Source of the DNA: an uncultured Alphaproteobacteria bacterium | Lineage (GTDB): Bacteria; Pseudomonadota; Alphaproteobacteria; HIMB59; GCA-002718135 | NCBI GenBank assembly: GCA_902560675.1 | Contig: CACEMP010000005.1 | Location: 8,253-72,252 of the forward strand | DNA: 64,000 nt | Reading direction: 5' to 3' | Part shown: one piece after another, positions 1-64,000 of the stretch | Layout of the letters: every line of letters starts with the position of its first letter | Position numbering within the stretch: the stretch's first letter is position 1 | Translations under genes and position numbers: made by a program | Notes under the pieces: model-generated | What the model saw: only the letters and a program-made list of their open reading frames with translations | What the model was told of the DNA's origin: nothing | The model's database searches: none

Positions 1-546
1 GAAAAAGCAACTCCAGTAAGATTTGAATTGATAGAAAAAATTAAAAATTTACAACTTAGATTAAACACCAAAGTAAATTCGCAAATTCAATCCAAAAAAG
101 AAAATTATGAATATTTAAATAAATTTCTTAAATCTCCAAACTTGATAGTTAATAATTATAAGGAGAAGCTTTTAGACGATTTTAAAAATTTAACATTATC
201 AATTGAAAATAAATTTAGTATATCAAAATTGAATCTTCTTAACTTAGGGAAATCTGTTATTTCACCAGATTCATCAATAAACCTGAAACAAACAAAGATT
301 AACAATCTTTCGAAAAATCTTAATTTAAATATAGCCAACAATTACAAAGATAAGCTTGAAAAATATAAGTCTAATATAAGATTGCTCAATTCAAATTCTA
401 TTTCTTCAAATCTTAAAAAAGGATACTCAATTTTGATGGATGAAAAGAAAATTGTTAAGACAAGAAAAAAAATTACCACTAACGATCAATTATCAGTGAA
501 ACTTATTGATGGTACAATTGATATAAAAGTGACAAAAATTAACTAA
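1..546 (+). CDS. xseA: exodeoxyribonuclease VII large subunit, C-terminal part (5' end lies outside the window)
   Basis: The frame is open from base 1. A long coiled-coil-like Asn/Lys/Leu region is followed by the C-terminal block 'LKKGYSIL..(16)..L.VKLIDGTIDIKV', which resembles the XseA C-terminus. Confidence 0.6.
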   Translation, partial: EKATPVRFELIEKIKNLQLRLNTKVNSQIQSKKENYEYLNKFLKSPNLIVNNYKEKLLDDFKNLTLSIENKFSISKLNLLNLGKSVISPDSSINLKQTKINNLSKNLNLNIANNYKDKLEKYKSNIRLLNSNSISSNLKKGYSILMDEKKIVKTRKKITTNDQLSVKLIDGTIDIKVTKIN

Positions 547-1402
547 ATCTTTTATGCTGCCAGAACCATTGACTGGGTTCTGCTTTAATCCACTGTTCAA
601 TCTTATTATGAATTTTTTCCATCATCTGAGTATCATTAATTTCTAAATTGTTATGATAAAGTGGATCTAAAAATGTGAGCTCAATATTTCCATTATTAAT
701 TCTTTTATTTTGAATTGGAATTATTGGTAAATTATATTTTCTAGCAATTTTTAAAAAACCTGTTTGTGTTTTAACTTTTTTATTAAAAAACAATACTTCT
801 TCTCCTGAGGAATCTTTTTGATCTATTAATAATACAATTGATAAAGAATTATTTATTGCCTCAACAACATCTTTGGCACTTTTCTTACCCTTGGGAGTGT
901 AAAAGCTAGTTTTAGAAACAAGAGAATTTTGCCTGATATTAAGTATTAGTTTATCAATAAAATTATTGTTTATATGTCTATAAATGCCACCAATATTAAT
1001 TCCAATTCTATCTAAACCTGGAACTAATACTTCCCAATTAGATTGATGAATACTTATAAAAATTGCTTGTTTTTTATTTTTGATAAAATCTTCAATCTTT
1101 TCTAAATTGATATACTTTATTTTATTTTTAATAAAAATATCATTAATTCTTAGAAGTTCACAAATCGTAATTCCAAGATTATTCCAACTTTTTTTAATAA
1201 TATTTTGTATTTCTTCATCTTTAAGATTGGGAAAAACATGCTTACAATTATTTATAGCTATTTTATTGGCTCGTGAAAATTTTCCAAAAGTTCTAAATAA
1301 AAATGATGAAACTTTCAAAGATAGATTGAGTGGTAAAGTTTTATATAAAAGATAAATAAAAATAAATCCAATATACTGTAAAAAGTAAATTACTTGTTTC
1401 AT
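539..1402 (-). CDS. lpxL: lipid A biosynthesis lauroyl/late acyltransferase (LpxL/HtrB family)
   Basis: 287 aa with an N-terminal TM segment, the 'HQSNWE' acyltransferase box and the C-terminal 'PSQWFWQHKRF' signature. It sits in an operon with lpxK and waaA. Confidence 0.75.
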   Translation of the reverse strand: MKQVIYFLQYIGFIFIYLLYKTLPLNLSLKVSSFLFRTFGKFSRANKIAINNCKHVFPNLKDEEIQNIIKKSWNNLGITICELLRINDIFIKNKIKYINLEKIEDFIKNKKQAIFISIHQSNWEVLVPGLDRIGINIGGIYRHINNNFIDKLILNIRQNSLVSKTSFYTPKGKKSAKDVVEAINNSLSIVLLIDQKDSSGEEVLFFNKKVKTQTGFLKIARKYNLPIIPIQNKRINNGNIELTFLDPLYHNNLEINDTQMMEKIHNKIEQWIKAEPSQWFWQHKRFS

Positions 1403-2397
1403 ATTGCTAAATCATTAATTTTATTTTCTAGCACATTACTCAAAATCTCTTTAAGTAAATTTTCATCTTCAAATTTTATTTCACCATTAAGTGTGCTGAC
1501 TAAAGAACGATATGATTTTGGTATTCTTACAAAATCTTTTTTTGTAGTAACCAATACAGATTTTGTCAGATTGGCATTTTCTGCAAGATTTAACATGTCA
1601 TTTTCATCAAATATATGATGATCTGGGTAGCTAATTTTTTTTTCTAATATAGCACCTTGTTCAGTTAGTGAATTATAAAATTTTTCAGGATAAGCAATAC
1701 CTGCAAAAGCTGTCACTTTTTGATTTTTATAAATCTTATTATCTGTACTAATTTGAAACTTAGCATGAATAATTGGAACAGTACTAGGAATTTTATCTTT
1801 AACATCTTGAGCAATTTCACCAATTGCAATTACTAAATTTGCTCTAGAAATACCTCTTGATATACTCTCCCTAAGAGGCCCGGATGGAATTACCCGTTTA
1901 TTTCCAAATCCTTGTTCACCATTAATTACTATAATTGAAAAATCTTTTTGAATAGTTGGATTTTGAAATCCATCATCCATAATTATACAGTCAGCACCTT
2001 TTTCTTTAGCTAAGAAAAAGGATTTATTTCTATCTTGTCCAATCCAAGTTGGTGCAACTTCAGCTAATAATAAAGACTCATCCCCAACACTTTTTGCTGA
2101 ATGCCACTCTTTAATGAGAACATTAGATGTTTCAACTCCACCGTAACCTCTTGAAACAAAGTGAGGGTTATATCCATTAAGTTTCAATAAATTCCCAATT
2201 TTTAATGCAACAGGTGTTTTGCCAGCACCTCCCACCACTATATTACCAATACAAATTACAGGAATCTCAGAAGATTTTTTTCTGCTTACAAAATTTCTTA
2301 TTTTTGTTCCAAATCTAAATAGTAATGAGAGTGGATATAAAGAATTAGATAAATATGTATCATTTTTTTTATACCAAAATTTAGGAGCTTTAAGCAT
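1399..2397 (-). CDS. lpxK: tetraacyldisaccharide 4'-kinase
   Basis: 332 aa with the P-loop 'GNIVVGGAGKTPV' and 'VSRGYGG'. A 4-nt overlap joins it to lpxL. Confidence 0.9.
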   Translation of the reverse strand: MLKAPKFWYKKNDTYLSNSLYPLSLLFRFGTKIRNFVSRKKSSEIPVICIGNIVVGGAGKTPVALKIGNLLKLNGYNPHFVSRGYGGVETSNVLIKEWHSAKSVGDESLLLAEVAPTWIGQDRNKSFFLAKEKGADCIIMDDGFQNPTIQKDFSIIVINGEQGFGNKRVIPSGPLRESISRGISRANLVIAIGEIAQDVKDKIPSTVPIIHAKFQISTDNKIYKNQKVTAFAGIAYPEKFYNSLTEQGAILEKKISYPDHHIFDENDMLNLAENANLTKSVLVTTKKDFVRIPKSYRSLVSTLNGEIKFEDENLLKEILSNVLENKINDLAI

Positions 2398-2398
2398 T

Positions 2399-3619
2399 TC
2401 AATTTATGTATACTTCAATGTTTTGGAAAAGTTGTTCTTTTTCAAAAAAAGGACCATTAGAAAACTCTAATGCATTTTTTTGAATTTTTTTAATTTCAAA
2501 ATTATTATTCAGCAATTCTTTCATTTTAATATCAATTTCTTTAAATGTACTTACAATTATACATGAATTTGCTTCTACCATATCTTCATAAATATTAGTC
2601 CAATTATCAACATATTTTCCGCTAATAACAACACATCCATAACACGCAGGTTCTATTGGGTTATGCCCGCCAATATTTTCCGTAAAAGAGCCACCTAAAA
2701 TAACTAAATCACTAATTTTAAAATACTGATCTAATTTTCCAAAACTATCAATTATTACGATATTATTTTCTTCAACATCTTTTTTAGATTCTAATGAAAT
2801 ACTAAATCCCTCTTTATTTAATTCTTGCTTAATTGTATTAATCCTTTCTGGATGCCTTGGTGCAAGATAAATTTTTAAATTAAATTCACTAATTGTTTTT
2901 TTAATACTTTTAATTATCTCTATTTCCTCTTTAGAATGAGTACTTGCTATCATGATTATATTTGATTGTTTTCTATTTGTAACAAAATTAAAATTATTTT
3001 TAGCTAACTTCAAATTTCCAATATAGTCTATCTGTAAGTTTGTTAATTCGTGAATTCTTTTTTTATCATCGGTGCTTTGTGCAAAAATTTTATTAAAATT
3101 CTTTAATGAATTTTTATAAAAATTCTTTGCATTTTTCCATTTATTAAAAGAATTTGGAGAAATTCTTGCATTTAAATATAAACAATTGATATCTTTCTCT
3201 TTGATCTTATTAAGCATATTTGGCCATATATCAGATTCAATCCATAGGATTAAATTTGGCTTCCAAAAGTTTAAAAACCTTGAACACCATATAGACACAT
3301 CAAATGGAATGTATTGATGAACAACTTTATTTTTATAAAACTCCTGAATATAATCCGCTGAAGACTTTGTTGTTGTTGTTACTAAAATCTCGAATACTTT
3401 ATGATATCTGTCTATAATCAAATCTGATGACTTAAATTCTCCAATACTTGCTGCATGTATCCATAAAATTTTTTTTTCATTATTTTTTTTTACAGTTGGT
3501 TTTCCAAATCTTTCAACAAACCTAACTTTGTCCTCTTTTTTTCTATAAATTCGAATAAATATATTAACAATAATTAGAGGTAGGAACAAAGTACTAATTA
3601 TTTGATATATTTTAAGCAT
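2399..3619 (-). CDS. waaA: 3-deoxy-D-manno-octulosonic acid (Kdo) transferase
   Basis: 406 aa with an N-terminal TM segment, 'WIHAASIGEF' and a C-terminal 'GGHNPIEPA' block. Confidence 0.9.
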   Translation of the reverse strand: MLKIYQIISTLFLPLIIVNIFIRIYRKKEDKVRFVERFGKPTVKKNNEKKILWIHAASIGEFKSSDLIIDRYHKVFEILVTTTTKSSADYIQEFYKNKVVHQYIPFDVSIWCSRFLNFWKPNLILWIESDIWPNMLNKIKEKDINCLYLNARISPNSFNKWKNAKNFYKNSLKNFNKIFAQSTDDKKRIHELTNLQIDYIGNLKLAKNNFNFVTNRKQSNIIMIASTHSKEEIEIIKSIKKTISEFNLKIYLAPRHPERINTIKQELNKEGFSISLESKKDVEENNIVIIDSFGKLDQYFKISDLVILGGSFTENIGGHNPIEPACYGCVVISGKYVDNWTNIYEDMVEANSCIIVSTFKEIDIKMKELLNNNFEIKKIQKNALEFSNGPFFEKEQLFQNIEVYIN

Positions 3620-4283
3620 TTAGATTTTCTTCTGCTGAATTCATACAATTGTTAATTTTTTCTTCTAAGAAATTCTTATATTTATCTAAATCATCATCTG
3701 TTGTAGATGAAGGAATAATAATTGGTTCACCCCAGACAAACCTACATTTTGAAAATGGGTATGTAATTAAAAATGAGTCCCAAGATTTAAGTTTGATATT
3801 TTTATTTGAAGCAAAACCAAGTGGTATAATCGGAACTTGAGAATGAACTGCAATTTTTATGATTCCTTCTGAGACTTTTCTATTTGGACCTCTTGGACCG
3901 TCAGGAGTAATACCAATATAATTTCCATCTTTTAAAATTTTAAATACTTTCCTTAATGAAGGTGATTTATTCTTTGACATTATAGAAACATTTTTTAAAT
4001 TAAAATGACCTGCAATATATGCACCAAAGCGACCATCACTATGACTAGATGCTAACATATTTAAAACGGCTTTACTTTTCCATACATGCCCTATCATCAT
4101 TAATTGACCATGCCAAAAAGCTAGAATAAATGGTTTTTTTTCCCTCCACAATTTTTCTGGTAATTCAGAATTTTTAATCTGTATTTTAGAAGTATAACCC
4201 ACGAGTAATATATATACGTAACCAATAAAAGCCAAAATTTTTTGAGAAAAAGAAAATTTAAAAATTTTTTTTTTAAAACTCAT
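3612..4283 (-). CDS. DUF374-family protein (LPLAT-like), conserved partner of waaA
   Basis: 223 aa with a TM N-terminus, 'FWHGQ' and 'ITPDGPRGP' motifs. It overlaps both neighbours. Confidence 0.7.
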   Translation of the reverse strand: MSFKKKIFKFSFSQKILAFIGYVYILLVGYTSKIQIKNSELPEKLWREKKPFILAFWHGQLMMIGHVWKSKAVLNMLASSHSDGRFGAYIAGHFNLKNVSIMSKNKSPSLRKVFKILKDGNYIGITPDGPRGPNRKVSEGIIKIAVHSQVPIIPLGFASNKNIKLKSWDSFLITYPFSKCRFVWGEPIIIPSSTTDDDLDKYKNFLEEKINNCMNSAEENLNA

Positions 4284-6021
4284 TTTCTAATTGATCTCTT
4301 AGTTGTAATTTTTTGTAAATAGTAGATTTTAAAATTAGTTCTTCATGCGAACCTTGACTTTCAATTTTACCTTTATCTAAAACGTAGATTATGTCTGCAT
4401 CTTCTATCGTGCTTAATCTATGTGCAATTATTAATTTAGTTTTATTATTCATAAGATTGTTTATCGTTTCATGAATCTTATTTTCAGTTATGTTATCAAG
4501 AGAAGATGTAGCTTCATCCATAATTAAAAATGGTGCATCTTTAATAAGAGCTCGAGCAATAGCAATTCTTTGTCGCTGTCCACCTGACAATTTTATACCG
4601 TTTTCTCCGATAACAGTATGTAGTTTTTGATCTAACTCATCTGAAAAACTATTCACGCCAGCATTTTTAGCAACTAAAATTATCTCTTCATCATTTGCTT
4701 CTAGGTTTCCATATTTAATATTATTAAATATACTCTCGTTAAACAAAATTGTTTCTTGCGTAACTATTGAAACACTATTTCTTAAATCTGTCAAATCTAG
4801 CTCTTTTATATCTTTAGAATTAATTAATATAGAGCCTGAATAATTGTCATATAATCGCAAAATAATATTAGCTATCGTCGATTTACCAGAACCAGATAAG
4901 CCAACTAATGCAACTTTTTTTCCTTTTGGTATTTTTAAACTTATTTTATCAAGCACTATATTATCGTTATAAGCAAATGAAACATCTTTAAAAACAATGT
5001 CACCATCTAGATCTATGGTTTTTTTTATAGAAATATTTTCCATATTTTTTTCGCTTGTATCTAAAAGTTTAAATATTCTTTCAGCTCCGGCTAACCCTTC
5101 TTGGACACTAATATTTAAATTTCCAAGAGCCTTTACTGGTTGATAAGCCAGAAGAAGACTTACTAAAAAACTCATAAATTGACCAGTTGTCATACTTTCA
5201 TTTAAGACAAAAACTCCCCCAGCATAAATTGAAAGTGCTACGGCTAAACTTCCAATAAATTCCATTAAGGGACTTAAGCGATTGCTAATAAATGCAGATT
5301 TTGTAAAATATTTTTGAATAAAACCAATTGTTTCAAAAGCTCTTTGTTTTTCATAGTTTTCTCTTGAGTATGCTTTTACTTGTCTTATACCTTTAATGCT
5401 CTCTGCTAATACATTAGAAAAAACAGCAATTTCATTTTGGATTGTGTAAGTTATTTTTCTAATACTCTTTCCAATTTTTCTTATGGGCCAGATTGCTAAA
5501 GGGAATGCAAAAAAAGCAAAAAGAGTTAGGGTCCAACTTTGGTAAAACATATTACCTAATAAAAAAATAATAACTAAGACATCTTTTATAATTCCTGTTA
5601 CAGATTTAACTATTGCAAGTCTTAAGTAGTATGTATCATTGATGAGTCTTGAAATTAAATTACCTGATTTGGAATCATTGTAAAATTTCATATTCAAGTA
5701 CATGAGTTTTTCAAACATTTGAGTTTGAAGTTTTGCAATAATAGAATGTGCAACTTTACTCATTTGATAAGAGTGAGTATATGTTGCCAATCCTTTACAG
5801 AGTGTAACTATAATAATTGCTATTGGAATTAAAAATAACATTTCTTTATTTCCTTTGATTAAGACTTCATCAAGAGCAGGTCTTACTAACCAAGCATGCA
5901 AACCTGTTGCTGCAGCCGAGATAACCATCATAAATAAGGCTAATATTATTTTGAGTTTATGACTCATTAAATACTGAAAAACTATTCTAGAAGTAACAGA
6001 TTGTTTTTTATTTAAAGACAT
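4273..6021 (-). CDS. msbA: lipid A export ABC transporter, fused permease/ATPase
   Basis: 582 aa with a six-TM N-terminal half, Walker A 'GLSGSGKST', signature 'LSGGQRQR' and Walker B 'LIMDEATS'. Context is the LPS operon. Confidence 0.85.
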   Translation of the reverse strand: MSLNKKQSVTSRIVFQYLMSHKLKIILALFMMVISAAATGLHAWLVRPALDEVLIKGNKEMLFLIPIAIIIVTLCKGLATYTHSYQMSKVAHSIIAKLQTQMFEKLMYLNMKFYNDSKSGNLISRLINDTYYLRLAIVKSVTGIIKDVLVIIFLLGNMFYQSWTLTLFAFFAFPLAIWPIRKIGKSIRKITYTIQNEIAVFSNVLAESIKGIRQVKAYSRENYEKQRAFETIGFIQKYFTKSAFISNRLSPLMEFIGSLAVALSIYAGGVFVLNESMTTGQFMSFLVSLLLAYQPVKALGNLNISVQEGLAGAERIFKLLDTSEKNMENISIKKTIDLDGDIVFKDVSFAYNDNIVLDKISLKIPKGKKVALVGLSGSGKSTIANIILRLYDNYSGSILINSKDIKELDLTDLRNSVSIVTQETILFNESIFNNIKYGNLEANDEEIILVAKNAGVNSFSDELDQKLHTVIGENGIKLSGGQRQRIAIARALIKDAPFLIMDEATSSLDNITENKIHETINNLMNNKTKLIIAHRLSTIEDADIIYVLDKGKIESQGSHEELILKSTIYKKLQLRDQLENEF

Positions 6022-6884
6022 TAAAAACTTTGTAAAAGTATAAATAACATTATTGCAAAAATATTATTTTGTCTGAAATAATAATTTGAACTTATTGGCG
6101 ATGTTATATCCCATTTTTGAATTGCTATATACGTACAAATTGCGATAGTGGCTATAATAATTGAACTAAGTAAAAAATTTGAGGAATTCCATACAAAATA
6201 TGAGAATATTAGTAATACAATAAAATAGCAAATTAGAACAAATTTCTTCCCATTTTTATCGAAAAAGACAGCCGTCGATTTTATTTTATTTTTAATATCA
6301 TCATTTTTATCTTGGTACGCATAGATTGTATCATACGCTATTGTCCAAAAAACACATGCACAATATAACAAAATATAATCAAATGTAATTTTTGAATTAA
6401 ATTGTATTGAAACAATTAAAACCCCCCAGCTAAAAATTAACCCAAGAAATATTTGTGGGAAGTTAGTTAATCTTTTCATAAATGGATATAAAACTATACA
6501 TGGAATGCTTAATAGCCCCAGCATGATGGATTGTAGATTAAATTGTACAAGAATTAAGAAACTAATAGCTATTAAAATCATTAAAAGAATTAATGCCTCT
6601 AGAATAGTAATTTTTTTGGATGCTAATGGTCTAAGTTTTGTGCGTTTAACCTTTTGATCAAATTCAATGTCTACTATATCATTAATTATACATCCTGCAC
6701 TTCTCATTAAAAAAGAACCTAAAAAAAAAAGTAAGTACCAATAAAATAATTCAGAAGTTTTCATGTTTAATAATGCCAACCCAAACCAACAAGGCCACAT
6801 TAATAAAAGGAAACCAATAGGTTTATTAAAGCGAATTAACTCAAAATAATTAGAAATTTTATTTATAACAAGGCTACCCAACAT
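6021..6884 (-). CDS. ubiA: 4-hydroxybenzoate polyprenyltransferase (UbiA family)
   Basis: 287 aa polytopic protein with the 'NDIVDIEFD' Asp-rich motif and a second 'YAYQDKNDD' motif. Confidence 0.8.
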   Translation of the reverse strand: MLGSLVINKISNYFELIRFNKPIGFLLLMWPCWFGLALLNMKTSELFYWYLLFFLGSFLMRSAGCIINDIVDIEFDQKVKRTKLRPLASKKITILEALILLMILIAISFLILVQFNLQSIMLGLLSIPCIVLYPFMKRLTNFPQIFLGLIFSWGVLIVSIQFNSKITFDYILLYCACVFWTIAYDTIYAYQDKNDDIKNKIKSTAVFFDKNGKKFVLICYFIVLLIFSYFVWNSSNFLLSSIIIATIAICTYIAIQKWDITSPISSNYYFRQNNIFAIMLFILLQSF

Positions 6885-6918
6885 ATATTATTAAATGTTA
6901 TAATTCTAAACTATTGTT

Positions 6919-7677
6919 ATGAAAATGTCTAAAACACGTTTGTATATATCTGATAAACTATCAGCTAATATTTTGATTTATATTAAAAATAAGCAACATC
7001 ATTTTTTGAAAAATGTTCTTAGGATCAAAACTAATGATAACGTAAACTTATTTGATGGATTGACTGGAGAGTGGTCTTCTAAAGTTATATCAATAAATAG
7101 AGATAATATTGTTTTACAAATACAAAAAAAAATAAGGGATATTCCTGAAGAAACTGATCTATGGTTAATATTTGCTCCAATTAAATCTTATAGAATGAAC
7201 ATTACAATTCAAAAGGCGACTGAGTTGGGTGTTTCTCGATTTATACCAACAACAACTGAATTTACAAATCAAAATAAAATTAATTTTAAGAATTTAGAAA
7301 TGAATATTGTAGAAGCATCAGAACAATCCGAAAGACTATCAGTTCCTAAACTAGATAAAATAATTAAATTGGATGAACTAATAAATAACTATCCTCACGA
7401 TAGAGGATTGGTTTTTTGTGATGAAAGTAATAAAGGCTTACCTTCTATTCACGCTGTAATACAAAAAGAAATTAATAAATACAAAAAATGGGCAGTAATT
7501 ATTGGTCCCGAAGGTGGTTTTTCTGAAAAAGAAAGGAATGACATTTCCTCTGTATCTTCTTGCATTTCAGTTTCTTTGGGAAAAAGAATACTTAGATCAG
7601 ATACTGCAACAACAGTGGCAATTTTTTCTATTCAATCGCTGGTTGAAGCAAATATAATGAGCGACAACCTGTCCTAG
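6919..7677 (+). CDS. rsmE: 16S rRNA (uracil1498-N3)-methyltransferase
   Basis: 252 aa with the N-terminal 'HFLKNVLR' PUA-like region and the C-terminal 'IGPEGGFSEKE ... LGKRILRSDTA' SPOUT knot motifs. Confidence 0.85.
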   Translation: MKMSKTRLYISDKLSANILIYIKNKQHHFLKNVLRIKTNDNVNLFDGLTGEWSSKVISINRDNIVLQIQKKIRDIPEETDLWLIFAPIKSYRMNITIQKATELGVSRFIPTTTEFTNQNKINFKNLEMNIVEASEQSERLSVPKLDKIIKLDELINNYPHDRGLVFCDESNKGLPSIHAVIQKEINKYKKWAVIIGPEGGFSEKERNDISSVSSCISVSLGKRILRSDTATTVAIFSIQSLVEANIMSDNLS

Positions 7678-7748
7678 AATTTTGCCTCCGAATCACTGGT
7701 TAATTTACTGAATAATTTATTTATTAGTGTATAAAAAGACAATTTAAG

Positions 7749-10158
<2,410 letters not shown>

Positions 10159-10163
10159 TTTAA

Positions 10164-11084
10164 ATGGATGCTAAATCCTTAGAAGCTGGTTATAGCAATA
10201 ATTTTCTTTTAAGAAAATTTAAAGGTTATTATGAACTATTTAAACCAAGAGTTATGTCCTTGGTTGTCTTTACAGCGTTTGTTGGAATGTTTTTGGCACC
10301 TGGGCAGATAACATTTCTAAATAGTTTTCTTGTAATAGTTGCTATTGCATTAGGAGCTGGTTCTTCAGCTGCAATCAATATGTGGTTTGATGAGGATATA
10401 GATAAAACTATGGAAAGAACAAAACTACGACCAATTCCACTTGGAATAGTTTCTAAAAATGAAGCCTTAGTTTTAGGAATACTAACAGGGACTATTTCTT
10501 TAATTTTGATGCAATGGTTCTCAAATTCATTAGCAACAAGTTTACTTCTTTTTACAATTCTTTTTTATGTATTTATCTATACATTTTGGCTTAAACGAAC
10601 AACTTCCTTAAATATAGTTATCGGAGGGGCTGCGGGAGCAATTCCTCCAATTATTGGTTGGACAGCAGTTGTTCCTGAATTAAATTTCTTACCAATTGGT
10701 TTATTTGCAATTATATTTTTTTGGACCCCACCTCATTTTTGGGCCTTATCAGTATATAGATATAATGACTATAAAAACGCTAATGTGCCTATGTTACCAA
10801 ATGTAAGCAGTATTGAAGATACAAAAAAACAGATTGTTTATTATGCTATTATATTAATTTTATCTAGTTATCTTCCATACTTAGATAGCAATGTTGGAAT
10901 AATATACTTAACTATAGTTACAATATTGAACGTATTATTATTTAATAGCTCTTTAAAGTTAAAAAAATCTAAAGAAAGTAAATCAATGCCAAATTCCGAA
11001 GGATTAAAATTCTTCGCCATTTCAATCCTTTACTTATTTAGTTTGTTTTCAGCATTGTTGATTGATCATGTGGTATTAAGATGA
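10164..11084 (+). CDS. ctaB: protoheme IX farnesyltransferase (heme O synthase)
   Basis: 306 aa UbiA-fold protein with 'MWFDEDIDKTMERTKLRP' and 'WTPPHFWAL'. Confidence 0.92.
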   Translation: MDAKSLEAGYSNNFLLRKFKGYYELFKPRVMSLVVFTAFVGMFLAPGQITFLNSFLVIVAIALGAGSSAAINMWFDEDIDKTMERTKLRPIPLGIVSKNEALVLGILTGTISLILMQWFSNSLATSLLLFTILFYVFIYTFWLKRTTSLNIVIGGAAGAIPPIIGWTAVVPELNFLPIGLFAIIFFWTPPHFWALSVYRYNDYKNANVPMLPNVSSIEDTKKQIVYYAIILILSSYLPYLDSNVGIIYLTIVTILNVLLFNSSLKLKKSKESKSMPNSEGLKFFAISILYLFSLFSALLIDHVVLR

Positions 11085-11188
11085 AAAATAGAAGAAGAAA
11101 AAATATTATAACTCTAATAATTCTGCTTTGTATTGTGGCATTCTTTTATTTATGGACTCTATTTAAGGCTAATATTTTTGGAGTATAA
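11081..11188 (+). CDS. 35-aa single-TM protein between ctaB and ctaG (CoxF-like position); absent from the ORF track
   Basis: Read by hand: ATG at 11081 overlaps the ctaB stop (ATGA), and its TAA at 11186-11188 overlaps the ctaG ATG (TAATG). The product is MKNRRRKNIITLIILLCIVAFFYLWTLFKANIFGV, a basic N-terminus followed by one TM helix. Bradyrhizobium coxBAEFGC has a small gene in the same position. Confidence 0.5.
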   Translation: MKNRRRKNIITLIILLCIVAFFYLWTLFKANIFGV

Positions 11189-11703
11189 TGACAAATACTA
11201 GAACAGCTTTAGGACTATCATTAATTGTTTTAACAATGATTACTTTGGTCGCGTTTTCGGTACCGTTATATGACTTATTTTGTCGTGTTACTGGTTATGG
11301 GGGTAAGACAAGTACATCTGAGTTTCTTTCATCATCAATTTTAGAAAGAGACATTAATCTTAAATTTAATGCTGATGTTAATGATAGTATAAATTGGACC
11401 TTTACTGCACCAGAAAATATCAAATTTAAAGTCGGTGAAAATAAACTTGTTAATTATACTGCCACTAATCAATCTAATATTGAAACTATCGGTACTGCGA
11501 CATTTAATGTTTTACCAGAAAAAGTTGGGCCTTATTTTATTAAGACTCAGTGTTTCTGTTTTGAAAAGCAGTCATTAAAACCTGGAGAAACAGTTGAAAT
11601 GCCAGTTGTGTTTTACATTGATCCCTCAATTAATGAGGATCCAACAATGAAAGATGTTGAAGAGATAACATTGTCATATACCTTTTTTAAATATATAGAT
11701 TAA
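11188..11703 (+). CDS. ctaG: cytochrome c oxidase Cu(B) assembly protein Cox11/CtaG
   Basis: 171 aa with an N-terminal TM segment, 'LYDLFCRVTGYGG' and 'CFCF' copper motifs. Confidence 0.92.
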   Translation: MTNTRTALGLSLIVLTMITLVAFSVPLYDLFCRVTGYGGKTSTSEFLSSSILERDINLKFNADVNDSINWTFTAPENIKFKVGENKLVNYTATNQSNIETIGTATFNVLPEKVGPYFIKTQCFCFEKQSLKPGETVEMPVVFYIDPSINEDPTMKDVEEITLSYTFFKYID

Positions 11704-11706
11704 TAA

Positions 11707-12555
11707 ATGGCTAATAAATCAACAACAACAGGGCAGAAACATCCATATCATTTGGTAGATCCAAGTCCTCTTCCATTCCTATCATCAATTGCTGGTCTTG
11801 CAATGGCTGCCGGCCTTGTATTTTATATGCATTACGGAACTTCTTGGCTTCTCATTCTTGGTACTATTGGATTGTTAACTATTATGTTTTTATGGTGGAG
11901 AGACGTAATAAAAGAGTCAACTTTTCAAAAGGTTCATACACCTGTTGTAGAACTTGGATTAAGATATGGGATGGCACTTTTTATTGCATCAGAAGTAATG
12001 TTCTTTGTCGCTTTTTTTTGGGCTTTCTTTGATGCAAGTTTAACACCTAAATTACCTATAGAAGAATTTTCAGAAACTTTTGATAGTAATGGCGCAGTTG
12101 GAATTTGGCCACCACAAGGTATTAAAACATTTGATCCACTTGATGTTCCTTTCTTAAATACATTAATATTATTAATGTCAGGTACTACTTGTACGTGGGC
12201 TCACCATGCTGTTAGAGAGGGACATAGAGATCAAGCCATTCAGGCATTATGGTGCACTGTTGGTCTTGGAATTTTCTTTTCATTTATGCAGGGTGTAGAA
12301 TACTACGAGGCAGCTCATCATTATTTTAGTTTTACTGACGGAATATATCCATCAGTATTTTATATGGCTACTGGTTTTCACGGATTTCATGTGATGGTTG
12401 GAACAGCATTTCTAGCTGTTTGTTTGTATCGTGTTTATAAAAATCATTTTACTCCAGATAGGCATTTTGGATTAGAGGCAGCGGCATGGTACTGGCACTT
12501 TGTTGACGTAGTTTGGCTGTTCTTGTTTGTCTGCGTTTATGTTTGGGGTGCATAA
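11707..12555 (+). CDS. coxC: cytochrome c oxidase subunit III
   Basis: 282 aa with 'HPYHLVDPSP', 'GFHGFHV' and 'WYWHFVDVVW'. Confidence 0.95.
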   Translation: MANKSTTTGQKHPYHLVDPSPLPFLSSIAGLAMAAGLVFYMHYGTSWLLILGTIGLLTIMFLWWRDVIKESTFQKVHTPVVELGLRYGMALFIASEVMFFVAFFWAFFDASLTPKLPIEEFSETFDSNGAVGIWPPQGIKTFDPLDVPFLNTLILLMSGTTCTWAHHAVREGHRDQAIQALWCTVGLGIFFSFMQGVEYYEAAHHYFSFTDGIYPSVFYMATGFHGFHVMVGTAFLAVCLYRVYKNHFTPDRHFGLEAAAWYWHFVDVVWLFLFVCVYVWGA

Positions 12556-13245
12556 ATTAAAAACTTTCCAATAAAATTTTTTTTATTCAGTTTATTTTGT
12601 GTTGCATTGACAATATTCTTAGGAATTTGGCAATTGCAAAGACTGGAATGGAAAGAAAAAATTATAGCCGAATTTAATGAACTAAAGGATCAAAAACCAC
12701 TTTCACTTTCAATGGGAAAAATGAAGTATCCAAACATTGATGAGTTTACTAAAGTTATCACTTTAGGTACTATTGATAGAAGTAAAAAAATTTTTCTCCC
12801 GGCTAAAACATTCAATGGCATTTCCGGTGTTAGAATAGCTAGTTTATTGTCAGATAATCATGGTAATAATTATTTAATTGATGAAGGTTGGTTTGAACAA
12901 AGTAGATATGATTATTTTAAAAACAATAATGAAACAATAAATGCTGAAATTCTTGGATATATCCGATATCCAACTCAAAAACAGATGTTTACACCGGAGA
13001 ATTCTATCTCTTCAAATGAATGGTATTATTATGATTTGCAGCAAATTCAAACTTTCTTAAAAGTTAAGATAAATCAGAAGTTTTTCATTAAAAATATGAG
13101 TAATTACGCTGAGAATTTTTTAATCCCATCATCACAAAATCATAATTTTTCAAATAATCATTTGCAGTATGCAATTACATGGTTTTTGATGAGCTTTTCT
13201 TTTTTGATTATTTTTATAATTTATTTATTTAGGAATAAAAAATGA
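12556..13245 (+). CDS. surf1: SURF1 family cytochrome oxidase biogenesis protein (start uncertain; first canonical-type start is TTG at 12607)
   Basis: Has the 'LGIWQLQRLEWKEK' SURF1 signature and a C-terminal TM after 'HLQYAITWF'. The required N-terminal TM helix (FFLFSLFCVALTIFLGIW) is encoded at 12577-12630, starting upstream of the TTG. See the finding on this gene. Confidence 0.8.
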   Translation: MKNFPIKFFLFSLFCVALTIFLGIWQLQRLEWKEKIIAEFNELKDQKPLSLSMGKMKYPNIDEFTKVITLGTIDRSKKIFLPAKTFNGISGVRIASLLSDNHGNNYLIDEGWFEQSRYDYFKNNNETINAEILGYIRYPTQKQMFTPENSISSNEWYYYDLQQIQTFLKVKINQKFFIKNMSNYAENFLIPSSQNHNFSNNHLQYAITWFLMSFSFLIIFIIYLFRNKK

Positions 13246-14720
13246 AAACATATTTAAAACTTAAAGAAATCTTTAATGAAGCTTCACTGACATCAGATAT
13301 TGCAAGTATTTTACACTGGGATATGGCAACAATGATGCCGAGTAGCTCAAGAGATCAAAGATCAGAGCAATTAGCATATTTATCAAAACTTAGTCATAGT
13401 AAAATTTCATCTTTTGAAGTTGCTGATTTAATTGAAGACTCAAAGAATCTTAATCTAAATGACAGTGATTTGAAAAATTTAAATGAAATGGATAGAGAAT
13501 ATAAATTAGCTTCAGCAACACCAACAGAGCTTGTAGAAAAAATTTCAAAATCTTCAGCTAAATGTGAAGGTGTTTGGCAAGAGGCAAGAGAAAAATCTGA
13601 TTTTAATTTGGTAAAAACAGATTTAGAAGAACTTATAAATTTAACAAAAGAAGAAGCAAATATTTTAGGAGAAACTTTTAAAGTTTCTCCTTATGAAGCA
13701 CTAATAAATAAATTTGAACCTTCGTCAGAAGAAAATAAAATATCTGAAGTATTTGATGATTTACAAAAATTTCTTACACCACTTATTGATAAAATTGTTG
13801 ATAAGCAAAAAAAAGAAGAAATACTTCAATTTGAAACAAGTATTGATGAAGAAAAGCAGAAAAATATTTCTGAATATATAATGAAACAAATAGGTTTTGA
13901 TTTTGAAAGAGGAAGACTTGATAAAAGTGCCCACCCTTTTTGTGGAGGATCTACAAATGATGTTAGAATCACAACTAGATATAATAATGACAATCCATTT
14001 TCATCCTTAGATGGTGTTATGCATGAAACTGGACATGCTTTATATGAGTTAAATTTACCAAAAGATTGGATGCATCAGCCAGTAGGTAAATCTAGAGGGA
14101 TGGCAATGCATGAAAGTCAATCATTATTAATTGAAATGCAAATCACAAGGTCTTTAGCATTTAAAAAATTTTTATCTAATACTCTAAATAAAAAATTTAA
14201 CATTAAAGACAAAGCTACAGATCCTGACAATCTTTATAAATTAGGTACCCGAGTAAATAAGTCTTTTATAAGAGTTGAGTCAGATGAAGTAACTTATCCC
14301 CTACATATTATTTTAAGATTTAATTTAGAAAGAAAAATTTTTAATAATGAAATACATATTGCAGATATTCCAGATGCTTGGAATCATGAATTTAATAGAT
14401 TATTTAATATATCTATAAACAAAGATACTGATGGCTGTTTGCAAGATATTCACTGGTTTGCAGGATTATTTGGATACTTTCCTACATATTCTTTAGGAGC
14501 ACTTACTGCCGCTCAATTTGCATCACAATTAAGAATAGATGAAAAGGAAATAGACAAGGAAATAGAAAAAGGTAAATTTTCAGGTTTAGTTAACTGGCTT
14601 AAAAAAAATATCCATGAAAAAGCTAGTTTTTTTTCAACTAATGAAGTTCTAGAACAGGTTACAAAGTCGCCTTTAAATGTTAAATATTTTAAAGAATATA
14701 TTACTAATCGCTATCTCTAA
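13242..14720 (+). CDS. M32 carboxypeptidase (Taq-type metallocarboxypeptidase)
   Basis: 492 aa with 'HETGHALYE' (HEXXH), 'HESQS', 'DIHW' and 'GYFPTYSLG'. Confidence 0.9.
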   Translation: MKTYLKLKEIFNEASLTSDIASILHWDMATMMPSSSRDQRSEQLAYLSKLSHSKISSFEVADLIEDSKNLNLNDSDLKNLNEMDREYKLASATPTELVEKISKSSAKCEGVWQEAREKSDFNLVKTDLEELINLTKEEANILGETFKVSPYEALINKFEPSSEENKISEVFDDLQKFLTPLIDKIVDKQKKEEILQFETSIDEEKQKNISEYIMKQIGFDFERGRLDKSAHPFCGGSTNDVRITTRYNNDNPFSSLDGVMHETGHALYELNLPKDWMHQPVGKSRGMAMHESQSLLIEMQITRSLAFKKFLSNTLNKKFNIKDKATDPDNLYKLGTRVNKSFIRVESDEVTYPLHIILRFNLERKIFNNEIHIADIPDAWNHEFNRLFNISINKDTDGCLQDIHWFAGLFGYFPTYSLGALTAAQFASQLRIDEKEIDKEIEKGKFSGLVNWLKKNIHEKASFFSTNEVLEQVTKSPLNVKYFKEYITNRYL

Positions 14721-16096
14721 TGAAATATTTAAGTACAAGAGATGATTCTCTAAGCAGATCATTCAACGACATTCTTTATCAAGGATTATCGAGAGATGGT
14801 GGTCTATATTTACCCCAAAGCTGGCCTAAAATAGACTTATTAAGTCTAAAAAATAAATCATATGAAGAAGTAGCATGTGAAATTATTTTCCCTTATGTCC
14901 ATGAAAATATAGAAAAATTAGAATTACAAAAAATTTTAAATGAAACTTATACAAATTTTAATCATGAAAAAATAGCTCCATTAGTAGAATTAGAAAATAA
15001 TAAATTTTTATTAGAATTAATTTATGGGCCTACTTATGCTTTTAAAGATTATGCTTTGCAATTTCTTGGTAACCTATTTTCTTCAAGTTTAGAGATTTCT
15101 CAAAAAAAAATTACTATTTTGGGTGCAACTTCTGGTGATACTGGCTCAGCTGCAATTCATTCTTTTAAATCTAAAAAAGATATAAATGTATTTATTCTAC
15201 ATCCTCATAATAAAGTATCGCCTATTCAACAAAAACAAATGACCACTGTAATTGATAAGAATATTTTTAATATTGCTATAGATGGTAATTTTGATGATTG
15301 TCAAAAAATTGTAAAAGAATTATTTGTTGATGATGAAATACAACAGTCTACCTCTTTAACTGCTGTAAACTCTATAAATTGGGCACGTTTAATCGCGCAA
15401 GTTGTTTATTATTTTTGGGCTTACTTGCAAACTGATAAGCAGCAAATTAATTTTATTGTTCCTTCAGGAAATTTTGGTAATATTTTTTCAGCCTATGTTG
15501 CTAAACAAATGGGATTACCTATTGGTCATTTACATATTGCAACTAATTCTAATGATATTTTGAAGTCTATAGTAGACAATGGAGAAATGAAAAAAAAATC
15601 TGTTTCTCAAACATATAGTCCAAGTATGGATATACAAGTTTCAAGTAACTTTGAGAGGCAAATTTTTGAAAGCGTAAATAGAGATAGCAAAAGAGTAAAT
15701 GAAGTATTCGAAAGCTTTTCATCAAAAGGTTTTTATCAATTTGATGACTCTGTTTTAACTAAGTTTCAGCAAATATATAAAGCTTCCTCAATTGATGATA
15801 GTCATACTCTGGAAACAATTAAACATGTTTATGAAAAATTTAATTATATTGCTGATCCACATACTGCAACAGGGCTAAAAGTATTATTAGATAAAAAAGA
15901 TGATGAAGCCTGGGTATCTTTAGTTTGTGCACATCCTGCAAAATTTGACAAAGCTGTGAATAAAGCAATTAATAAAGAAATTGATATTCCAAATGAATTG
16001 AGCAATCTCTTTGATAAAGAAGAAAAGATGACTATATTACCAAATAGTACTATAGATGTAAAAAACTTCATATTAGAAAAAATAATCAATGCATAA
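14720..16096 (+). CDS. thrC: threonine synthase
   Basis: 458 aa with N-terminal 'YLSTR', the PLP-lysine block 'PTYAFKDYALQ' and 'ATSGDTGSA'. Confidence 0.92.
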   Translation: MKYLSTRDDSLSRSFNDILYQGLSRDGGLYLPQSWPKIDLLSLKNKSYEEVACEIIFPYVHENIEKLELQKILNETYTNFNHEKIAPLVELENNKFLLELIYGPTYAFKDYALQFLGNLFSSSLEISQKKITILGATSGDTGSAAIHSFKSKKDINVFILHPHNKVSPIQQKQMTTVIDKNIFNIAIDGNFDDCQKIVKELFVDDEIQQSTSLTAVNSINWARLIAQVVYYFWAYLQTDKQQINFIVPSGNFGNIFSAYVAKQMGLPIGHLHIATNSNDILKSIVDNGEMKKKSVSQTYSPSMDIQVSSNFERQIFESVNRDSKRVNEVFESFSSKGFYQFDDSVLTKFQQIYKASSIDDSHTLETIKHVYEKFNYIADPHTATGLKVLLDKKDDEAWVSLVCAHPAKFDKAVNKAINKEIDIPNELSNLFDKEEKMTILPNSTIDVKNFILEKIINA

Positions 16097-17342
16097 AATT
16101 ACAACACTAGAAAACGGATTAAGAATAGTAACCCAGAATATGCCAGGGTTGGAAACAGTATCAATGGGTATATGGAATTTTGTTGGTGGCAGAGATGAAA
16201 CAAAAGACATAAATGGTGTTGCTCACCTTTTAGAGCATATGGCTTTTAAAGGTACATCAACTAAAAATGCTCTTCAAATTGCTGAAACAATTGAAAATGT
16301 TGGCGGAGATATAAATGCTTATACTTCAAAAGAAATAACAGCTTATTATGTAAAGCTCTTAGCTGATGATCTACATTATGGCATAGATATTCTGACAGAT
16401 ATTTTGCAAAACTCTACATTTGCTGAAGATGAACTTAATCGAGAAAGGGGAGTCATAATTCAAGAAATTGGAATGTACCTTGACACCCCTGATGATATGA
16501 TTTTTGATTATTGGCAAGAAAAAGCATACCCTAACCAGCCAATGGGACGTTCCATACTGGGTAAAACTGATATTATTAAAAATATTTCAAGAGACGAAGT
16601 TAAAGACTTTATGATGAATCATTATAATCCAAAAAAAATGATTATAAGTGCAGCCGGAAAAATTGACCATGATCAATTTGTTGAATCAATTAAAAAATCA
16701 TGCACTAATTTACCAAGTGGATTATTTACTGAAAGACAAAAAGCTGAATATAAATCTGGAGAATACAGAGAAGACAAAAAACTAGAACAGATACACTTAC
16801 TACTTGGTTTTGAAGGTATAGATTACCACCACGATGACTACTATTCTTTATTGGTTTACTCTTCTTTGTTAGGTGGAGGAATGTCATCAAGATTGTTTCA
16901 AGAGATTAGAGAGAAACGTGGTCTTGTATATGGTATTTCTTCTTTTAGCTCATCTTACACTGACACTGGTGTTTTTGGTATTTATTGTGGCACAGGAGAA
17001 AATCAAATCCAAGAGCTCATACCTGTTTTATGTGATCAATTAAATGAAAGTCCTAATTCAATTACAGAAAAGGAAATTAATAGAGGTAAAGCTCAGTTGA
17101 AAGCAAGCTTAATGATGGGAAGAGAAAGTGCATTCAGAAGATGTGAAAGTGCTGCTAGACAACTTCTGGTCTTTGATAGAATAATTGAACCTGCTGAAAC
17201 TATTAAAAATATAGATAATGTTTCCAAAGAGACTGTTCAAAAAATTGCTAATAAAATTGTTAAAGGCCCAATAACTATATCAAGTATTGGACCATTATCT
17301 AAACTTGAAAATATTGATAAAATTCAATCACGAATAAATTAA
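16089..17342 (+). CDS. M16 family zinc peptidase (MPP-like processing protease)
   Basis: 417 aa with the inverted zinc motif 'HLLEHMAFKGT' and the downstream 'ERGVIIQE' Glu. Confidence 0.88.
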   Translation: MHKITTLENGLRIVTQNMPGLETVSMGIWNFVGGRDETKDINGVAHLLEHMAFKGTSTKNALQIAETIENVGGDINAYTSKEITAYYVKLLADDLHYGIDILTDILQNSTFAEDELNRERGVIIQEIGMYLDTPDDMIFDYWQEKAYPNQPMGRSILGKTDIIKNISRDEVKDFMMNHYNPKKMIISAAGKIDHDQFVESIKKSCTNLPSGLFTERQKAEYKSGEYREDKKLEQIHLLLGFEGIDYHHDDYYSLLVYSSLLGGGMSSRLFQEIREKRGLVYGISSFSSSYTDTGVFGIYCGTGENQIQELIPVLCDQLNESPNSITEKEINRGKAQLKASLMMGRESAFRRCESAARQLLVFDRIIEPAETIKNIDNVSKETVQKIANKIVKGPITISSIGPLSKLENIDKIQSRIN

Positions 17343-17367
17343 ATTTTACACTATACTAAAAAATTAT

Positions 17368-17574
17368 TTATTTTATTTTCAAAGATTCATTAATTGAGTG
17401 ATTAAGTTCTCCATCTTTTGATGACAAATTCATAGATACTTTTATTGATTCACCTATTTTGATACTTCCTTCAGTAAATTTTTTTCGTATGTAATTTTCT
17501 ATTTCACGTTGAGAACTAATACCAACTTGTTTAAGAAACTTTCTAATCTCTATATTTAAATTATCTTCATCCAT
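17368..17574 (-). CDS. small conserved hypothetical protein (resembles the DUF6494 family)
   Basis: 68 aa. The N-terminal 'NIEIRKFLKQVGISSQREIE' matches my recollection of the DUF6494 N-terminus. It is a stand-alone gene on the minus strand, opposite to both neighbours. Confidence 0.45.
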   Translation of the reverse strand: MDEDNLNIEIRKFLKQVGISSQREIENYIRKKFTEGSIKIGESIKVSMNLSSKDGELNHSINESLKIK

Positions 17575-17627
17575 ACATTACTATAAATTATTTTGATAGA
17601 TTCATTCAATAATGTTATTAATTTTAT

Positions 17628-18068
17628 ATGGAAACTGCTTCTTTTGAAACTAAACTTGGTTGGATTACAGTAAAAAAAAAGAATGGCAGTGTCTTTTCAC
17701 TTAGATTTGGAAAAACAAATAAAACCATTGATTTAACTAATATTAAAAATCAGATTAATTTATACGCTCTTGGAAAACTTAAAAATTTCAAGATTAACTA
17801 TTCTTTTGAAGGTTCACCTTTACAAAAAAAAATTTGGAATGAAATATCTAAAATTAAATATGGTAAAGTTTCAACATATGGAGAAATAGCAAAAAAAGTT
17901 GGTACATCACCAAGATATGTAGGTAATGTTTGTGGACAAAATAAACTTTTACTTATTATACCTTGTCACCGCGTAATTCGTAGTGATGGAAATCTTGGAG
18001 GATTTTCTGGAAGAGGGGGTATCAAATTCAAAAAAAGATTACTCAACTTAGAACAAAATGTCTCATAA
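17628..18068 (+). CDS. ogt: methylated-DNA--protein-cysteine methyltransferase
   Basis: 146 aa with the active site 'IPCHRVI' and the helix-turn-helix 'YGEIAKKVG'. Confidence 0.9.
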   Translation: METASFETKLGWITVKKKNGSVFSLRFGKTNKTIDLTNIKNQINLYALGKLKNFKINYSFEGSPLQKKIWNEISKIKYGKVSTYGEIAKKVGTSPRYVGNVCGQNKLLLIIPCHRVIRSDGNLGGFSGRGGIKFKKRLLNLEQNVS

Positions 18069-18801
18069 AATAATTATTCTTCAACATACGCCCCTAGTAA
18101 CACCTGGATACTTTACAAAGTTAATGAATGAAGACTTAGTTGAAACAACTATTATTCGATTGGATGAAGCAGAAAAGATTCCTGTTAATCTTGATATATT
18201 TGATGGAATGATATGTTTAGGTGGACCAATGGATACTTGGATGGAAGAACAATATCCGTGGATGATTGATGAAAAAAATAAGATAAAGGAATTTGTTCTA
18301 AATAATCAAAAACCATATCTCGGAATCTGTTTAGGCTGTCAATTTTTAGGAGAAATTCTTGGTGGTAAAGTAATTAAATCTAATCCTCCAGAAATCGGGC
18401 TTCTAAATATTAATATTTTAGATAATAAAAAAAAGGATCAAATTTTTCAAAATTTTGATAATCAGATTAAAGCTTTGCAATGGCATAGTTACGAAGTAAG
18501 TGAACTAAATAATTCTGAAGTTACTATTTTGGGTTCTTCAGATATTACAAAATTTCAAATTTTTAAGTATAAAAATCATGCTTATGGCATTCAATTTCAT
18601 ATAGAAGTAGATGAAAACACAATCATTAAATGGTCTAAAGTCCCTGAATTAAAAAATGCTTTAGAAAAATATTTAGGAAAAAATTCTATTGATGAACTGG
18701 ATAAATCACTTAGAAATAATATCCAAGAAATGAATAATAATACTAAAAAATTATACAAAAATTTTAAAAATTTAATGACTACCAAACTGTTTCGTGTTTA
18801 A
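18058..18801 (+). CDS. class I glutamine amidotransferase-like protein
   Basis: 247 aa with the nucleophile elbow 'GICLGCQFL' and 'IQFHIE' His/Glu. Confidence 0.75.
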   Translation: MSHKIIILQHTPLVTPGYFTKLMNEDLVETTIIRLDEAEKIPVNLDIFDGMICLGGPMDTWMEEQYPWMIDEKNKIKEFVLNNQKPYLGICLGCQFLGEILGGKVIKSNPPEIGLLNINILDNKKKDQIFQNFDNQIKALQWHSYEVSELNNSEVTILGSSDITKFQIFKYKNHAYGIQFHIEVDENTIIKWSKVPELKNALEKYLGKNSIDELDKSLRNNIQEMNNNTKKLYKNFKNLMTTKLFRV

Positions 18802-18820
18802 ATAATTATGGAGTTTAAAT

Positions 18821-19873
18821 ATGAAAAAAATAAAAGGCCCTGCAATATTTCTTGCACAGTTTGTAAGTAATGATGAGCCATTTAACTCATTAGAGTCAAT
18901 ATCAAAATGGGCTTCTAATTTAGGATATAAAGGCGTACAAATACCTTCATGGGATTCAAGATTAATAGATTTAAAAAAAGCTTCTGAAAGTAAAGATTAT
19001 TGTGATGATATAAAAGGAATTCTTAAAAATAATAATTTACAACTTACAGAGTTATCTACTCACCTGCAAGGCCAGCTTGTTGCTGTTCACCCTGCATACA
19101 ATATTCCGTTTGATGGATTTGCAGATGAAAAGGTAAGGGGCAATCCAAGCAAAAGAAAAGAATGGGCTATTGATCAATTAATGCAAGCTGCACTGGCTTC
19201 AAAGAATTTTGGGTTAAATGCACATGCAACTTTTTCTGGTGCATTAGCATGGCCATATTTATACCCTTGGCCTCAAAGACCAGAAGGATTAGTTGACGAA
19301 GCTTTTAATGAACTTGCAAAAAGATGGAAACCAATTTTAAATAAATTTGATGAAGTTGGAGTAGACCTATGTTACGAAATTCATCCTGGTGAAGATCTCC
19401 ATGATGGCGTTACTTTTGAAATGTTTTTAGAAAAAGTTGATAATCATACAAGATGTAATATGCTTTATGATCCAAGTCATTTTGTCCTTCAGCACTTAAA
19501 TTACTTAGATCATATTGATATTTATCATGACAAATTAAAAATGTTTCATGTAAAAGATGCTGAATTAAACCCAAGTGGTAAGCAAGGTGTATATGGAGGT
19601 TTTCAGTCATGGATAAATAGAGCAGGTAGATTTAGATCTCTTGGAGATGGACAAGTAGATTTTAAATCTATTTTCTCTAAATTATCTAGTTATAACTTTG
19701 ATGGATGGGCTGTTCTTGAATGGGAATGTTGTATTAAAAGTCCACAACAAGGTGCACTAGAGGGTTCTAAATTTATAAATGATCATATAATTGATGTAAC
19801 AGAAAAAGCATTTGATGATTTTGCTGACTCAGGTATGAATACAAAAACAAATAAAAAACTTTTAGGAATTTAA
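18821..19873 (+). CDS. sugar phosphate isomerase/epimerase (xylose-isomerase-like TIM barrel)
   Basis: 350 aa with 'CYEIHPGED', 'HVKD' and 'LEWE' metal-site-like blocks typical of the AP endonuclease 2/IolE-like TIM barrel fold. Confidence 0.7.
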   Translation: MKKIKGPAIFLAQFVSNDEPFNSLESISKWASNLGYKGVQIPSWDSRLIDLKKASESKDYCDDIKGILKNNNLQLTELSTHLQGQLVAVHPAYNIPFDGFADEKVRGNPSKRKEWAIDQLMQAALASKNFGLNAHATFSGALAWPYLYPWPQRPEGLVDEAFNELAKRWKPILNKFDEVGVDLCYEIHPGEDLHDGVTFEMFLEKVDNHTRCNMLYDPSHFVLQHLNYLDHIDIYHDKLKMFHVKDAELNPSGKQGVYGGFQSWINRAGRFRSLGDGQVDFKSIFSKLSSYNFDGWAVLEWECCIKSPQQGALEGSKFINDHIIDVTEKAFDDFADSGMNTKTNKKLLGI

Positions 19874-19882
19874 AAAAATAAT

Positions 19883-21028
19883 ATGAAAAAAAGACTAAAA
19901 ATTGGAATGATAGGCGGCGGTATTGGTGGTCTCGTTGGGAATTGGCATAGATATGCAATTAGACTTGATGATAAATATGAATTAGTTGCAGGATGTTTTT
20001 CTTCTAATATTGAAAACGGTATAAATTCTGCAAACGAATTGGGAGTTGATTTAGATAGAAATTATCCAGATTTCAAAACTATGGCTCAAAAAGAATCTCA
20101 AAGAGATGACGGAATTGACGTGGTATCTATCGTTACCCCAAATCATTTACATGCCTCACCCTCAATAGAATTTTTATCTAAAAATATTAACGTAATTTGC
20201 GATAAACCCCTAACAGCTTCAATGAAAGATGCAAATGACTTATATAATGCTGTTAAGAAATCAAAAGCGTTTTTTTTTCTTACACATAATTATAGTGCGT
20301 ATCCAGTAGTAAGGGAAATGAGAAAAATTGTTCAAGAGGGTCAAATTGGAAAAATTAGGCTTATTAGAGGCGGTTATTTGCAAGGATGGCTAGGATCAAA
20401 AGAAGAAGAAACTAATAAACAAGCTGAATGGAGAACTGATCCTGAAAGAAGTGGTGTAGCTGGTTGTGTAGGTGATATTGGTAGTCATTTAATGCATCTT
20501 GCAGAATTTGTAAGTGGTGCAAAAGTAAAAGAAGTTGCAGCTGATTTATCAACATTTGTTGAAGGAAGAAAATTAGATGATAATGCTAGTATTCTGATAA
20601 GGATGAATAATGGATCAAGAGGTAATTTATCAGTTTCACAGATTGCCACTGGTGATGAGAATAACATAACCTTATCAATATACGGAGAAGATGGTGCTTT
20701 ACATTGGCAACAAGAGAATCCAAATTATGCTAAGTTTTCAAAAAAAGGTGAGCTGGATAGAATTATTACAAGAGGAAGTGCTATTTTTGATCAACAAGCT
20801 CAATCAAAGTTAAGAATTCCACCTGGTCATCCCGAAGCTTTTATTGAGGCTTTCGCACAAATATACTCAGATGTAGCCGACATAATTCAAGGTAGTGAAC
20901 AAGCAAATGATTTATTAAAAATAGTTCCAAATATCGATGATGGCTTTCACATAATGAAATTCATCAAAGCATGTGTCGATTCTAGTAATAACAATTCTAT
21001 TTGGACAGAAGTATCAAAAAATAATTAG
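19883..21028 (+). CDS. Gfo/Idh/MocA family oxidoreductase
   Basis: 381 aa with the N-terminal Rossmann 'IGMIGGGIGG' and 'CDKPL'. It lies 9 nt downstream of the TIM-barrel gene. Confidence 0.8.
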   Translation: MKKRLKIGMIGGGIGGLVGNWHRYAIRLDDKYELVAGCFSSNIENGINSANELGVDLDRNYPDFKTMAQKESQRDDGIDVVSIVTPNHLHASPSIEFLSKNINVICDKPLTASMKDANDLYNAVKKSKAFFFLTHNYSAYPVVREMRKIVQEGQIGKIRLIRGGYLQGWLGSKEEETNKQAEWRTDPERSGVAGCVGDIGSHLMHLAEFVSGAKVKEVAADLSTFVEGRKLDDNASILIRMNNGSRGNLSVSQIATGDENNITLSIYGEDGALHWQQENPNYAKFSKKGELDRIITRGSAIFDQQAQSKLRIPPGHPEAFIEAFAQIYSDVADIIQGSEQANDLLKIVPNIDDGFHIMKFIKACVDSSNNNSIWTEVSKNN

Positions 21029-21035
21029 AAGAAAT

Positions 21036-21053
21036 CCCAGAAAACTGGGTTTT
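21036..21053 (+). terminator. weak candidate intrinsic terminator after the oxidoreductase gene
   Basis: CCCAG-AAAA-CTGGG hairpin followed by TTTTATATT. The stem is only 5 bp. Confidence 0.3.
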
Positions 21054-21134
21054 ATATTAATATGCATTTTTTGCATACTAAATTTTACGATTCAAATCTT
21101 ACTAAAATTTAATATTAAACTATATCAATAATTA

Positions 21135-21185
21135 CGTTCATCATTCTTATTGAATGACGGAAGTAGACGAAAGTCGAAGGAACGC
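21135..21185 (+). promoter_or_regulatory. glutamine riboswitch aptamer (glnA RNA motif), copy 1 of a tandem pair in the amt-1 leader
   Basis: CGUUCA-[UCAUUC/GAAUGA hairpin]-CGGAAGUAG-[AC GAAA GU]-CGAAGGAACGC. P1 is CGUUC/GAACG, and the conserved ACGGAAGUA and GAAGGAACGC cores are present. Confidence 0.85.
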
Positions 21186-21201
21186 ATGCAAAGTTATAAA
21201 T

Positions 21202-21252
21202 CGTTCAACTTGTTTAAAACAAGTCGGAAGTAGGTTTTACCGAAGGAACGCG
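21202..21252 (+). promoter_or_regulatory. glutamine riboswitch aptamer (glnA RNA motif), copy 2 of the tandem pair in the amt-1 leader
   Basis: CGUUCA-[ACUUGU/ACAAGU hairpin]-CGGAAGUAG-[GU UUU AC]-CGAAGGAACGCG. Confidence 0.85.
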
Positions 21253-21265
21253 GATCTTAGTAATT

Positions 21266-21275
21266 AATTTCCATA
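21266..21275 (+). promoter_or_regulatory. candidate anti-Shine-Dalgarno box of the amt-1 leader
   Basis: AAUUUCCAUA is conserved identically in both amt leaders. UUUCCAU can pair with AUGGAGG at 21333-21339, the RBS of the ATG at 21344. Confidence 0.35.
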
Positions 21276-21343
21276 GCTAAGCATGAAAAGTAACGCATGA
21301 CTCGATGTGAGCCATGTACTGTGAAATTTATAATGGAGGATTA

Positions 21344-22630
21344 ATGTTAAAAAAATCTTTATATTTCATTAGCATTATTGCTGTCTTTATGCTCTTTAGC
21401 TCATATGCAAGAGCCGAAGTAGATAGTGAAGTGCAATATATTTTAAATACATTCCTATTTCTTGTATCTGGGTTCCTAGTCATGTGGATGGCAGCAGGAT
21501 TTGCAATGCTAGAATCAGGACTTGTGACGTCCAAAAGTGTAGCAACGATTGCTGCAAAAAATATTGGCTTATATTCCATAGCCGGTTTAATGTTCTGGTT
21601 AGTTGGGTACAATATGGCATATGGCATTCCTGCAGGTGGATTTATAGGATCTCCAATTCCATGGAGTGATGGTAGTGCTCTTGATACAGGTTATTCAGAC
21701 GGTTCTGACTGGTTCTTTCAGATGGTATTTTGTGCAACAACCTGTTCAATTGTATCTGGAACACTAGCTGAAAGAATTAAAATTTGGCCATTTTTTATTT
21801 TTTGCGCTTTATTAACCGGTTTCATTTATCCAATCGAAATGGGTTGGCAATGGGGTGGAGGTTATCTAGCGGAAGCAGGTTTCTCAGATTTTGCCGGATC
21901 AACCCTAGTGCATAGTGCAGGAGCAGCAGCAGCGCTTGCTGGTGCAATCTTGTTAGGTCCTAGACTAGGACGCTTTAATGATAGTGGTGAAGCAGCTCCA
22001 ATGGAACCTTTTGCAAATTCATCAATTCCATTAGCAACTTTAGGTGTATTTATCCTATGGCTTGGATGGTTCGGATTTAATGGTGGATCACAATTAGCTA
22101 TGGGTACATTTGATGATGTTACAGCAGTAGCAACAATATATATCAATACTAACTTAGCAGCTGGTGCTGGCGTAATGGCTTGTGCAGTTATTTCTAGATT
22201 AGTAACTGGTAAAACAGATGTAGTAATGATGCTTAATGGAGCATTAGGTGGTCTTGTAGCAATAACTGCAGAACCATTAGCACCTTCTCCTTTATTAGCA
22301 GTAATCATTGGTGCAATTGGTGGATTAATTGTTTTCTATGGAACAAGACTCTTAATATCACTTAAAATTGATGATGTTGTTGGTGCAATTCCTGTACATG
22401 GTTTTGCTGGAATTTTTGGAACATTAGTTGTTCCAATTTCAAACACAGCAGCAAGTTTTGGCGCACAACTTTACGGAATAATAGCAATTAACGTTTTTGT
22501 TTTTGTTGTATCATTTATTATTTGGTACATCATGAAAATGCTTTTTGGTATTAGAATTAGTGAAGAAGCTGAAAAACTTGGTACTGATAAATCTGAAGTG
22601 GGCGTAATGGCTTACAGTATCAGAGACTAA
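21344..22630 (+). CDS. amt: ammonium transporter (Amt family), paralogue 1
   Basis: The track ORF begins at 21314. The ATG at 21344 has a GGAGGA RBS and gives a signal peptide ending 'ARA/EVD', matching paralogue 2. Amt blocks 'AERIKIWPF', 'DFAGSTLVH' and 'WFGFNGGS' are present. Confidence 0.93.
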   Translation: MLKKSLYFISIIAVFMLFSSYARAEVDSEVQYILNTFLFLVSGFLVMWMAAGFAMLESGLVTSKSVATIAAKNIGLYSIAGLMFWLVGYNMAYGIPAGGFIGSPIPWSDGSALDTGYSDGSDWFFQMVFCATTCSIVSGTLAERIKIWPFFIFCALLTGFIYPIEMGWQWGGGYLAEAGFSDFAGSTLVHSAGAAAALAGAILLGPRLGRFNDSGEAAPMEPFANSSIPLATLGVFILWLGWFGFNGGSQLAMGTFDDVTAVATIYINTNLAAGAGVMACAVISRLVTGKTDVVMMLNGALGGLVAITAEPLAPSPLLAVIIGAIGGLIVFYGTRLLISLKIDDVVGAIPVHGFAGIFGTLVVPISNTAASFGAQLYGIIAINVFVFVVSFIIWYIMKMLFGIRISEEAEKLGTDKSEVGVMAYSIRD

Positions 22631-22679
22631 TGAATTTAGTGATTAGCACATCAACTCCTTATAGTTGGTCACTAAAAAA

Positions 22680-22701
22680 TGGGAGAGCATTTGCTCTCCC
22701 A
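22680..22701 (+). terminator. GC-rich hairpin 3' of amt-1 (atypical terminator: A-tract upstream, no U-tract downstream)
   Basis: AAAAAA-TGGGAGAGCA-TT-TGCTCTCCCA. The arms are perfectly complementary over 10 nt, with about 8-9 bp usable. Confidence 0.4.
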
Positions 22702-22717
22702 AATTTACCAAACTTCA

Positions 22718-23104
22718 ATGAGAGTCTTAATGACTGAAGCAGAAATAATTAAAGAGAAAAAAAGAAACATATATTCTAGTTTTTTTTCAGAAGATTACGT
22801 ATCTAAATTTTTATTTAAATCAATCTTACACCATGTTATCTCCTTAGAAATATACGAAAATAATAGATTGAACGGAATTTCATTTGAAGCGATTTGTGCA
22901 AACATACCTAAATCAATAGGCTCAAGATCATCCATTCAATCTATTTTGAATGAAGCCTTAGACAAAAATATTTTTGTTAAGCAACAAAGTCAGAAAGATA
23001 AACGAATTAAAAACTATTTTTTAAGCAATAATTTTCTAGATATGATTAATTCTTGGCTAAGAAAAGAAGGTTCATTTTTTAGTAAAATGAGTTTAGAAAA
23101 TTAA
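22718..23104 (+). CDS. small MarR-like winged-helix protein (hypothetical regulator); the longest ORF starts at 22679 but that start lies inside the amt-1 hairpin
   Basis: 'GISFEAICANI..SRSSIQSILNEALDKNIFVKQQSQKDKRIKNYFLS' fits the MarR pattern of HTH recognition helix followed by a 'D.R' wing. The family assignment is not verified. Confidence 0.45.
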   Translation: MRVLMTEAEIIKEKKRNIYSSFFSEDYVSKFLFKSILHHVISLEIYENNRLNGISFEAICANIPKSIGSRSSIQSILNEALDKNIFVKQQSQKDKRIKNYFLSNNFLDMINSWLRKEGSFFSKMSLEN

Positions 23105-23172
23105 TTATATTTATTAATTAAATTTAATACTATTTGTTGATAGTTTCCGAATTATAGTTATAAGAGATATCA

Positions 23173-23223
23173 CGTTCATCATTCTTTTAGAGTGACGGAA
23201 GTAGACGAAAGTCGAAGGAACGC
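23173..23223 (+). promoter_or_regulatory. glutamine riboswitch aptamer (glnA RNA motif), copy 1 in the amt-2 leader
   Basis: CGUUCA-[UCAUUC/GAGUGA hairpin, with U-A replaced by U.G relative to leader 1]-CGGAAGUAG-ACGAAAGU-CGAAGGAACGC. Confidence 0.85.
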
Positions 23224-23240
23224 ATGCAAAGTTATTAAAT

Positions 23241-23291
23241 CGTTCAATTTGTATTTTGCAAATCGGAAGTAGGTATAACCGAAGGAACGCG
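23241..23291 (+). promoter_or_regulatory. glutamine riboswitch aptamer (glnA RNA motif), copy 2 in the amt-2 leader
   Basis: CGUUCA-[AUUUGU/GCAAAU hairpin]-CGGAAGUAG-GUAUAAC-CGAAGGAACGCG. A C-G pair in leader 1 is U-A here, which is a compensatory change. Confidence 0.85.
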
Positions 23292-23304
23292 GATATTATT
23301 AATT

Positions 23305-23314
23305 AATTTCCATA
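23305..23314 (+). promoter_or_regulatory. candidate anti-Shine-Dalgarno box of the amt-2 leader
   Basis: The same AAUUUCCAUA box. It can pair with UAUGGAG at 23368-23374, the RBS of the ATG at 23382. Confidence 0.35.
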
Positions 23315-23381
23315 GCTACGCATGATCTAACTCATAACTTAAGGTTAGTTATGTGTTTATAATTTTATATGGAGTTAAATA

Positions 23382-24668
23382 ATGTATAAAAAATTTTTTA
23401 GTCTTTTTACAGTATTCTCTTTTATTTTGCTGCTAAGCTCATCTGTGAGAGCAGAGGTTGATGCAGAAGTAGCATATATATTTAATACATTTTCTTTTTT
23501 AGTTTGTGGTTTTTTAGTCATGTGGATGGCTGCTGGTTTTCTTTTTTTAGAATCCGGTCTTGTAACAACCAGAAGTGTATCAACTATTGCTGCTAAAAAT
23601 ATAGGAAAGTTTGCAATAGTTTCAATTGTTTTCTATTTAATTGGATATAACCTTGGATATTCTGTTCCTGAAGGAGGCTATTTTGGTACACCATCAATAT
23701 GGACTGATAAAACATCTATGGAAACAGGTTACTCAGATGCTTCAGACTGGTTTTTTCAAGCCTTATTTGTTTGTGCTACTGTGTCTATTGTATCAGGTGC
23801 TGTAGCAGAGCGAATAAAAATTTGGCCTTTTTTTACTTTTGCAGCAGTTCTTGGAGGAGTGATTTATCCAATTCAAATGGGTTGGGAATGGGGCGGAGGA
23901 TGGTTAGACGCCCTAGGATTTGCAGATTTTGCTGGCTCAACATTAGTTCACGCTTGTGGAGGATCTGCTGCTTTAGCTGGAGTAATTCTTTTAGGTCCAA
24001 GACTTGGAAGATTTAGTGCAAGTGGCGAACCAGCCAATATGGCTCCATTTGCTCCATCATCAATTCCATTAGTTACTTTAGGAACATTCATTTTATGGAT
24101 GGGCTGGTATGGTTTTAATGGTGGATCACAACTTGCATTAGGCTCTTATGAAGATGCAACTGCAATGTCAAAAATTTTCATGAATACCCAACTCGCAGCT
24201 TGTGGTGGATGTATGGCTGGTGCTGCAATAACAAGATTGATCGGTGGAAAAACTGATATTGTAATGATGCTCAATGGAGCGCTCGCAGGTTTAGTCTCTA
24301 TAACAGCAGAACCATTAATGCCGAGTCCATTATTAGCTATTGGAATTGGATTTGTTGGAGGAATCATTATGTATTATGGAACTAACTTTTTAAATTCATT
24401 AAAGTTAGATGATGTTGTTGGCGCAATCCCTGTACATATGTTTGCAGGAATTTGGGGTACATTAATTGTTCCTTTAACTAATCCAGATGCATCATTCTCA
24501 ATCCAATTACTTGGTGTTGCATCAGTTTGTATATTCGTTTTTGTTTTATCATATATTGCTATATATTTAATAAAAATGATTATGGGGTTAAGAATCAGTG
24601 AGGAAGCTGAAAAACTTGGTACTGATAAGGCTGAGGTTGGAGTAGTAGCTTATTCAATTAGAGATTAA
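23382..24668 (+). CDS. amt: ammonium transporter (Amt family), paralogue 2
   Basis: 428 aa with signal peptide '...VRA/EVD', colinear with paralogue 1. By eye roughly two-thirds of residues are identical. Confidence 0.93.
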   Translation: MYKKFFSLFTVFSFILLLSSSVRAEVDAEVAYIFNTFSFLVCGFLVMWMAAGFLFLESGLVTTRSVSTIAAKNIGKFAIVSIVFYLIGYNLGYSVPEGGYFGTPSIWTDKTSMETGYSDASDWFFQALFVCATVSIVSGAVAERIKIWPFFTFAAVLGGVIYPIQMGWEWGGGWLDALGFADFAGSTLVHACGGSAALAGVILLGPRLGRFSASGEPANMAPFAPSSIPLVTLGTFILWMGWYGFNGGSQLALGSYEDATAMSKIFMNTQLAACGGCMAGAAITRLIGGKTDIVMMLNGALAGLVSITAEPLMPSPLLAIGIGFVGGIIMYYGTNFLNSLKLDDVVGAIPVHMFAGIWGTLIVPLTNPDASFSIQLLGVASVCIFVFVLSYIAIYLIKMIMGLRISEEAEKLGTDKAEVGVVAYSIRD

Positions 24669-24680
24669 CACTTTAAAAAA

Positions 24681-24708
24681 TTAAGAGAGGTAATTTTACC
24701 TCTCTTAA
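24681..24708 (+). terminator. hairpin 3' of amt-2 (A-tract upstream; would read as a canonical terminator on the minus strand)
   Basis: AAAAAA-TTAAGAGAGGTA-ATTT-TACCTCTCTTAA, a 12-bp perfect stem. Confidence 0.45.
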
Positions 24709-24725
24709 AATAAAGGAGATAAAAT

Positions 24726-24917
24726 ATGAAAACAATATTTGTTATTAGTGGAAAGAAAAATGTATTAAAATATGAAAGAAAAATGCCTGAAAAAGAAGTT
24801 ATAAAAATGAAATCATTTGTTACAAATAAAGGAGAAAAATTAATCAAAACCTCAAAGTTTAAAATAAAAAAAATAATTGAAAAAGATCAGGAAAGAATTT
24901 TTGAAGTTACAATGTGA
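24726..24917 (+). CDS. small lysine-rich hypothetical protein (63 aa)
   Basis: A strong RBS AAAGGAG lies 7 nt upstream of the ATG. The ORF fills the whole gap and abuts the yqgE stop. I recognise no family. Confidence 0.4.
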   Translation: MKTIFVISGKKNVLKYERKMPEKEVIKMKSFVTNKGEKLIKTSKFKIKKIIEKDQERIFEVTM

Positions 24918-25469
24918 TCAGCAATTTCCTGAGTTAAAAGAAAGTTTACTAGGATCTATTCCAAGCAACCCATAGGCTTCTTTCCATTTATTACTAACAC
25001 TTTCATCAAATATAAAATTTGTATCTGTTTCAAGAATCATCCAACTATTTGATGCTAATTCTAACTCGATCTGCCCAGGACCCCATCCTGCATATCCTAA
25101 TGCAAGTATACTGTTCTTTGGTCCATTACCTTTGGATAAATCTTCAAAAAACTCTGATGTGCTCGTAAGTGCAATGCCTTTTGATATTGTTAAGGTTTCT
25201 TTTTGTATAACTTCATCTGAATGAAGAACAAAACCTCTACCACTTTCTACAGGACCACCATATCTTATATATAGTTTTTTATTTAATAAGGGTTTGTCTA
25301 TTCCCAACTGTTCAAGCAAATCTGGATACAAATCATAATCAATTTTTTTATTAATGATTATGCCCATTGCCCCATCTTTAGAGTGGGCACACATATATAT
25401 TACAGTTTTTTCAAACCTATCATCTTCAAGAGAGGGCATTGAAATTAAGAACTGTCCAGTTAAATTCAT
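24918..25469 (-). CDS. yqgE: YqgE/AlgH family protein (UPF0301)
   Basis: 183 aa with 'LTGQFLISMPSLEDDRFEKTVIYMCAHSKDGAMGIIINK' and 'GYAGWGPGQIELE'. Confidence 0.88.
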   Translation of the reverse strand: MNLTGQFLISMPSLEDDRFEKTVIYMCAHSKDGAMGIIINKKIDYDLYPDLLEQLGIDKPLLNKKLYIRYGGPVESGRGFVLHSDEVIQKETLTISKGIALTSTSEFFEDLSKGNGPKNSILALGYAGWGPGQIELELASNSWMILETDTNFIFDESVSNKWKEAYGLLGIDPSKLSFNSGNC

Positions 25470-25524
25470 ATAATGTATATATTCGTTTTATTTTAAATAA
25501 TTCAATATTTAACAAATTTTTTTT

Positions 25525-27576
25525 ATGAAAAAAGCATTTAATTTATCAAAAATACTACTTGTTTCATTAATAGCCTTATTTTTACTAGTAGTTACCACAC
25601 CAGTTCTGTCTTTATCAAGTGACTGGGTAATTAATGATAAATCGAAAGTTAGATTAATATCGCCAAAAACTACGATAGATAATATGAAACAAATTGTTAT
25701 TGGATTAGAATATCAACTTGAGCCTCAATGGAAAACTTATTGGAAATCTCCTGGTGGAGGAGGTTTTCCTCAATCAATATTATGGAATGAATCTGATAAT
25801 GTTGAAGATATAAAAATTGATTGGCCAACACCTAAAGAGTTTGAAATTCTTGGACTTACCTCGTTAGGTTACGAAGAAAAAGTAATTTTTCCACTCAATG
25901 TAAAATTAAAAAATAAAAATAAAGTAGCTAATATAAATTTGAATATTAATTTTCTTGTATGCAAACACATTTGTATACCAGGTAATGCAAATTTATTTTT
26001 AGAAATCAAGCCTGGTAAGGGCAAATATACAGAATTTTACTACGAAATTGAAAAAAGTAAATCTAGTCTTGCTATAGAAAATATAAACATTAGTCCAATA
26101 GAAAAATTAGATATCTCGGTAGTTAAAAATTTAGAAGAAACAGAAATACAAATCATCGCTGAGTCTTTAAAAAATTTTCAAAATACAAATATTTTTTTAC
26201 ATACACCTTTTGGTTTACCTGTTTTAAGTCCAATTAATATTTATTCTATTGATCAAAAAAAAATTAACTCAAGCTTTAAATTTAAATCTGATCAATTTTC
26301 AAAAAAAATTTTTCCAATTGAAGTAATTATATTTGACAAAAACCATAATTTTAAATTTGTTAAAAGTATTTTCATTAATGACAGATTTTCTCAAACCAAC
26401 TACTCAATATTTTATATTCTACTTATATCAATCTTAGGTGGTTTTATATTAAATTTAATGCCATGTGTTTTCCCAGTCTTATCTATTAAGTTACTATCTG
26501 TTTTAAATAATAAAGCTTCAAATATAAGACTAAGTTTTTTATATACTGCTTTTGGAATTATTACATCTTTCTTAATATTAGCTGTCTTTTTTGTATCACT
26601 TAAACAAGTAGGAGTATCAATTGCGTGGGGCATGCAATTTCAAGAACCTTATTTTCTAATTTTTATGTTATTTGTATTAACTATTTTTTGTTTAAATACT
26701 TTAGGTCTTTTTGATATTCAATTACCTAAATTTTTAAATAACAATAATCTTTTAAATTTTGGTGAAGGTGTTTTTACTAAAAGTTTTTTTAATGGTTTTT
26801 TTGCAACATTATTAGCAACACCTTGTACAGCACCTTTTGTTGGCTCTGCAGTTACTATAGCTTTTACACAAACCTCAATATTATTTTTTATAATTTTTTT
26901 ATTTCTGGGTATCGGAATGAGTATACCTTATATATTAGTTTCAATAATACCAAACTCAATTTCTCTTTTACCTAAAACTGGAAAATGGGTATTATATGTG
27001 AAATATTTTTTATCTATTTTGCTAGCTGCAACTATAGCTTGGATCTTAAGTATTTTAAATAATTTTTATAATGAGTTTTTTATTATTATATTCATATTCA
27101 TCGTCTTTGTCTTAATAATATCTTATCGCTATAGTTTTTACAAATTTACTTCATCAATATTTGCTCTTTTTGTTTTACTTTCAATTCCATTTATAAACTT
27201 TTTTGAACAGAAAGATAAAATAAGATATTTTGAAGACTGGGAAGATTTTAATGTTATTAATATTGAAAGTTTGATAAAAAACAACGAAATTTTGTTTGTA
27301 GATGTAACTGCAGATTGGTGTGCAACATGCCAATTTAACAAACTAAATGTTTTAGATAAAGAAAATATAATTAAATTATTTAAAGATAACAATGTTAAAT
27401 TAATTAGGGCTGATTGGACAAAGCCTGACATAAATATAGATAACTTTTTAAAAAAATTTGATAAATTTGGAATTCCATTCAATGTTTTCTTTTCAAAAAA
27501 ATATCCAGAAGGTATTATAATGTCTGAAATATTGACAGAAAAACAAATTAAAAAATCAATTGAAAACTTAAAATGA
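25525..27576 (+). CDS. DsbD/ScsB-type thiol:disulfide reductase (N-terminal periplasmic domain + CcdA-like membrane core + C-terminal thioredoxin)
   Basis: 683 aa with a signal peptide, 'VCKHICIPG', membrane cysteines 'MPCVFPV' and 'TPCTAPF', and a C-terminal 'WCATCQ' thioredoxin motif. Confidence 0.85.
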   Translation: MKKAFNLSKILLVSLIALFLLVVTTPVLSLSSDWVINDKSKVRLISPKTTIDNMKQIVIGLEYQLEPQWKTYWKSPGGGGFPQSILWNESDNVEDIKIDWPTPKEFEILGLTSLGYEEKVIFPLNVKLKNKNKVANINLNINFLVCKHICIPGNANLFLEIKPGKGKYTEFYYEIEKSKSSLAIENINISPIEKLDISVVKNLEETEIQIIAESLKNFQNTNIFLHTPFGLPVLSPINIYSIDQKKINSSFKFKSDQFSKKIFPIEVIIFDKNHNFKFVKSIFINDRFSQTNYSIFYILLISILGGFILNLMPCVFPVLSIKLLSVLNNKASNIRLSFLYTAFGIITSFLILAVFFVSLKQVGVSIAWGMQFQEPYFLIFMLFVLTIFCLNTLGLFDIQLPKFLNNNNLLNFGEGVFTKSFFNGFFATLLATPCTAPFVGSAVTIAFTQTSILFFIIFLFLGIGMSIPYILVSIIPNSISLLPKTGKWVLYVKYFLSILLAATIAWILSILNNFYNEFFIIIFIFIVFVLIISYRYSFYKFTSSIFALFVLLSIPFINFFEQKDKIRYFEDWEDFNVINIESLIKNNEILFVDVTADWCATCQFNKLNVLDKENIIKLFKDNNVKLIRADWTKPDINIDNFLKKFDKFGIPFNVFFSKKYPEGIIMSEILTEKQIKKSIENLK

Positions 27577-28043
27577 CATCATATGTTCCAGACATTAAAG
27601 TTCCAATTATAAAAAAAGGTATTTCAGAAATACATTCTTTATATAATGAATTTAAAAACAAGAAAATTGTATTATTTGGAATTCCTGGTGCTTTTACACC
27701 AACTTGTTCTGAAGAGCATTTCCCAGAATACGTAAAACTATATGATAAGATAATCTCAAAAGGTATTGATGACATATATTGTATCTCAGTAAATGATAGA
27801 TATGTCATGAAATCTTGGTTGATTAGCTATTCTGATGATCATAATATTATAGGTATTGCAGATGGAAATTCTGATATAACAAAACATTTTAATTTAATTG
27901 CTGATAAGACAAAAAATTATATGGGATTTAGAAGCGCCCGATTTTCTATGATAATATCAGATAATATGCTCGTAAAATTAAATATTGAAGAAACTAGTGA
28001 GCTCAAAGTGAGTACTGCAGAAAACATATTAAATTATTTGTAA
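27573..28043 (+). CDS. Prx5-type peroxiredoxin
   Basis: 156 aa with 'PGAFTPTCS'. An ATGA overlap joins it to the DsbD-like gene. Confidence 0.88.
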   Translation: MTSYVPDIKVPIIKKGISEIHSLYNEFKNKKIVLFGIPGAFTPTCSEEHFPEYVKLYDKIISKGIDDIYCISVNDRYVMKSWLISYSDDHNIIGIADGNSDITKHFNLIADKTKNYMGFRSARFSMIISDNMLVKLNIEETSELKVSTAENILNYL

Positions 28044-28052
28044 TTTATTAAG

Positions 28053-29291
28053 TTACTGTAAACTTTCTTCTATTCTAATTAATTCATTCCATTTTGAAAT
28101 TCTCTCACCTCTTGAGAAAGAGCCCACTTTAATCATATCACATTGCCAAGCTACTGCAAAATGACTTAAAAAATTTTCTTCTGTGTCTCCAGACCTTGCT
28201 GATAAAATTGTTTTTATATTGTTAGTTCTAGCTAATTTAATTGTTTCTAATGTCTCTGAGACAGTTCCACATTGATTGATTTTTACAATAATTCCATCAA
28301 TAGCCTTTTTGTTTATTGCATTATTTAATAAATCTAAGTTTGTACAAACTAAGTCATCACCAATAACTTCAACATTATTCTCAAATTTAGTTTTCAAATT
28401 GATAAATGAGTTTATATCATTTTCTTGATATGGATCTTCAATTAAACTTACATTAAAATCATTTATTAATTTTCCAAATATCCTCGTCATTGCTGACGTA
28501 TCATACTTTTTATCATAAAGTGAATAAATTTCATTCATATAAAAATTTGAAGCTGCAACATCAATTGAAATACCAATTTCTTTAGTTGGGTCTAATTTAT
28601 TTTCAACTAGAGCTTCATTTATAATTTCACAAATTTGAAAATGATCTAAATTATGAGGAAAAAAACCACCTTCATCGGAATGCCCAAAAAATTTATTATT
28701 TTTGATTAACTTCTTTTTAACTAAGCTAATTACACTACAGACTACATTAAAGTACTCCTCATAAGAGATATCTTGCTTTGGGTATACTAAGAAATCCTGA
28801 AAGCTATTTTTATTACCTGCATGTGCTCCTCCTCCAAATATTTGGATTTCAGGTTTAGGAATATTAAGAACATTAGAATTAGAATGATATCTAAAAGCTG
28901 GTACCTTATTTAAATTACTAGCACACAAATAATTTGCTATTGAAAGCGCAGTTGTTACATTTCCCCCAATATTTTTTTTTTGATTTGTTTTATCAATATT
29001 ATTTAGAATCTCATCAAACCCATCTTGATCCTCACAAGATAATCCTATTAATTGAGGAGCAATTATTTTATTTATTTTTGCTAATGCAGTTTTAATATCC
29101 TTACCATTAAACATTTCATCATTATCTCTGATTTCTACAGCTTCATTTGCACCAGTCGAAGCTCCAGATGGACTAATAGCTTTTCCAAATGAGCCATTTT
29201 CTGTAGATATAACAACTTCAACAGTTGGATTTCCTCTAGAGTCAAAAACCCTCCTAGATTTAATAAATTTTATTTTAGAATTATTTTTCAT
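28053..29291 (-). CDS. enolase-family protein, divergent paralogue with substituted active-site residues
   Basis: 412 aa. It keeps 'SRGNPTVEV', 'PSGASTG', 'DVAAS', 'IEDP', 'GDDL', 'KINQCGT' and 'KVGSFSRGERISKWNELIRIEE'. However it has 'QDF' where enolase has QEF, and 'SARSGDT' where enolase has SHRSGET. Confidence 0.75.
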   Translation of the reverse strand: MKNNSKIKFIKSRRVFDSRGNPTVEVVISTENGSFGKAISPSGASTGANEAVEIRDNDEMFNGKDIKTALAKINKIIAPQLIGLSCEDQDGFDEILNNIDKTNQKKNIGGNVTTALSIANYLCASNLNKVPAFRYHSNSNVLNIPKPEIQIFGGGAHAGNKNSFQDFLVYPKQDISYEEYFNVVCSVISLVKKKLIKNNKFFGHSDEGGFFPHNLDHFQICEIINEALVENKLDPTKEIGISIDVAASNFYMNEIYSLYDKKYDTSAMTRIFGKLINDFNVSLIEDPYQENDINSFINLKTKFENNVEVIGDDLVCTNLDLLNNAINKKAIDGIIVKINQCGTVSETLETIKLARTNNIKTILSARSGDTEENFLSHFAVAWQCDMIKVGSFSRGERISKWNELIRIEESLQ

Positions 29292-30252
29292 TAATTATAC
29301 TAACAATATCATTTAAATGTAATATTTTACTATTTATTATTTTAAACGATTTTTCTCTAATGACATTCTTTAGTTTATCTGAGATAATATATTCTACAGG
29401 TGATTTACCATCTACTCTAGCTAACAACATTATTGGCGTCATATTAAAAATTCTAATTAAGTAATTCTTTTTATCAATTTTACTTAAACTATTTAAATAT
29501 TGCTCATAAAATAATTTATATGCTTTTAAAAACTTACTCTTTTCTGATTTAAAATAAATACTTTTAATTATTAAATGATTTGAAAAAAAAACCAAATCAA
29601 AAACTGGATCTCCATAATTACAACATTCCGCATCTAAATAAATTATTTTATTTTTGTTAATTAAAATATTTTTTGGACTAAAGTCACCATGTACTAAAGT
29701 ACTAGAGAAATATTTATAATCTCTATTTATTTTTTCTACGATTTTTTTAAGATTAGGATAAACTCTTGCCACTTCATTAAAATATGGATCAAGTCTTAAA
29801 TCATAAAAATTAGTATTATTTTTTTTAAATATTTTTTTTGTTTTTTCATTACTACTTAAAAGATGTATATCAAATAAATTTCTACTTATAGATTTTATTG
29901 CATTGAAGCTGATTTTTTTTTGAAAGTACAACTCTTTTAAAGTTTTAAATTTTTTATCATCAAAATATTCCATTACTACATATTTTTTCTCATCATTATA
30001 CTCAAATGTTTCAGGAATATTCTCAATTAATATTTTTTTACAGTGTTTAAGCCATAAGAATTCATAATAAAGTCTATTTTGATCGACTATCCATTCTTTT
30101 TTTACTAATAATTTTCTAAGAGATCTTTTAACGCAGAAAACCTTTTTTTTAGTAACTACTTTATATACTTCTGATGAAACACCTCCTTCAAGTTTTTTAT
30201 ATTTTAAAATTTTTTTTTGGTTTACTGAATCTAGCCAAAGGGCTTTGCTCAT
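29281..30252 (-). CDS. APH/choline-kinase-fold small-molecule kinase (substrate unknown)
   Basis: 323 aa with a Gly-rich 'GGVSSEVYKV', 'FCVKR' lysine, catalytic loop 'LVHGDFSPKNILI' and 'YLDAECCNYGDPVFDL'. An 11-nt overlap joins it to the enolase-like gene. Confidence 0.75.
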   Translation of the reverse strand: MSKALWLDSVNQKKILKYKKLEGGVSSEVYKVVTKKKVFCVKRSLRKLLVKKEWIVDQNRLYYEFLWLKHCKKILIENIPETFEYNDEKKYVVMEYFDDKKFKTLKELYFQKKISFNAIKSISRNLFDIHLLSSNEKTKKIFKKNNTNFYDLRLDPYFNEVARVYPNLKKIVEKINRDYKYFSSTLVHGDFSPKNILINKNKIIYLDAECCNYGDPVFDLVFFSNHLIIKSIYFKSEKSKFLKAYKLFYEQYLNSLSKIDKKNYLIRIFNMTPIMLLARVDGKSPVEYIISDKLKNVIREKSFKIINSKILHLNDIVSIINEK

Positions 30253-30258
30253 TTTTTT

Positions 30259-31239
30259 TTAATTTTTTCTTTTCTGAATCAATGCATAAATTGTTACAGC
30301 TATTGTTATCATTAGACCATTAATAAACTGAACGTAAAAACCTGATAAACCAAGTGCTACTATACCAGATTCTAAAGATCCAATAATAAGTACACCAATA
30401 AAAGTTCCATAAACTGTTCCTTTGCCACCAAAAACAGACGTTCCACCTACAAATACTGCTGCTAGCGTTGTTAACATCAATCCAGAACCTTGAGTTGGCC
30501 AAAAGTATAACATTTCATACATAGTAAAAATCCCAGCTAATGCTGAAAAAAATCCAAGTTGTACAAAAGCAATTATTTTTACTCTATCAACATCAATTCC
30601 CATCATTTGCGCACTTGCTTTATTATCTCCAACAAAGTGAATGTGATTACCAAATTTATGATAGCGATATACCCATTGCATTAATCCAGTAAGTATAACA
30701 AACCAAATAAATTGAGCTGGAATAGTATCAAATAATTTATCAACGAATATTGTGTGATGCCATGTTCCGTCTGCCTCATCAACTATTGCTATACCGCTTC
30801 CTTGTGAGATTACATTTACTAAACCTCTCCAAAAGAATAATGTTCCAATTGTAGCTACGATTGAAGGAATTCCTATTTTTGTAACTAACAAACCATTTAC
30901 TAACCCTGCAAACATACCTAATGCAGTAGCTAGAGCAAATGATATGAAAAAATTTCCGTCTGTGGAAGTTAACAACATTCCAAAAGTCAGAGATGTTATT
31001 CCTACTATAGATGGAAATGATAAATCTATCTCACCAAGAGTAACAACAAAAGTAGCTGAAATTGCTATGATACCAAAGAAAGGCATTGATTGCATAAAAG
31101 CTCTGTATATTGGAAATCTTGTAAACACATGAGTCGCTCCAAAAAAGTAAATTAAAAAAAGTACAATTGCAATTATTGTAATACTAATTTCTAATCGATG
31201 AGTTTTAACAAAATAACTATTTAATATTCCACTCAACAT
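30259..31239 (-). CDS. sugar ABC transporter permease (CUT2/RbsC-FrcC type)
   Basis: 326 aa polytopic protein with 'GEIDLS' and 'GGTSVFGGKGTV' blocks. Confidence 0.85.
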   Translation of the reverse strand: MLSGILNSYFVKTHRLEISITIIAIVLFLIYFFGATHVFTRFPIYRAFMQSMPFFGIIAISATFVVTLGEIDLSFPSIVGITSLTFGMLLTSTDGNFFISFALATALGMFAGLVNGLLVTKIGIPSIVATIGTLFFWRGLVNVISQGSGIAIVDEADGTWHHTIFVDKLFDTIPAQFIWFVILTGLMQWVYRYHKFGNHIHFVGDNKASAQMMGIDVDRVKIIAFVQLGFFSALAGIFTMYEMLYFWPTQGSGLMLTTLAAVFVGGTSVFGGKGTVYGTFIGVLIIGSLESGIVALGLSGFYVQFINGLMITIAVTIYALIQKRKN

Positions 31240-32007
31240 TTATGCTTCAACTTTAATTTTTCCTGATTCATGTAATTGAATCATTTTCTTAACTAATTCT
31301 TCTCTAGATATTTCATTTTTTAAAAATTCACCTACAACTTCTCCTCTATCTAAAATAATAAATCTATCTGCAGCTCCATAAACATGAATTATATTATGAT
31401 CGATAAATATAGCTGACTTATTTTCATTTTTTAAACCTTTGACGAAGTTTAATACTTTTTCAGTTTCTTGAATAGATAAACCCATAGTAGGCTCATCTAA
31501 TACAATTAAATCTGAATTGAAATACAATGATCTTCCAAAGGCAACACCTTGTTTTTCACCACCAGATAAACCCATAACTTGAGAGTCGACAGTGATTGCT
31601 TTTGAAGTAAAACCTATATAGTTCCTTAATATTTTTTCTGCTTCTTTTCGTTGTTGTTTAATGTTTAAAAAACCTAAAGAATTTGTAATTTCTCTTCCAG
31701 CAAAAATATTTCTATAAAGTTCTTGTTGATCACATAAAGCTCTTTCTTGATACACTGCTTCAATACCCATTTTTCTTGATTGTGAAACTGATTTAATCTC
31801 AACTTCACTTTCTTTAAAAAAAATTTTCCCAGAGTTTGGTCTATGTACGCCCGTAATAACCTTAATAAGTGTTGATTTCCCAGCTCCATTATCCCCAATT
31901 AAGGCGACAACTTCTCCTTTATTTATTGTGATGTTTACATCTTTAAGTACTTTGACATTGCCAAAGTTTTTATAAATATTTTCCAGTTTTAAAAGCTGTT
32001 CAGACAT
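31240..32007 (-). CDS. sugar ABC transporter ATP-binding protein with a single NBD (FrcA-like)
   Basis: Walker A 'GDNGAGKST', signature 'LSGGEKQ' and Walker B 'LIVLDEPT'. The track starts at TTG 32019, but the ATG at 32007 (MSEQLL...) avoids the hairpin. Confidence 0.85.
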   Translation of the reverse strand: MSEQLLKLENIYKNFGNVKVLKDVNITINKGEVVALIGDNGAGKSTLIKVITGVHRPNSGKIFFKESEVEIKSVSQSRKMGIEAVYQERALCDQQELYRNIFAGREITNSLGFLNIKQQRKEAEKILRNYIGFTSKAITVDSQVMGLSGGEKQGVAFGRSLYFNSDLIVLDEPTMGLSIQETEKVLNFVKGLKNENKSAIFIDHNIIHVYGAADRFIILDRGEVVGEFLKNEISREELVKKMIQLHESGKIKVEA

Positions 32008-32013
32008 AAATGA

Positions 32014-32042
32014 TTTCAAGCCTGCTATTTGCAGGCTTGAAA
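32014..32042 (-). terminator. intercistronic stem-loop between the SBP and ATPase genes (partial terminator, mRNA stabiliser or RBS occluder)
   Basis: TTTCAAGCCTGC-TATTT-GCAGGCTTGAAA, a 12-bp perfect stem that ends 7 nt before the ATPase ATG on the minus strand. Confidence 0.5.
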
Positions 32043-32051
32043 AATAAAATT

Positions 32052-33032
32052 TTATCTTATTTGAACAGCAGCTAATGGAGCAATTGCTTCCACATTCTCT
32101 GCAGTTACAAAAGCTGCACCAGTATCCATAGCAAGTCCTGCCATTCCATATTTAGTACTTAAGAATAGTTGTACAATTGGAATGTATCCTTGAATGAAAG
32201 GTTGTTGATCAATTACTACATCTATGTAGCCAGAATTTATTCCATCTACAATTGGAGCAGATAAATCAAAACCAGCACCACATACTTCTTCAGTACCATG
32301 ACCAGCTGCTTTCATGTAAGTTGGTAAACTTGCAGTTAAACCACCATGGTCTGTAATTGCCATTTTTATATCTGGGTTTGCACTGTAAGTTGAAACATAC
32401 ATTGGTGTACCTTGAGAGGCATCAGAGTTAACATTATCTGGGATTTCTTGATAAACAACTTCAACACCCATATCTTCAACACCTGCTATCGCACCCTTTG
32501 TTCTTTCACCTCTATTTGGCATACTTGCAAGTCCCCAAATAAATGCTTTATCTCCAGCTTGTAGGCCACATACTTCAACAGCTTTTTTTCCTAAGTTATA
32601 ACCAGCATCAAATAGATCTGCACCTGCATAACCAAAACCTTCAGTTTTGTACTCTGCTTCTAAATCAGGTAGAGGTGTATTCATTGTTGTGATTACAATA
32701 CCCATTTCTCTTGCCTCTTTAATAATTGGTCTCATAGCTTCATCGCCTGGAAAACCATATATTGCAATTCCATCAGGCTGCAGTGCAACTGCTTCCTTGA
32801 ATTGTTTAATCATTATTTCTGAGTTCCATTGTGACCAGTAGTAATCAACATCACATCCTGTATGTTCAGCAGCTGCAACTGCTCCGTTATAAACAATTGT
32901 TCCAAAGGGTCCACCTTCTGGTCCACCTGGAAAAAATATGAATTTTTTGTCACAAGAATAGTCATTCTTTGCAATTGCTGAACCTGCAGTAAATGCGAAG
33001 CATACAGCAATAAAAGTTAAAAGTTTTTTCAT
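32052..33032 (-). CDS. periplasmic sugar-binding protein (type I PBP)
   Basis: 326 aa with signal peptide '...GSAIA/K'. A strong RBS (GGGGGA) is present, and the composition is noticeably richer in G+C and Ala/Gly than the neighbours. Confidence 0.85.
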   Translation of the reverse strand: MKKLLTFIAVCFAFTAGSAIAKNDYSCDKKFIFFPGGPEGGPFGTIVYNGAVAAAEHTGCDVDYYWSQWNSEIMIKQFKEAVALQPDGIAIYGFPGDEAMRPIIKEAREMGIVITTMNTPLPDLEAEYKTEGFGYAGADLFDAGYNLGKKAVEVCGLQAGDKAFIWGLASMPNRGERTKGAIAGVEDMGVEVVYQEIPDNVNSDASQGTPMYVSTYSANPDIKMAITDHGGLTASLPTYMKAAGHGTEEVCGAGFDLSAPIVDGINSGYIDVVIDQQPFIQGYIPIVQLFLSTKYGMAGLAMDTGAAFVTAENVEAIAPLAAVQIR

Positions 33033-33177
33033 TATTCCCCCAATAATTTAAAATTGTGAGTAAATTATATGTAAAAATCTAAATATTACAAACTTAATTT
33101 AATAAATATTTTGTTATAGTAAGTTACTTGAATATTTTCTTATTTAGAATTAATATTAAATCTACATTCAAAATCTT

Positions 33178-34014
33178 ATGAAAAGAAAAAAATTGACAGT
33201 ATATGATTACTTAAGATCAAAAGGCAAAAGACAACTTAGTGCATTGTTTGTCCATAATGCTGATGAAGCCAGAGCTGCTGAGGAAGCAGAGATCGATATC
33301 ATTTGTACTTCACATGATTATCCTCAATTCGGAATATACAATTCATTTGAAGAATTAAAAAGAATTCGTGAAGCTGCTCCAAATTGTTTGATGCAAACAG
33401 GTGGAGCAATTACACCAGCTTCTGAATATGAAGCTTTAAAGGTATGTCATAAATATTTAGAGATTGGCACAGATGTTATTTATGGAGGTACATGGAGTTA
33501 TAAATGGATCAAAGCTTTAAGAGAAGAAAATGTACCAATAAATAGCCACGTTGGTCTAGTACCTGGTAAAGCAACATGGATTGGTGGTTTTAGAGCAATC
33601 GGTAAAACAGCTGATGAGGCTATTGGAGTATTGAGGCATACACTAGAATTACAGGAGGCTGGAGCTATCGGAGTGGAACTAGAAGTTGTACCTCCAAAGG
33701 TAGCAGAGATAATTACAAAAAAAGTCGACATTATAACATTATCTATGGGTAGTGGATCGGGTTGTGATGGACAATATCTATTTGCAAATGATGTTCTTGG
33801 TTACACTGGTTATAACGGTGGTCATATCCCAAGACATGCTAGAATTTACAAAGATTTTAAAAAAGAGTATGAAAGATTACAGGAAGAAAGAATTCATGCT
33901 TTTAGAGAATATCATAAAGATACAGTTGAAAAAAAATTTAATGATCCAAAAATAACTGTTGATATCGATAGTAGTGAGTTTGAAAATTTTCTAAAATTAG
34001 CAAATAAATATTGA
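33178..34014 (+). CDS. PanB-like protein (ketopantoate hydroxymethyltransferase fold), apparently degenerate at the metal site
   Basis: 278 aa. It is colinear with PanB blocks: 'AAPNCL', 'SHVGLVP', 'GAIGVELEVVP', 'SMGSGSGCDGQYLFANDVLGYT' and 'GHIPRHA'. The VGDS and 'ADLPF' Asp positions read 'CTSH' and 'QTGGAI'. This alignment is from memory. Confidence 0.55.
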   Translation: MKRKKLTVYDYLRSKGKRQLSALFVHNADEARAAEEAEIDIICTSHDYPQFGIYNSFEELKRIREAAPNCLMQTGGAITPASEYEALKVCHKYLEIGTDVIYGGTWSYKWIKALREENVPINSHVGLVPGKATWIGGFRAIGKTADEAIGVLRHTLELQEAGAIGVELEVVPPKVAEIITKKVDIITLSMGSGSGCDGQYLFANDVLGYTGYNGGHIPRHARIYKDFKKEYERLQEERIHAFREYHKDTVEKKFNDPKITVDIDSSEFENFLKLANKY

Positions 34015-34070
34015 CCAAGATTTAAAAAAAACTGTTTTATTATTAAATAATTTTATTATAATTGTTAAAA

Positions 34071-35051
34071 ATGGACGTAAATTTAAATACTTGGTATCGT
34101 TGTACCATCGATAAAAAAGAGTTTAAAAAACTTTGTAAGAAATCTGACTTCCAAGGTTTTAAGCACATGATAATTTATTTTTCTGCTTTAATATTTTTTG
34201 GATATTTAGCTTACGCAACATGGGGTACTTGGTGGTGTGTATTATTTTTTTTAATCTATGGAAATATTTGGGGATGTGCTGATGCTATTTGGCACGAAAC
34301 TGGTCACAGAACAGCATTTAAAAGTAAATTCTGGAATGATTTTTTCTATTATATTGCAAGTTTTATGGATAATTTTGAACCTATAAGATGGAGGCATTCA
34401 CATTTTCATCATCACTCACATACTATTTTTACAGATCCATTAGATTTTGAAATACATGTTCAAAAGCCAACTGATTTAATTATGTTTTTTTCTTGGTATA
34501 TCCCTTTTTCAGGCTTCATATTTTTTACAAAATCTCTTCATTGGGAGACTTTAAAACATGCATTTGGAATAACCACAGATGTTATGAGAGTATGTATTCC
34601 AAAAAGTGAAATATCAAAATGTAGGTGGTCTGCTAGAAGCCATGTTTTTATTTGGATTGCAACCATTATTGTTTCGATTTATCTTCAATCATGGTTACCA
34701 ATGCTATTTATAGTTCTACCAAACTTTTATGGTAAAACACTAATCTCACTTTTTGGTTTAACACAACATGCTGGTCTTCAAGAAAATATTAAGGACCATC
34801 GTTATACAACAAGAACAGTAAAACTTAATCCAATTTTTAGTTTCCTTTATTGGCAAATGGAATACCACATTGAACACCATATGTTTCCACAAGTACCATC
34901 TTACAATTTACCAAAATTACATGAAATGTTGAAAGGTCAAATGCCACCAGCAAGAGTTGGATTATGGGGTGCGTATAAAGAAATAATACCTGCACTTTTT
35001 AAACAAGCTAAAAATCCTGAATATAAAATTCCTCTATCAATCCCTGCGTGA
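34071..35051 (+). CDS. membrane fatty-acid-desaturase/hydroxylase-family di-iron oxygenase (MocD/AlkB-like His boxes)
   Basis: Three His boxes are present: 'HETGHR', 'HSHFHHHSH' and 'HIEHHMFP'. There are four or more TM segments. The track ORF starts at TTG 34062; the ATG is at 34071. Confidence 0.75.
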   Translation: MDVNLNTWYRCTIDKKEFKKLCKKSDFQGFKHMIIYFSALIFFGYLAYATWGTWWCVLFFLIYGNIWGCADAIWHETGHRTAFKSKFWNDFFYYIASFMDNFEPIRWRHSHFHHHSHTIFTDPLDFEIHVQKPTDLIMFFSWYIPFSGFIFFTKSLHWETLKHAFGITTDVMRVCIPKSEISKCRWSARSHVFIWIATIIVSIYLQSWLPMLFIVLPNFYGKTLISLFGLTQHAGLQENIKDHRYTTRTVKLNPIFSFLYWQMEYHIEHHMFPQVPSYNLPKLHEMLKGQMPPARVGLWGAYKEIIPALFKQAKNPEYKIPLSIPA

Positions 35052-35944
35052 AACAAGCAGAATTATTTTTAGATTGCAAAAATATATTAGGTGAAGGAAT
35101 AACTTGGTCACAATTTGATCAAACTCTTTATTGGTTGGATATTCCAATGCCCTCAAAACTTTATAAGTATTCATTCGAAAAAAATAAAACAACAGAATTT
35201 GAAATGCCTGAAATGATAACTGCATTAGCTGTTCGACAAAACAATGATATTCTAATTGCTTCACATAATGGTATAAATAATTTTTCAATAAAAGAAAAAA
35301 AATTCAATCAACTCTTTAAATTGGAACCTGAAAAAAATCAAAACAGATGTAATGATGGTGCAGCAGATTTTCTTGGAAATTTTTGGGTTGGTACTATGCA
35401 AAATAATATTGCACCAGATGGAACTAGTATAGATATTAAGGAAAACTCAGGCGCGATATATTCTATAGATAAAAACTTTAATTTAATTAAACATGAAGAT
35501 AACATTGGTGTATCAAATACATTTGCATGGAGTCCAAATAACGATAAATTTTATACCACTGACACCTTAACTGGGGTTATTGATGTTTATGACTATGATT
35601 ATAACAATTTGAAAATTTTAAACAAAAAAGAATTTGCTAAATTTGACAGAGGTTATCCTGATGGATCAACAGTTGACTCAGAAGGTTTTTTATGGAGTTG
35701 TCGTTGGGATGGATCATGTGTAGTTAGATTCAATCCTAATGGAGATGTTGATACAGTTGTAGAAGTTCCTGTACCAAATGTTACAAGTTGTACATTTGGA
35801 GGTTCTGACCTTAAAACTTTGTTTATAACTACTGCACGAATGGCAACATCTAACGACAATCTAAAAAAATACCCATTAGCTGGAGGAATTTTTGCATATA
35901 ATTCTCCAGTGAAAGGTAAACTGGATTTTAAATTCGGTTCTTAA
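35048..35944 (+). CDS. SMP-30/gluconolactonase/LRE-family sugar lactonase
   Basis: 298 aa with 'LGEGITW', 'RCNDGAAD', 'SNTFAWSP' and 'PDGSTVDSEGFLW'. A GTG start overlaps the upstream stop (GTGA). Confidence 0.85.
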   Translation: MKQAELFLDCKNILGEGITWSQFDQTLYWLDIPMPSKLYKYSFEKNKTTEFEMPEMITALAVRQNNDILIASHNGINNFSIKEKKFNQLFKLEPEKNQNRCNDGAADFLGNFWVGTMQNNIAPDGTSIDIKENSGAIYSIDKNFNLIKHEDNIGVSNTFAWSPNNDKFYTTDTLTGVIDVYDYDYNNLKILNKKEFAKFDRGYPDGSTVDSEGFLWSCRWDGSCVVRFNPNGDVDTVVEVPVPNVTSCTFGGSDLKTLFITTARMATSNDNLKKYPLAGGIFAYNSPVKGKLDFKFGS

Positions 35945-35946
35945 AA

Positions 35947-36744
35947 ATGAAAAAAAGATTTCAAGATAAAGTTGTAATAGTAACTGGAGCTGGCTCAGGT
36001 ATAGGTGAAAGAACAGCAGAGAGATTTGCAGAAGAAGGAGCAAAAGTTACCATAGCTGAGTTAGATGAGAAAGCTGGGAAAAGAGTTCAAGAAAATATAA
36101 ATAAAACTGGGGCTAATTCTTTGTTTATTAAAACAGATGTCGCAATCTATGAATCTGTTAATCAAATGGTTGAAAAAACTATAAGTAGTTTAGGATCACC
36201 AGATATTCTTATTAACAATGCAGGAATAAATGTTTTTAGTGAGCCTCTTAAAATGCCTGATTCAGAATGGAAAAGAGCTTTTTCTGTGGATTTAGATGGT
36301 GTCTGGTATGGATGTAAAGCAGTTTTACCACACATGTTAGATAAATCTAAAGGTTCAATTGTAAATGTTTCATCTGTTCACGGTTTTCAAATAATACCTA
36401 ATTGTTTTCCATACCCTATAGCAAAACATGGAGTTATAGGTTTAACACGAGCTTTAGCAGTTGATTATGCAGCAAAGGGAATTAAAATAAATTGTATTTC
36501 TCCTGGTTATACTGAAACACCAATTTTAGATAGATTTTTTAATACTAAACCTAATCCAGCTGAAGCAAGAAAAGAAGCTGAATACAGACAACCAATAAGA
36601 AGAATGGGTACTACAACAGAAATAGCAAACGCAATTTTATTTATGTCTTCAGACGAATGTAATTTTATGATTGGTGCTAATATTATTGTAGATGGAGGAA
36701 TTACACTTAAGATACATGAAAATGATGATACCGGAGCTGATTAA
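35947..36744 (+). CDS. SDR family oxidoreductase (candidate sugar 1-dehydrogenase)
   Basis: 265 aa with 'TGAGSGIG', 'NNAG' and the catalytic 'YPIAKHG' (YxxxK). Confidence 0.85.
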   Translation: MKKRFQDKVVIVTGAGSGIGERTAERFAEEGAKVTIAELDEKAGKRVQENINKTGANSLFIKTDVAIYESVNQMVEKTISSLGSPDILINNAGINVFSEPLKMPDSEWKRAFSVDLDGVWYGCKAVLPHMLDKSKGSIVNVSSVHGFQIIPNCFPYPIAKHGVIGLTRALAVDYAAKGIKINCISPGYTETPILDRFFNTKPNPAEARKEAEYRQPIRRMGTTTEIANAILFMSSDECNFMIGANIIVDGGITLKIHENDDTGAD

Positions 36745-36747
36745 TTT

Positions 36748-37902
36748 GTGAAAGTTGAAAACATTCAACTTTACTATCTTTCAATGCCTGAAATTCTAGA
36801 CGAGGCTGATGGAAGTCAAGATGCGCTTGTTGTTAAAGTAGAAGCTGGAGGTTATGAAGGTTGGGGTGAGTGTGAAGCTTCACCATTAACATCTATTTCT
36901 AATTTTATATGTCCAAAATCTCATTCAGCTGCTAATCCAATAAGAAGTTCTATTGTTGGTGAAAATATAAATGATTTAAGTGATATAAAAAAAATTATCA
37001 CCAGAGTTAAAAATAGATCTTTAATGATTGCTCAAACACCACATACATTTTCTGGTATAGAGGTTGCCTTACTAGATCTTTTATCAAAAAAAGAAAGTTG
37101 CCCAATTTATTCATTATTAGGTATGAATAAAACAATTCCTAAAATTGCATATGCTTCAGTACTCTTTGGTAAAACACCTCAGGAAACTTACAATATCGCT
37201 AAAAATCTTATTAACAAAAATTTTAAGGCAATAAAGTTTGGATGGGAAAACTTTGGTTTAAATATTAAAACTGATGAAAACCATCTTGTAGCTGCAAGAG
37301 ATGCAATTAAAAATGAAGCTGAATTAATGATAGATGTAGGTGCCATCTGGGAAACAAATATAGATGAAGCAGAAAAAAGAAAAAAAATTTTACAAGATGC
37401 AAAAATCACATGGTTAGAGGAACCATTTTATTCAGATGCTTTTTATGAGTATAGCAAGCTTTCCGAAATAACTAAACTTCCATTAGCTGGAGGTGAATCA
37501 TGTCATTCTATTGAATCAGCAAAAAACATGATAAGATATGGAAAAGTTAAATTTATTCAAATTGATGCTGGCATTGCTGGCGGAATAATAGCTGGAAAAG
37601 AAATATGTGATTTTGCAGAAAAAAATAATGTGCAATATGTCAATCATACATTTACATCCCATTTACAACTTTCATCATCTTTACAGCCTTATGTTAGTTC
37701 TACAAAAAGTAAATTTGCCGAATTTCCTCAGCAATTAAAATCTTTAGCATGGGATTTAACAGAAAATCATATTAGCATGGATGAAGATGGTTTTATAAAC
37801 GTTCCGGAGGATGTTGGTCATGGAATAAAAATTAATCAAAGTGCTTTAGATCAATACATTGTTGATGTAGAAATATTTGTTAATAAGAAAAAAATTTTTT
37901 AA
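36748..37902 (+). CDS. enolase-superfamily (mandelate racemase/muconate lactonizing) acid-sugar dehydratase
   Basis: 384 aa with 'GWGECEA', 'MIDVGA', 'WLEEP' and 'IQIDA' metal-ligand blocks. GTG start. Confidence 0.75.
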   Translation: MKVENIQLYYLSMPEILDEADGSQDALVVKVEAGGYEGWGECEASPLTSISNFICPKSHSAANPIRSSIVGENINDLSDIKKIITRVKNRSLMIAQTPHTFSGIEVALLDLLSKKESCPIYSLLGMNKTIPKIAYASVLFGKTPQETYNIAKNLINKNFKAIKFGWENFGLNIKTDENHLVAARDAIKNEAELMIDVGAIWETNIDEAEKRKKILQDAKITWLEEPFYSDAFYEYSKLSEITKLPLAGGESCHSIESAKNMIRYGKVKFIQIDAGIAGGIIAGKEICDFAEKNNVQYVNHTFTSHLQLSSSLQPYVSSTKSKFAEFPQQLKSLAWDLTENHISMDEDGFINVPEDVGHGIKINQSALDQYIVDVEIFVNKKKIF

Positions 37903-37904
37903 TA

Positions 37905-39080
37905 ATGAAAATAATTGATATTAAAACAACAATTGTCAACGCGGAAATGCGTAATTGGGTATTTGTAAAAGTTATTACAGATAAAGACCTATATGGCTGG
38001 GGTGAGGCAACAGTAGAATGGAAAACAAGAGCCGTAATAGGAGCAATTGAAGATTTAAAGCCTTTATTAATTGGAAAAGATCCAAGAGATATAAAACAAA
38101 ATTTTCAAATAATGACAAAACATGGTTTCTGGAAACTTGGCATTATTGGAATGTCAGCTGTCAGTGGTATTGAACACGCACTTTGGGATATTCTTGGTAA
38201 AAGTTTAAATGTACCTGTCTGGCAATTACTTGGTGGAAAAGTTCGTAACAAAATAAAAATTTATACTCATTTAGGAATGGGAGATATGAATGCAGTTTAT
38301 AAAGATACAATGGAGATAAATAAATTAAATGAACATGCATTAGCCCTTTTAGAAAAAGGTTATAAAGCATTTAAGGTTGTATTTATTCCTTTCACACATC
38401 ATACAAATTCACTAAAAAATTTAGACAAGGTAAATCAATTAATGTCATCATTGCGAAATGTTGTTGGCAATGAAATTGATATTATGGTTGATTTCCATGG
38501 AAGATGTGCCTCTGGTAAATCTGCTATTCAATACATAAAGGAGCTAGAGTCGTATAACCCTCTTTTTGTAGAGGAACCTATTTTACCTGGTGATAATAAA
38601 ACTTTACTTCAGGTTAAAAATTCAATTAATTGTCCACTTGCTACAGGAGAGAGATTAATAGGACATCAAGAATTTGAAGAAATCATTTCAAATCGCATTG
38701 TTGATATAATTCAGCCAGATTTAAATCATTGCGGTGGTTTATTAGAAGCTAAATACATTGCAGCAGCAGCTTCGATTGCAAATATAGGAGTTGCTCCTCA
38801 TAATCCAAACGGTCCAATCGCAGGTGCAGCTGCGTTACACTTTGCATGTTCAACCACAAATCATATAATTCAAGAAGTAATGGATAAATCTGTTCCTTGG
38901 TATGATGATGTTATTTCATCAACACCTGTTGAAAGAGAAAAAGACCATTGGAAAATACCGACTAGAGCAGGTTTAGGAATTGAAGTAAATGAAAAAGAAG
39001 CAGAAAAATATCCATTTAAACAAGAAATAATTCCTACAACTGACGCCTATCTCGAAGATGGAACAGTAGTTGATTGGTGA
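37905..39080 (+). CDS. galactonate-dehydratase-like enolase-superfamily dehydratase
   Basis: 391 aa with 'NWVFVKVITD..GWGEAT', 'MVDFHGR', 'FVEEP', 'IIQPDLNHCGG' and 'APHNP'. Confidence 0.8.
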   Translation: MKIIDIKTTIVNAEMRNWVFVKVITDKDLYGWGEATVEWKTRAVIGAIEDLKPLLIGKDPRDIKQNFQIMTKHGFWKLGIIGMSAVSGIEHALWDILGKSLNVPVWQLLGGKVRNKIKIYTHLGMGDMNAVYKDTMEINKLNEHALALLEKGYKAFKVVFIPFTHHTNSLKNLDKVNQLMSSLRNVVGNEIDIMVDFHGRCASGKSAIQYIKELESYNPLFVEEPILPGDNKTLLQVKNSINCPLATGERLIGHQEFEEIISNRIVDIIQPDLNHCGGLLEAKYIAAAASIANIGVAPHNPNGPIAGAAALHFACSTTNHIIQEVMDKSVPWYDDVISSTPVEREKDHWKIPTRAGLGIEVNEKEAEKYPFKQEIIPTTDAYLEDGTVVDW

Positions 39081-39976
39081 TCAATATAAATAAAATAGAA
39101 GGAATCTTTCCAATCCTTTACACTTTTTTTAATAAAAATAATTCCATTGACTTTAAATTAATGGAAGATCAAATTAAATTAATTTTCGAACAACGCTGTC
39201 ATGGAATAGCAGCTCTTGGTTTGGCTACTGAAGTTAACAAATTATCATTTAAGGAAAAAATAAAAATTATAGAATTATTATCAGATAATACTCCAGCAAA
39301 GAAACCAAAAGCAATAACAATACAATCTAAAAATTACAAAGAATATATAAAATTAATTGAAATTTCAAAATCAAACAAAATAGATTGGTTAATACTCCAA
39401 CCAATGATAAAAAAAAATACTACAGACAAAGATTGTTATAATTTTTTTAAAAAAATAATTCCAACAACTTCAGGAACTTTGACAGGCATCCAAAATGCTA
39501 AGGAATATATAGGTGTAGGATTGACAACAAATCAAATAAATAAATTATACAAACGTTTTAACAATTTTAGAGCAATAAAAGGCGAAGCTTCATCTTATTT
39601 AATGCAAAAGGAATTAATGGAACTTCCAAAAGACCTTACTGTGTTTAATGGTCGAGGAGGGCAAGAGATTGTTGATAATTTAATAATTGGTTGTAAGGGT
39701 ATTGTTCCTTGCTTAGATGGATCTGATAAGTTTGTAAAAATATTTCAATTTTTTAAGCAAAAAAAATTAATTAATGCTGAAAATGAATATAGGAATATGC
39801 TTCCAAATATTGTTTTCATTATGCAATCAATTGACTCTTTAGTATGTTACGGTAAGAGAGTATGTGCATTTAGAATGGGAGTAAAAAATGTTTATGATCG
39901 TAAACCTTTTCTTAAACCAACTGATTTTGGAATTAAGAAATCAAAAAATATTGCAAAATCTTTAGGATATTTCTAA
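39074..39976 (+). CDS. DHDPS/NAL-family class I aldolase (candidate 2-keto-3-deoxy-sugar-acid aldolase)
   Basis: 300 aa with 'GIFPILYTFF..N.IDF', 'GIAALGLATE' and the Schiff-base region 'FRAIKGEASS'. A TTG/GTG start overlaps the upstream stop. Confidence 0.6.
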   Translation: MVININKIEGIFPILYTFFNKNNSIDFKLMEDQIKLIFEQRCHGIAALGLATEVNKLSFKEKIKIIELLSDNTPAKKPKAITIQSKNYKEYIKLIEISKSNKIDWLILQPMIKKNTTDKDCYNFFKKIIPTTSGTLTGIQNAKEYIGVGLTTNQINKLYKRFNNFRAIKGEASSYLMQKELMELPKDLTVFNGRGGQEIVDNLIIGCKGIVPCLDGSDKFVKIFQFFKQKKLINAENEYRNMLPNIVFIMQSIDSLVCYGKRVCAFRMGVKNVYDRKPFLKPTDFGIKKSKNIAKSLGYF

Positions 39977-41709
39977 TGACAAAAAAAAATAAATTTAGAT
40001 CGTCAAATTGGTATAACTCTAAAGATCATAAAAGAGATACTTTTGTTCATAGAGGATGGATGAGAAATCAAGGACATCCAAACCATTTGTTTGATGGTAG
40101 ACCAGTCATAGGTATATGTAATACTTGGTCTGAATTGACACCTTGTAATGGACACTTTCGAGAAATAGCTGAGTCAGTTAAAAAGGGAGTTTATGAAGCT
40201 GGGGGTTTTCCATTGGAGTTTCCTGTTTTTTCAGCGAGTGAGTCAAATTTAAGACCAACAGCAATGTTGTTTAGAAATCTTGCTAGCATGGATGTAGAAG
40301 AAGCAATAAGAGGAAATCCTATAGATGGGGTAGTCTTACTAATGGGTTGTGATAAAACAACACCGTCACTTCTCATGGGTGCTGCAAGTGTTGATTTGCC
40401 TACAATAGGTGTATCAGGTGGACCAATGCTTAATGGACATCATAGAGGAGAAACAATTGGTTCTGGAACGGGTGTTTGGCGTCTGGATGCAGATTTAAGT
40501 GCAGGAAAAATCACAGAAGATGACTTCATTGAAGCTGAGATTTCTATGAGTAGATCTAAAGGAAATTGTATGACTATGGGCACTGCTTCCACAATGGGAA
40601 GTATGGTAGAAGCACTCGGTATGTCATTACCTCATAATGCTGCAATACCAGCAGTTGATGCAAGAAGATATTCGCTTGCGTACATGTCAGGAAAAAGAAT
40701 TGTTGATATGGTAAAAGAAAACTTAATAATGTCCAAAATTGTTAACAAGAAATCATTTGAAAATGCAATTAAAGTAAACGGTGCTATAGGTGGATCTACA
40801 AATGCTGTAATACACTTAGCAGCAATTGCAGGAAGATTGGAAATTGATTTAAAATTAAGTGATTGGGAAAAATGTGGTAAGGATATACCAACATTGGTTA
40901 ATCTACAACCTTCAGGAAAATATTTAATGGAAGATTTTTATTACGCAGGCGGTGTTCCTGTTGTGATTAAAAGATTAATAGAAAAAAATTTACTTAATAA
41001 TGATTCACTTACTGCAAATGGAAAAACTATATTTGAAAATAATAAAAATGCTAAATGTTGGAATGATGATGTAATTAAAAACTTTGAAAAACCATTAGTA
41101 AATGATGGAGGAATAAAAATTTTGAGAGGCAATATTGCACCTGATGGTGCAATCATCAAACCATCTGCAGCTACGCCTGAATTAATGAAACATAAGGGAA
41201 AAGCTGTAGTGTTTGAAAGTGTAGAAGAGTTTCATGAAAAAATTGATGATCCAAATTTAGATGTAGATCAAAATTCAATATTGGTTTTAAAAAATTGTGG
41301 TCCAAAAGGATATCCTGGTATGGCAGAAGTAGGAAATATGAGATTGCCTCAAAAATTACTTAAAAGAGGAATTAAAGATATGATTAGAATTTCAGATGCT
41401 AGAATGAGTGGTACAGCTTATGGGACTGTAATACTCCATACTGCACCTGAAGCAGCTATTAAAGGACCTTTGGCTGCAGTTCAAAATAATGATATGATTG
41501 AAATTGATGTTGAAAGAGGAACAATGAATGTGCTTCTTGATGATTCTATAATTAAAAGTAGACTTAAAAATTATGAGCCTATTCTACCAGAAATAAAAAG
41601 TGGTTATCAAAAAATGTATATTGATCATGTAACTCAAGCAGATACTGGTGCTGATTTAGATTTTTTAGTTGGAAAACGTGGCTCAGAAGTAAAAAGACAT
41701 AGTCATTAA
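39976..41709 (+). CDS. IlvD/Edd-family dehydratase (pentonate/aldonate dehydratase type)
   Basis: 577 aa with 'GCDKTTPS', 'GNCMTMGTAST' and 'ISDARMSGT'. Its length matches the xylonate/arabonate dehydratase subgroup rather than Edd. Confidence 0.85.
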   Translation: MTKKNKFRSSNWYNSKDHKRDTFVHRGWMRNQGHPNHLFDGRPVIGICNTWSELTPCNGHFREIAESVKKGVYEAGGFPLEFPVFSASESNLRPTAMLFRNLASMDVEEAIRGNPIDGVVLLMGCDKTTPSLLMGAASVDLPTIGVSGGPMLNGHHRGETIGSGTGVWRLDADLSAGKITEDDFIEAEISMSRSKGNCMTMGTASTMGSMVEALGMSLPHNAAIPAVDARRYSLAYMSGKRIVDMVKENLIMSKIVNKKSFENAIKVNGAIGGSTNAVIHLAAIAGRLEIDLKLSDWEKCGKDIPTLVNLQPSGKYLMEDFYYAGGVPVVIKRLIEKNLLNNDSLTANGKTIFENNKNAKCWNDDVIKNFEKPLVNDGGIKILRGNIAPDGAIIKPSAATPELMKHKGKAVVFESVEEFHEKIDDPNLDVDQNSILVLKNCGPKGYPGMAEVGNMRLPQKLLKRGIKDMIRISDARMSGTAYGTVILHTAPEAAIKGPLAAVQNNDMIEIDVERGTMNVLLDDSIIKSRLKNYEPILPEIKSGYQKMYIDHVTQADTGADLDFLVGKRGSEVKRHSH

Positions 41710-41734
41710 TATAGATTTAAAAATAACAGAATAA

Positions 41735-42784
41735 ATGAATAGTAATTTCGTTCGATTATCAGTTAGTGAATTAGTTGAAAAAATAAATAAAATTCCAAGA
41801 GTAGATTTAGCACAGCTTCCAACGCCTTTAGAATTTGCTCCAAATATATCAAAAGAGCTAGATATAAATCTTTATATTAAAAGAGACGATTGTACAGCTC
41901 TTGCATTTGGTGGTAACAAAACAAGACATTTAGAATTTATAATGGCAAAAACATTGTCAGATAACTATGACTGTATTTTAACTGGTGCATCTTCTCAATC
42001 CAACTTTTGTCGTCAAGCTGTTGCAGCTGCAAATAAATTAAATTTAGAGAGTTACTTGGTATTAATGCATGGTGTTAAAGGCAAAGTAATGCAAGGTAAT
42101 TTTTTACTTTACAATATTTTAGGAGCAAATGTTGATGTCGTTGAAGGAGAAGATTTAGAACAAATACCAAAACACCTAGATAAAAAATATAAACAATTAA
42201 TTGATAACGGCAAAAAACCTCTCCTAATATATGGCGGTTTTGGAGAAGAGGACACTATTCTAGCTGGAATTAGTTATACAAATGCAATGGCTGAAATGGA
42301 TTTGCAAATGAAAGAACAAAATTTTTTGGCTGATCATTTGTTTGTAACTGCTGCTAACATGACACAAGCTGGTTGTGAATTAGGTGCAAAAATTTTAGGT
42401 TGGCCAACTCGTATCCAAGGTGTATCTCCTGTATATTGGGAAATGAATATCAAAAAAGATATAGCAAGAATATGTAATGAAGGCGCAAAAATGCTTGATA
42501 TAAATCTAGAGTTTTCAGATGATATGATTAATCATGACAATAATTACGTAGGAGAAAAATATGGTGCTGCCACAGAAGAGGGAATTAGAGCTATGAAACT
42601 ACTTGCTAAAAAAGAAGGAATAATTTTAGACCCAGTCTATACATCAAAAGGTTTTGCAGCTCTTATTGATTATGTTGAAAAGGGAATAATTAAAAAAGGT
42701 GAAAAGGTAATTTTTATGTTTACTGGTGGTAGCCCTGCAGTTTTTGCATATAATCAAGAGATAACAAATAATCCTACTCTATAA
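41735..42784 (+). CDS. PLP-dependent ACC deaminase/D-cysteine desulfhydrase-family enzyme
   Basis: 349 aa with 'FGGNKTRHLEF' (PLP lysine), 'DPVYTSKG' and 'FMFTGG'. Confidence 0.8.
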   Translation: MNSNFVRLSVSELVEKINKIPRVDLAQLPTPLEFAPNISKELDINLYIKRDDCTALAFGGNKTRHLEFIMAKTLSDNYDCILTGASSQSNFCRQAVAAANKLNLESYLVLMHGVKGKVMQGNFLLYNILGANVDVVEGEDLEQIPKHLDKKYKQLIDNGKKPLLIYGGFGEEDTILAGISYTNAMAEMDLQMKEQNFLADHLFVTAANMTQAGCELGAKILGWPTRIQGVSPVYWEMNIKKDIARICNEGAKMLDINLEFSDDMINHDNNYVGEKYGAATEEGIRAMKLLAKKEGIILDPVYTSKGFAALIDYVEKGIIKKGEKVIFMFTGGSPAVFAYNQEITNNPTL

Positions 42785-43961
42785 TTTCAAAGCTATCTAA
42801 ATATTTATTTGATAACTCAATACCCAATCCTGATTTATTTTCATCTAATTCTATAAATCCATTTTTAGCTTGAGGTTCTCCATCAAAAATATACCAAAAT
42901 AATTCATTCCCAATTTCTACAGGCCAAAATGGAAAGTATTCAACAATTGGCGCATTTATACTACTCATTGAAACATGAAAATTATGTACTTGTCCTGCAT
43001 GAGGTATAACAGGAATTTGAAAAGCTTCTGCTAAAGCACAAATTTTGTGTGCCTGTGTAATTCCTCCAACTCTATTTGTATCAAACTGCACAACATCTAC
43101 TGCTTTTTTTTCTAATAGTTGTCTAAAGCCATAAAGTGTATATTCATGTTCGCCTCCAGATATAGGTGTTCTGCAAGATGCTTTTAAATCAGCATATCCA
43201 TCTATATCATCAGCTATTACTGGTTCTTCCAACCATCTCAAATTTTCTTTATCAATTAATCGCATCATTCTTTTGGCGTATTCAAATGTCCATCCCATAT
43301 AAACATCAGCCATCAAATCAACATTATCACCAACAACTGATCTTACTGTTTTAATTAATTCTATATTTTTATTCATTCCCTCAGCACCATCTTTAGGCCC
43401 CCAACCAAAACGAAGTTTCATTGCTTTAAAACCTTGCTCTAAATATTCTTGTGCTTCTTTAGCTAACGTATCAAGAGGCTGGCTATATAATTTGCTTGCA
43501 TAGCAAGGTAACTTTGCTTTCGTTTTACCACCCAAAAGACTGTACACAGGTTGTTTTGCTGCCTTACCAAGTGCATCCCATATTGCTATATCAACAGCAC
43601 TAATGGCTGTCATACCGACACCTTTTCTTCCCCAAGCTAAAGTTTGTCGATACATCTTTTGCCAGATGTGCTCATAATCCCAAATACTTTCACCAATTAT
43701 TGCTGGCTTTAAATAATTATCTACTACAGATTTACAAGGTTTTGGAGATAGTGCTGCATTACCAAGACCAACATGCCCATCTTCAGTTTCAACTTCAACA
43801 ACTAACCAACTTAAAAATTTAAAAGTCGACATACCATCAGCACTTATATTTTCTTTGTTTAATAAATCGGCTGCGCTAGTGCAAAAATTATCGTGTATTT
43901 TTTGGATAGGACCTTTCCAAGTGTATAGTTTTGCTCTTACGTCTTTAATTTTTGATGTCAT
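42774..43961 (-). CDS. L-rhamnonate-dehydratase-like enolase-superfamily dehydratase
   Basis: 395 aa, colinear with RhamD/YfaW blocks: 'VVEVETEDGHVGLG', 'AISAVDIAIWD', 'LMADVYMGW', 'WLEEP', 'SGGEHEY' and 'VQFD'. Context is a rhamnose-type transporter and a mutarotase. Confidence 0.75.
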   Translation of the reverse strand: MTSKIKDVRAKLYTWKGPIQKIHDNFCTSAADLLNKENISADGMSTFKFLSWLVVEVETEDGHVGLGNAALSPKPCKSVVDNYLKPAIIGESIWDYEHIWQKMYRQTLAWGRKGVGMTAISAVDIAIWDALGKAAKQPVYSLLGGKTKAKLPCYASKLYSQPLDTLAKEAQEYLEQGFKAMKLRFGWGPKDGAEGMNKNIELIKTVRSVVGDNVDLMADVYMGWTFEYAKRMMRLIDKENLRWLEEPVIADDIDGYADLKASCRTPISGGEHEYTLYGFRQLLEKKAVDVVQFDTNRVGGITQAHKICALAEAFQIPVIPHAGQVHNFHVSMSSINAPIVEYFPFWPVEIGNELFWYIFDGEPQAKNGFIELDENKSGLGIELSNKYLDSFEIIE

Positions 43962-43963
43962 AA

Positions 43964-44872
43964 TTAAATTCTATAAAATTTTTCTGCATTTGAAGAAAAC
44001 AACATTTTTTTATCATTATCTGAATAGTTTTTTGTAATTGTTTTAAATGAATTCCAATAATTATCAAAAGTATTAAATATTTTGTCTACTGGAAAATTTG
44101 AAGCAAACATACATCTTTCAACACCAAATATCTCAATAGTTTTTTCAACAAATATTTTTGTACTATCTATTGTCCAATTTGGATTAAACATTCCAAGACC
44201 AGAAATTTTTGCGACAATGTTATTACAACTTGCAATTTTTTTCATATTACTTTCCCAATGTTTAATATACTCATTAGACTGATAACATGGTTCACCAGTG
44301 TGGTTTAAAATAAATAATATATCATCATTATCTTTGGCTAAATTAAATGCATCATTCATTTGGTGAGGATAAATTTGAATATCAAAAGATAAATTTCTAT
44401 TCTTCATATTTTTAAAGTTACTTAGCCATTTTGTATTTTTCATAAAATCTTCTGAAGCATGTGAGTATTTTGGTTCGTCTGCATTAAAAGATAATATTTG
44501 TCTTATTCCTCTAGTATTTTTATATTCTTGATGTTGATCAAGAATATCTACTACGTTATCTTTAGAAAAATCTGCAAATCCAACAATTGCATTTGGTAGT
44601 TTGGAATTATGATTATCAGCTAGTGTTTGAAGCCATTCTGTCTCGTTAATGGGGCTATCATCATCATGTTCTGCTTGTACGTGAACTGATTTTATTAAGT
44701 TTTGATTTTTTGCATCATTAAGATAATCTTCTAACTTATAACTCTTTCTAATAGCCCCATAATCACCAAAAAAAGCCTCTCCCTCTTTAACCATTAACCA
44801 AGAGTATTTAGTTTTTTCATTTTCCAAATCCCATAAATGGTGATGTGCGTCAACTATAGGTATATTATTCAT
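43964..44872 (-). CDS. amidohydrolase-2 (cog3618-type) sugar lactonase
   Basis: 302 aa with 'IVDAHHHLWD' and 'ILNHTGEP'. This family contains L-rhamnono- and L-fucono-lactonases. Confidence 0.75.
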   Translation of the reverse strand: MNNIPIVDAHHHLWDLENEKTKYSWLMVKEGEAFFGDYGAIRKSYKLEDYLNDAKNQNLIKSVHVQAEHDDDSPINETEWLQTLADNHNSKLPNAIVGFADFSKDNVVDILDQHQEYKNTRGIRQILSFNADEPKYSHASEDFMKNTKWLSNFKNMKNRNLSFDIQIYPHQMNDAFNLAKDNDDILFILNHTGEPCYQSNEYIKHWESNMKKIASCNNIVAKISGLGMFNPNWTIDSTKIFVEKTIEIFGVERCMFASNFPVDKIFNTFDNYWNSFKTITKNYSDNDKKMLFSSNAEKFYRI

Positions 44873-44883
44873 TTTATAATTTT

Positions 44884-44913
44884 TTGAAGAGCAATATTGC
44901 TATTGCTCTTCAA
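44884..44913 (-). terminator. intercistronic stem-loop immediately 3' of the SBP gene
   Basis: TTGAAGAGCAAT-ATTGCT-ATTGCTCTTCAA, a 12-bp perfect stem with no U-tract on the minus strand. Confidence 0.5.
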
Positions 44914-44921
44914 TTATTTGA

Positions 44922-45914
44922 TTAGAAGTTAAAATTATCGATATTGTCAGGAACAAAATCAAGCATTGGTGCTGCATAAATTAAATTATTAGCATTTATT
45001 ACAACATCACCTTGATCTGGAACACTGATTGTCATACCTTCTGACAACTTCATTCCATTTTCAACCATTTGAACAGATAGATAACCTGCAATTTCACCTT
45101 CAACAGATGGATCCCATAATTGGAATGCTTTAACGCATCCACTTTTTAGGAATGGTCTCATTTGGTTTGGAGTTCCAAGACCAGTTACTTGGACTTGATC
45201 ACATTTACCTGCAGACTCAACAACTTGTGCAGCAGCAGCTACACCAACAGTTGTTGGAGAAATAATTCCTCTTAAGTCAGGATATTTAGCAAGAAGTGCT
45301 TCAGCTTCAGTAGTACTTTTCTGTGGATCATCATCTCCATATACAACACCTAGATATTCCATATCAGAAAACATACCTTTTCCAATTATGTTATCTTCCA
45401 TATCTTTAATCCATGTATTTTGATCTGGAGCATCAGTTGTTGCACTCAAGATTGCAAACTGACCTTTGTGATCGATTAATTGTCCCATTAAAGTCATTTG
45501 AGCAGTTCCAACTGTTGAGAAATCAACAGGCATAATCGCTAAGTCTCTATGAGCTTCACTACCAGGTATATCTCCATTTACTACCATTATAATAATACCT
45601 TTTTTTCTCGCTTGATCAAAAACAGTATTAAGTGCATCATTAGAGTTTGGTGATATAGCGATTACATCAACACCTCTTTGAATTTCTGCTTTAATAAATG
45701 GTAACTGTGAAGTAGCATCAGCAGTAGCAGGGGCTACTGTAGAAAAATTATAACCATATTTTTCTGCCCCAACTTCGAAACCTTTAATAATTGAATCAAA
45801 GTATGGGTTACCGGTATTTTTTGGAATGTAAACAACTTCAGTTTTAGCAAAAACTCCTGTTGTAAGTAGCAAACCAAGAATACCCGCAGAAATAATTTTG
45901 AATATTTTATTCAT
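44922..45914 (-). CDS. rhaS: rhamnose-type (RhaS/LsrB-like) ABC transporter substrate-binding protein
   Basis: 330 aa with a signal peptide, type I PBP fold and a strong AGGAGGA RBS. It is divergent from the rhaTPQ-like genes. Confidence 0.75.
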   Translation of the reverse strand: MNKIFKIISAGILGLLLTTGVFAKTEVVYIPKNTGNPYFDSIIKGFEVGAEKYGYNFSTVAPATADATSQLPFIKAEIQRGVDVIAISPNSNDALNTVFDQARKKGIIIMVVNGDIPGSEAHRDLAIMPVDFSTVGTAQMTLMGQLIDHKGQFAILSATTDAPDQNTWIKDMEDNIIGKGMFSDMEYLGVVYGDDDPQKSTTEAEALLAKYPDLRGIISPTTVGVAAAAQVVESAGKCDQVQVTGLGTPNQMRPFLKSGCVKAFQLWDPSVEGEIAGYLSVQMVENGMKLSEGMTISVPDQGDVVINANNLIYAAPMLDFVPDNIDNFNF

Positions 45915-46036
45915 TATTCCTCCTCTTGAAATGTTAATAACATCTTCAATAAATTCATGTTTTTATCAAGAATAATTTGAAATTTTTCCTTATTATTTTA
46001 AAAAAACTAACGTAGAAGTATAAAATAAACAAAAAT

Positions 46037-47521
46037 ATGCAACTTAAGACTAATAATATTGGAAAAACCTTTAGTGGTGTTAATGTTTTGAGAAATGTAA
46101 ATTTTGACTTAAAACCGGGTGAAGTTCATGCCCTTGTTGGAGAAAATGGTGCCGGTAAATCTACATTCGTTAAAGTATTAAGTGGTGTTTATACACCAAC
46201 TGAGGGAAAAATATTTCTCGATGAAAAAAAAGTAAATATTACATCACCAATAGTAGCTCAAAAAAATGGTGTTTCATTAATTCATCAAGAACCACAATCT
46301 TTCTCTCATCTGTCTGTAGCAGAAAATATATTCATGGGACACATGGAGGGTAACAATTTTTCTAGAGTAAAATGGCAAGACATAAATAATAAATCAAATG
46401 AAATTTTAGAATCTATTGGATTAAAAATTGATCCAAAAATAATTATGGAAGGTTTATCTATTGCTGATCAACAAATGATAGAAATAGCTGGAGCACTCTC
46501 TAAAAATTCAAAAGTATTAATAATGGATGAACCTACATCACCTTTAACTCCAAATGAAGTTGGGAAATTATTTGATATAGTAAATAAACTTAAATCTAAT
46601 GGAATGGCGATTATATTTATTAGCCATCGTTTAGAAGAAATTAGACAAATATCTGATAGAGTAACAATATTTCGAGATGGTGATTTGATTACTACAAAAA
46701 ATATAGATGAAGTTTCAAATGAAGAAATTATAAAATTTATGATTGGTAGAAATATTGAAGAAATAGAAGTTAAAGAAAATCAATTTATTAAAAATGATGA
46801 ATATATTTTGAATGTTAAAAACCTATCTTTATCCAAAAAGTTTAAAGATATTTCTTTTAATTTAAAAAAAGGAGAAATACTTGGATTTGCAGGATTAGTT
46901 GGAGCTGGGAGAACAGAAGTAGCAAAAAGTATTTTTGGAGCAGAAAAATTTGATGAAGGTGAAATTATTTACAATGGAGAAAGTATAATCAATAACTCAC
47001 CTAATGAAGCAATTAATAATGGTTTTGCCTATGTACCTGAAGATAGAAAACAAATGGGAATTTTTGGTCCTGTAGCTGTAGAGGATAACGTAACGTCAGC
47101 GATACCTAAAGACATATCTAATAATATAGGTCTTATTAATTCTAAAACTGTTTCTACAATGACTAATGATTATATAAATAAATTTAATATTATTTTAACT
47201 TCAGGAAGACAATTAATTGAAGAATTATCTGGTGGAAACCAGCAAAAATGTATAATTTCTAAGTGGTTACTTTCAAAGCCTAAAGTATTAATTCTAGATG
47301 AGCCTACGAGAGGTGTAGATGTAGGAGTTAAATCAGAAATGTATGAAATTATTAATAAATTAGCTGAAGAAGGTACTGCAATTATTTTAATATCATCAGA
47401 ATTACCTGAAATACTCTCTTTATCACATCGCATAATTGTGATGCGAGAGGGAAAAATTACAAAAATACTAAACAATAAGGAAGCTACTCAAGAAAAAATT
47501 ATGAGCTATGCAATAAATTAA
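46037..47521 (+). CDS. rhaT: sugar ABC transporter ATP-binding protein (duplicated NBD)
   Basis: 494 aa with two NBDs: 'GENGAGKST'/'IMDEPT' and 'GLVGAGRTE'/'LSGGNQQK'/'ILDEPTRGVD'. Confidence 0.88.
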   Translation: MQLKTNNIGKTFSGVNVLRNVNFDLKPGEVHALVGENGAGKSTFVKVLSGVYTPTEGKIFLDEKKVNITSPIVAQKNGVSLIHQEPQSFSHLSVAENIFMGHMEGNNFSRVKWQDINNKSNEILESIGLKIDPKIIMEGLSIADQQMIEIAGALSKNSKVLIMDEPTSPLTPNEVGKLFDIVNKLKSNGMAIIFISHRLEEIRQISDRVTIFRDGDLITTKNIDEVSNEEIIKFMIGRNIEEIEVKENQFIKNDEYILNVKNLSLSKKFKDISFNLKKGEILGFAGLVGAGRTEVAKSIFGAEKFDEGEIIYNGESIINNSPNEAINNGFAYVPEDRKQMGIFGPVAVEDNVTSAIPKDISNNIGLINSKTVSTMTNDYINKFNIILTSGRQLIEELSGGNQQKCIISKWLLSKPKVLILDEPTRGVDVGVKSEMYEIINKLAEEGTAIILISSELPEILSLSHRIIVMREGKITKILNNKEATQEKIMSYAIN

Positions 47522-47523
47522 AA

Positions 47524-48510
47524 ATGACATTATTTGATAAATTTTTAAGAATCAGAGAGCTTGGAATTTTTTCTATAATTGTTGTTTTTGTTATTGTTGC
47601 TGCAATTATAGATCCAAGATTCATGACATTGGATAGTTGGAGAGCGGTGTTCCTAGCAATACCTTTAATTTTAGTCATGGCTATGGGTCAAATGATGGTT
47701 ATCATTTGTCGACATGTGGATATATCTATTGGATCCATATTAGCATTTTCAGCAATTGTAATTGGTTTATTATATATTCAATTTCCTGGTTTATCACTTT
47801 GGCTATCTCTAATCATCACTGCTTTCGTTGGTTTAGTGATGGGATTAATTAATGGTTTTATAGTTACTAGGTTTAATGTGCATTCAATAATAGTAACACT
47901 AGGAACACTAAGTTTATACAGAGGTTTAGTTTTTATTGTTAGTGGAGGTAGACAAATTGATAGAAATGATATTCCTGAACATGTAGTTTCGTTTTCTCAA
48001 ACTTCTTTCCTTTTTTCAATTCCAGGTATTTTAATCTTTAGTGCAATAATCGTAGTAATTACTCATTTGGTAATGCGTCATTCAGTTTTAGGCCGTGAGA
48101 TTTATGCCACTGGTAGTAACCCTGTTGCAGCTCATCTTAAGGGAATTAATGTAACTAAAGTTACTTTGTTTTGTTTTGGTATTTGTGGAATGTTAGCAGG
48201 AGTTGCAGGCTTATTTTATGCATCAAGATTTGGATATGTGAATCCTGGAGTAACAGGTGTTGGAATTGAATTTATTGTAATTGCGGGTGTAATTATTGGT
48301 GGAACGAGTATCACTGGAGGTTCTGGAAGTGTATTAGGAACATTTTTAGGAATACTTTTATTAGGTATTATAAATGTCGCACTACCTGTCTTAAATATAC
48401 CTGGAGAATTTCAAAAAGCAATTTATGGTTTAATTATTGTTGTAGCTTTAGCATTAGATCAATTAATTATTTACAGAATGAAAAAATTAAGCGGCGGTAT
48501 TAATGCTTAA
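47524..48510 (+). CDS. rhaP: sugar ABC transporter permease
   Basis: 328 aa CUT2 permease with 'DISIGS' and 'GGTSITGGSGSV'. Confidence 0.85.
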   Translation: MTLFDKFLRIRELGIFSIIVVFVIVAAIIDPRFMTLDSWRAVFLAIPLILVMAMGQMMVIICRHVDISIGSILAFSAIVIGLLYIQFPGLSLWLSLIITAFVGLVMGLINGFIVTRFNVHSIIVTLGTLSLYRGLVFIVSGGRQIDRNDIPEHVVSFSQTSFLFSIPGILIFSAIIVVITHLVMRHSVLGREIYATGSNPVAAHLKGINVTKVTLFCFGICGMLAGVAGLFYASRFGYVNPGVTGVGIEFIVIAGVIIGGTSITGGSGSVLGTFLGILLLGIINVALPVLNIPGEFQKAIYGLIIVVALALDQLIIYRMKKLSGGINA

Positions 48511-49483
48511 AACAATTTCAATTTATTTAAGTGAAAATCCAACATTAAGATATTGGATTGTAAGGCCAGAATGGGTTGCTGTTATATTGTTGATAATATC
48601 AATTATTTCATCAATACAACTATCACCCTTCTTTGCTGATTTAGCATTTATAATGGACTCCGCTACACCTTATGTAGAGTACGGACTAATTGCAATAATA
48701 TTAACATTAATAATAATTTCTGGTGAAATAGATTTATCTATTGCCTCAATGATTGCTCTAACTGCAGTTATCTTTGGTACTGCATATAATGCGGGTCTTG
48801 GTATGCCAATCTCTATGCTTATAGCTCTCTTTTCTGGAACACTATGTGGTTTATTCAATGGAATACTCGTGACACAATTGCAAATACCTTCAATAATACT
48901 CACAATAGGCACATTAACTTTATATCGTGGAATAGCTCAATCTCTAGCTAGTGATTTTTCTTTAGGCGGTTATCCTTCTTGGTTTATTGGAATTGATTAT
49001 CGTTACATTGGTATAATTCCCATCCCTGTTATAATATTTACAGTTTTTGCAATTGTAGTTGGTTTTTTCCTGAGCTCAACTATTTACGGTAAACAACTTT
49101 ATTTGATAGGTACAAATCCACAAACAGCAAAATATTCTGGAATTAAAGTTGATCGTATTAAGCTATTACTTTTTACTTTATCTGGTTTAGTTTGTGGTAT
49201 TGCTGGAGTTTTAACTACTTCTAGACTAGCAGTTGCAAGATTTAATATGGCAACTGGTGCAGAATTAGAAATAGTCCTTATGGTTATGCTAGGTGGAACA
49301 TATATTTTTGGAGGCCGAGGAAATATTTTTGGCACTTTTGTTGCTTTTTGGATTGTGGTAATTTTAAGAGCAGGTCTAAATGTTGCAAGAATAAAAATTG
49401 AATCACAATTAACCATACTTGGTGCTATGTTAATAATTGCAATTATTTTAACTAATTACATTTATTCCAAATCACAAAAGTAA
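48503..49483 (+). CDS. rhaQ: sugar ABC transporter permease
   Basis: 326 aa CUT2 permease with 'GEIDLSIAS' and 'GGTYIFGGRGNI'. An 8-nt overlap joins it to rhaP. Confidence 0.85.
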   Translation: MLKTISIYLSENPTLRYWIVRPEWVAVILLIISIISSIQLSPFFADLAFIMDSATPYVEYGLIAIILTLIIISGEIDLSIASMIALTAVIFGTAYNAGLGMPISMLIALFSGTLCGLFNGILVTQLQIPSIILTIGTLTLYRGIAQSLASDFSLGGYPSWFIGIDYRYIGIIPIPVIIFTVFAIVVGFFLSSTIYGKQLYLIGTNPQTAKYSGIKVDRIKLLLFTLSGLVCGIAGVLTTSRLAVARFNMATGAELEIVLMVMLGGTYIFGGRGNIFGTFVAFWIVVILRAGLNVARIKIESQLTILGAMLIIAIILTNYIYSKSQK

Positions 49484-49493
49484 GGAGATAATA

Positions 49494-50234
49494 ATGAATC
49501 AAATAGATTTAAAAGATAAAGTTGCCATTATAACCGGAGGGGCGCAAGGTTTTGGTTATTCAATGGTTGAGAGATTTTCTAAATCTGGAGCTAAAGTTGT
49601 TATCTGGGATAAAGATGAAGAACTTTTAAAAAGTTTAACTTTGCCTGAAAATGTAAACTATGAACTTGTTGATGTTACATCTTATGATAGTGTTCAAAAA
49701 GCAACTATTGCTACTTTAGATAAAAATAATAAAATTGATATTCTTATTAATAATGCAGGAATTGCTGGACCAAGTTTTAAAACTTGGGAGTATCCAATTG
49801 ATCAATGGCAAAATGTTATTGATATTGATTTAACAGGTTTGTTTTATTGTTGCAAATCTATAGTACCTCACATGATTAAGTCCAATTATGGAAGAATAGT
49901 AAATATTGCTTCTATTGCCGGTAAAGAAGGTAATCCAAATGCCATGCCATACAGTGCTGCTAAAGCAGGGGTGATTGCTCTTACAAAATCATTAGGTAAA
50001 GAATTGGCAGATAAAAATATAGCCGTAAATTGTGTTACGCCAGCTGCAGCAAAAACAAGAATATTTGATCAAATCAGCCAGGAACATATTGATTATATGT
50101 TATCAAAAATACCACGTGGAAGATTTATCAAAGTTTATGAACTAGCCTCTATGGTTTCATGGTTGGTTTCTGAGGAGAATTCTTATACAACTGGAGCAGT
50201 GTTTGATCTTAGTGGAGGAAGAGCAACTTACTAG
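49494..50234 (+). CDS. SDR family oxidoreductase (candidate 6-deoxy-sugar or 2-keto-3-deoxy-acid dehydrogenase)
   Basis: 246 aa with 'TGGAQGFG', 'NNAG' and 'YSAAKAG'. Confidence 0.85.
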   Translation: MNQIDLKDKVAIITGGAQGFGYSMVERFSKSGAKVVIWDKDEELLKSLTLPENVNYELVDVTSYDSVQKATIATLDKNNKIDILINNAGIAGPSFKTWEYPIDQWQNVIDIDLTGLFYCCKSIVPHMIKSNYGRIVNIASIAGKEGNPNAMPYSAAKAGVIALTKSLGKELADKNIAVNCVTPAAAKTRIFDQISQEHIDYMLSKIPRGRFIKVYELASMVSWLVSEENSYTTGAVFDLSGGRATY

Positions 50235-50248
50235 AAAGGAAAAATAAT

Positions 50249-50563
50249 ATGAGTAATTATGCATGGGTTTTAGAGGTAAGACCTGGTTATGAAGATGAGT
50301 ATAAAAAAAGACATGATGAAATTTGGCCAGAGATGGTTCAAATGCTAAGTGATGCTGGACTAAGAAATTATAATATTTTTCGTCATGGATTAACTTTGTT
50401 TGGTTACTTTGAGACTGATGATTTGAAAAAATCAATTGATCATATTGTAAAAAGTGAAGTTAATAAAAAGTGGGGTGAGTATATGTCTGATATTTTAAAA
50501 GCAGAAGTCGATCCAAAAACTAATTTTCCATATTTATTACCCATTCAAATGCATTTAGATTAA
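50249..50563 (+). CDS. rhaM: L-rhamnose mutarotase
   Basis: 104 aa, colinear with E. coli YiiL/RhaM: 'EYKKRHDEIWPEM', 'NYNIF' and 'KWGEYMSD'. Confidence 0.85.
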   Translation: MSNYAWVLEVRPGYEDEYKKRHDEIWPEMVQMLSDAGLRNYNIFRHGLTLFGYFETDDLKKSIDHIVKSEVNKKWGEYMSDILKAEVDPKTNFPYLLPIQMHLD

Positions 50564-50564
50564 A

Positions 50565-51620
50565 ATGAATAAAGCTAGAATAGGGGTTATTGGTGCAGGC
50601 TGGTGGGCAACTGAATATCATATTCCAAATTTAAAAAAAAGGGAAGATGTTGAGCTTGTAAGTGTTTGCAAATTAGAAGAAGATCAATTGAATTTTGTAA
50701 AAAACAAATTTAATTTTCAACATGCTTCAACAGATTTCCATGAAATGTTAAGTCTTAGTCCTTTAGATGGTGTTGTAATTTCATCACCTCATTTTGCACA
50801 TTACGAAAATGCAAAAGCTTCTCTTGAAAAGGGTTGTCACGTTTTAATTGAAAAACCAATGACAACAAATTCCTCAGATGCAGAAAAACTTTATAATTTA
50901 GCAAAAGAAGTAAAGAAGGAAATTTTAGTTCCAAATGGATTTAATTTTACACACTTTATGCCAAAGGCTGAAAAATATATACAGGATGGAGTCATTGGTG
51001 AAATAAAACATATAGATGCTGCTTTTTCATCCTCTTTAGTAGATTTATTCCAGGGAATACCTTTAAGTGAGTCTAATGATCATACTTTCCAACCTTTAGC
51101 ATCAACTTGGTCTGATCCTAGTAAAGGGGGTGGTTATGGATGGGGTCAATTATCACATATGTTTGGAGGAGTTTTTAAAATAACTCAATTAACAGCTGAA
51201 AAAGCTTTTTGTTTTTCAGTTCCTTCCCCAACAAATGTTGATTATACAGATGCAATTTCTGTAAAATTTTCGAATGGTGCAACTGGATCATTTTCTGGAT
51301 GCGCATATGTTCCAAAAGATTTTGGAGGTACTTTTTATATAAATGTTCACGGAACTAAAGGAACACTTTATTTAGACATGGAAATAAAGAGAGAAAGATT
51401 ATTAATTAGACTTAATGATGGTAATGATATTGAGTATCAGATTAAAGAAGGTCAAGGAACTATGGCTTATAGTACAGAGTCTCCTTTAAATACTTTTGTT
51501 GATATTTGCTTAAATAAAAATTTTATTAATCACGCAAACTCCGATATTGGTCTGAAAACTGTCAAAGTATTAGATGCGGTCTATAGATCAATTAAAAGTG
51601 AGAAAGTGGAGCAAGTGTAA
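50565..51620 (+). CDS. Gfo/Idh/MocA family oxidoreductase
   Basis: 351 aa with 'IGVIGAGWWA' and 'EKPM'. Confidence 0.8.
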   Translation: MNKARIGVIGAGWWATEYHIPNLKKREDVELVSVCKLEEDQLNFVKNKFNFQHASTDFHEMLSLSPLDGVVISSPHFAHYENAKASLEKGCHVLIEKPMTTNSSDAEKLYNLAKEVKKEILVPNGFNFTHFMPKAEKYIQDGVIGEIKHIDAAFSSSLVDLFQGIPLSESNDHTFQPLASTWSDPSKGGGYGWGQLSHMFGGVFKITQLTAEKAFCFSVPSPTNVDYTDAISVKFSNGATGSFSGCAYVPKDFGGTFYINVHGTKGTLYLDMEIKRERLLIRLNDGNDIEYQIKEGQGTMAYSTESPLNTFVDICLNKNFINHANSDIGLKTVKVLDAVYRSIKSEKVEQV

Positions 51621-51623
51621 TTA

Positions 51624-52991
51624 CTAATCAAAAATTTTGCCAGGGTTCATAATATTATTTGGATCAAAACTTTTTTTAATCAATTTCATCAGAGGAACAT
51701 TATCTGGATGCTGTTTCAGTAGATACTCTTTTTTTTGAAGGCCGATACCATGCTCACCAGTAATAGTTCCATCCATTTCTAATGCTTTATCAATTAATTT
51801 ATTACTAAATTCTCTTATGTATTTATATTCATTCTCTTTATTTGGATCATAGACGATAGTTACATGAAAATTTCCATCTCCTACATGACCAACCATTGGA
51901 GCTTTCAATCCGGTACCCTGAAGTTCATTTTCTGCAAACATAATACATTCAACAATGTTTGAAATAGGAACACAAACATCTGTAGCATAAACTCTCACAT
52001 CATCTCCTTGTGCTTTAACTGAATAATAAACATTATGTCTTGCTTTCCATATCTTGTTTCTCTCTTCTGTGTTAGATGCCCATTTAAATTCACTACCATT
52101 GTTATTTTTAGATATCTCTTCAACAACGTCTATTGATTCTTTATTTGAAATTTCACTACCATGAAATTCATAAAAAAGAGTTGGTAAACTTTCTAAATTT
52201 TCTAATTTTGAATATTTAATACTTATATCCATTTGATCTTTATTTAGTAATTCAACTCTTGCAATTGGAACTCCGTATTGAATTATTTCTTGAGCTGTTA
52301 CAACTGCTGAGTCAAGATCTGGAAATTGACATACAGCACTCATTATACTCTCAGGAATTGGAGATAGTCTTAAGTGTACTTCAGTGATAATACCAAGTGT
52401 ACCCTCTGAACCTACAAAAAGGTTGGTAAGATTGTAACCTGCAGAAGTTTTTTTAGCTCGCGTTCCTGTTTTAATTACATTACCATTTGCAAGAACAACA
52501 GTAAGGCCAAGCACTGCTGTTTTCATAGTTCCATATCTAACTGCCATAGTTCCTGAAGCAGAGCAAGCTGCCATACCACCTAATGCAGCATTTGCACCTG
52601 GATCGATTGGAAAAAACACACCTTTATCTTTTAATGTTTCATTAAGTTGCTCACGAGAAACATTTGCTTGTACACGACAATCAAAGTCTGCTTCATTTAT
52701 AGAAATAATTTGATTAAAATTTTCCATTGAAATTGTAAAACCTTCATTATTTCCAACAACATGACCTTCCAAAGAAGTTCCAGTACCATAGGCAGTTACA
52801 GGCACTTTAAATTCATTACAAATTTTTAGTATTTTTGAAAGCTCTTCATTATTTTTTGGGAACAAAACAGCTCTTGGTAGTACAGGATCATAAGCATCTT
52901 CTCCTTTGGCATGATTGTTTCTCACACTCTCAGAAAATGAGATTCTTTCTTGTAAAATCTCTTTTAAATTATCTAATAATCCTCTATCCAT
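51624..52991 (-). CDS. FAD-linked oxidase (D-lactate dehydrogenase/GlcD family)
   Basis: 455 aa with FAD_binding_4 blocks 'GTGTSLEGH' and 'GSEGTLGIITE', and a C-terminal 'TGEHGIG ... DPNNIMNPGK'. Confidence 0.85.
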   Translation of the reverse strand: MDRGLLDNLKEILQERISFSESVRNNHAKGEDAYDPVLPRAVLFPKNNEELSKILKICNEFKVPVTAYGTGTSLEGHVVGNNEGFTISMENFNQIISINEADFDCRVQANVSREQLNETLKDKGVFFPIDPGANAALGGMAACSASGTMAVRYGTMKTAVLGLTVVLANGNVIKTGTRAKKTSAGYNLTNLFVGSEGTLGIITEVHLRLSPIPESIMSAVCQFPDLDSAVVTAQEIIQYGVPIARVELLNKDQMDISIKYSKLENLESLPTLFYEFHGSEISNKESIDVVEEISKNNNGSEFKWASNTEERNKIWKARHNVYYSVKAQGDDVRVYATDVCVPISNIVECIMFAENELQGTGLKAPMVGHVGDGNFHVTIVYDPNKENEYKYIREFSNKLIDKALEMDGTITGEHGIGLQKKEYLLKQHPDNVPLMKLIKKSFDPNNIMNPGKIFD

Positions 52992-53025
52992 ATATTAAAT
53001 ATTATTTATAAATTATAAAAAGTAA

Positions 53026-54033
53026 ATGAATACTACATCTCTAGAGTTAAGTAAAATATATGATTTAGCATACAAAGTACTTATGAAGCATGGATGTGAT
53101 GAATATAATGCTGAGTCAGTAGCTACAACTGTCACACATGCTGAAAGAGATGGAAGTGTTTCACATGGTTTATTCAGAATTCCAGGTTATATTGCCTCCC
53201 TAAAAAGTAAAAAAGTAAATGGGCTTTCAAGACCATCAAGTATATTTCTTACTCAAAATGCAATAAGAGTTGAAGGTGATTATGGTTTTGCTCCTGTAGC
53301 AATTAAAGTTGGTATACCTGATTTAATAGAGACTACAAATAAGCATGGAGTTGGTGTTTTAACTATAACTAATACTCATCATTTTGCCGCCTTATGGCAT
53401 GAAACTGAAGCATTGGCAGAAAATAATCTGATTGGTATTGCTTGTACAGCGTATAAACCTAGTGTTGCTCCAGCAGGTGCAAAAAAGGCACTATTTGGAA
53501 CAAATCCAATTTCATTTGCATGGCCAAGAGAAAATAATACACCAGTTGTTTATGACATGGCAACATCTACAATGGCTATGGGAGAAGTGCAGGTCGCTGC
53601 ACGCGATGGTCATAAAGTTCCTTTTGGAACGGGACTAAATAAGAATGGTAACAAAACTGATGATCCATCACAAATAGCTAATGGAGGGGTTTTATTAACA
53701 TTCGGTGATTATAAAGGTTCGGCAATAGCTATGATGATTGAGTTACTTGCAGCAGGACTTGTTGGAGACTTGTTTAGTTTTGAAGCTAAGGAAGCAGATA
53801 ATAATGATGGTGGTCCAGCAAGAGGAGGAGAGTTTATAATGGCGTTATCACCACAATTAATTGCTGGAGAAAATTGGAATGACCATGCAGAAAGTTTTTT
53901 CAAACAAATGAAATCTTTGGATGGAGTCAGATTACCTGGTGAACGAAGACATAATAATAGAATTGATAAAGGTCCAAGGAATATAAATAAACAGCTAGTA
54001 GATAAAATTAACAATTTACTTAATGAAGTTTAG
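53026..54033 (+). CDS. Ldh_2 family (malate/L-lactate/sulfolactate-type) oxidoreductase
   Basis: 335 aa with 'SHGLFRIPGY', 'HHFAALW' and 'GDYKGSAIAMMIELL'. Confidence 0.8.
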   Translation: MNTTSLELSKIYDLAYKVLMKHGCDEYNAESVATTVTHAERDGSVSHGLFRIPGYIASLKSKKVNGLSRPSSIFLTQNAIRVEGDYGFAPVAIKVGIPDLIETTNKHGVGVLTITNTHHFAALWHETEALAENNLIGIACTAYKPSVAPAGAKKALFGTNPISFAWPRENNTPVVYDMATSTMAMGEVQVAARDGHKVPFGTGLNKNGNKTDDPSQIANGGVLLTFGDYKGSAIAMMIELLAAGLVGDLFSFEAKEADNNDGGPARGGEFIMALSPQLIAGENWNDHAESFFKQMKSLDGVRLPGERRHNNRIDKGPRNINKQLVDKINNLLNEV

Positions 54034-54035
54034 CT

Positions 54036-55229
54036 ATGATTGAAAAGGAACTAAATGCTCTTTTTCTAGATACAATATCAAAAAATTACTGCCAAGGTAT
54101 TCAATGGTCTATCTTAAAAGATAACAAAATCTTTAAAGGTAAAATTGGTTATTTAAATCTAGAGACAAAAAAAGAAATTCAGGAAGACTCTATTTATAGA
54201 ATCTGGTCAATGACTAAGCCAATAATTGCAATTGCTGCAATTATTTTAGTTCAAAAAAAATTAATTAATTTTGATGATCCTATAGAGAAATACTTACCTA
54301 GTGCAAATAAATTAAGAGTCTTAAAAAATAATAGTATTAGTTCATTAGAAGCTTTGCGCAGATCTATAACAATAAAAGATTTATTAATGCATACAGCAGG
54401 TTTTTCATATAATTTTTTGGATGATCCAATAGGTAAAGAATATGAAAATAAAAAACTATTTCATTCAGAGTCTACTTCTTTAAAAGATGAAGTAGAGACC
54501 ATATTATCAACTCCATTATTATTTCAACCAGGTACTAGATGGAATTATTCAGTCTCTATTGATGTATTGGCTCACATAATTGAGATAGTTACAAGTAAAG
54601 GTATCTTCACCTTTTTAGACGAAAATATTTTTAAACCACTCAATATGCATGACACTTCATTTTTTGTAGATGACAAACAAATACATAAAATAATGAGTTC
54701 TTATATTTATAAACATCGAAGTAATAACCTAAATTTGGTTAAATATAGCTATCAAAAAATCGAAAATTATTCCTATCCTGAGTCAAATAATCAGTATGCC
54801 AGAGGGGGTCATGGATTATTTTCAACTTTAGATAATTATATGAAGTTTGCAAAAATGCTACATACAGGCAAAGATGTTGATGGTAATACTATTTTAAATA
54901 AACAACACCTTAGGTTAATTAATAAAAATTATTTAGATAATAGTTTTTTTCCACTCGAAATTAAAAGTATTAGTGATAATGAATTTTTAGATTATCCAAA
55001 CGACTTTGCTCCATATGGCTGGGGTTTAGGTTTCAGAGTTATGCACGATTTAAAAAAAAACAATAATTTAGGATCTATTGGTGAGTTCGGATGGGGAGGC
55101 GCAGCAGCTACTTATTTTCTTGTCGATCCAAAAAATAATTTAACAGCTGTTTTAATGACTCAAGTTTTGCAAGCACATCCTATACTAAAAAAAATATTTT
55201 ATGAATTCATTTACAAAAAACTTTTATAA
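54036..55229 (+). CDS. serine hydrolase, beta-lactamase/esterase fold
   Basis: 397 aa with the 'SMTKP' (SxxK) nucleophile motif, 'YS' and 'GWGG' boxes. Confidence 0.75.
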   Translation: MIEKELNALFLDTISKNYCQGIQWSILKDNKIFKGKIGYLNLETKKEIQEDSIYRIWSMTKPIIAIAAIILVQKKLINFDDPIEKYLPSANKLRVLKNNSISSLEALRRSITIKDLLMHTAGFSYNFLDDPIGKEYENKKLFHSESTSLKDEVETILSTPLLFQPGTRWNYSVSIDVLAHIIEIVTSKGIFTFLDENIFKPLNMHDTSFFVDDKQIHKIMSSYIYKHRSNNLNLVKYSYQKIENYSYPESNNQYARGGHGLFSTLDNYMKFAKMLHTGKDVDGNTILNKQHLRLINKNYLDNSFFPLEIKSISDNEFLDYPNDFAPYGWGLGFRVMHDLKKNNNLGSIGEFGWGGAAATYFLVDPKNNLTAVLMTQVLQAHPILKKIFYEFIYKKLL

Positions 55230-55234
55230 TTAGA

Positions 55235-56095
55235 TTGAAACTTTCATATACATACATTGGAATTATTTTTGCAATATTAGCTAATTTTTCATTTAGTCTA
55301 CTTGATACAATTTCCAAAACTTTAGTAATTTATTATTCCATTATACAAATTTTATTAATTAAATATTTTTTCATCTTAATTTTGTCATTTTTTGAAGGTT
55401 ACAGAAAAAAAAATCTTAATTTTTTTAAAACAAAAAATATTTATCTACAATTTGCTCGAAGTATTTTATCTATTTTAGAAGCAGGATGTTTTGTATTGTC
55501 TTTTAGATATTTATCATTAGCTGATACTCATAGTATTGCAGCTCTTACACCTGTTATTGTTGTAGCTCTATCTGCTATTTTTTTACGAGAAACTGTTAAT
55601 CTAAATACTTGGATTGGTATTTTTTTTGGGTTTTTAGGAGTATTAATAATTATGAGACCCGGCCTAACAATTTTTGACCCTAAATCTCTGATTCCATTAG
55701 CTGCCGCTTTCTTTTTAAGTTGTTACCAAATAGTTACTCGAAAAGTTTCTGAGCATGATTCAACAGAGACATCACTATTTTATACATCAATAATTGGCAT
55801 TATTATTATGCTGATATTAATTTCAAATTACTGGCTACCATTATCTAATTTTTCTTATTTACTTTTTATTGGTGTGGGATTATTTTTTTCACTAGGAATA
55901 TATTTTCAAATCATTGCTTTATCATTTACTAAAGCAAGCATTATACAACCTTTTCATTATACTTTAATTTTATGGGCTATAATATTAGGTTATATTTTTT
56001 ATAATGATATACCCGATATTCCAACTACTATAGGCGCAATTATAATTTCTGTTTCCGGTATTTATGTTTTAAATATCAGATATAAAGAAAAATAA
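55235..56095 (+). CDS. DMT superfamily (EamA) transporter
   Basis: 286 aa with 10 predicted TM segments as two EamA repeats. TTG start. Confidence 0.75.
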   Translation: MKLSYTYIGIIFAILANFSFSLLDTISKTLVIYYSIIQILLIKYFFILILSFFEGYRKKNLNFFKTKNIYLQFARSILSILEAGCFVLSFRYLSLADTHSIAALTPVIVVALSAIFLRETVNLNTWIGIFFGFLGVLIIMRPGLTIFDPKSLIPLAAAFFLSCYQIVTRKVSEHDSTETSLFYTSIIGIIIMLILISNYWLPLSNFSYLLFIGVGLFFSLGIYFQIIALSFTKASIIQPFHYTLILWAIILGYIFYNDIPDIPTTIGAIIISVSGIYVLNIRYKEK

Positions 56096-56133
56096 TTAAT
56101 TGTAATAAAAATATTATTTAATAAAATATCCAA

Positions 56134-57618
56134 ATGTTTATTGGAATTGATCTAGGTACTTCATCAGTTAAGACAATATTAATTGATCATAATCAACAAA
56201 TCCTAGCCTCCTCAAACTCAAATTTAACAGTCCAAAGTTTGAAAGATGGATATAGTGAACAAAATCCACAAGAATGGATTGATGCTACAATAGAATGTTT
56301 TGAAAATCTTATATTAAAAAAACCTAAAGAATTTTCTGAAACTATTTCTATTGGTATATCTGGACATATGCATGGCGCAACACTTTTGGATAAAAAGGGT
56401 AATGTTATTAGGCCATGTATTTTATGGAATGATACTCGTTCACATCAAGAATGTAAAGAATTTGAAAATCAAACATTTGATGTTAGATCTATCTCAGGCA
56501 ATATTGCAATGCCAGGTTTTACTGCTCCTAAGATCAATTGGATAAAAAACAACGAATTTGAAAACTTTAAAAAAATTTATAAAGTATTACTTCCAAAAGA
56601 TTATTTACGCTTCTATTTAACTGGCGAATTTTTTTCTGAGATGTCAGATGCTTCAGGAACTTTATGGTTAGATATAAAAAATAGGAAATGGTCAAAAGAA
56701 TTATTATCATGTTCTTTTTTAGAAGAAGATCATATGCCAAAACTTGTAGAAGGAAATCATTCGACAGGAGAATTAAAAAAAGAATTTAAAAATAAATTTA
56801 ATTTTAAAAATAATGTAGTGGTAGTTGGGGGTGCAGGAGATAATGCTGCGTCTGCGGTAGGAATGGGAATTATTAATAGCAGTCAATCATTTATATCTCT
56901 TGGTACTTCAGGTGTTTTTTTTACTCCAACTACAAATTATTTAAGTAATACTGGTGATGCAGTTCATTCTTTTTGTCATTGCTTGCCTAATAAATGGCAT
57001 CTTATGTCAGTTATGTTGAGTGCAAGTAATTGTTTAGATTGGATTTCCTCAATAACTAATACTTCAATAATAGAAATATTTAATAACTTAGAAAGTTATT
57101 TTTTAGATAATACATTAATTCAAAACTCTTCATTTTTTTTGCCATATTTATCAGGTGAAAGAACACCACATAATGATCCTTATATTAGGGGATCTTTTCA
57201 TTCTATCAAAACTACAACTTCCGCAATAAACATGCAATACTCAGTGATTGAAGGTGTGAGTTTTGGGATACTTGACGGCGTTAATTCAATTTTAAAAGTA
57301 AATAATAATTTTGATAATATTTACATGGTTGGTGGTGGCTCAAAAAGTACATTTTGGATTGAATTACTTTCTACAATATTAAACAGAAAACTTAATGTTT
57401 GTGATCAAAGTGAATTTGGTGCTGCTTTGGGAGTAGCCCGATTGGCAATGTTTCAAGATAAAAATATTCAAAACCAAACTAAAATTATAGAGACAGTCAA
57501 GATAAATAAAAGTTATATACCAAATGATGATAAAATTGATATATTAATCAAAAGATACAATATTTGGAAAAATCTTTATAAGTCTAATATGGATATTGCA
57601 AAAAATCTAATAACATAA
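56134..57618 (+). CDS. xylB: xylulokinase (FGGY family)
   Basis: 494 aa with 'GIDLGTSSVKT', 'GGAGDNAASAVG' and 'GGGSKSTFW'. Confidence 0.85.
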   Translation: MFIGIDLGTSSVKTILIDHNQQILASSNSNLTVQSLKDGYSEQNPQEWIDATIECFENLILKKPKEFSETISIGISGHMHGATLLDKKGNVIRPCILWNDTRSHQECKEFENQTFDVRSISGNIAMPGFTAPKINWIKNNEFENFKKIYKVLLPKDYLRFYLTGEFFSEMSDASGTLWLDIKNRKWSKELLSCSFLEEDHMPKLVEGNHSTGELKKEFKNKFNFKNNVVVVGGAGDNAASAVGMGIINSSQSFISLGTSGVFFTPTTNYLSNTGDAVHSFCHCLPNKWHLMSVMLSASNCLDWISSITNTSIIEIFNNLESYFLDNTLIQNSSFFLPYLSGERTPHNDPYIRGSFHSIKTTTSAINMQYSVIEGVSFGILDGVNSILKVNNNFDNIYMVGGGSKSTFWIELLSTILNRKLNVCDQSEFGAALGVARLAMFQDKNIQNQTKIIETVKINKSYIPNDDKIDILIKRYNIWKNLYKSNMDIAKNLIT

Positions 57619-57625
57619 GTTTAAT

Positions 57626-58057
57626 TTAAATATTTTCTTCAATGAATTTTCTGGCAAGATAATCTGCTTTTTCATTATATTCATTGTTAGAATGACCTTT
57701 TACCCAGTTCCATTTAACATTATGTTTTAGAATTTGTCTATCTAACTCTTCCCATAAATCTTTATTTTTAACATCTTTTTTGTTTGAAGTTCTCCATCCA
57801 TTTTTTTTCCAGTTATGTATCCAACTTTCTATTCCATCCTTTAAATATTTACTGTCTGTAAATATTTCTATATCAGTTTTAATTTTAAAGTAAGATACTG
57901 ATTTAATTGCAGCAATTAATTCCATTCGATTGTTAGTAGTATTTTTTTCACCTCCATTTAGGAAAATAGGTTCTGGTGAACTATTTAAAATTATAGCACC
58001 CCAACCACCAATCCCTGGATTTCCTGAACATGCACCATCTGTATAAATTGATATCAC
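57626..58057 (-). CDS. rnhA: ribonuclease HI
   Basis: 143 aa with 'IYTDGACSGNPG', 'TNNRMEL' and 'TDSKY'. Confidence 0.93.
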   Translation of the reverse strand: MISIYTDGACSGNPGIGGWGAIILNSSPEPIFLNGGEKNTTNNRMELIAAIKSVSYFKIKTDIEIFTDSKYLKDGIESWIHNWKKNGWRTSNKKDVKNKDLWEELDRQILKHNVKWNWVKGHSNNEYNEKADYLARKFIEENI

Positions 58058-58059
58058 AA

Positions 58060-59007
58060 TTAAAATACCTTGTTACTTTGATGCCATTTTAAAATATTAA
58101 AATATTGTAAAGGGTCTTTTTTGACCACAAATGCATCACTTGTATGAAATAAATAGTCATATAATCTTGTTACTAAAATTCTAACTGTTGCTATTCTTAA
58201 AACTACATTAAATGCTTCAATCTCTTCAGTCTCTAATTTTCTTGATAAACTATATCCTTCAATTATTGATTTAAAATATGTTTTATTAAAAAATTTGCCG
58301 TTGTCTTGAAAACTCCATTCATTGATTGCAATACTTAAATCATAAATAAAAAAATGATAACATGAAAAATAAAAATCAATTACACCTGAAATAATACCAT
58401 CTTTAAAAAAAATATTATCTTTAAATAAGTCTGCATGATTGATCCCAGATGGAAGTTTTTTTGGCCATGCTTCCTCTAGAAATTTTATTTCACTACTTAA
58501 TTTATCAAACAACTCAAAAAAAATTCTATTATTAGTATTTTGACATTTATTAAAAATTTTTTTTAATTCATAAATATTTAAAGTATTTTCTTTTTTCCTA
58601 TAATAATTTTTAGTAATTTTATGCAAATTACCAATCATTTTTCCAACTTCAAAACATTCTTTGTTTGTAGGATCAGTTATTTGTTTTCCTTCAATAAATG
58701 AAACTATAACTGCTTTTTTATTTTTAATAGAATTAATGATTTTGTTTTGATTATTATGGATTGGGTTTGGACATTTAAATTTATTTTGATTTAAATATAT
58801 TTTTAAATCCATAAAAAATGGAAGATCTTCGTTTCTTACTCTTTTTTCAAATATTGTAAGTATATATGGTTTACCATCACAAATTAATTTATAATTTGTA
58901 TTTTCAATCCCTTCAATTATTCCAGTAAAATCCTCTAATTTACCTATCTCATATGAATCAATAAATTCATGAATATCTTTTTTTTCTAATTTAGTAAAAA
59001 CAGCCAT
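58060..59007 (-). CDS. thrB: homoserine kinase, APH-fold (ThrB type II)
   Basis: 315 aa with the N-terminal 'AVFTKL...GIIEGIENTNYKL' and 'INHADLFKDNIFF ... VIDFYFSC'. Confidence 0.85.
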   Translation of the reverse strand: MAVFTKLEKKDIHEFIDSYEIGKLEDFTGIIEGIENTNYKLICDGKPYILTIFEKRVRNEDLPFFMDLKIYLNQNKFKCPNPIHNNQNKIINSIKNKKAVIVSFIEGKQITDPTNKECFEVGKMIGNLHKITKNYYRKKENTLNIYELKKIFNKCQNTNNRIFFELFDKLSSEIKFLEEAWPKKLPSGINHADLFKDNIFFKDGIISGVIDFYFSCYHFFIYDLSIAINEWSFQDNGKFFNKTYFKSIIEGYSLSRKLETEEIEAFNVVLRIATVRILVTRLYDYLFHTSDAFVVKKDPLQYFNILKWHQSNKVF

Positions 59008-59010
59008 AAT

Positions 59011-59952
59011 TTAATTTTTAAGTGATTGAGGTACTTTAAAATAAATATCTTCCTTTTGATAATATGCTTCGTTAATGGTTATTTCAAAATTATTCTTTAA
59101 TTTTTCTATAAGTTTTTTTACTAGTATTTCAGGTGAGGATGCACTTGCAGTAATTCCAATATTGCTTATATTTTCAAAAATGCTGAGGTTAATTGAATCG
59201 ACGTCTTCAACTAAAATTGCTTTTTTTGAACCATAGTTTTTTGCAACTTCAACCAATCTCAAGGAATTGGAAGAATTACTTGCTCCAATAATTAAAAAAT
59301 AATCGCAATTTGCTGCAATTTTTTTTACAGCTTCCTGTCTATTTGTTGTAGCATAACAAATATCATTTTTCTTGGGTTCTATTACATTAGTAAAATATCT
59401 TTTTATTTCATCTATTATATCTTTTGTATCATCTACAGATAATGTAGTTTGTGTTACATAAGCTACTTTTTTATTCCTATCAATTGGTAAATTTTTAACA
59501 TCATCAGGTTTTTCAACAAGATGAATTTCATTTTTAGTTTGTCCCATAGTACCAATAACTTCTGGATGGTTCCTATGACCTATCAAAATAACTGGAAGTT
59601 TTTTCTTATCAAAATGCTCAACTTCTTTATGAATTTTACTTACTAAGGGACAAGTTGCATCATAATAAAGTAGGTTTAATTTTAAAGCTTCTTTTGGCAC
59701 TGCTTTGGGAACTCCATGAGCTGAAAATATTACCGGCCTGCTCTTATCTCTAATTTCATTTAATTCCTCAACAAATATGGCACCTTCAGACTTTAAATTT
59801 TCTACCACATATTTATTGTGTACAATTTCGTGTCTAACATAAACTGGTTGACCATATTTTTTCAGAGCTTGTTTTACCATTTCTATAGCTCTATCAACTC
59901 CTGCACAAAATCCTCTTGGACCAGCTAGATAAATGTTTAATTTTTTACTCAT
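59011..59952 (-). CDS. ispH: 4-hydroxy-3-methylbut-2-enyl diphosphate reductase
   Basis: 313 aa with 'PRGFCAGVDRAI', 'EIVHN' and 'ICYATTNRQ'. Confidence 0.93.
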   Translation of the reverse strand: MSKKLNIYLAGPRGFCAGVDRAIEMVKQALKKYGQPVYVRHEIVHNKYVVENLKSEGAIFVEELNEIRDKSRPVIFSAHGVPKAVPKEALKLNLLYYDATCPLVSKIHKEVEHFDKKKLPVILIGHRNHPEVIGTMGQTKNEIHLVEKPDDVKNLPIDRNKKVAYVTQTTLSVDDTKDIIDEIKRYFTNVIEPKKNDICYATTNRQEAVKKIAANCDYFLIIGASNSSNSLRLVEVAKNYGSKKAILVEDVDSINLSIFENISNIGITASASSPEILVKKLIEKLKNNFEITINEAYYQKEDIYFKVPQSLKN

Positions 59953-60003
59953 TTTAATCTACAATATTGTATTCTTAGTTGTTTTTATAGTAATACTATA
60001 ATT

Positions 60004-60507
60004 GTGAAAAAACTCTTAATATTTTTTATTATATTTGTACTTTTTGCATGTGAAAGTCCTCAAAATAAAGATGCTAAAACTTCTCTAATAAAATGTCCAG
60101 CAGTATTCTTTTCATCAGAAAACAATGTTTATTCATATGGTAAATTAGAAAATTTAAACTTAGATGAAATTGAATACATTGCCACACTAAATAATTATGC
60201 CTTATCAAGTGGATGTATTGTGGACTCTAATATTTATAAATATTCACTTGATTTATTGATTCTAATTGAATTTTTAAAACCTGTAGGTAAGGAAGTCAAT
60301 TTACCAATCTTCGTCTTAGTGTATGACAAAAATGAAATATTAATTGATAAGCAATATTTTAGAATAAAGGAAAATTTTACAAATATCCTTAAAAAAACAG
60401 ATCAGAAAAAATCAGAATTAAAAACTAAATTAAATATTTTAGTAACAGAGGGTGTTGAAGTTGGCTCAATTACAATTGGGTTTGTGAAGATTAAAAATAG
60501 TAATTAG
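60004..60507 (+). CDS. hypothetical lipoprotein
   Basis: 167 aa with a GTG start, signal peptide and 'LFAC' lipobox-like site. I recognise no family. Confidence 0.5.
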   Translation: MKKLLIFFIIFVLFACESPQNKDAKTSLIKCPAVFFSSENNVYSYGKLENLNLDEIEYIATLNNYALSSGCIVDSNIYKYSLDLLILIEFLKPVGKEVNLPIFVLVYDKNEILIDKQYFRIKENFTNILKKTDQKKSELKTKLNILVTEGVEVGSITIGFVKIKNSN

Positions 60508-60989
60508 TTTTTTAAAACACTATTTAAGTCTTTTATAGAAACATCAATCAGGTCTGATTTTTCTTTATTTGTTAACTTTTCTTGTAAGATATTTGTAGTC
60601 ACTTCTATTGCAACATTTGTAATATAGTTTTTAACAGAAAGATTTGCATCTCTTAAAGCTTGTTCTATTTTATTTTGCGCTACAACTCTTCTTTTTTCAA
60701 TTTGTTCAGAGAGTTTATATGAAGATAATTGTTTAAGTTGATCAATTTTATTTTGACATTCAATTTTTAAGTTATCAATTTCCTTTTCAACTTCATTTTC
60801 TCTTAGCTTTAATTCATCAAGAGTTTTTTGAGCCTCACTTTTTAAGTTCTCTGCTTCATATATTTTTGATTTAATATCACTAATTTGAGCATCTAGACTT
60901 GAAATTAACATTTTTCTTACTGGATTAAAAATTGCTGCTATAAATAAAACAAATGATACAGCTACCCAGAATTGTGGATCTGAAAACAT
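60504..60989 (-). CDS. atpF: F0F1 ATP synthase subunit b
   Basis: 161 aa with an N-terminal TM segment and a long charged coiled coil. It is last in the atpI-B-E-F'-F operon. Confidence 0.85.
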   Translation of the reverse strand: MFSDPQFWVAVSFVLFIAAIFNPVRKMLISSLDAQISDIKSKIYEAENLKSEAQKTLDELKLRENEVEKEIDNLKIECQNKIDQLKQLSSYKLSEQIEKRRVVAQNKIEQALRDANLSVKNYITNVAIEVTTNILQEKLTNKEKSDLIDVSIKDLNSVLKN

Positions 60990-61480
60990 TAATTTAAACT
61001 TTCCTTACTAGATTTAATAGCTTTATCAATATCACTATTAGTTAAATCTAAATTGGTAATTTTAGATACCGTTAATTTAGTTAGATTTGCAATTTCGTAA
61101 TCAATATTTTTCATTTGATTGTCACGACTTTTTAAAATTTCCTTTTCAGAATTGGAAATTTTTTTTTCTAAATCTTGATCCAGCTCTGACAGTTGAGATG
61201 CAACTTCATCTTGTAAAGAATTTATTGTTTCTTTTATTAGAATATCAGCTTCCTCTTTCGCTTTAAAAATTTGTAAGTTGATTTTTTTTTCTATTTCTAA
61301 AGCTTTTTCCTGAAGCTCCTTGGCAGAAGATAAATTTTTATTTATTTTATTTTGTCTATTTTCTAGCACAGTTGATATTCTGGGAAGAGAGATCCTCCAC
61401 AAGAATATAAATAGAAAAGTAAAAAATATTGCTAGCCAAAAGAGCTGCGATACAAAGAACTCGGGATTTAATTGTGGCAT
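60989..61480 (-). CDS. atpF2: F0F1 ATP synthase subunit b'
   Basis: 163 aa with 'MPQLNPEFFVSQLFWL', typical of alphaproteobacterial b'. Confidence 0.85.
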   Translation of the reverse strand: MPQLNPEFFVSQLFWLAIFFTFLFIFLWRISLPRISTVLENRQNKINKNLSSAKELQEKALEIEKKINLQIFKAKEEADILIKETINSLQDEVASQLSELDQDLEKKISNSEKEILKSRDNQMKNIDYEIANLTKLTVSKITNLDLTNSDIDKAIKSSKESLN

Positions 61481-61500
61481 ATTATTTGTGAGAGATTTTT

Positions 61501-61725
61501 TTAACCAAACAAAATAACTAATGCTATAACCAGTGCAAATAATGCAATAGCTTCAACTAATGCAAATCCTAGCATTGTCATAGTAAATACTTCTCCCCTA
61601 GCTGCTGGATTTCTCCCGACTGCTTGAATAAATGATGAGAAAATATTACCAATACCAATACCAGAACCAATAACACCTATAACGGCTAGTCCCGCTCCGA
61701 TAACTTTTGCTGCTTCAATTTCCAT
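61501..61725 (-). CDS. atpE: F0F1 ATP synthase subunit c
   Basis: 74 aa hairpin protein with 'GRNPAA' and the 'ALVEAIALF' proton-binding Glu. Confidence 0.95.
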   Translation of the reverse strand: MEIEAAKVIGAGLAVIGVIGSGIGIGNIFSSFIQAVGRNPAARGEVFTMTMLGFALVEAIALFALVIALVILFG

Positions 61726-61743
61726 AAGACCTCCTATTTTAAA

Positions 61744-62478
61744 TTAATGTAAATGATAAGCATCGTTAATATATAAACATGTGAGTATTGCAAACACATA
61801 AGCTTGCAAAAAAGCAATTAAAACTTCCAAACCAGTTAAAGCAACTATGAATGCGAGAGGAAAAGCACCAGTAAAAAAAGGCATTGTCACCACAAATCCA
61901 GCAAATACTTTTAATAATGTATGACCTGCAAGCATATTGGCAAATAGTCTTACAGATAAACTAATTGGTCGTGATAAGTATGAGATAACTTCAATTGGAA
62001 TTAATAAAGGATGCATGTAGAAAGGTACACCAGGAATTACAAAAAAAGAAAAGAATTTTAGACCGTGATTAAAAAAACCAAGAATTGTTACACCAATAAA
62101 AACAACTGCAGCTAGAGCAAATGTAACAATTATGTGACTTGTAAAGGTAAATTGGTAAGGAATCATTCCAATCATATTTCCAACTAAAACAAACATAAAT
62201 AAGCTAAATACGAAAGGAAAATATTTTTTGCCATTTTCCCCAACAGTGTCAGATAATAATTGTGCAATAAAATTGTACATTAATTCTGAAATCAATTGCC
62301 ATCTCGATGGAATAATTGACTTTGTGTTAACACTTAAAGTTAAGAATAATGTAATCACTAAGACAGTTATAAACATAGCAAAAGAAGAATTAGTAAAAGA
62401 TAAATTGTAACCCGAAATTTCTATTTCAGAAATTGTATCAATTTCAAACTGTTTTAAGGGACTGTCTTTAGCGGCCAT
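61744..62478 (-). CDS. atpB: F0F1 ATP synthase subunit a
   Basis: 244 aa with 'SLSVRLFANMLAGH'. Confidence 0.95.
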   Translation of the reverse strand: MAAKDSPLKQFEIDTISEIEISGYNLSFTNSSFAMFITVLVITLFLTLSVNTKSIIPSRWQLISELMYNFIAQLLSDTVGENGKKYFPFVFSLFMFVLVGNMIGMIPYQFTFTSHIIVTFALAAVVFIGVTILGFFNHGLKFFSFFVIPGVPFYMHPLLIPIEVISYLSRPISLSVRLFANMLAGHTLLKVFAGFVVTMPFFTGAFPLAFIVALTGLEVLIAFLQAYVFAILTCLYINDAYHLH

Positions 62479-62499
62479 AATAATAATTGAGTATAAAAA

Positions 62500-62787
62500 T
62501 TACCTTTGTTTTTCAATGCGACGCATTACACGATAAACATTTAAAAATCCAGCTAATGCGCCAAAAATGAAGAAAATAATTAAACCAAATGGTTTAGTAT
62601 TTAAATAATTATCCACAATGAGGCCAATTCCAACACCAACGACTAAAGCAGCAATTATTTCAGTACTGATTTTGAAACCGAAACCAGCTCCACCCTCTTT
62701 TTTGTTATAATTATTATATTTTTTTTTATCCTCTAAACTGTCGATTTTTTTACTTAATTTTTCTAAATTTTTATTTTTATAATTCAT
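62500..62787 (-). CDS. atpI: AtpI/AtpZ-like ATP synthase protein I
   Basis: 95 aa with two TM helices, first in the F0 operon. It overlaps the smc stop by 11 nt. Confidence 0.7.
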   Translation of the reverse strand: MNYKNKNLEKLSKKIDSLEDKKKYNNYNKKEGGAGFGFKISTEIIAALVVGVGIGLIVDNYLNTKPFGLIIFFIFGALAGFLNVYRVMRRIEKQR

Positions 62788-64000
62788 TACCTAAATCTTG
62801 CTCTTTAATTTCAATTGCCTTTTCAAGATCTACAGATACTAATTGTGATACGCCTTTTTCAGGCATAGTAACACCGAAAAGTCTATTTACTCTAGCCATT
62901 GTCATTCTATGATGAGTAATAACTAAAAATTTTGTTGATGATGTCTTTGCAATTTCTTCTACAAGAGAACAAAATCTATCTACATTTGTGTCATCCAAGG
63001 GTGCATCAACCTCATCCAAAACACAAATCGGGGCTGGATTTGATAAAAATACAGCAAACAATAGTGATAAAGCTGTAAGAGCTTGCTCGCCACCTGATAG
63101 TAAATTTAAGTTTTGTAGTTTTTTACCTGGAGGACTTGCAAATATATCTAGACCAGCTTGAAGAGGATCTGATTCATCAGTAAATTTTAAATAAGCTTTT
63201 CCACCTCCAAACAATCTTGTAAATAATTTTTGAAAATTTTCATTCACAATTCCATAAGCAGCTAGCAATCTTTGTCTACCTTCTGTGTTAAGTGAATCAA
63301 TTGCTTCTCGCAATTTTGAAATTGCATTTAGAAGATCAGTTTGATCTTTTTTTATTGTATCTACTTTTTCTTCTAAGTCTTTTGATTCCTGTTCTGCTAA
63401 AAGGTTAACTCCTCCTAAACGTTCTTGTTCCGCCACAAGTCTTTCTAATTTTTTCTCTAACCCTTCTACTTCTCCAAGTAATTTATTCGGATTTATTTCT
63501 CCAATGTTATATAAATCATTAAGATCTGCACTTAGTCTCTCTTTTACCTGAGTTGATAGTAACTTAATTGCTTCATTAATTGTATTAATTTGACCTTCTG
63601 TTCTAATTCTTTCTTCTCTTAACTCATTCAATTTAATTTCTTCTAACTTTAATTTTTTGTTAATTTCATTTGCATTTTGTTCAGTTTTACGAAGTTGCTC
63701 TGCAATTTTTTCATAAGAAATTTTATTATCTTTTATCAAGGTTTGTAATTTTATTTTTTCATTTGATACTGCATCAGGAACAGATTGTAGATTTGATAAT
63801 TCTTTTATGAGTGAATTCTCTCTTGAATTAAGTTCTTCTATTCTTTGGTTTGCTTTGACTGATATATCATTCCATTGCTTTTCTTCAGCACTTAATTGTT
63901 TTATTCTTCTGTTTTTTAATTGATCCAATATAGCTCTAGTAGAATTATTCTGCTTACCTTTAGAAACAAATCCATCCCATCTCCAAATTTCTCCTAAATT
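62777..64000 (-). CDS. smc: chromosome segregation protein SMC, C-terminal part (5' end outside the window)
   Basis: The frame stays open to base 64000. A coiled coil is followed by the signature 'LSGGEQALTA' and Walker B 'VLDEVDAPLDD'. Confidence 0.9.
   Translation of the reverse strand, partial: NLGEIWRWDGFVSKGKQNNSTRAILDQLKNRRIKQLSAEEKQWNDISVKANQRIEELNSRENSLIKELSNLQSVPDAVSNEKIKLQTLIKDNKISYEKIAEQLRKTEQNANEINKKLKLEEIKLNELREERIRTEGQINTINEAIKLLSTQVKERLSADLNDLYNIGEINPNKLLGEVEGLEKKLERLVAEQERLGGVNLLAEQESKDLEEKVDTIKKDQTDLLNAISKLREAIDSLNTEGRQRLLAAYGIVNENFQKLFTRLFGGGKAYLKFTDESDPLQAGLDIFASPPGKKLQNLNLLSGGEQALTALSLLFAVFLSNPAPICVLDEVDAPLDDTNVDRFCSLVEEIAKTSSTKFLVITHHRMTMARVNRLFGVTMPEKGVSQLVSVDLEKAIEIKEQDLGNEL

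Follow-up and report, generated by a model that had tools for sequence, protein, structure and literature searches.

The kinase gene that follows a sugar importer in an operon of an uncultured alphaproteobacterium (lineage HIMB59) overlaps the gene of an enolase-like protein with an altered active site, and the question arises which reactions these two enzymes carry out together. The window analysed here is the whole stretch of 64,000 nucleotides around this operon. At roughly even odds (a probability of about 0.5), the kinase and the enolase-like protein form one two-step module, which would convert a (2R)-2-hydroxy acid to an enol phosphate and whose substrate is probably not plain 2-phosphoglycerate. 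The pair suggests a hitherto undescribed pathway in which a hydroxy acid becomes an energy-rich enol phosphate in two steps. Our literature search found no paper on the kinase-enolase pair and no description of such a pathway, in agreement with the earlier note on this DNA, which could name no matching sugar pathway.

Organisation of the locus

According to the ORF calls, five minus-strand genes follow each other in the order binding protein, ATPase, permease, kinase and enolase-like gene, with a hairpin behind the binding-protein gene (Table 1). This layout is as previously described, including the spacings of 0 nt between ATPase and permease and 6 nt between permease and kinase, and the 11-nt overlap shared by the kinase and enolase-like genes. 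The stem-loop is likely an intercistronic stabiliser or attenuator. The TTG start given for the ATPase by the ORF tool (32019) falls within its stem, and the true start is therefore, judged from the sequence, probably the ATG at 32007, which would yield 255 aa; the ATPase orthologue in the syntenic locus L001 likewise has 255 aa. The nearest solved structures to the binding protein are sugar-binding proteins, at low similarity.

Table 1. Coordinates of genes and other features in the window.
Feature	Position	Strand	Remarks
Enolase-like gene	28053-29291	-	412 aa; Enolase_N and Enolase_C; Asp at the Glu168 and Ala at the His373 position
Small-molecule kinase	29281-30252	-	323 aa; APH superfamily, methylthioribose-kinase-like fold
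ABC permease	30259-31239	-	BPD_transp_2, CUT2 sugar type (profile search)
ABC ATPase, single nucleotide-binding domain	31240-32007	-	one ABC_tran domain; 31240-32019 in the ORF list
Stem-loop, 12 bp	32014-32042	-	separates binding-protein and ATPase genes
Periplasmic solute-binding protein	32052-33032	-	Peripla_BP_4, CUT2 sugar family
Divergent intergenic region	33033-33177	.	promoter-like site 33091-33064 facing the minus-strand operon (consensus match only)
Membrane di-iron oxygenase-like protein	34062-35051	+	FA_desaturase family; syntenic in L001
SMP-30/gluconolactonase-type lactonase	35048-35944	+	profile match
SDR dehydrogenase	35947-36744	+	co-located sugar-acid gene
MR/MLE dehydratase 1	36748-37902	+	co-located sugar-acid gene
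MR/MLE dehydratase 2	37905-39080	+	co-located sugar-acid gene
DHDPS-family aldolase/dehydratase	39074-39976	+	co-located sugar-acid gene
IlvD/Edd dehydratase	39976-41709	+	co-located sugar-acid gene

Active site of the enolase-like protein

The enolase fold claimed in the earlier note is borne out by an AlphaFold model (pLDDT 90; TM 0.94 to M. tuberculosis enolase), and in the profile search the protein scores 387 bits against TIGR01060 (cut-off 300). Both substitutions read earlier from the sequence, FQEF to FQDF (Glu168 to Asp) and SHRSGET to SARSGDT (His373 to Ala), hold up when the protein is aligned with solved enolases and with 34 canonical ones. Comparison of 92 family members from many phyla with the 34 canonical enolases reveals Asp168 in 92/92 and Ala373 in 90/92 members, whereas Glu168 and His373 are invariant in 34/34 canonical enolases, none of which has Asp168/Ala373; the proposed rewiring of the C3 side of the active site is thus fixed in the whole family, here called D/A-type. 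Further family-specific changes are Asn152Gln, Asn155Gly, Gly209Ala/Ser/Cys, Ala215 to an aromatic residue (Trp/Tyr/Phe), Ile349Cys/Ala and Thr397Val, as well as Tyr to Trp in the motif KYN and a charge swap at positions 14/403 relative to canonical enolase. The D/A sequences fall into one large and one small clade without canonical sequences inside, and on the sequence evidence the Asp168/Ala373 changes mark a distinct enolase family, although databases currently file these genes under ordinary enolase. Among the solved enolases compared, no D/A-type member was found.

The remaining apparatus is intact: the protein retains Ser39, His159, Gln167, Glu211, Asp246, Glu295, Asp320, Lys345, Arg374, Ser375 and Lys396, and with them all ligands of metal, carboxylate and phosphate as well as the base (Lys345) and the acid (Glu211); each of these residues occurs in 91 or 92 of the 92 members. 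In the reaction that we infer, the kinase would use ATP to phosphorylate a (2R)-2-hydroxy carboxylic acid with a C3 leaving group at its 2-hydroxyl. Judged from its conserved residues, the enolase-like protein would then hold carboxylate and 2-phosphate in the manner of enolase, by two Mg, Lys396, Gln167, Arg374, Ser375 and His159, while Lys345 takes the C2 proton and Glu211 expels the C3 substituent. The product would be an enol phosphate, namely PEP itself or one of its homologues. Because Glu168 and His373 are replaced and the pocket has further hydrophobic and size-changing replacements, plain 2-phosphoglycerate is probably not the substrate, and the sequence makes a 2-phospho-2,3-dihydroxy acid carrying an extra group on C3 appear more likely.

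The retained ligands, base and acid, the TIGR01060 score above its cut-off and the RefSeq label 'eno' on plasmid copies also suit the main rival explanation, which we consider unlikely: the kinase would be a fourth, unrecognised class of D-glycerate 2-kinase and the enolase-like protein a dedicated isoenzyme for the conversion of 2-phosphoglycerate to PEP, and the pair would complete a non-phosphorylative sugar-acid or hydroxypyruvate pathway. Against it stands the replacement, throughout the family, of two residues that are invariant in canonical enolases. Moreover, the E163A variant of M. tuberculosis enolase (Glu168 equivalent) is non-functional (PMC10619443), which makes it improbable that 2-phosphoglycerate turnover would be unaffected by Glu168 to Asp.

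The shorter Asp168 and the smaller Ala373 would also make room for a group larger than OH, and it is conceivable, if improbable, that a 3-substituted lactate such as (R)-sulfolactate, isoserine, 3-chlorolactate or a 3-O-substituted glycerate is turned into PEP by phosphorylation and beta-elimination; with sulfolactate this would be the phosphosulfolactate synthase reaction reversed, with release of sulfite. However, the pocket has no new basic residue, two acidic residues still lie beside C3, and our literature search yielded no support for such a reaction. Highly improbable, finally, is a reaction without elimination, in which the dehydration apparatus is weakened and Lys345 and Glu211 act as opposed bases to racemise or epimerise a 2-phospho acid (e.g. 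L- to D-2-phosphoglycerate) or to enolise a 3-oxo-2-phospho acid, the product being handed to housekeeping enzymes. The enolase superfamily includes many racemases, and Glu168 and Glu211 variants of yeast enolase, studied by Poyner et al. in 1996, reportedly exchange the C2 proton yet fail at hydroxide loss. Nevertheless, Glu211, the general acid for departure of the leaving group, is invariant in the D/A-type family.

The kinase

The kinase shares with 5-methylthioribose kinase (MtnK) the fold (model with pLDDT 94; top structural match MTR kinase 2pyw, TM 0.81, 15% identity), the HGDxxxxN catalytic loop and the DxE metal site. Unlike MtnK, to which it has 15-16% identity, it scores 50 bits against TIGR01767 (cut-off 275), occurs without a methionine-salvage context, and is marked by an invariant LARVDGKSPVEY motif of its own and by numerous conserved basic residues. 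Its profile match is APH, and it carries the motifs HGDFSPKN and LDAE..YGDP, which do not vary across the family, in line with the earlier assignment to APH-type kinases with a DxE..GDP site. The profile search gave no family match to the three known glycerate kinase classes, and despite its methylthioribose-kinase-like fold the kinase is outside every named family. The many invariant basic residues, among them R60, K106, H130, R153, K230, R279 and K283, fit an anionic substrate. The nearest structural relative acts on the anomeric hydroxyl of a sugar, not on a 2-hydroxy acid, which counts against the proposed first step.

Distribution of the gene pair

At least 583 kinase relatives were found on contigs, with one genome per species, and 80 kinase loci were fetched from species genomes, 76 of them informative. 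The pair is indeed kept in other genomes: a D/A-type enolase is present at 70 of the 76 loci, adjacent and on the same strand at 65 and within 7 kb at five more. Asp/Ala can be read at both sites in 45 of these 70 enolases, the others being incompletely scored by the motif search, which saw the canonical Glu/His pair in none of the 70. Single-reading-frame fusions of kinase and enolase occur at three Vicinamibacterales loci, and two more fused proteins are found among representatives. The pair extends over hundreds of bacterial and some archaeal species, and the recurrence of the same pair with the same substitutions across phyla is far beyond chance. Fusion and translational coupling make it likelier that the two enzymes share a private intermediate than that they draw on a central metabolite, which argues against plain 2-phosphoglycerate; so does the plasmid-borne D/A-type gene in Rhizobium, Rhodococcus and Paracoccus, where it presumably supplements a chromosomal eno.

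The conserved unit is the kinase-enolase pair, without the transporter. Near the pair, other phyla have TRAP, TTT, MFS or other ABC systems, and other SAR11-like loci have a lactonase, with or without a dioxygenase; the earlier idea that an imported sugar is itself phosphorylated is thus not sustained. In this window, the sugar importer and a neighbouring oxidative pathway from sugar via lactone to aldonate would supply the module; the sugar-acid gene block (35947-41709) is syntenic with the pair in L001 and L002.

Neighbouring genes and candidate substrates

The commonest neighbour of the pair is a D-2-hydroxyacid dehydrogenase (within 10 kb at 34/80 loci and directly abutting at about two dozen), which fits a (2R)-2-hydroxy acid as kinase substrate and makes a hydroxy acid produced in the cell more likely than the imported sugar. 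This dehydrogenase belongs to a D-specific family, and the kinase product should therefore have the canonical configuration at C2 from the start and would need no racemisation; genes of FMN-dependent L-2-hydroxyacid oxidases adjoining the pair in two marine single-cell genomes nevertheless hint that both stereoisomers are handled.

In the SAR11-like clade the commonest neighbour is the lactonase. It lies upstream in the operon of the kinase at four related loci, directly 5' of the kinase in L003 and L098 and separated from it by a PhyH dioxygenase gene alone in L002 and L101, where PhyH replaces the FA_desaturase-family gene. A lactonase immediately 5' of the kinase is ill-suited to a C3 acid such as D-glycerate. 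Together with the tetronate-pathway genes that adjoin the pair on a Woeseia contig, the HpcH-type aldolases beside it in Yokenella and Haladaptatus, and the PfkB kinases near it in L098 and Photobacterium, it hints at a substrate longer than C3. Short aldonates, of four carbons or another length, are the likeliest candidates, e.g. L-threonate or D-erythronate; less probable is a glycerate that carries another leaving group. The 2-phospho acid with an unusual C3 substituent that had been suggested may be what the enolase-like protein acts on. A PEP-type product is hinted at by a Rhizobium plasmid, on which ppc shares one operon with the dehydrogenase and the kinase, the D/A-type 'eno' being 5 kb off.

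Apart from the D-2-hydroxyacid dehydrogenase the neighbours vary widely, and it is therefore not certain that all family members share one substrate. Three classic routes to glycerate adjoin the pair, with D-2-hydroxyacid, aldehyde and beta-hydroxyacid dehydrogenases, FAH-type hydrolases are neighbours at some loci as well, and the Yokenella operon is laid out much like the E. coli gar operon; all this favours D-glycerate. Contexts with a hydroxypyruvate-reductase-like dehydrogenase, aldehyde dehydrogenase, FAH-type hydrolases or ppc are equally compatible with plain D-glycerate.

No dedicated enzyme for a PEP homologue is conserved beside the pair. PEP formed by loss of a group other than OH would account for this and would fit the Rhizobium ppc. 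In Photobacterium a PfkB kinase, a class II aldolase and an aldehyde dehydrogenase precede the pair, an order like that of sulfoglycolysis ending in sulfolactate, and our window also encodes a CuyA/XcbE-like PLP enzyme and an Ldh_2-family dehydrogenase, both under curated cut-offs. Yet sulfite exporter, sulfite dehydrogenase and other sulfonate genes are absent among the 25 commonest families (137 operon neighbours).

Comparison with known systems

Canonical enolase (EC 4.2.1.11) and the D/A-type protein agree in fold, in 34-40% of residues and in their Mg, carboxylate and phosphate ligands, Lys345 and Glu211, but differ in the fixed substitutions, the other pocket changes and the 14/403 charge swap; in addition, at the loci, all examined from the kinase side, the D/A-type gene is always kinase-linked or kinase-fused. 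The glycerate 2-kinase and enolase of the non-phosphorylative Entner-Doudoroff and glucarate/galactarate routes likewise lead from a hydroxy acid via a 2-phospho acid to an enol phosphate, with sugar dehydrogenase, lactonase, acid-sugar dehydratase and aldolase as neighbours; our pair, by contrast, has a kinase unrelated to the glycerate kinases and a dedicated enolase with a variant active site. PhpH, an enolase homologue, forms carboxyphosphonoenolpyruvate in phosphinothricin biosynthesis and is thereby a precedent for a paralogue of the enolase subgroup whose 2-substituted glycerate substrate is not 2-phosphoglycerate, but it is biosynthetic, comes from Streptomyces gene clusters and is not known to be paired with an APH kinase. 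The tetronate pathways with DUF1537 kinases handle L-threonate and D-erythronate, our candidate substrates, and their genes adjoin the pair in Woeseia. However, they proceed by oxidation, 4-phosphorylation and decarboxylation to DHAP, without 2-phosphorylation or an enolase-type step (PMC12994016), and differ in this from the two steps proposed here.

The kinase-enolase pair as a conserved unit

The kinase gene of the window and the enolase-like gene adjoining it form a conserved unit. Scanning an alignment of the kinase against one genome per species returned at least 583 relatives, and the loci of the best 80 of these were surveyed; 76 were informative and four end too near the gene. An enolase-like gene lies adjacent to the kinase, on the same strand and usually overlapping it, in 65 of the 76 informative loci, is found non-adjacent but within 7 kb in five more, and is lacking in six. 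In three Vicinamibacterales loci both are fused into a single reading frame coding for a protein of approximately 780-855 aa (see table), and two further fused proteins (P0250 and P0326) occur among the cluster representatives. Carriers include Alpha-, Beta- and Gammaproteobacteria, Acidobacteria, Actinomycetes, Chloroflexi and Methylomirabilales, and also haloarchaea, which possess the pair on plasmids. Paracoccus seriniphilus (p420573), Rhodococcus opacus PD630 (pRoPD630_1), Yokenella regensburgei and Haladaptatus are examples among cultured organisms; complete genomes of E. coli were found to lack the pair. The earlier note had proposed a search for the pair in other genomes, and it is this search that revealed the adjacency, the fusions and the occurrence in many phyla.

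A motif search of the 70 enolases near kinases detected Asp/Ala at both diagnostic sites (Asp for Glu168 and Ala for His373, yeast enolase numbering) in 45 cases and Asp/Gly in one, with the rest incompletely scored; the canonical Glu/His pair was shown by none of the 70. Plasmid copies are listed in RefSeq as 'eno, phosphopyruvate hydratase'. In the publications found the kinase-enolase pair is undescribed, and a methionine-salvage review and a paper on L-threonate 3-dehydrogenase are likewise silent. As far as these publications show, this conserved two-gene module has not been described.

An enolase-like family with Asp and Ala in the active site

The enolase fold claimed for the last gene of the unit is well supported: its product scores 387 bits on the NCBI enolase model TIGR01060 (cut-off 300), matches both Pfam domains (Enolase_N and Enolase_C, E-values 4e-58 and 7e-42), is approximately 40% identical to Campylobacter enolase, and yields a model (pLDDT 90) with a TM of 0.94 against solved enolases. 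In canonical enolase the C2 proton is taken by Lys345 and the C3 hydroxyl is removed by Glu211 with the assistance of Glu168, and in yeast enolase His373 lies beside the C3 hydroxyl and likewise helps it to leave. Alignment with canonical enolases recovered the Mg ligands and the general base that were said to be retained. The metal ligands Asp246, Glu295, Asp320 and Ser39, as well as the carboxylate and phosphate binders Gln167, Lys396, Arg374, Ser375 and His159, occur in the window protein and are conserved in 91-92 of the 92 proteins of the family, and the base Lys345 and the acid Glu211 (K337 and E207 of the window protein) in all 92. The same alignment bears out the two substitutions for which a check had been asked: Glu168 and His373 are replaced by Asp166 and Ala365 in the window protein. 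In M. tuberculosis enolase an alanine mutant of the Glu168 equivalent is non-functional (PMC10619443).

A search of 5.8 billion proteins retrieved 85 close relatives (48-98% identity), and FQDF and SARSGDT are present in every one of them that spans the region; sequences with the canonical FQEF/SHRSGET appear only below approximately 44% identity to the window protein. Comparing 92 family members (the marine clade and kinase-linked proteins of other phyla) with 34 canonical enolases, position 168 is Asp in all 92 versus Glu in all 34, and position 373 is Ala in 90 of the 92 versus His in all 34. Further family-typical changes are Asn152Gln, Asn155Gly, Gly209Ala, Ile349Ala/Cys, Thr397Val, Asp385His, one Tyr-to-Trp, and Ala215Trp, with Tyr or Phe at position 215 in the marine clade; the fixed changes all map to the C3 side or to the closing loop. 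Several distinct Asp/Ala subfamilies emerged from a search of 1.84 billion cluster representatives, and a neighbour-joining tree places them in one large and one small clade, both without canonical sequences. Judged by these sequences, the Glu168 and His373 substitutions define a family. No enolase of this type was found among solved structures, where all matches with E <= 1e-10 are named enolase; the two alignments inspected both have the canonical motifs.

Positions 14/403 are Arg/Glu in 79 of the 92 family members, and Glu/Arg, Glu/Gln or Gln/Arg in canonical enolases. Because in the enolase dimer the N-terminal strand contacts the C-terminal helix across the subunit interface, this may be a charge swap at that interface. 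Such a swap may insulate the paralogue from pairing with the housekeeping enolase, which would fit both enolases co-existing in one cell. In Rhizobium, Rhodococcus, Paracoccus, Methylobacterium and Haladaptatus the copies are carried on plasmids, which suggests that a chromosomal eno is present as well; in the window, a canonical eno is absent from the annotated part (approximately 24-59 kb).

The kinase

The kinase passes only the generic APH model PF01636 (42.6 bits, gathering score 23.2) and reaches 50 bits on the MtnK equivalog TIGR01767, below the cut-off of 275. It has the MtnK-type fold and the motifs HGDxxxxN and DxE; its model (pLDDT 94) is nearest to methylthioribose kinase 2pyw (TM 0.81, 15% identity). 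The catalytic loop and metal site, described earlier as intact, are invariant across the kinase family, as HGDFSPKN and LDAE. A LARVDGKSPVEY motif is private to the family, which also has numerous invariant basic residues; these residues hint at an anionic substrate. Glycerate kinases of classes I-III (GarK/GlxK, MOFRL, GLYK) are absent from its Pfam and NCBIfam matches.

A homologue with 39% identity on an Enterobacter chuandaensis plasmid (L093) has no enolase partner and is surrounded by a U32 peptidase, an aminotransferase, a nucleotidyltransferase and an MFS transporter. It was set aside as part of an unrelated, biosynthesis-like cluster, and probably represents a different subfamily with another role.

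The operon of the window and its marine relatives

ORF calls place five genes on the minus strand with the spacings claimed in the earlier note, and the hairpin reported after the binding-protein gene is a 12-bp stem-loop (see table). The TTG at 32019, taken by the ORF tool as the start of the ATPase gene, falls within this stem-loop, so that the ATG at 32007 is the likelier start; from there the ATPase has 255 aa, the same as its counterpart in the marine locus L001. With a Peripla_BP_4 binding protein, a BPD_transp_2 permease and a single ABC_tran domain, the transport genes code for a CUT2 sugar ABC importer (Frc-like), in which ATPase residues 9-247 align to profile positions 1-240 of approximately 500, i.e. 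only to the first half of the two-domain sugar ATPases. The top NCBIfam match of the binding protein is a rhizopine binding protein (83 bits, cut-off 420), and its solved relatives, of low similarity, bind various sugars. The G+C content of the window is approximately 30%.

Features of the window and of comparison loci (L-numbers)
Feature	Locus	Coordinates	Strand	Remarks
Solute-binding protein	window	32052-33032	minus	Peripla_BP_4 (Pfam, NCBIfam)
12-bp stem-loop	window	32014-32042	minus	between binding-protein and ATPase genes
ABC ATPase	window	31240-32019	minus	as listed by ORF tool; one ABC_tran domain (Pfam, NCBIfam)
Permease	window	30259-31239	minus	BPD_transp_2; 0-nt gap to ATPase
Kinase	window	29281-30252	minus	APH; 6-nt gap to permease
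Enolase-like gene	window	28053-29291	minus	Enolase_N + Enolase_C; 11-nt overlap with kinase
AhpC-like, DsbD, DUF179 genes	window	27573-28043 and 25525-27576
PanB-like gene	window	33178-34014	plus	divergent
PanB-like gene	L006	14725-15588
Oxygenase-type gene	window	34062-35051
Oxygenase-type gene	L002	8108-9016
Oxygenase-type gene	L087	11320-12117
Oxygenase-type gene	L006	16258-17020
PLP enzyme	window	41735-42784	plus
Second sugar-acid cluster	window	42774-50234
Ldh_2-family dehydrogenase	window	53026-54033	plus
Glutamine riboswitch pairs	window	21133-21254 and 23171-23293	plus	RF01739
Ammonium-transporter-like ORFs	window	21314-22630 and 23382-24668
Kinase-enolase fusion	L013	9962-12304		Vicinamibacterales
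Kinase-enolase fusion	L019	9902-12265		Vicinamibacterales
Kinase-enolase fusion	L071	9707-12274		Vicinamibacterales
Kinase homologue	L093	8884-9939		without enolase partner

The window probably belongs to a SAR11-like clade, judging by its low G+C, the marine metagenomes from which its relatives come, and synteny with contigs of single-cell genomes. In this clade, AhpC-like, DsbD and DUF179 genes lie beside the pair in every locus (window, L001, L002, L099, L100 and L101). The other companions differ: the pair lies downstream of ABC genes in the window, L001, L099 and L100, downstream of a lactonase and a PhyH dioxygenase in L002 and L101, and directly downstream of a lactonase in L003 and L098, in the latter followed by a PfkB kinase. 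Constant flanks with differing companions suggest that a sugar-acid island of variable content occupies one fixed position in the chromosome. The plus-strand operon of the window, with PanB-like, di-iron oxygenase-like, lactonase, SDR, two MR/MLE dehydratase, DHDPS-family and IlvD/Edd dehydratase genes, is a standard kit for converting a sugar to its lactone, opening this to the aldonate and dehydrating the latter.

Neighbours in other phyla

Among 137 operon neighbours, the most frequent Pfam family is the D-isomer-specific 2-hydroxyacid dehydrogenase. This dehydrogenase lies within 10 kb in 34 of the 80 loci, is the immediate neighbour of the pair in about two dozen, and also adjoins the kinase in the few loci where no enolase is next to it. 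Its family provides no substrate name, because it scores below every curated family cut-off and is about equidistant from phosphoglycerate dehydrogenase and the glyoxylate/hydroxypyruvate reductases. LacI-type regulators are present in nine loci, and the transporters vary (CUT2 ABC, TRAP, TTT, MFS); neighbour clustering of the 80 loci found no third conserved gene beyond the dehydrogenase, these regulators and the transporters. Two apparent neighbour clusters were rejected as antisense ORF artefacts of high-GC DNA.

Individual loci are more varied. A Rhizobium plasmid combines LysR, ppc, the dehydrogenase and the kinase in a single operon, with the Asp/Ala 'eno' 5 kb off; Yokenella possesses the kinase, the enolase-like gene, an MFS carboxylate carrier, the dehydrogenase, an MhpD-like hydratase and an HpaI-type aldolase. 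The pair of a Haladaptatus plasmid lies amid four MR/MLE dehydratases, two SDRs and one HpcH aldolase, while FAH-family enzymes and SDRs are added in Rhodococcus and Paracoccus. In Woeseia, tetronate-pathway genes adjoin the pair, and in Photobacterium it follows a PfkB kinase, a class II aldolase and an aldehyde dehydrogenase.

Possible function of the module

With its head-group site intact, the enolase-like protein should still bind a 2-phospho carboxylate and deprotonate C2; with Glu211 invariant, it should also still expel a group from C3. Combined with the location of the fixed changes on the C3 side and in the closing loop, this favours a substrate that would differ from 2-phosphoglycerate at C3. 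The kinase would supply this substrate in phosphorylated form, and the D-specific dehydrogenase would, in many lineages, set the (2R) configuration. A role as epimerase is possible for the enolase-like protein, but fits poorly with both the conservation of Glu211 and the D-specificity of the partner dehydrogenase.

Hints of a four-carbon or some other short aldonate as the substrate come from several contexts, namely the lactonase gene preceding that of the kinase, the tetronate genes of Woeseia, the aldolases able to cleave 4-hydroxy-2-oxo acids, and the PanB-like gene. Plain glycerate, converted to PEP, nevertheless stays the main rival, because it agrees equally well with the contexts of dehydrogenase, ppc, aldehyde dehydrogenase and FAH genes. 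A minor rival is a route from sulfolactate to PEP and sulfite, which is chemically attractive, but no sulfite-handling gene occurs in the top 25 families of the 137 operon neighbours. The most far-reaching reading, to which we assign a probability of only roughly 0.3, is that the enolase subgroup, long held to be single-function, includes a second functional family, large and ancient, which together with its own linked or fused kinase would perform a 'phosphorylative dehydration' of short sugar acids (such as L-threonate, a breakdown product of ascorbate, or D-erythronate), an unmapped route in ocean and soil bacteria. If true, the dehydration step would conserve energy, because the ATP spent on the 2-hydroxyl would be regained as enol phosphate.

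Abundant ocean bacteria of a SAR11-like clade, and many bacteria of soils, would in that case feed central metabolism by a route absent from current pathway maps and masked as 'eno'. The NCBI enolase model scores the Asp/Ala proteins above its cut-off, and therefore hundreds of genomes are annotated with a second 'eno' whose function is probably a different one, an error inherited by metabolic reconstructions. The family would likewise represent a natural retuning of the enolase active site on the leaving-group side with the remainder fixed, its substrate being supplied by a dedicated kinase, at times on the same polypeptide. A very abundant marine lineage carries the module in a sugar-acid island of variable content, and the module is also widespread among soil Proteobacteria, Acidobacteria, Actinomycetes and haloarchaea; it probably acts on a hydroxy acid that is common in the environment and the turnover of which is currently unaccounted for.

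Further genes of the window and of marine loci

The divergent PanB-like gene of the window scores 121 bits in Pfam, and 93 bits on NCBIfam panB against a cut-off of 207. Another PanB-like gene lies near the pair in L006, an unrelated metagenome contig with a Rieske protein and an FA_desaturase-like gene, and in marine loci the pair repeatedly has an oxygenase-type gene next to it, from one of three different families (FA_desaturase, PhyH, FA_hydroxylase).

The PLP enzyme of the window is nearest to D-cysteate sulfo-lyase CuyA and the CoM enzyme XcbE (267 and 217 bits, cut-off 450), and the Ldh_2-family dehydrogenase is nearest to L-sulfolactate dehydrogenase (182 bits versus 500). The second sugar-acid cluster comprises an L-rhamnonate-dehydratase-like MR/MLE gene, a fuconolactonase-like amidohydrolase and an SDR, with a RhaS-like binding protein, a two-domain ABC ATPase and two permeases for transport. 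Four glutamine riboswitch aptamers are arranged in two tandem pairs, each just upstream of an ammonium-transporter-like ORF.

Follow-up and report, generated by a model that had tools for sequence, protein, structure and literature searches.

Enzymes and gene clusters that resemble parts of the locus analysed here have been described in several settings. PanB (EC 2.1.2.11; structures 1M3U, 3VAV, 1OY0, 3EZ4 and 1O66), the pantothenate enzyme, is a TIM-barrel protein in which six residues are strictly conserved, including Asp84, Lys112, Glu114 and the Asp of the VGDS motif (D46 in the numbering used there) (PMC13488298). The mocDEF genes of Sinorhizobium and Rhizobium are treated as catabolic genes for rhizopine, 3-O-methyl-scyllo-inosamine (PMC10107442), and a pinitol-rich root exudate induced mocDEF homologues (PMC5789663). 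Their products are a membrane His-box oxygenase, a Rieske-type ferredoxin and a FAD reductase, which are associated with sugar or cyclitol ABC importers. To our knowledge, the chemistry of MocDEF rests on genetics rather than enzymology. In marine Bacteroidota, the haem P450 CYP236A works with a ferredoxin and a reductase to demethylate 6-O-methyl-D-galactose; the oxidative removal of the O-methyl group makes this methylated algal sugar accessible and yields formaldehyde as a by-product. This formaldehyde is handled by general detoxification pathways, and we know of no dedicated C1-capturing partner of CYP236A. Pterin carriers take up the carbon of an oxidised methyl group, without release of free formaldehyde, in the folate-binding GcvT-fold modules of dimethylglycine oxidase, sarcosine oxidase and TMAO demethylase, and in Fae, the H4MPT formaldehyde-activating enzyme, but these serve flavin oxidases or methylotrophy and not di-iron or 2OG oxygenases. 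Finally, the L-arginine gamma-hydroxylase GntB of guanitoxin biosynthesis (NF041365) is a membrane enzyme of the FA_desaturase family that acts on a small polar metabolite.

We analysed a 64,000-nucleotide stretch of DNA from an uncultured alphaproteobacterium (hereafter, the window), in which a nine-gene catabolic operon (33178-42784) is divergent from a sugar ABC importer and begins with a PanB-like gene and an oxygenase gene. Both of these ORFs were confirmed at the positions given in a previous sequence-only reading. The features of the region are as follows.

30259-31239, minus strand: ABC importer permease (BPD_transp_2, Pfam)
31240-32019, minus strand: ABC importer ATPase (ABC_tran, Pfam)
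32052-33032, minus strand: periplasmic sugar-binding protein (Peripla_BP_4, Pfam)
33033-33177, no strand: AT-rich divergent intergenic region of 145 bp, from the sequence
33178-34014, plus strand: PanB-like protein (P0001), 278 aa, with a PanB TIM-barrel fold (profile searches, alignments and AF2 model)
34071-35051, plus strand: MocD-like membrane di-iron oxygenase of the FA_desaturase family, 326 aa from the probable ATG (PF00487 and His boxes)
35048-35944, plus strand: SMP-30/gluconolactonase-family lactonase (PF08450, 249.7 bits)
35947-36744, plus strand: SDR oxidoreductase, candidate aldose 1-dehydrogenase (NF005469, 336.9 bits against a cut-off of 306)
36748-37902, plus strand: enolase-superfamily (MR/MLE) acid-sugar dehydratase-like protein (profile matches)
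37905-39080, plus strand: galactonate dehydratase-type MR/MLE enzyme (NF010624, passed with 328.2 against a cut-off of 311)
39074-39976, plus strand: DHDPS-family protein, candidate 2-keto-3-deoxy-aldonate aldolase or dehydratase (profile matches)
39976-41709, plus strand: IlvD/Edd-family dehydratase (subfamily NF004784, passed with 906 against a cut-off of 539)
41735-42784, plus strand: PLP enzyme of the D-cysteine desulfhydrase / ACC deaminase / CuyA family, the last gene of the operon (profile matches)

The divergent arrangement of the importer genes and the operon is kept in relatives. Promoters are presumably located in the intergenic region at 33033-33177, beside which there is no regulator gene. 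The periplasmic sugar-binding protein matched a single NCBIfam model, that of the rhizopine SBP, for which it scored 83 bits (cut-off 420). As predicted from profiles, all four enzyme types of non-phosphorylative aldose oxidation are encoded in this one operon (the SDR, the SGL lactonase, two MR/MLE and one IlvD-type dehydratases, and the DHDPS-family protein) with intergenic gaps of -7 to +26 nt. The IlvD/Edd dehydratase also scored close to the L-arabinonate dehydratase model (827.6 against a cut-off of 882).

The PanB-like protein shares its fold with PanB, from which it differs in much of the active site. Its AF2 model had a pLDDT of 92.1, and the best PDB matches of the model were the PanB structures 3VAV and 1M3U (E-values of 7e-19 to 2e-17, TM 0.67-0.72); compared with PanB structures overall, the TM was ~0.7 and the sequence identity was 24-26%. 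PF02548 (Pantoate_transf) matched it with 121.4 bits, over residues 82-254 only (profile positions 91-256 of 259), and the protein scored below the NCBIfam cut-offs of both PanB equivalogs (93.4 against 207.55 for TIGR00222 and 108.9 against 272 for NF001452). Residues were mapped by alignment to E. coli PanB (1M3U) and to the canonical PanB of the same genome. Both alignments agreed with the sequence-only reading, which had described the first gene as colinear with PanB, with CTSH and QTGGAI at the sites of the Mg-binding aspartates and the ELEVVP block kept. At the VGDS position, CTSH replaces Asp45 with Ser and Ser46 with His (Ser45 and His46 of the PanB-like protein); at the ADLPF/DMPF position, QTGGAI replaces Asp84 with Gly (Gly75); and at the VK(I/L)E position, DVIYGG replaces Glu114 with Tyr (Tyr102), while the counterpart of Lys112 is Val100 or a gap depending on the alignment. 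The Mg2+ site residues Asp45, Asp84 and Glu114, which are missing from the whole sister family described below as well, are thus lost together with the substrate-binding residues Ser46 and Lys112, so that the four strictly conserved PanB residues named above and Ser46 are all missing. On the other hand, His136 (SHVGLVP) and Glu181 (VELEVVP) of PanB are retained as His124 and Glu169, and the strand 7 and 8 motifs G-x-G, D-G-Q and h-D (motifs as in PMC13488298) are kept.

A canonical panB with intact VGDS, DMPF and KLE motifs is located on another contig of the same genome (C7) and scored 274.5 bits to PF02548. Judged from these comparisons, the PanB-like gene is not the pantothenate enzyme of the genome because the canonical panB is encoded elsewhere; the sequence-only reading had considered that role unlikely from the altered Mg-binding positions. 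The same reading had called the protein degenerate, a term that does not hold: a degenerate PanB or pseudogene was rejected, as the altered positions are common to a family whose conservation extends across members of 30-81% identity. A profile of this sister family separated its members (at least 270 bits) from true PanBs (at most 171 bits). In an alignment of 30 full-length members with 30-81% identity, His124, Glu169, Asp197, Asp205 and His220 were invariant, and Glu167 and the motif P-R-H220-A-K were further conserved. Compared with PanB, the family has gained a conserved ExE, the PRHAK motif and a C-terminal extension, and it forms a separate clade. Its genes are located in catabolic operons, and a true panB is present elsewhere in the genome.

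The sister family was present in 132 of the 151 genomes of the window's order, with at most seven copies per genome, and is also carried by rhizobia and Rhodobacterales. Up to seven paralogues occurred in genomes of 1-1.6 Mb, where they fell into deep, context-specific clades of a quick tree. The metagenomic representatives P0136, P0148 and P0149 were on contigs too short or uninformative to contribute context. In databases, the family carries the pantothenate-enzyme label and a pantothenate GO term in hundreds of genomes and plasmids, S. meliloti pSymB among them, and this annotation is almost certainly wrong. The searched literature on MocD/E/F, on pinitol demethylation and on oxygenases of SAR11 and AEGEAN-169/HIMB59 did not describe a PanB-like partner, and a paper on pinitol use by a beetle symbiont named no bacterial demethylase of the PanB-like/oxygenase kind.

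The second gene of the operon was confirmed as an integral-membrane di-iron His-box protein. Its ORF opens with a TTG at 34062, the probable start codon is the ATG at 34071, and the stop overlaps with the beginning of the lactonase gene. PF00487 matched it with 123.9 bits (cut-off 29.7), and the three His boxes are HETGH (aa 78-82, 34293-34307), HSHFHHHSH (aa 112-120, 34395-34421) and HIEHH (aa 269-273, 34866-34880), with hydrophobic stretches at residues 36-54, 58-77 and 194-220. Its scores for the DesA/DesB equivalogs were only 30.6 (NF052549) and 25.3 (NF052548), each against a cut-off of 500, and it had no BLAST similarity to another FA_desaturase gene of the same genome (contig C1). Its best NCBIfam match, GntB (NF041365), reached only 34 bits where the cut-off is 380. 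As GntB hydroxylates an amino acid in a biosynthetic pathway, the window oxygenase is not its orthologue. It was 81% identical to the oxygenase heading a cassette of reductase and Rieske genes in relatives, 38-41% identical over its full length to rhizobial cassette oxygenases and ~40% identical to the one on S. meliloti pSymB. The oxygenase of one such cassette (L058) was 94.5% identical to an R. etli CIAT 652 gene annotated as mocD; the comparison covered genes so annotated, the experimentally studied MocD being that of L5-30. By profile scores and identities, the window oxygenase appears to group with MocD-like oxygenases rather than with lipid desaturases, and the MocD precedent invoked by the sequence-only reading was therefore apt.

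No Rieske ferredoxin or ferredoxin reductase is encoded within the window, as had been noted before; genes for both were found on contig C23 of the same genome. In relatives, the ferredoxin and reductase genes adjoin the orthologue that is 81% identical to the window oxygenase, and cassette ferredoxins match the NCBIfam MocE family. The locus thus differs from mocDEF in that its redox partners are unlinked and its oxygenase heads a sugar-acid operon with a lactonase and dehydratases instead of an inositol pathway. The PanB-like gene is a fourth component outside the published description of mocDEF, yet in rhizobia it lies just downstream of mocF-like genes.

The pairing of the two genes, whose recurrence elsewhere bears on the sequence-only reading, proved very widespread. 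In large alphaproteobacterial genomes, an oxygenase gene was found in the PanB-like cassette at 19 of 20 loci, in which an FA_desaturase or FA_hydroxylase gene was accompanied usually by a Rieske ferredoxin gene and sometimes by a reductase gene, followed by the PanB-like gene. Within the window's order, an oxygenase was encoded within two ORFs of 25 of 30 PanB-like copies, while oxygenase genes account for only ~0.5% of the ORFs of this genome. In close relatives at 80% identity, the gene order was oxygenase, reductase, Rieske, PanB-like, oxygenase, FA_hydroxylase, lactonase and IlvD. The cassette was also found on S. meliloti pSymB, near 607-611 kb in strain 2011, and on Rhodobacterales plasmids, and on R. 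etli pA its genes are annotated as mocD, mocEa, mocFa and 'probable ketopantoate hydroxymethyltransferase'. The partner oxygenases belong to three unrelated classes, namely FA_desaturase (MocD-like), FA_hydroxylase and Fe/2OG PhyH, usually with a MocE-type Rieske ferredoxin, and what they have in common is hydroxylation chemistry, not fold. By its sequences and gene neighbourhoods, the PanB-like family is a sister family of PanB, undescribed in the literature searched, and a near-constant partner of MocD-type, FA_hydroxylase and PhyH oxygenases. The observations that the sequence-only reading had named as contrary to it, an intact PanB as the sole panB, clustering with lipid desaturases and absence of the pair elsewhere, were in no case what we found.

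The linkage has exceptions. The PanB-like gene was missing from some otherwise syntenic clusters of this genome (C21 and C28) and from a Burkholderia MocD/MocE cassette, and oxygenase-free copies were found beside a GH4 gene (contig C14 of the same genome) and beside ThuA and GFO_IDH_MocA genes with an aldehyde dehydrogenase gene (L082).

The PanB-like cassettes were found in varied catabolic contexts. Their neighbours included iolG, iolC, iolD, a 'rhizopine-binding protein' gene and purU. In one context, genes for a corrinoid protein and an MtaA-like methyltransferase adjoined those for a xylose isomerase and a fused oxygenase-Rieske-reductase, and another had gamma-butyrobetaine-dioxygenase-like and carnitine-dehydrogenase-like genes. 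A PanB-like remnant was located directly downstream of mocF in a probable moc/mos rhizopine locus. With functions in the metabolism of inositols, sugars and quaternary amines and in corrinoid methyl transfer, the neighbours of the family point to methyl-bearing substrates. Of the readings of the gene pair, one that involves methyl or one-carbon chemistry has the best support.

The specific explanation we favour, which is quite possible though short of probable, is oxidative O-demethylation of an imported methyl-sugar with delivery of the hydroxymethyl carbon to tetrahydrofolate. The membrane di-iron protein would be a MocD-type monooxygenase receiving electrons from the MocE-type Rieske ferredoxin and FAD reductase encoded on the other contig, and it would hydroxylate a methyl group of the imported sugar, most likely an O-methyl ether, to a hemiacetal (R-O-CH2OH). 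The PanB-like protein would then move the hydroxymethyl (formaldehyde-level) carbon onto tetrahydrofolate, yielding 5,10-methylene-THF and freeing the demethylated sugar; it would have discarded the half of the PanB site that holds Mg2+ and the 2-oxo acid and kept the other half. The SDR, lactonase, dehydratases and aldolase encoded in the operon would then take the free aldose through the non-phosphorylative oxidation route. This explanation does not call for a stable complex of the PanB-like protein with its oxygenase, and a single mode of docking is unlikely for partners with three different folds. Demethylation is suggested by the MocDEF precedent and the gene contexts, and folate as the acceptor by PanB ancestry and the pattern of residue retention, in which the retained half of the site would be the folate site; the literature searched yielded no published folate-binding site of PanB. 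Of the C1/keto-acid chemistry that the sequence-only reading had tentatively assigned to the PanB-like protein, the keto-acid part is unlikely, since the residues for the keto acid and Mg are precisely those that have disappeared. The proposed pair would resemble CYP236A in its physiological role while being unrelated to that P450, and would resemble the GcvT and Fae systems in trapping the carbon on a pterin, with a PanB TIM barrel in place of the GcvT or Fae fold and, compared with Fae, THF in place of H4MPT.

Several observations were counted against this explanation. In most accounts of PanB, Glu181 acts as the base for enolisation of the keto acid, and its retention without a keto-acid site requires another role. 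The dispensability of the gene in C21, C28 and Burkholderia and the oxygenase-free copies were counted in the same way, as was the finding that this 82% complete genome contains FolD but neither FTHFS nor PurU above cut-off. SAR11-style C1 oxidation to formate is therefore not evident. The deep, context-specific paralogue clades with up to seven copies speak against a generic enzyme joining free formaldehyde to THF; they require recognition of an organic substrate, a property that would suit a folate-independent enzyme working on the product of the oxygenase just as well.

Such an enzyme forms the first alternative, which we consider rather unlikely but worth serious attention. Here the oxygenase would act on an imported sugar or cyclitol, and the PanB-like protein would be a folate-independent lyase, isomerase or epimerase whose retained Glu/His pair enolises a hydroxylated or keto product, for example in an elimination or rearrangement of a keto-sugar or inosose. 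The invariance of the catalytic-base Glu and of the His fits this role, as do the substrate recognition implied by the clades in such small genomes and the oxygenase-free copies beside enzymes that make keto-sugars. However, conservation has been lost in just that half of the barrel with which PanB binds the organic acid and Mg2+, and the association with three unrelated oxygenase classes, in sugar, cyclitol and amine settings alike, is more readily accounted for by a shared by-product than by a shared organic product. Moreover, neighbouring TIM-barrel genes already fill the inosose isomerase and dehydratase roles.

It is improbable, but chemically closest to the ancestral PanB reaction, that a C-methyl group (present, for instance, in C-methyl inositols and in branched or deoxy sugars) is hydroxylated and then removed as a hydroxymethyl group to THF by the reverse PanB reaction, a retro-aldol cleavage. 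The AlkB/FA_desaturase and FA_hydroxylase families are best known for the oxidation of C-methyl groups, and dehydrogenases able to supply the adjacent carbonyl (iolG, GFO and SDR) are frequent neighbours. Against this, the retro-aldol cleavage of PanB needs a Mg2+-stabilised enolate, for which all three metal-site residues and Lys112 are gone, and the MocDEF precedent concerns an O-methyl ether.

The loss of the classical catalytic residues and the dispensability of the gene in some syntenic clusters could also be explained by a non-catalytic scaffold, assembly factor or regulator of the oxygenase/ferredoxin system. We regard this as very improbable, given that the invariant polar residues occupy barrel-end positions and that the partners comprise soluble PhyH and two membrane families, for which a shared docking surface is unlikely. 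A search for fused, longer forms of the PanB-like protein found none, including fusions to oxygenases, which is weak evidence in the same direction. The plain annotation, a pantothenate PanB and a lipid desaturase clustered by chance with sugar genes, agrees with the database names ('3-methyl-2-oxobutanoate hydroxymethyltransferase' and 'fatty acid desaturase') but was rejected as next to inconceivable given the missing metal and substrate residues and missed equivalog cut-offs, the canonical panB, the oxygenase scores of 25-31 bits against desaturase cut-offs of 500, and the conservation of the gene pair in catabolic operons across orders.

In sum, the PanB-like family indicates an entry into sugar and cyclitol catabolism by way of an oxygenase, a step not described in the literature searched. 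In its fullest form, the demethylation and folate-capture reading would make it the first dedicated THF-dependent enzyme family for capturing hydroxymethyl or formaldehyde-level carbon, acting as a substrate-specific partner of oxygenase demethylases, with methylated compounds as a major overlooked carbon source for the order and their methyl carbon kept as methylene-THF; this we hold to be possible, but doubtful. We know of no described enzyme for this step; a natural one would, if real, be of interest to C1 biochemistry and to synthetic methylotrophy, and the rhizobial copies of the PanB-like gene offer tractable genetics. As the family is near-universal and multi-copy in a streamlined marine lineage, its substrates must matter in the ocean carbon cycle. 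If the reading is true, the expansion of the family to as many as seven copies in genomes of 1-1.6 Mb would imply that this abundant order of marine Alphaproteobacteria draws much of its carbon from an overlooked source, namely methylated sugars, cyclitols and amines, and conserves the methyl carbon as methylene-THF instead of losing it as toxic formaldehyde.

The PanB-like gene (ORF1) and the adjacent MocD-like oxygenase gene (ORF2) head an operon of nine genes at 33178–42784, in which intergenic gaps range from −7 to +57 nt.

33178–34014, + strand: gene 1, ORF1, PanB-like protein (family assignment by Pfam/NCBIfam)
34071–35051, + strand: gene 2, ORF2, MocD-like oxygenase
Gene 3: SMP-30 lactonase
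Gene 4: SDR
Gene 5: MR/MLE dehydratase-like protein
37905–39080: gene 6, MR/MLE protein above the NCBIfam galactonate dehydratase equivalog cut-off (328.2 versus 311)
Gene 7: DHDPS-family protein
Gene 8: IlvD-type dehydratase, near the L-arabinonate dehydratase model
Gene 9: PLP enzyme of the D-cysteine desulfhydrase/CuyA family

ORF1 (278 aa) matched Pfam Pantoate_transf with 121 bits, over residues 82–254 only (profile positions 91–256), and scored well under both NCBIfam PanB cut-offs (93.4 versus 207.55 and 108.9 versus 272). The protein was aligned with E. coli PanB (1M3U) and the canonical PanB of its own genome. Against both references, the VGDS, ADLPF/DMPF and VK(I/L)E positions of PanB read CTSH, QTGGAI and DVIY, respectively, and GH(I/L)GLTP and the Glu181 strand were retained as SHVGLVP and VELEVVP. 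Six residues, D46, D84, K112, E114, H136 and E181, are strictly conserved in PanB homologues according to a 2026 study (PMC13488298), where D46 is the VGDS aspartate called Asp45 here; ORF1 has equivalents of H136 and E181 only. The genome contains three PF02548 genes: a canonical panB on contig C7 (274.5 bits, motifs intact), ORF1, and a second PanB-like gene on contig C14 that is 44% identical to ORF1. The sequence-only reading, in which the metal-site motifs were replaced by CTSH and QTGGAI, the Glu block was kept and a pantothenate role was unlikely, was thus borne out by the alignments, the missed cut-offs and the canonical panB, but its term 'degenerate' was not, because the altered residues are common to a conserved family.

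Searched exhaustively, a set of 1.8 billion cluster representatives yielded 74 clusters at E ≤ 1e-30, and the full-length members (30–48% identity) all lacked the same PanB residues as ORF1. Within the family, His124, Glu169, Asp197, Asp205 and His220 were invariant and Glu167, Asp99 and Lys15 nearly so. On a family profile, members scored at least 270 bits and true PanBs at most 171 bits, with one intermediate at 194 bits. The AlphaFold model of ORF1 (pLDDT 92) had PanB crystal structures as its best structural matches (TM ~0.7), followed distantly by members of the isocitrate-lyase/PEP-mutase superfamily. The PanB motifs retained by the family were all on strands 5–8, and the ends of strands 2–4, which form the Mg2+ and 2-oxo acid site in PanB, showed no conservation inside the family. 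Judged by these comparisons, ORF1 is a member of a distinct family and not a decayed PanB. A literature search found no description of this family. One metagenomic protein (P0123, 542 aa) carries two tandem PanB-like domains in a single chain.

The family was found in 17 of 400 sampled genomes of the phylum, all 17 from the class of the window, and with at least one copy in 132 of the 151 genomes of its order, which comprises two families with genomes of 1.0–1.6 Mb. Many genomes of the order carry 3–7 copies, often in tandem, and a quick paralogue tree resolved multiple deep, context-specific clades within these very small genomes; its rows marked 'none' for loci L058–L060, L068, L069, L071 and L076 do have the cassette oxygenase, three genes off. 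A further 269 plasmid or chromid records contained a member, mostly from Rhizobium, Sinorhizobium and Bradyrhizobium. The genes on either side of a tandem PanB-like pair in one relative (G411, L087:764–15237) encode three PhyH dioxygenases, class III and IV aminotransferases, an M81/MlrC peptidase, two BNR-repeat proteins and an MFS transporter. A copy 77% identical to ORF1 on a 9.4-kb contig of a Methanobacteriota archaeon MAG (L114, NYXO01000059.1) most likely reflects a mis-binned alphaproteobacterial contig.

Whether the ORF1/ORF2 pair co-occurs elsewhere had been left as a question by the sequence-only reading, and it does recur. In large alphaproteobacterial genomes, the PanB-like gene closes the cassette in 19 of 20 loci, after an FA_desaturase or FA_hydroxylase gene that is usually accompanied by a Rieske ferredoxin gene and sometimes by a reductase gene. 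Across 20 loci of the window's order, an oxygenase immediately adjoins 20 of 30 PanB-like genes and lies within two ORFs of 25. Such oxygenases make up ~0.5% of the ORFs of the window's own genome. The partners in this order include Fe(II)/2-oxoglutarate PhyH and both membrane families. On S. meliloti pSymB the order is LacI, fatty acid desaturase, MocE-family ferredoxin, FAD oxidoreductase and 'PanB', and R. etli CIAT 652 pA carries mocD, mocEa and mocFa with a 'probable ketopantoate hydroxymethyltransferase'. The cassette is followed by a sugar ABC transporter in R. etli NXC12 and adjoins iolG, iolC, iolD and a 'rhizopine-binding protein' on Marivivens, Aestuarium and Peteryoungia plasmids, with purU beside it in Peteryoungia.

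ORF2 (probable ATG at 34071, end at 35051) matched FA_desaturase with 124 bits and has three His boxes and hydrophobic segments; the boxes quoted in the sequence-only reading are all present, and its statement that the window encodes no ferredoxin or reductase partner agreed with our search, which found neither a Rieske ferredoxin nor a reductase within the 64 kb. The only such pair of the genome is at the end of contig C23, in a moc-like cluster (L017:6409–11230) of an FGGY kinase, a xylose-isomerase-like TIM barrel (MocC/IolE-like), a GFO/IDH/MocA oxidoreductase, the Rieske ferredoxin and a truncated FAD reductase, and probably serves all MocD-like oxygenases of the genome. In relatives with a PanB-like protein 80% identical to ORF1, the order is FA_desaturase, FAD reductase, Rieske, PanB-like, FA_desaturase, FA_hydroxylase, lactonase and IlvD; the SBP and the ABC importer are encoded on the opposite strand. 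ORF2 is 81% identical to the first oxygenase of this cluster in close relatives, compared with which the operon in the window is reduced to one oxygenase and has no local redox partners.

Some loci lack one of the partners. The PanB-like gene is absent from the otherwise syntenic clusters on contigs C21 and C28 of the window's genome, whose counterparts in relatives (L086/L099 and L102/L103) do carry it, and none was found within 7 kb of a betaproteobacterial MocD/MocE cassette (Burkholderia sp. THE68 plasmid p1, L125:5764–9156; LacI, MocD-like oxygenase, Rieske ferredoxin, SDR). These absences suggest that the PanB-like protein either acts in trans or helps without being essential. The C28 (L019:186–5601) and C21 (L018:7639–11311) clusters combine sugar-ABC genes with a MocD-like oxygenase; one of the two also has a PhyH and the other an aldehyde dehydrogenase. 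The C14 PanB-like gene (L022:2737–4928) shares its orientation with a GH4 glycosidase gene and faces an SBP_bac_1 ABC importer in an oxygenase-free vicinity; its orthologue in a relative (L088) adjoins a PhyH.

MocDEF were reportedly found by Bahar et al. in 1998 to turn 3-O-methyl-scyllo-inosamine into scyllo-inosamine. On the symbiosis plasmid p_4 of R. leguminosarum bv. viciae RCAM2802 (L124:11747–12521), a PanB-like frame split by a frameshift and missing from the gene table lies 40 nt downstream of a mocF-like gene in what is probably a genuine moc/mos rhizopine locus, which also has iolE, GFO/IDH/MocA, SBP and DegT (MosB-like) aminotransferase genes. The mocDEF genes serve rhizopine catabolism and are driven by a rhizopine-inducible promoter (PMC10107442), and pinitol-rich root exudate raises their homologues (PMC5789663). 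In a sister family of the order (L094:2850–9848 and L095), FA_desaturase and PanB-like genes beside gamma-butyrobetaine dioxygenase/TmpA-like and L-carnitine dehydrogenase-like genes suggest a quaternary amine substrate; a DUF1800 and DUF1501 pair comes next. In another, metagenomic context, two CN-hydrolases precede FA_desaturase, Rieske and PanB-like genes with overlapping stop and start codons. A JGI metagenome contig (L026:3107–10011) encodes a corrinoid protein, an MtaA/CmuA-like methyltransferase, a 757-aa oxygenase fusing FA_desaturase, MocE-type Rieske and NqrF-like reductase domains, a PanB-like protein and a xylose isomerase, so that aerobic and corrinoid-type methyl-handling genes stand side by side. 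The thread common to these contexts appears to be substrates with methyl groups on O or N.

In the window, operon genes 3–8 have the enzyme types that a non-phosphorylative aldose oxidation route would require, gene 6 being the only dehydratase with a specific assignment. In the simplest pathway, a methylated aldose would be imported and demethylated, then oxidised to a lactone and hydrolysed to the acid, which would be dehydrated and split into pyruvate and an aldehyde; methyl-galactose as the substrate is only a guess.

All functional statements here rest on comparative genomics. For the PanB-like protein we tentatively favour oxidative demethylation in which the hydroxymethyl carbon would pass to tetrahydrofolate (THF), at somewhat less than even confidence, because it is this very group that ancestral PanB exchanges between THF and a carbon nucleophile and because the lost half of the site is the one activating the nucleophile, which fits a hemiacetal or carbinolamine donor requiring no enolate. 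The partner oxygenases, of three unrelated folds and serving several substrate classes, also point to a shared by-product. An unlikely but serious rival is a lyase or isomerase that would work on the oxygenase product without folate, since the context-specific paralogue clades in such small genomes imply that an organic substrate must be recognised too. Removal of an oxidised C-methyl branch by the PanB reaction in reverse has chemical appeal but is improbable with the metal site missing, and the invariant polar residues make a non-catalytic accessory role very unlikely.

[quoted passage not shown] In the genome of the window (82% complete), FolD was found but neither FTHFS nor PurU was detected, so methylene-THF, if made, would more likely feed biosynthesis than formate-level oxidation. 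Because the spontaneous reaction is so slow and we know of no enzyme for this condensation, a folate-dependent role of the PanB-like family would matter.
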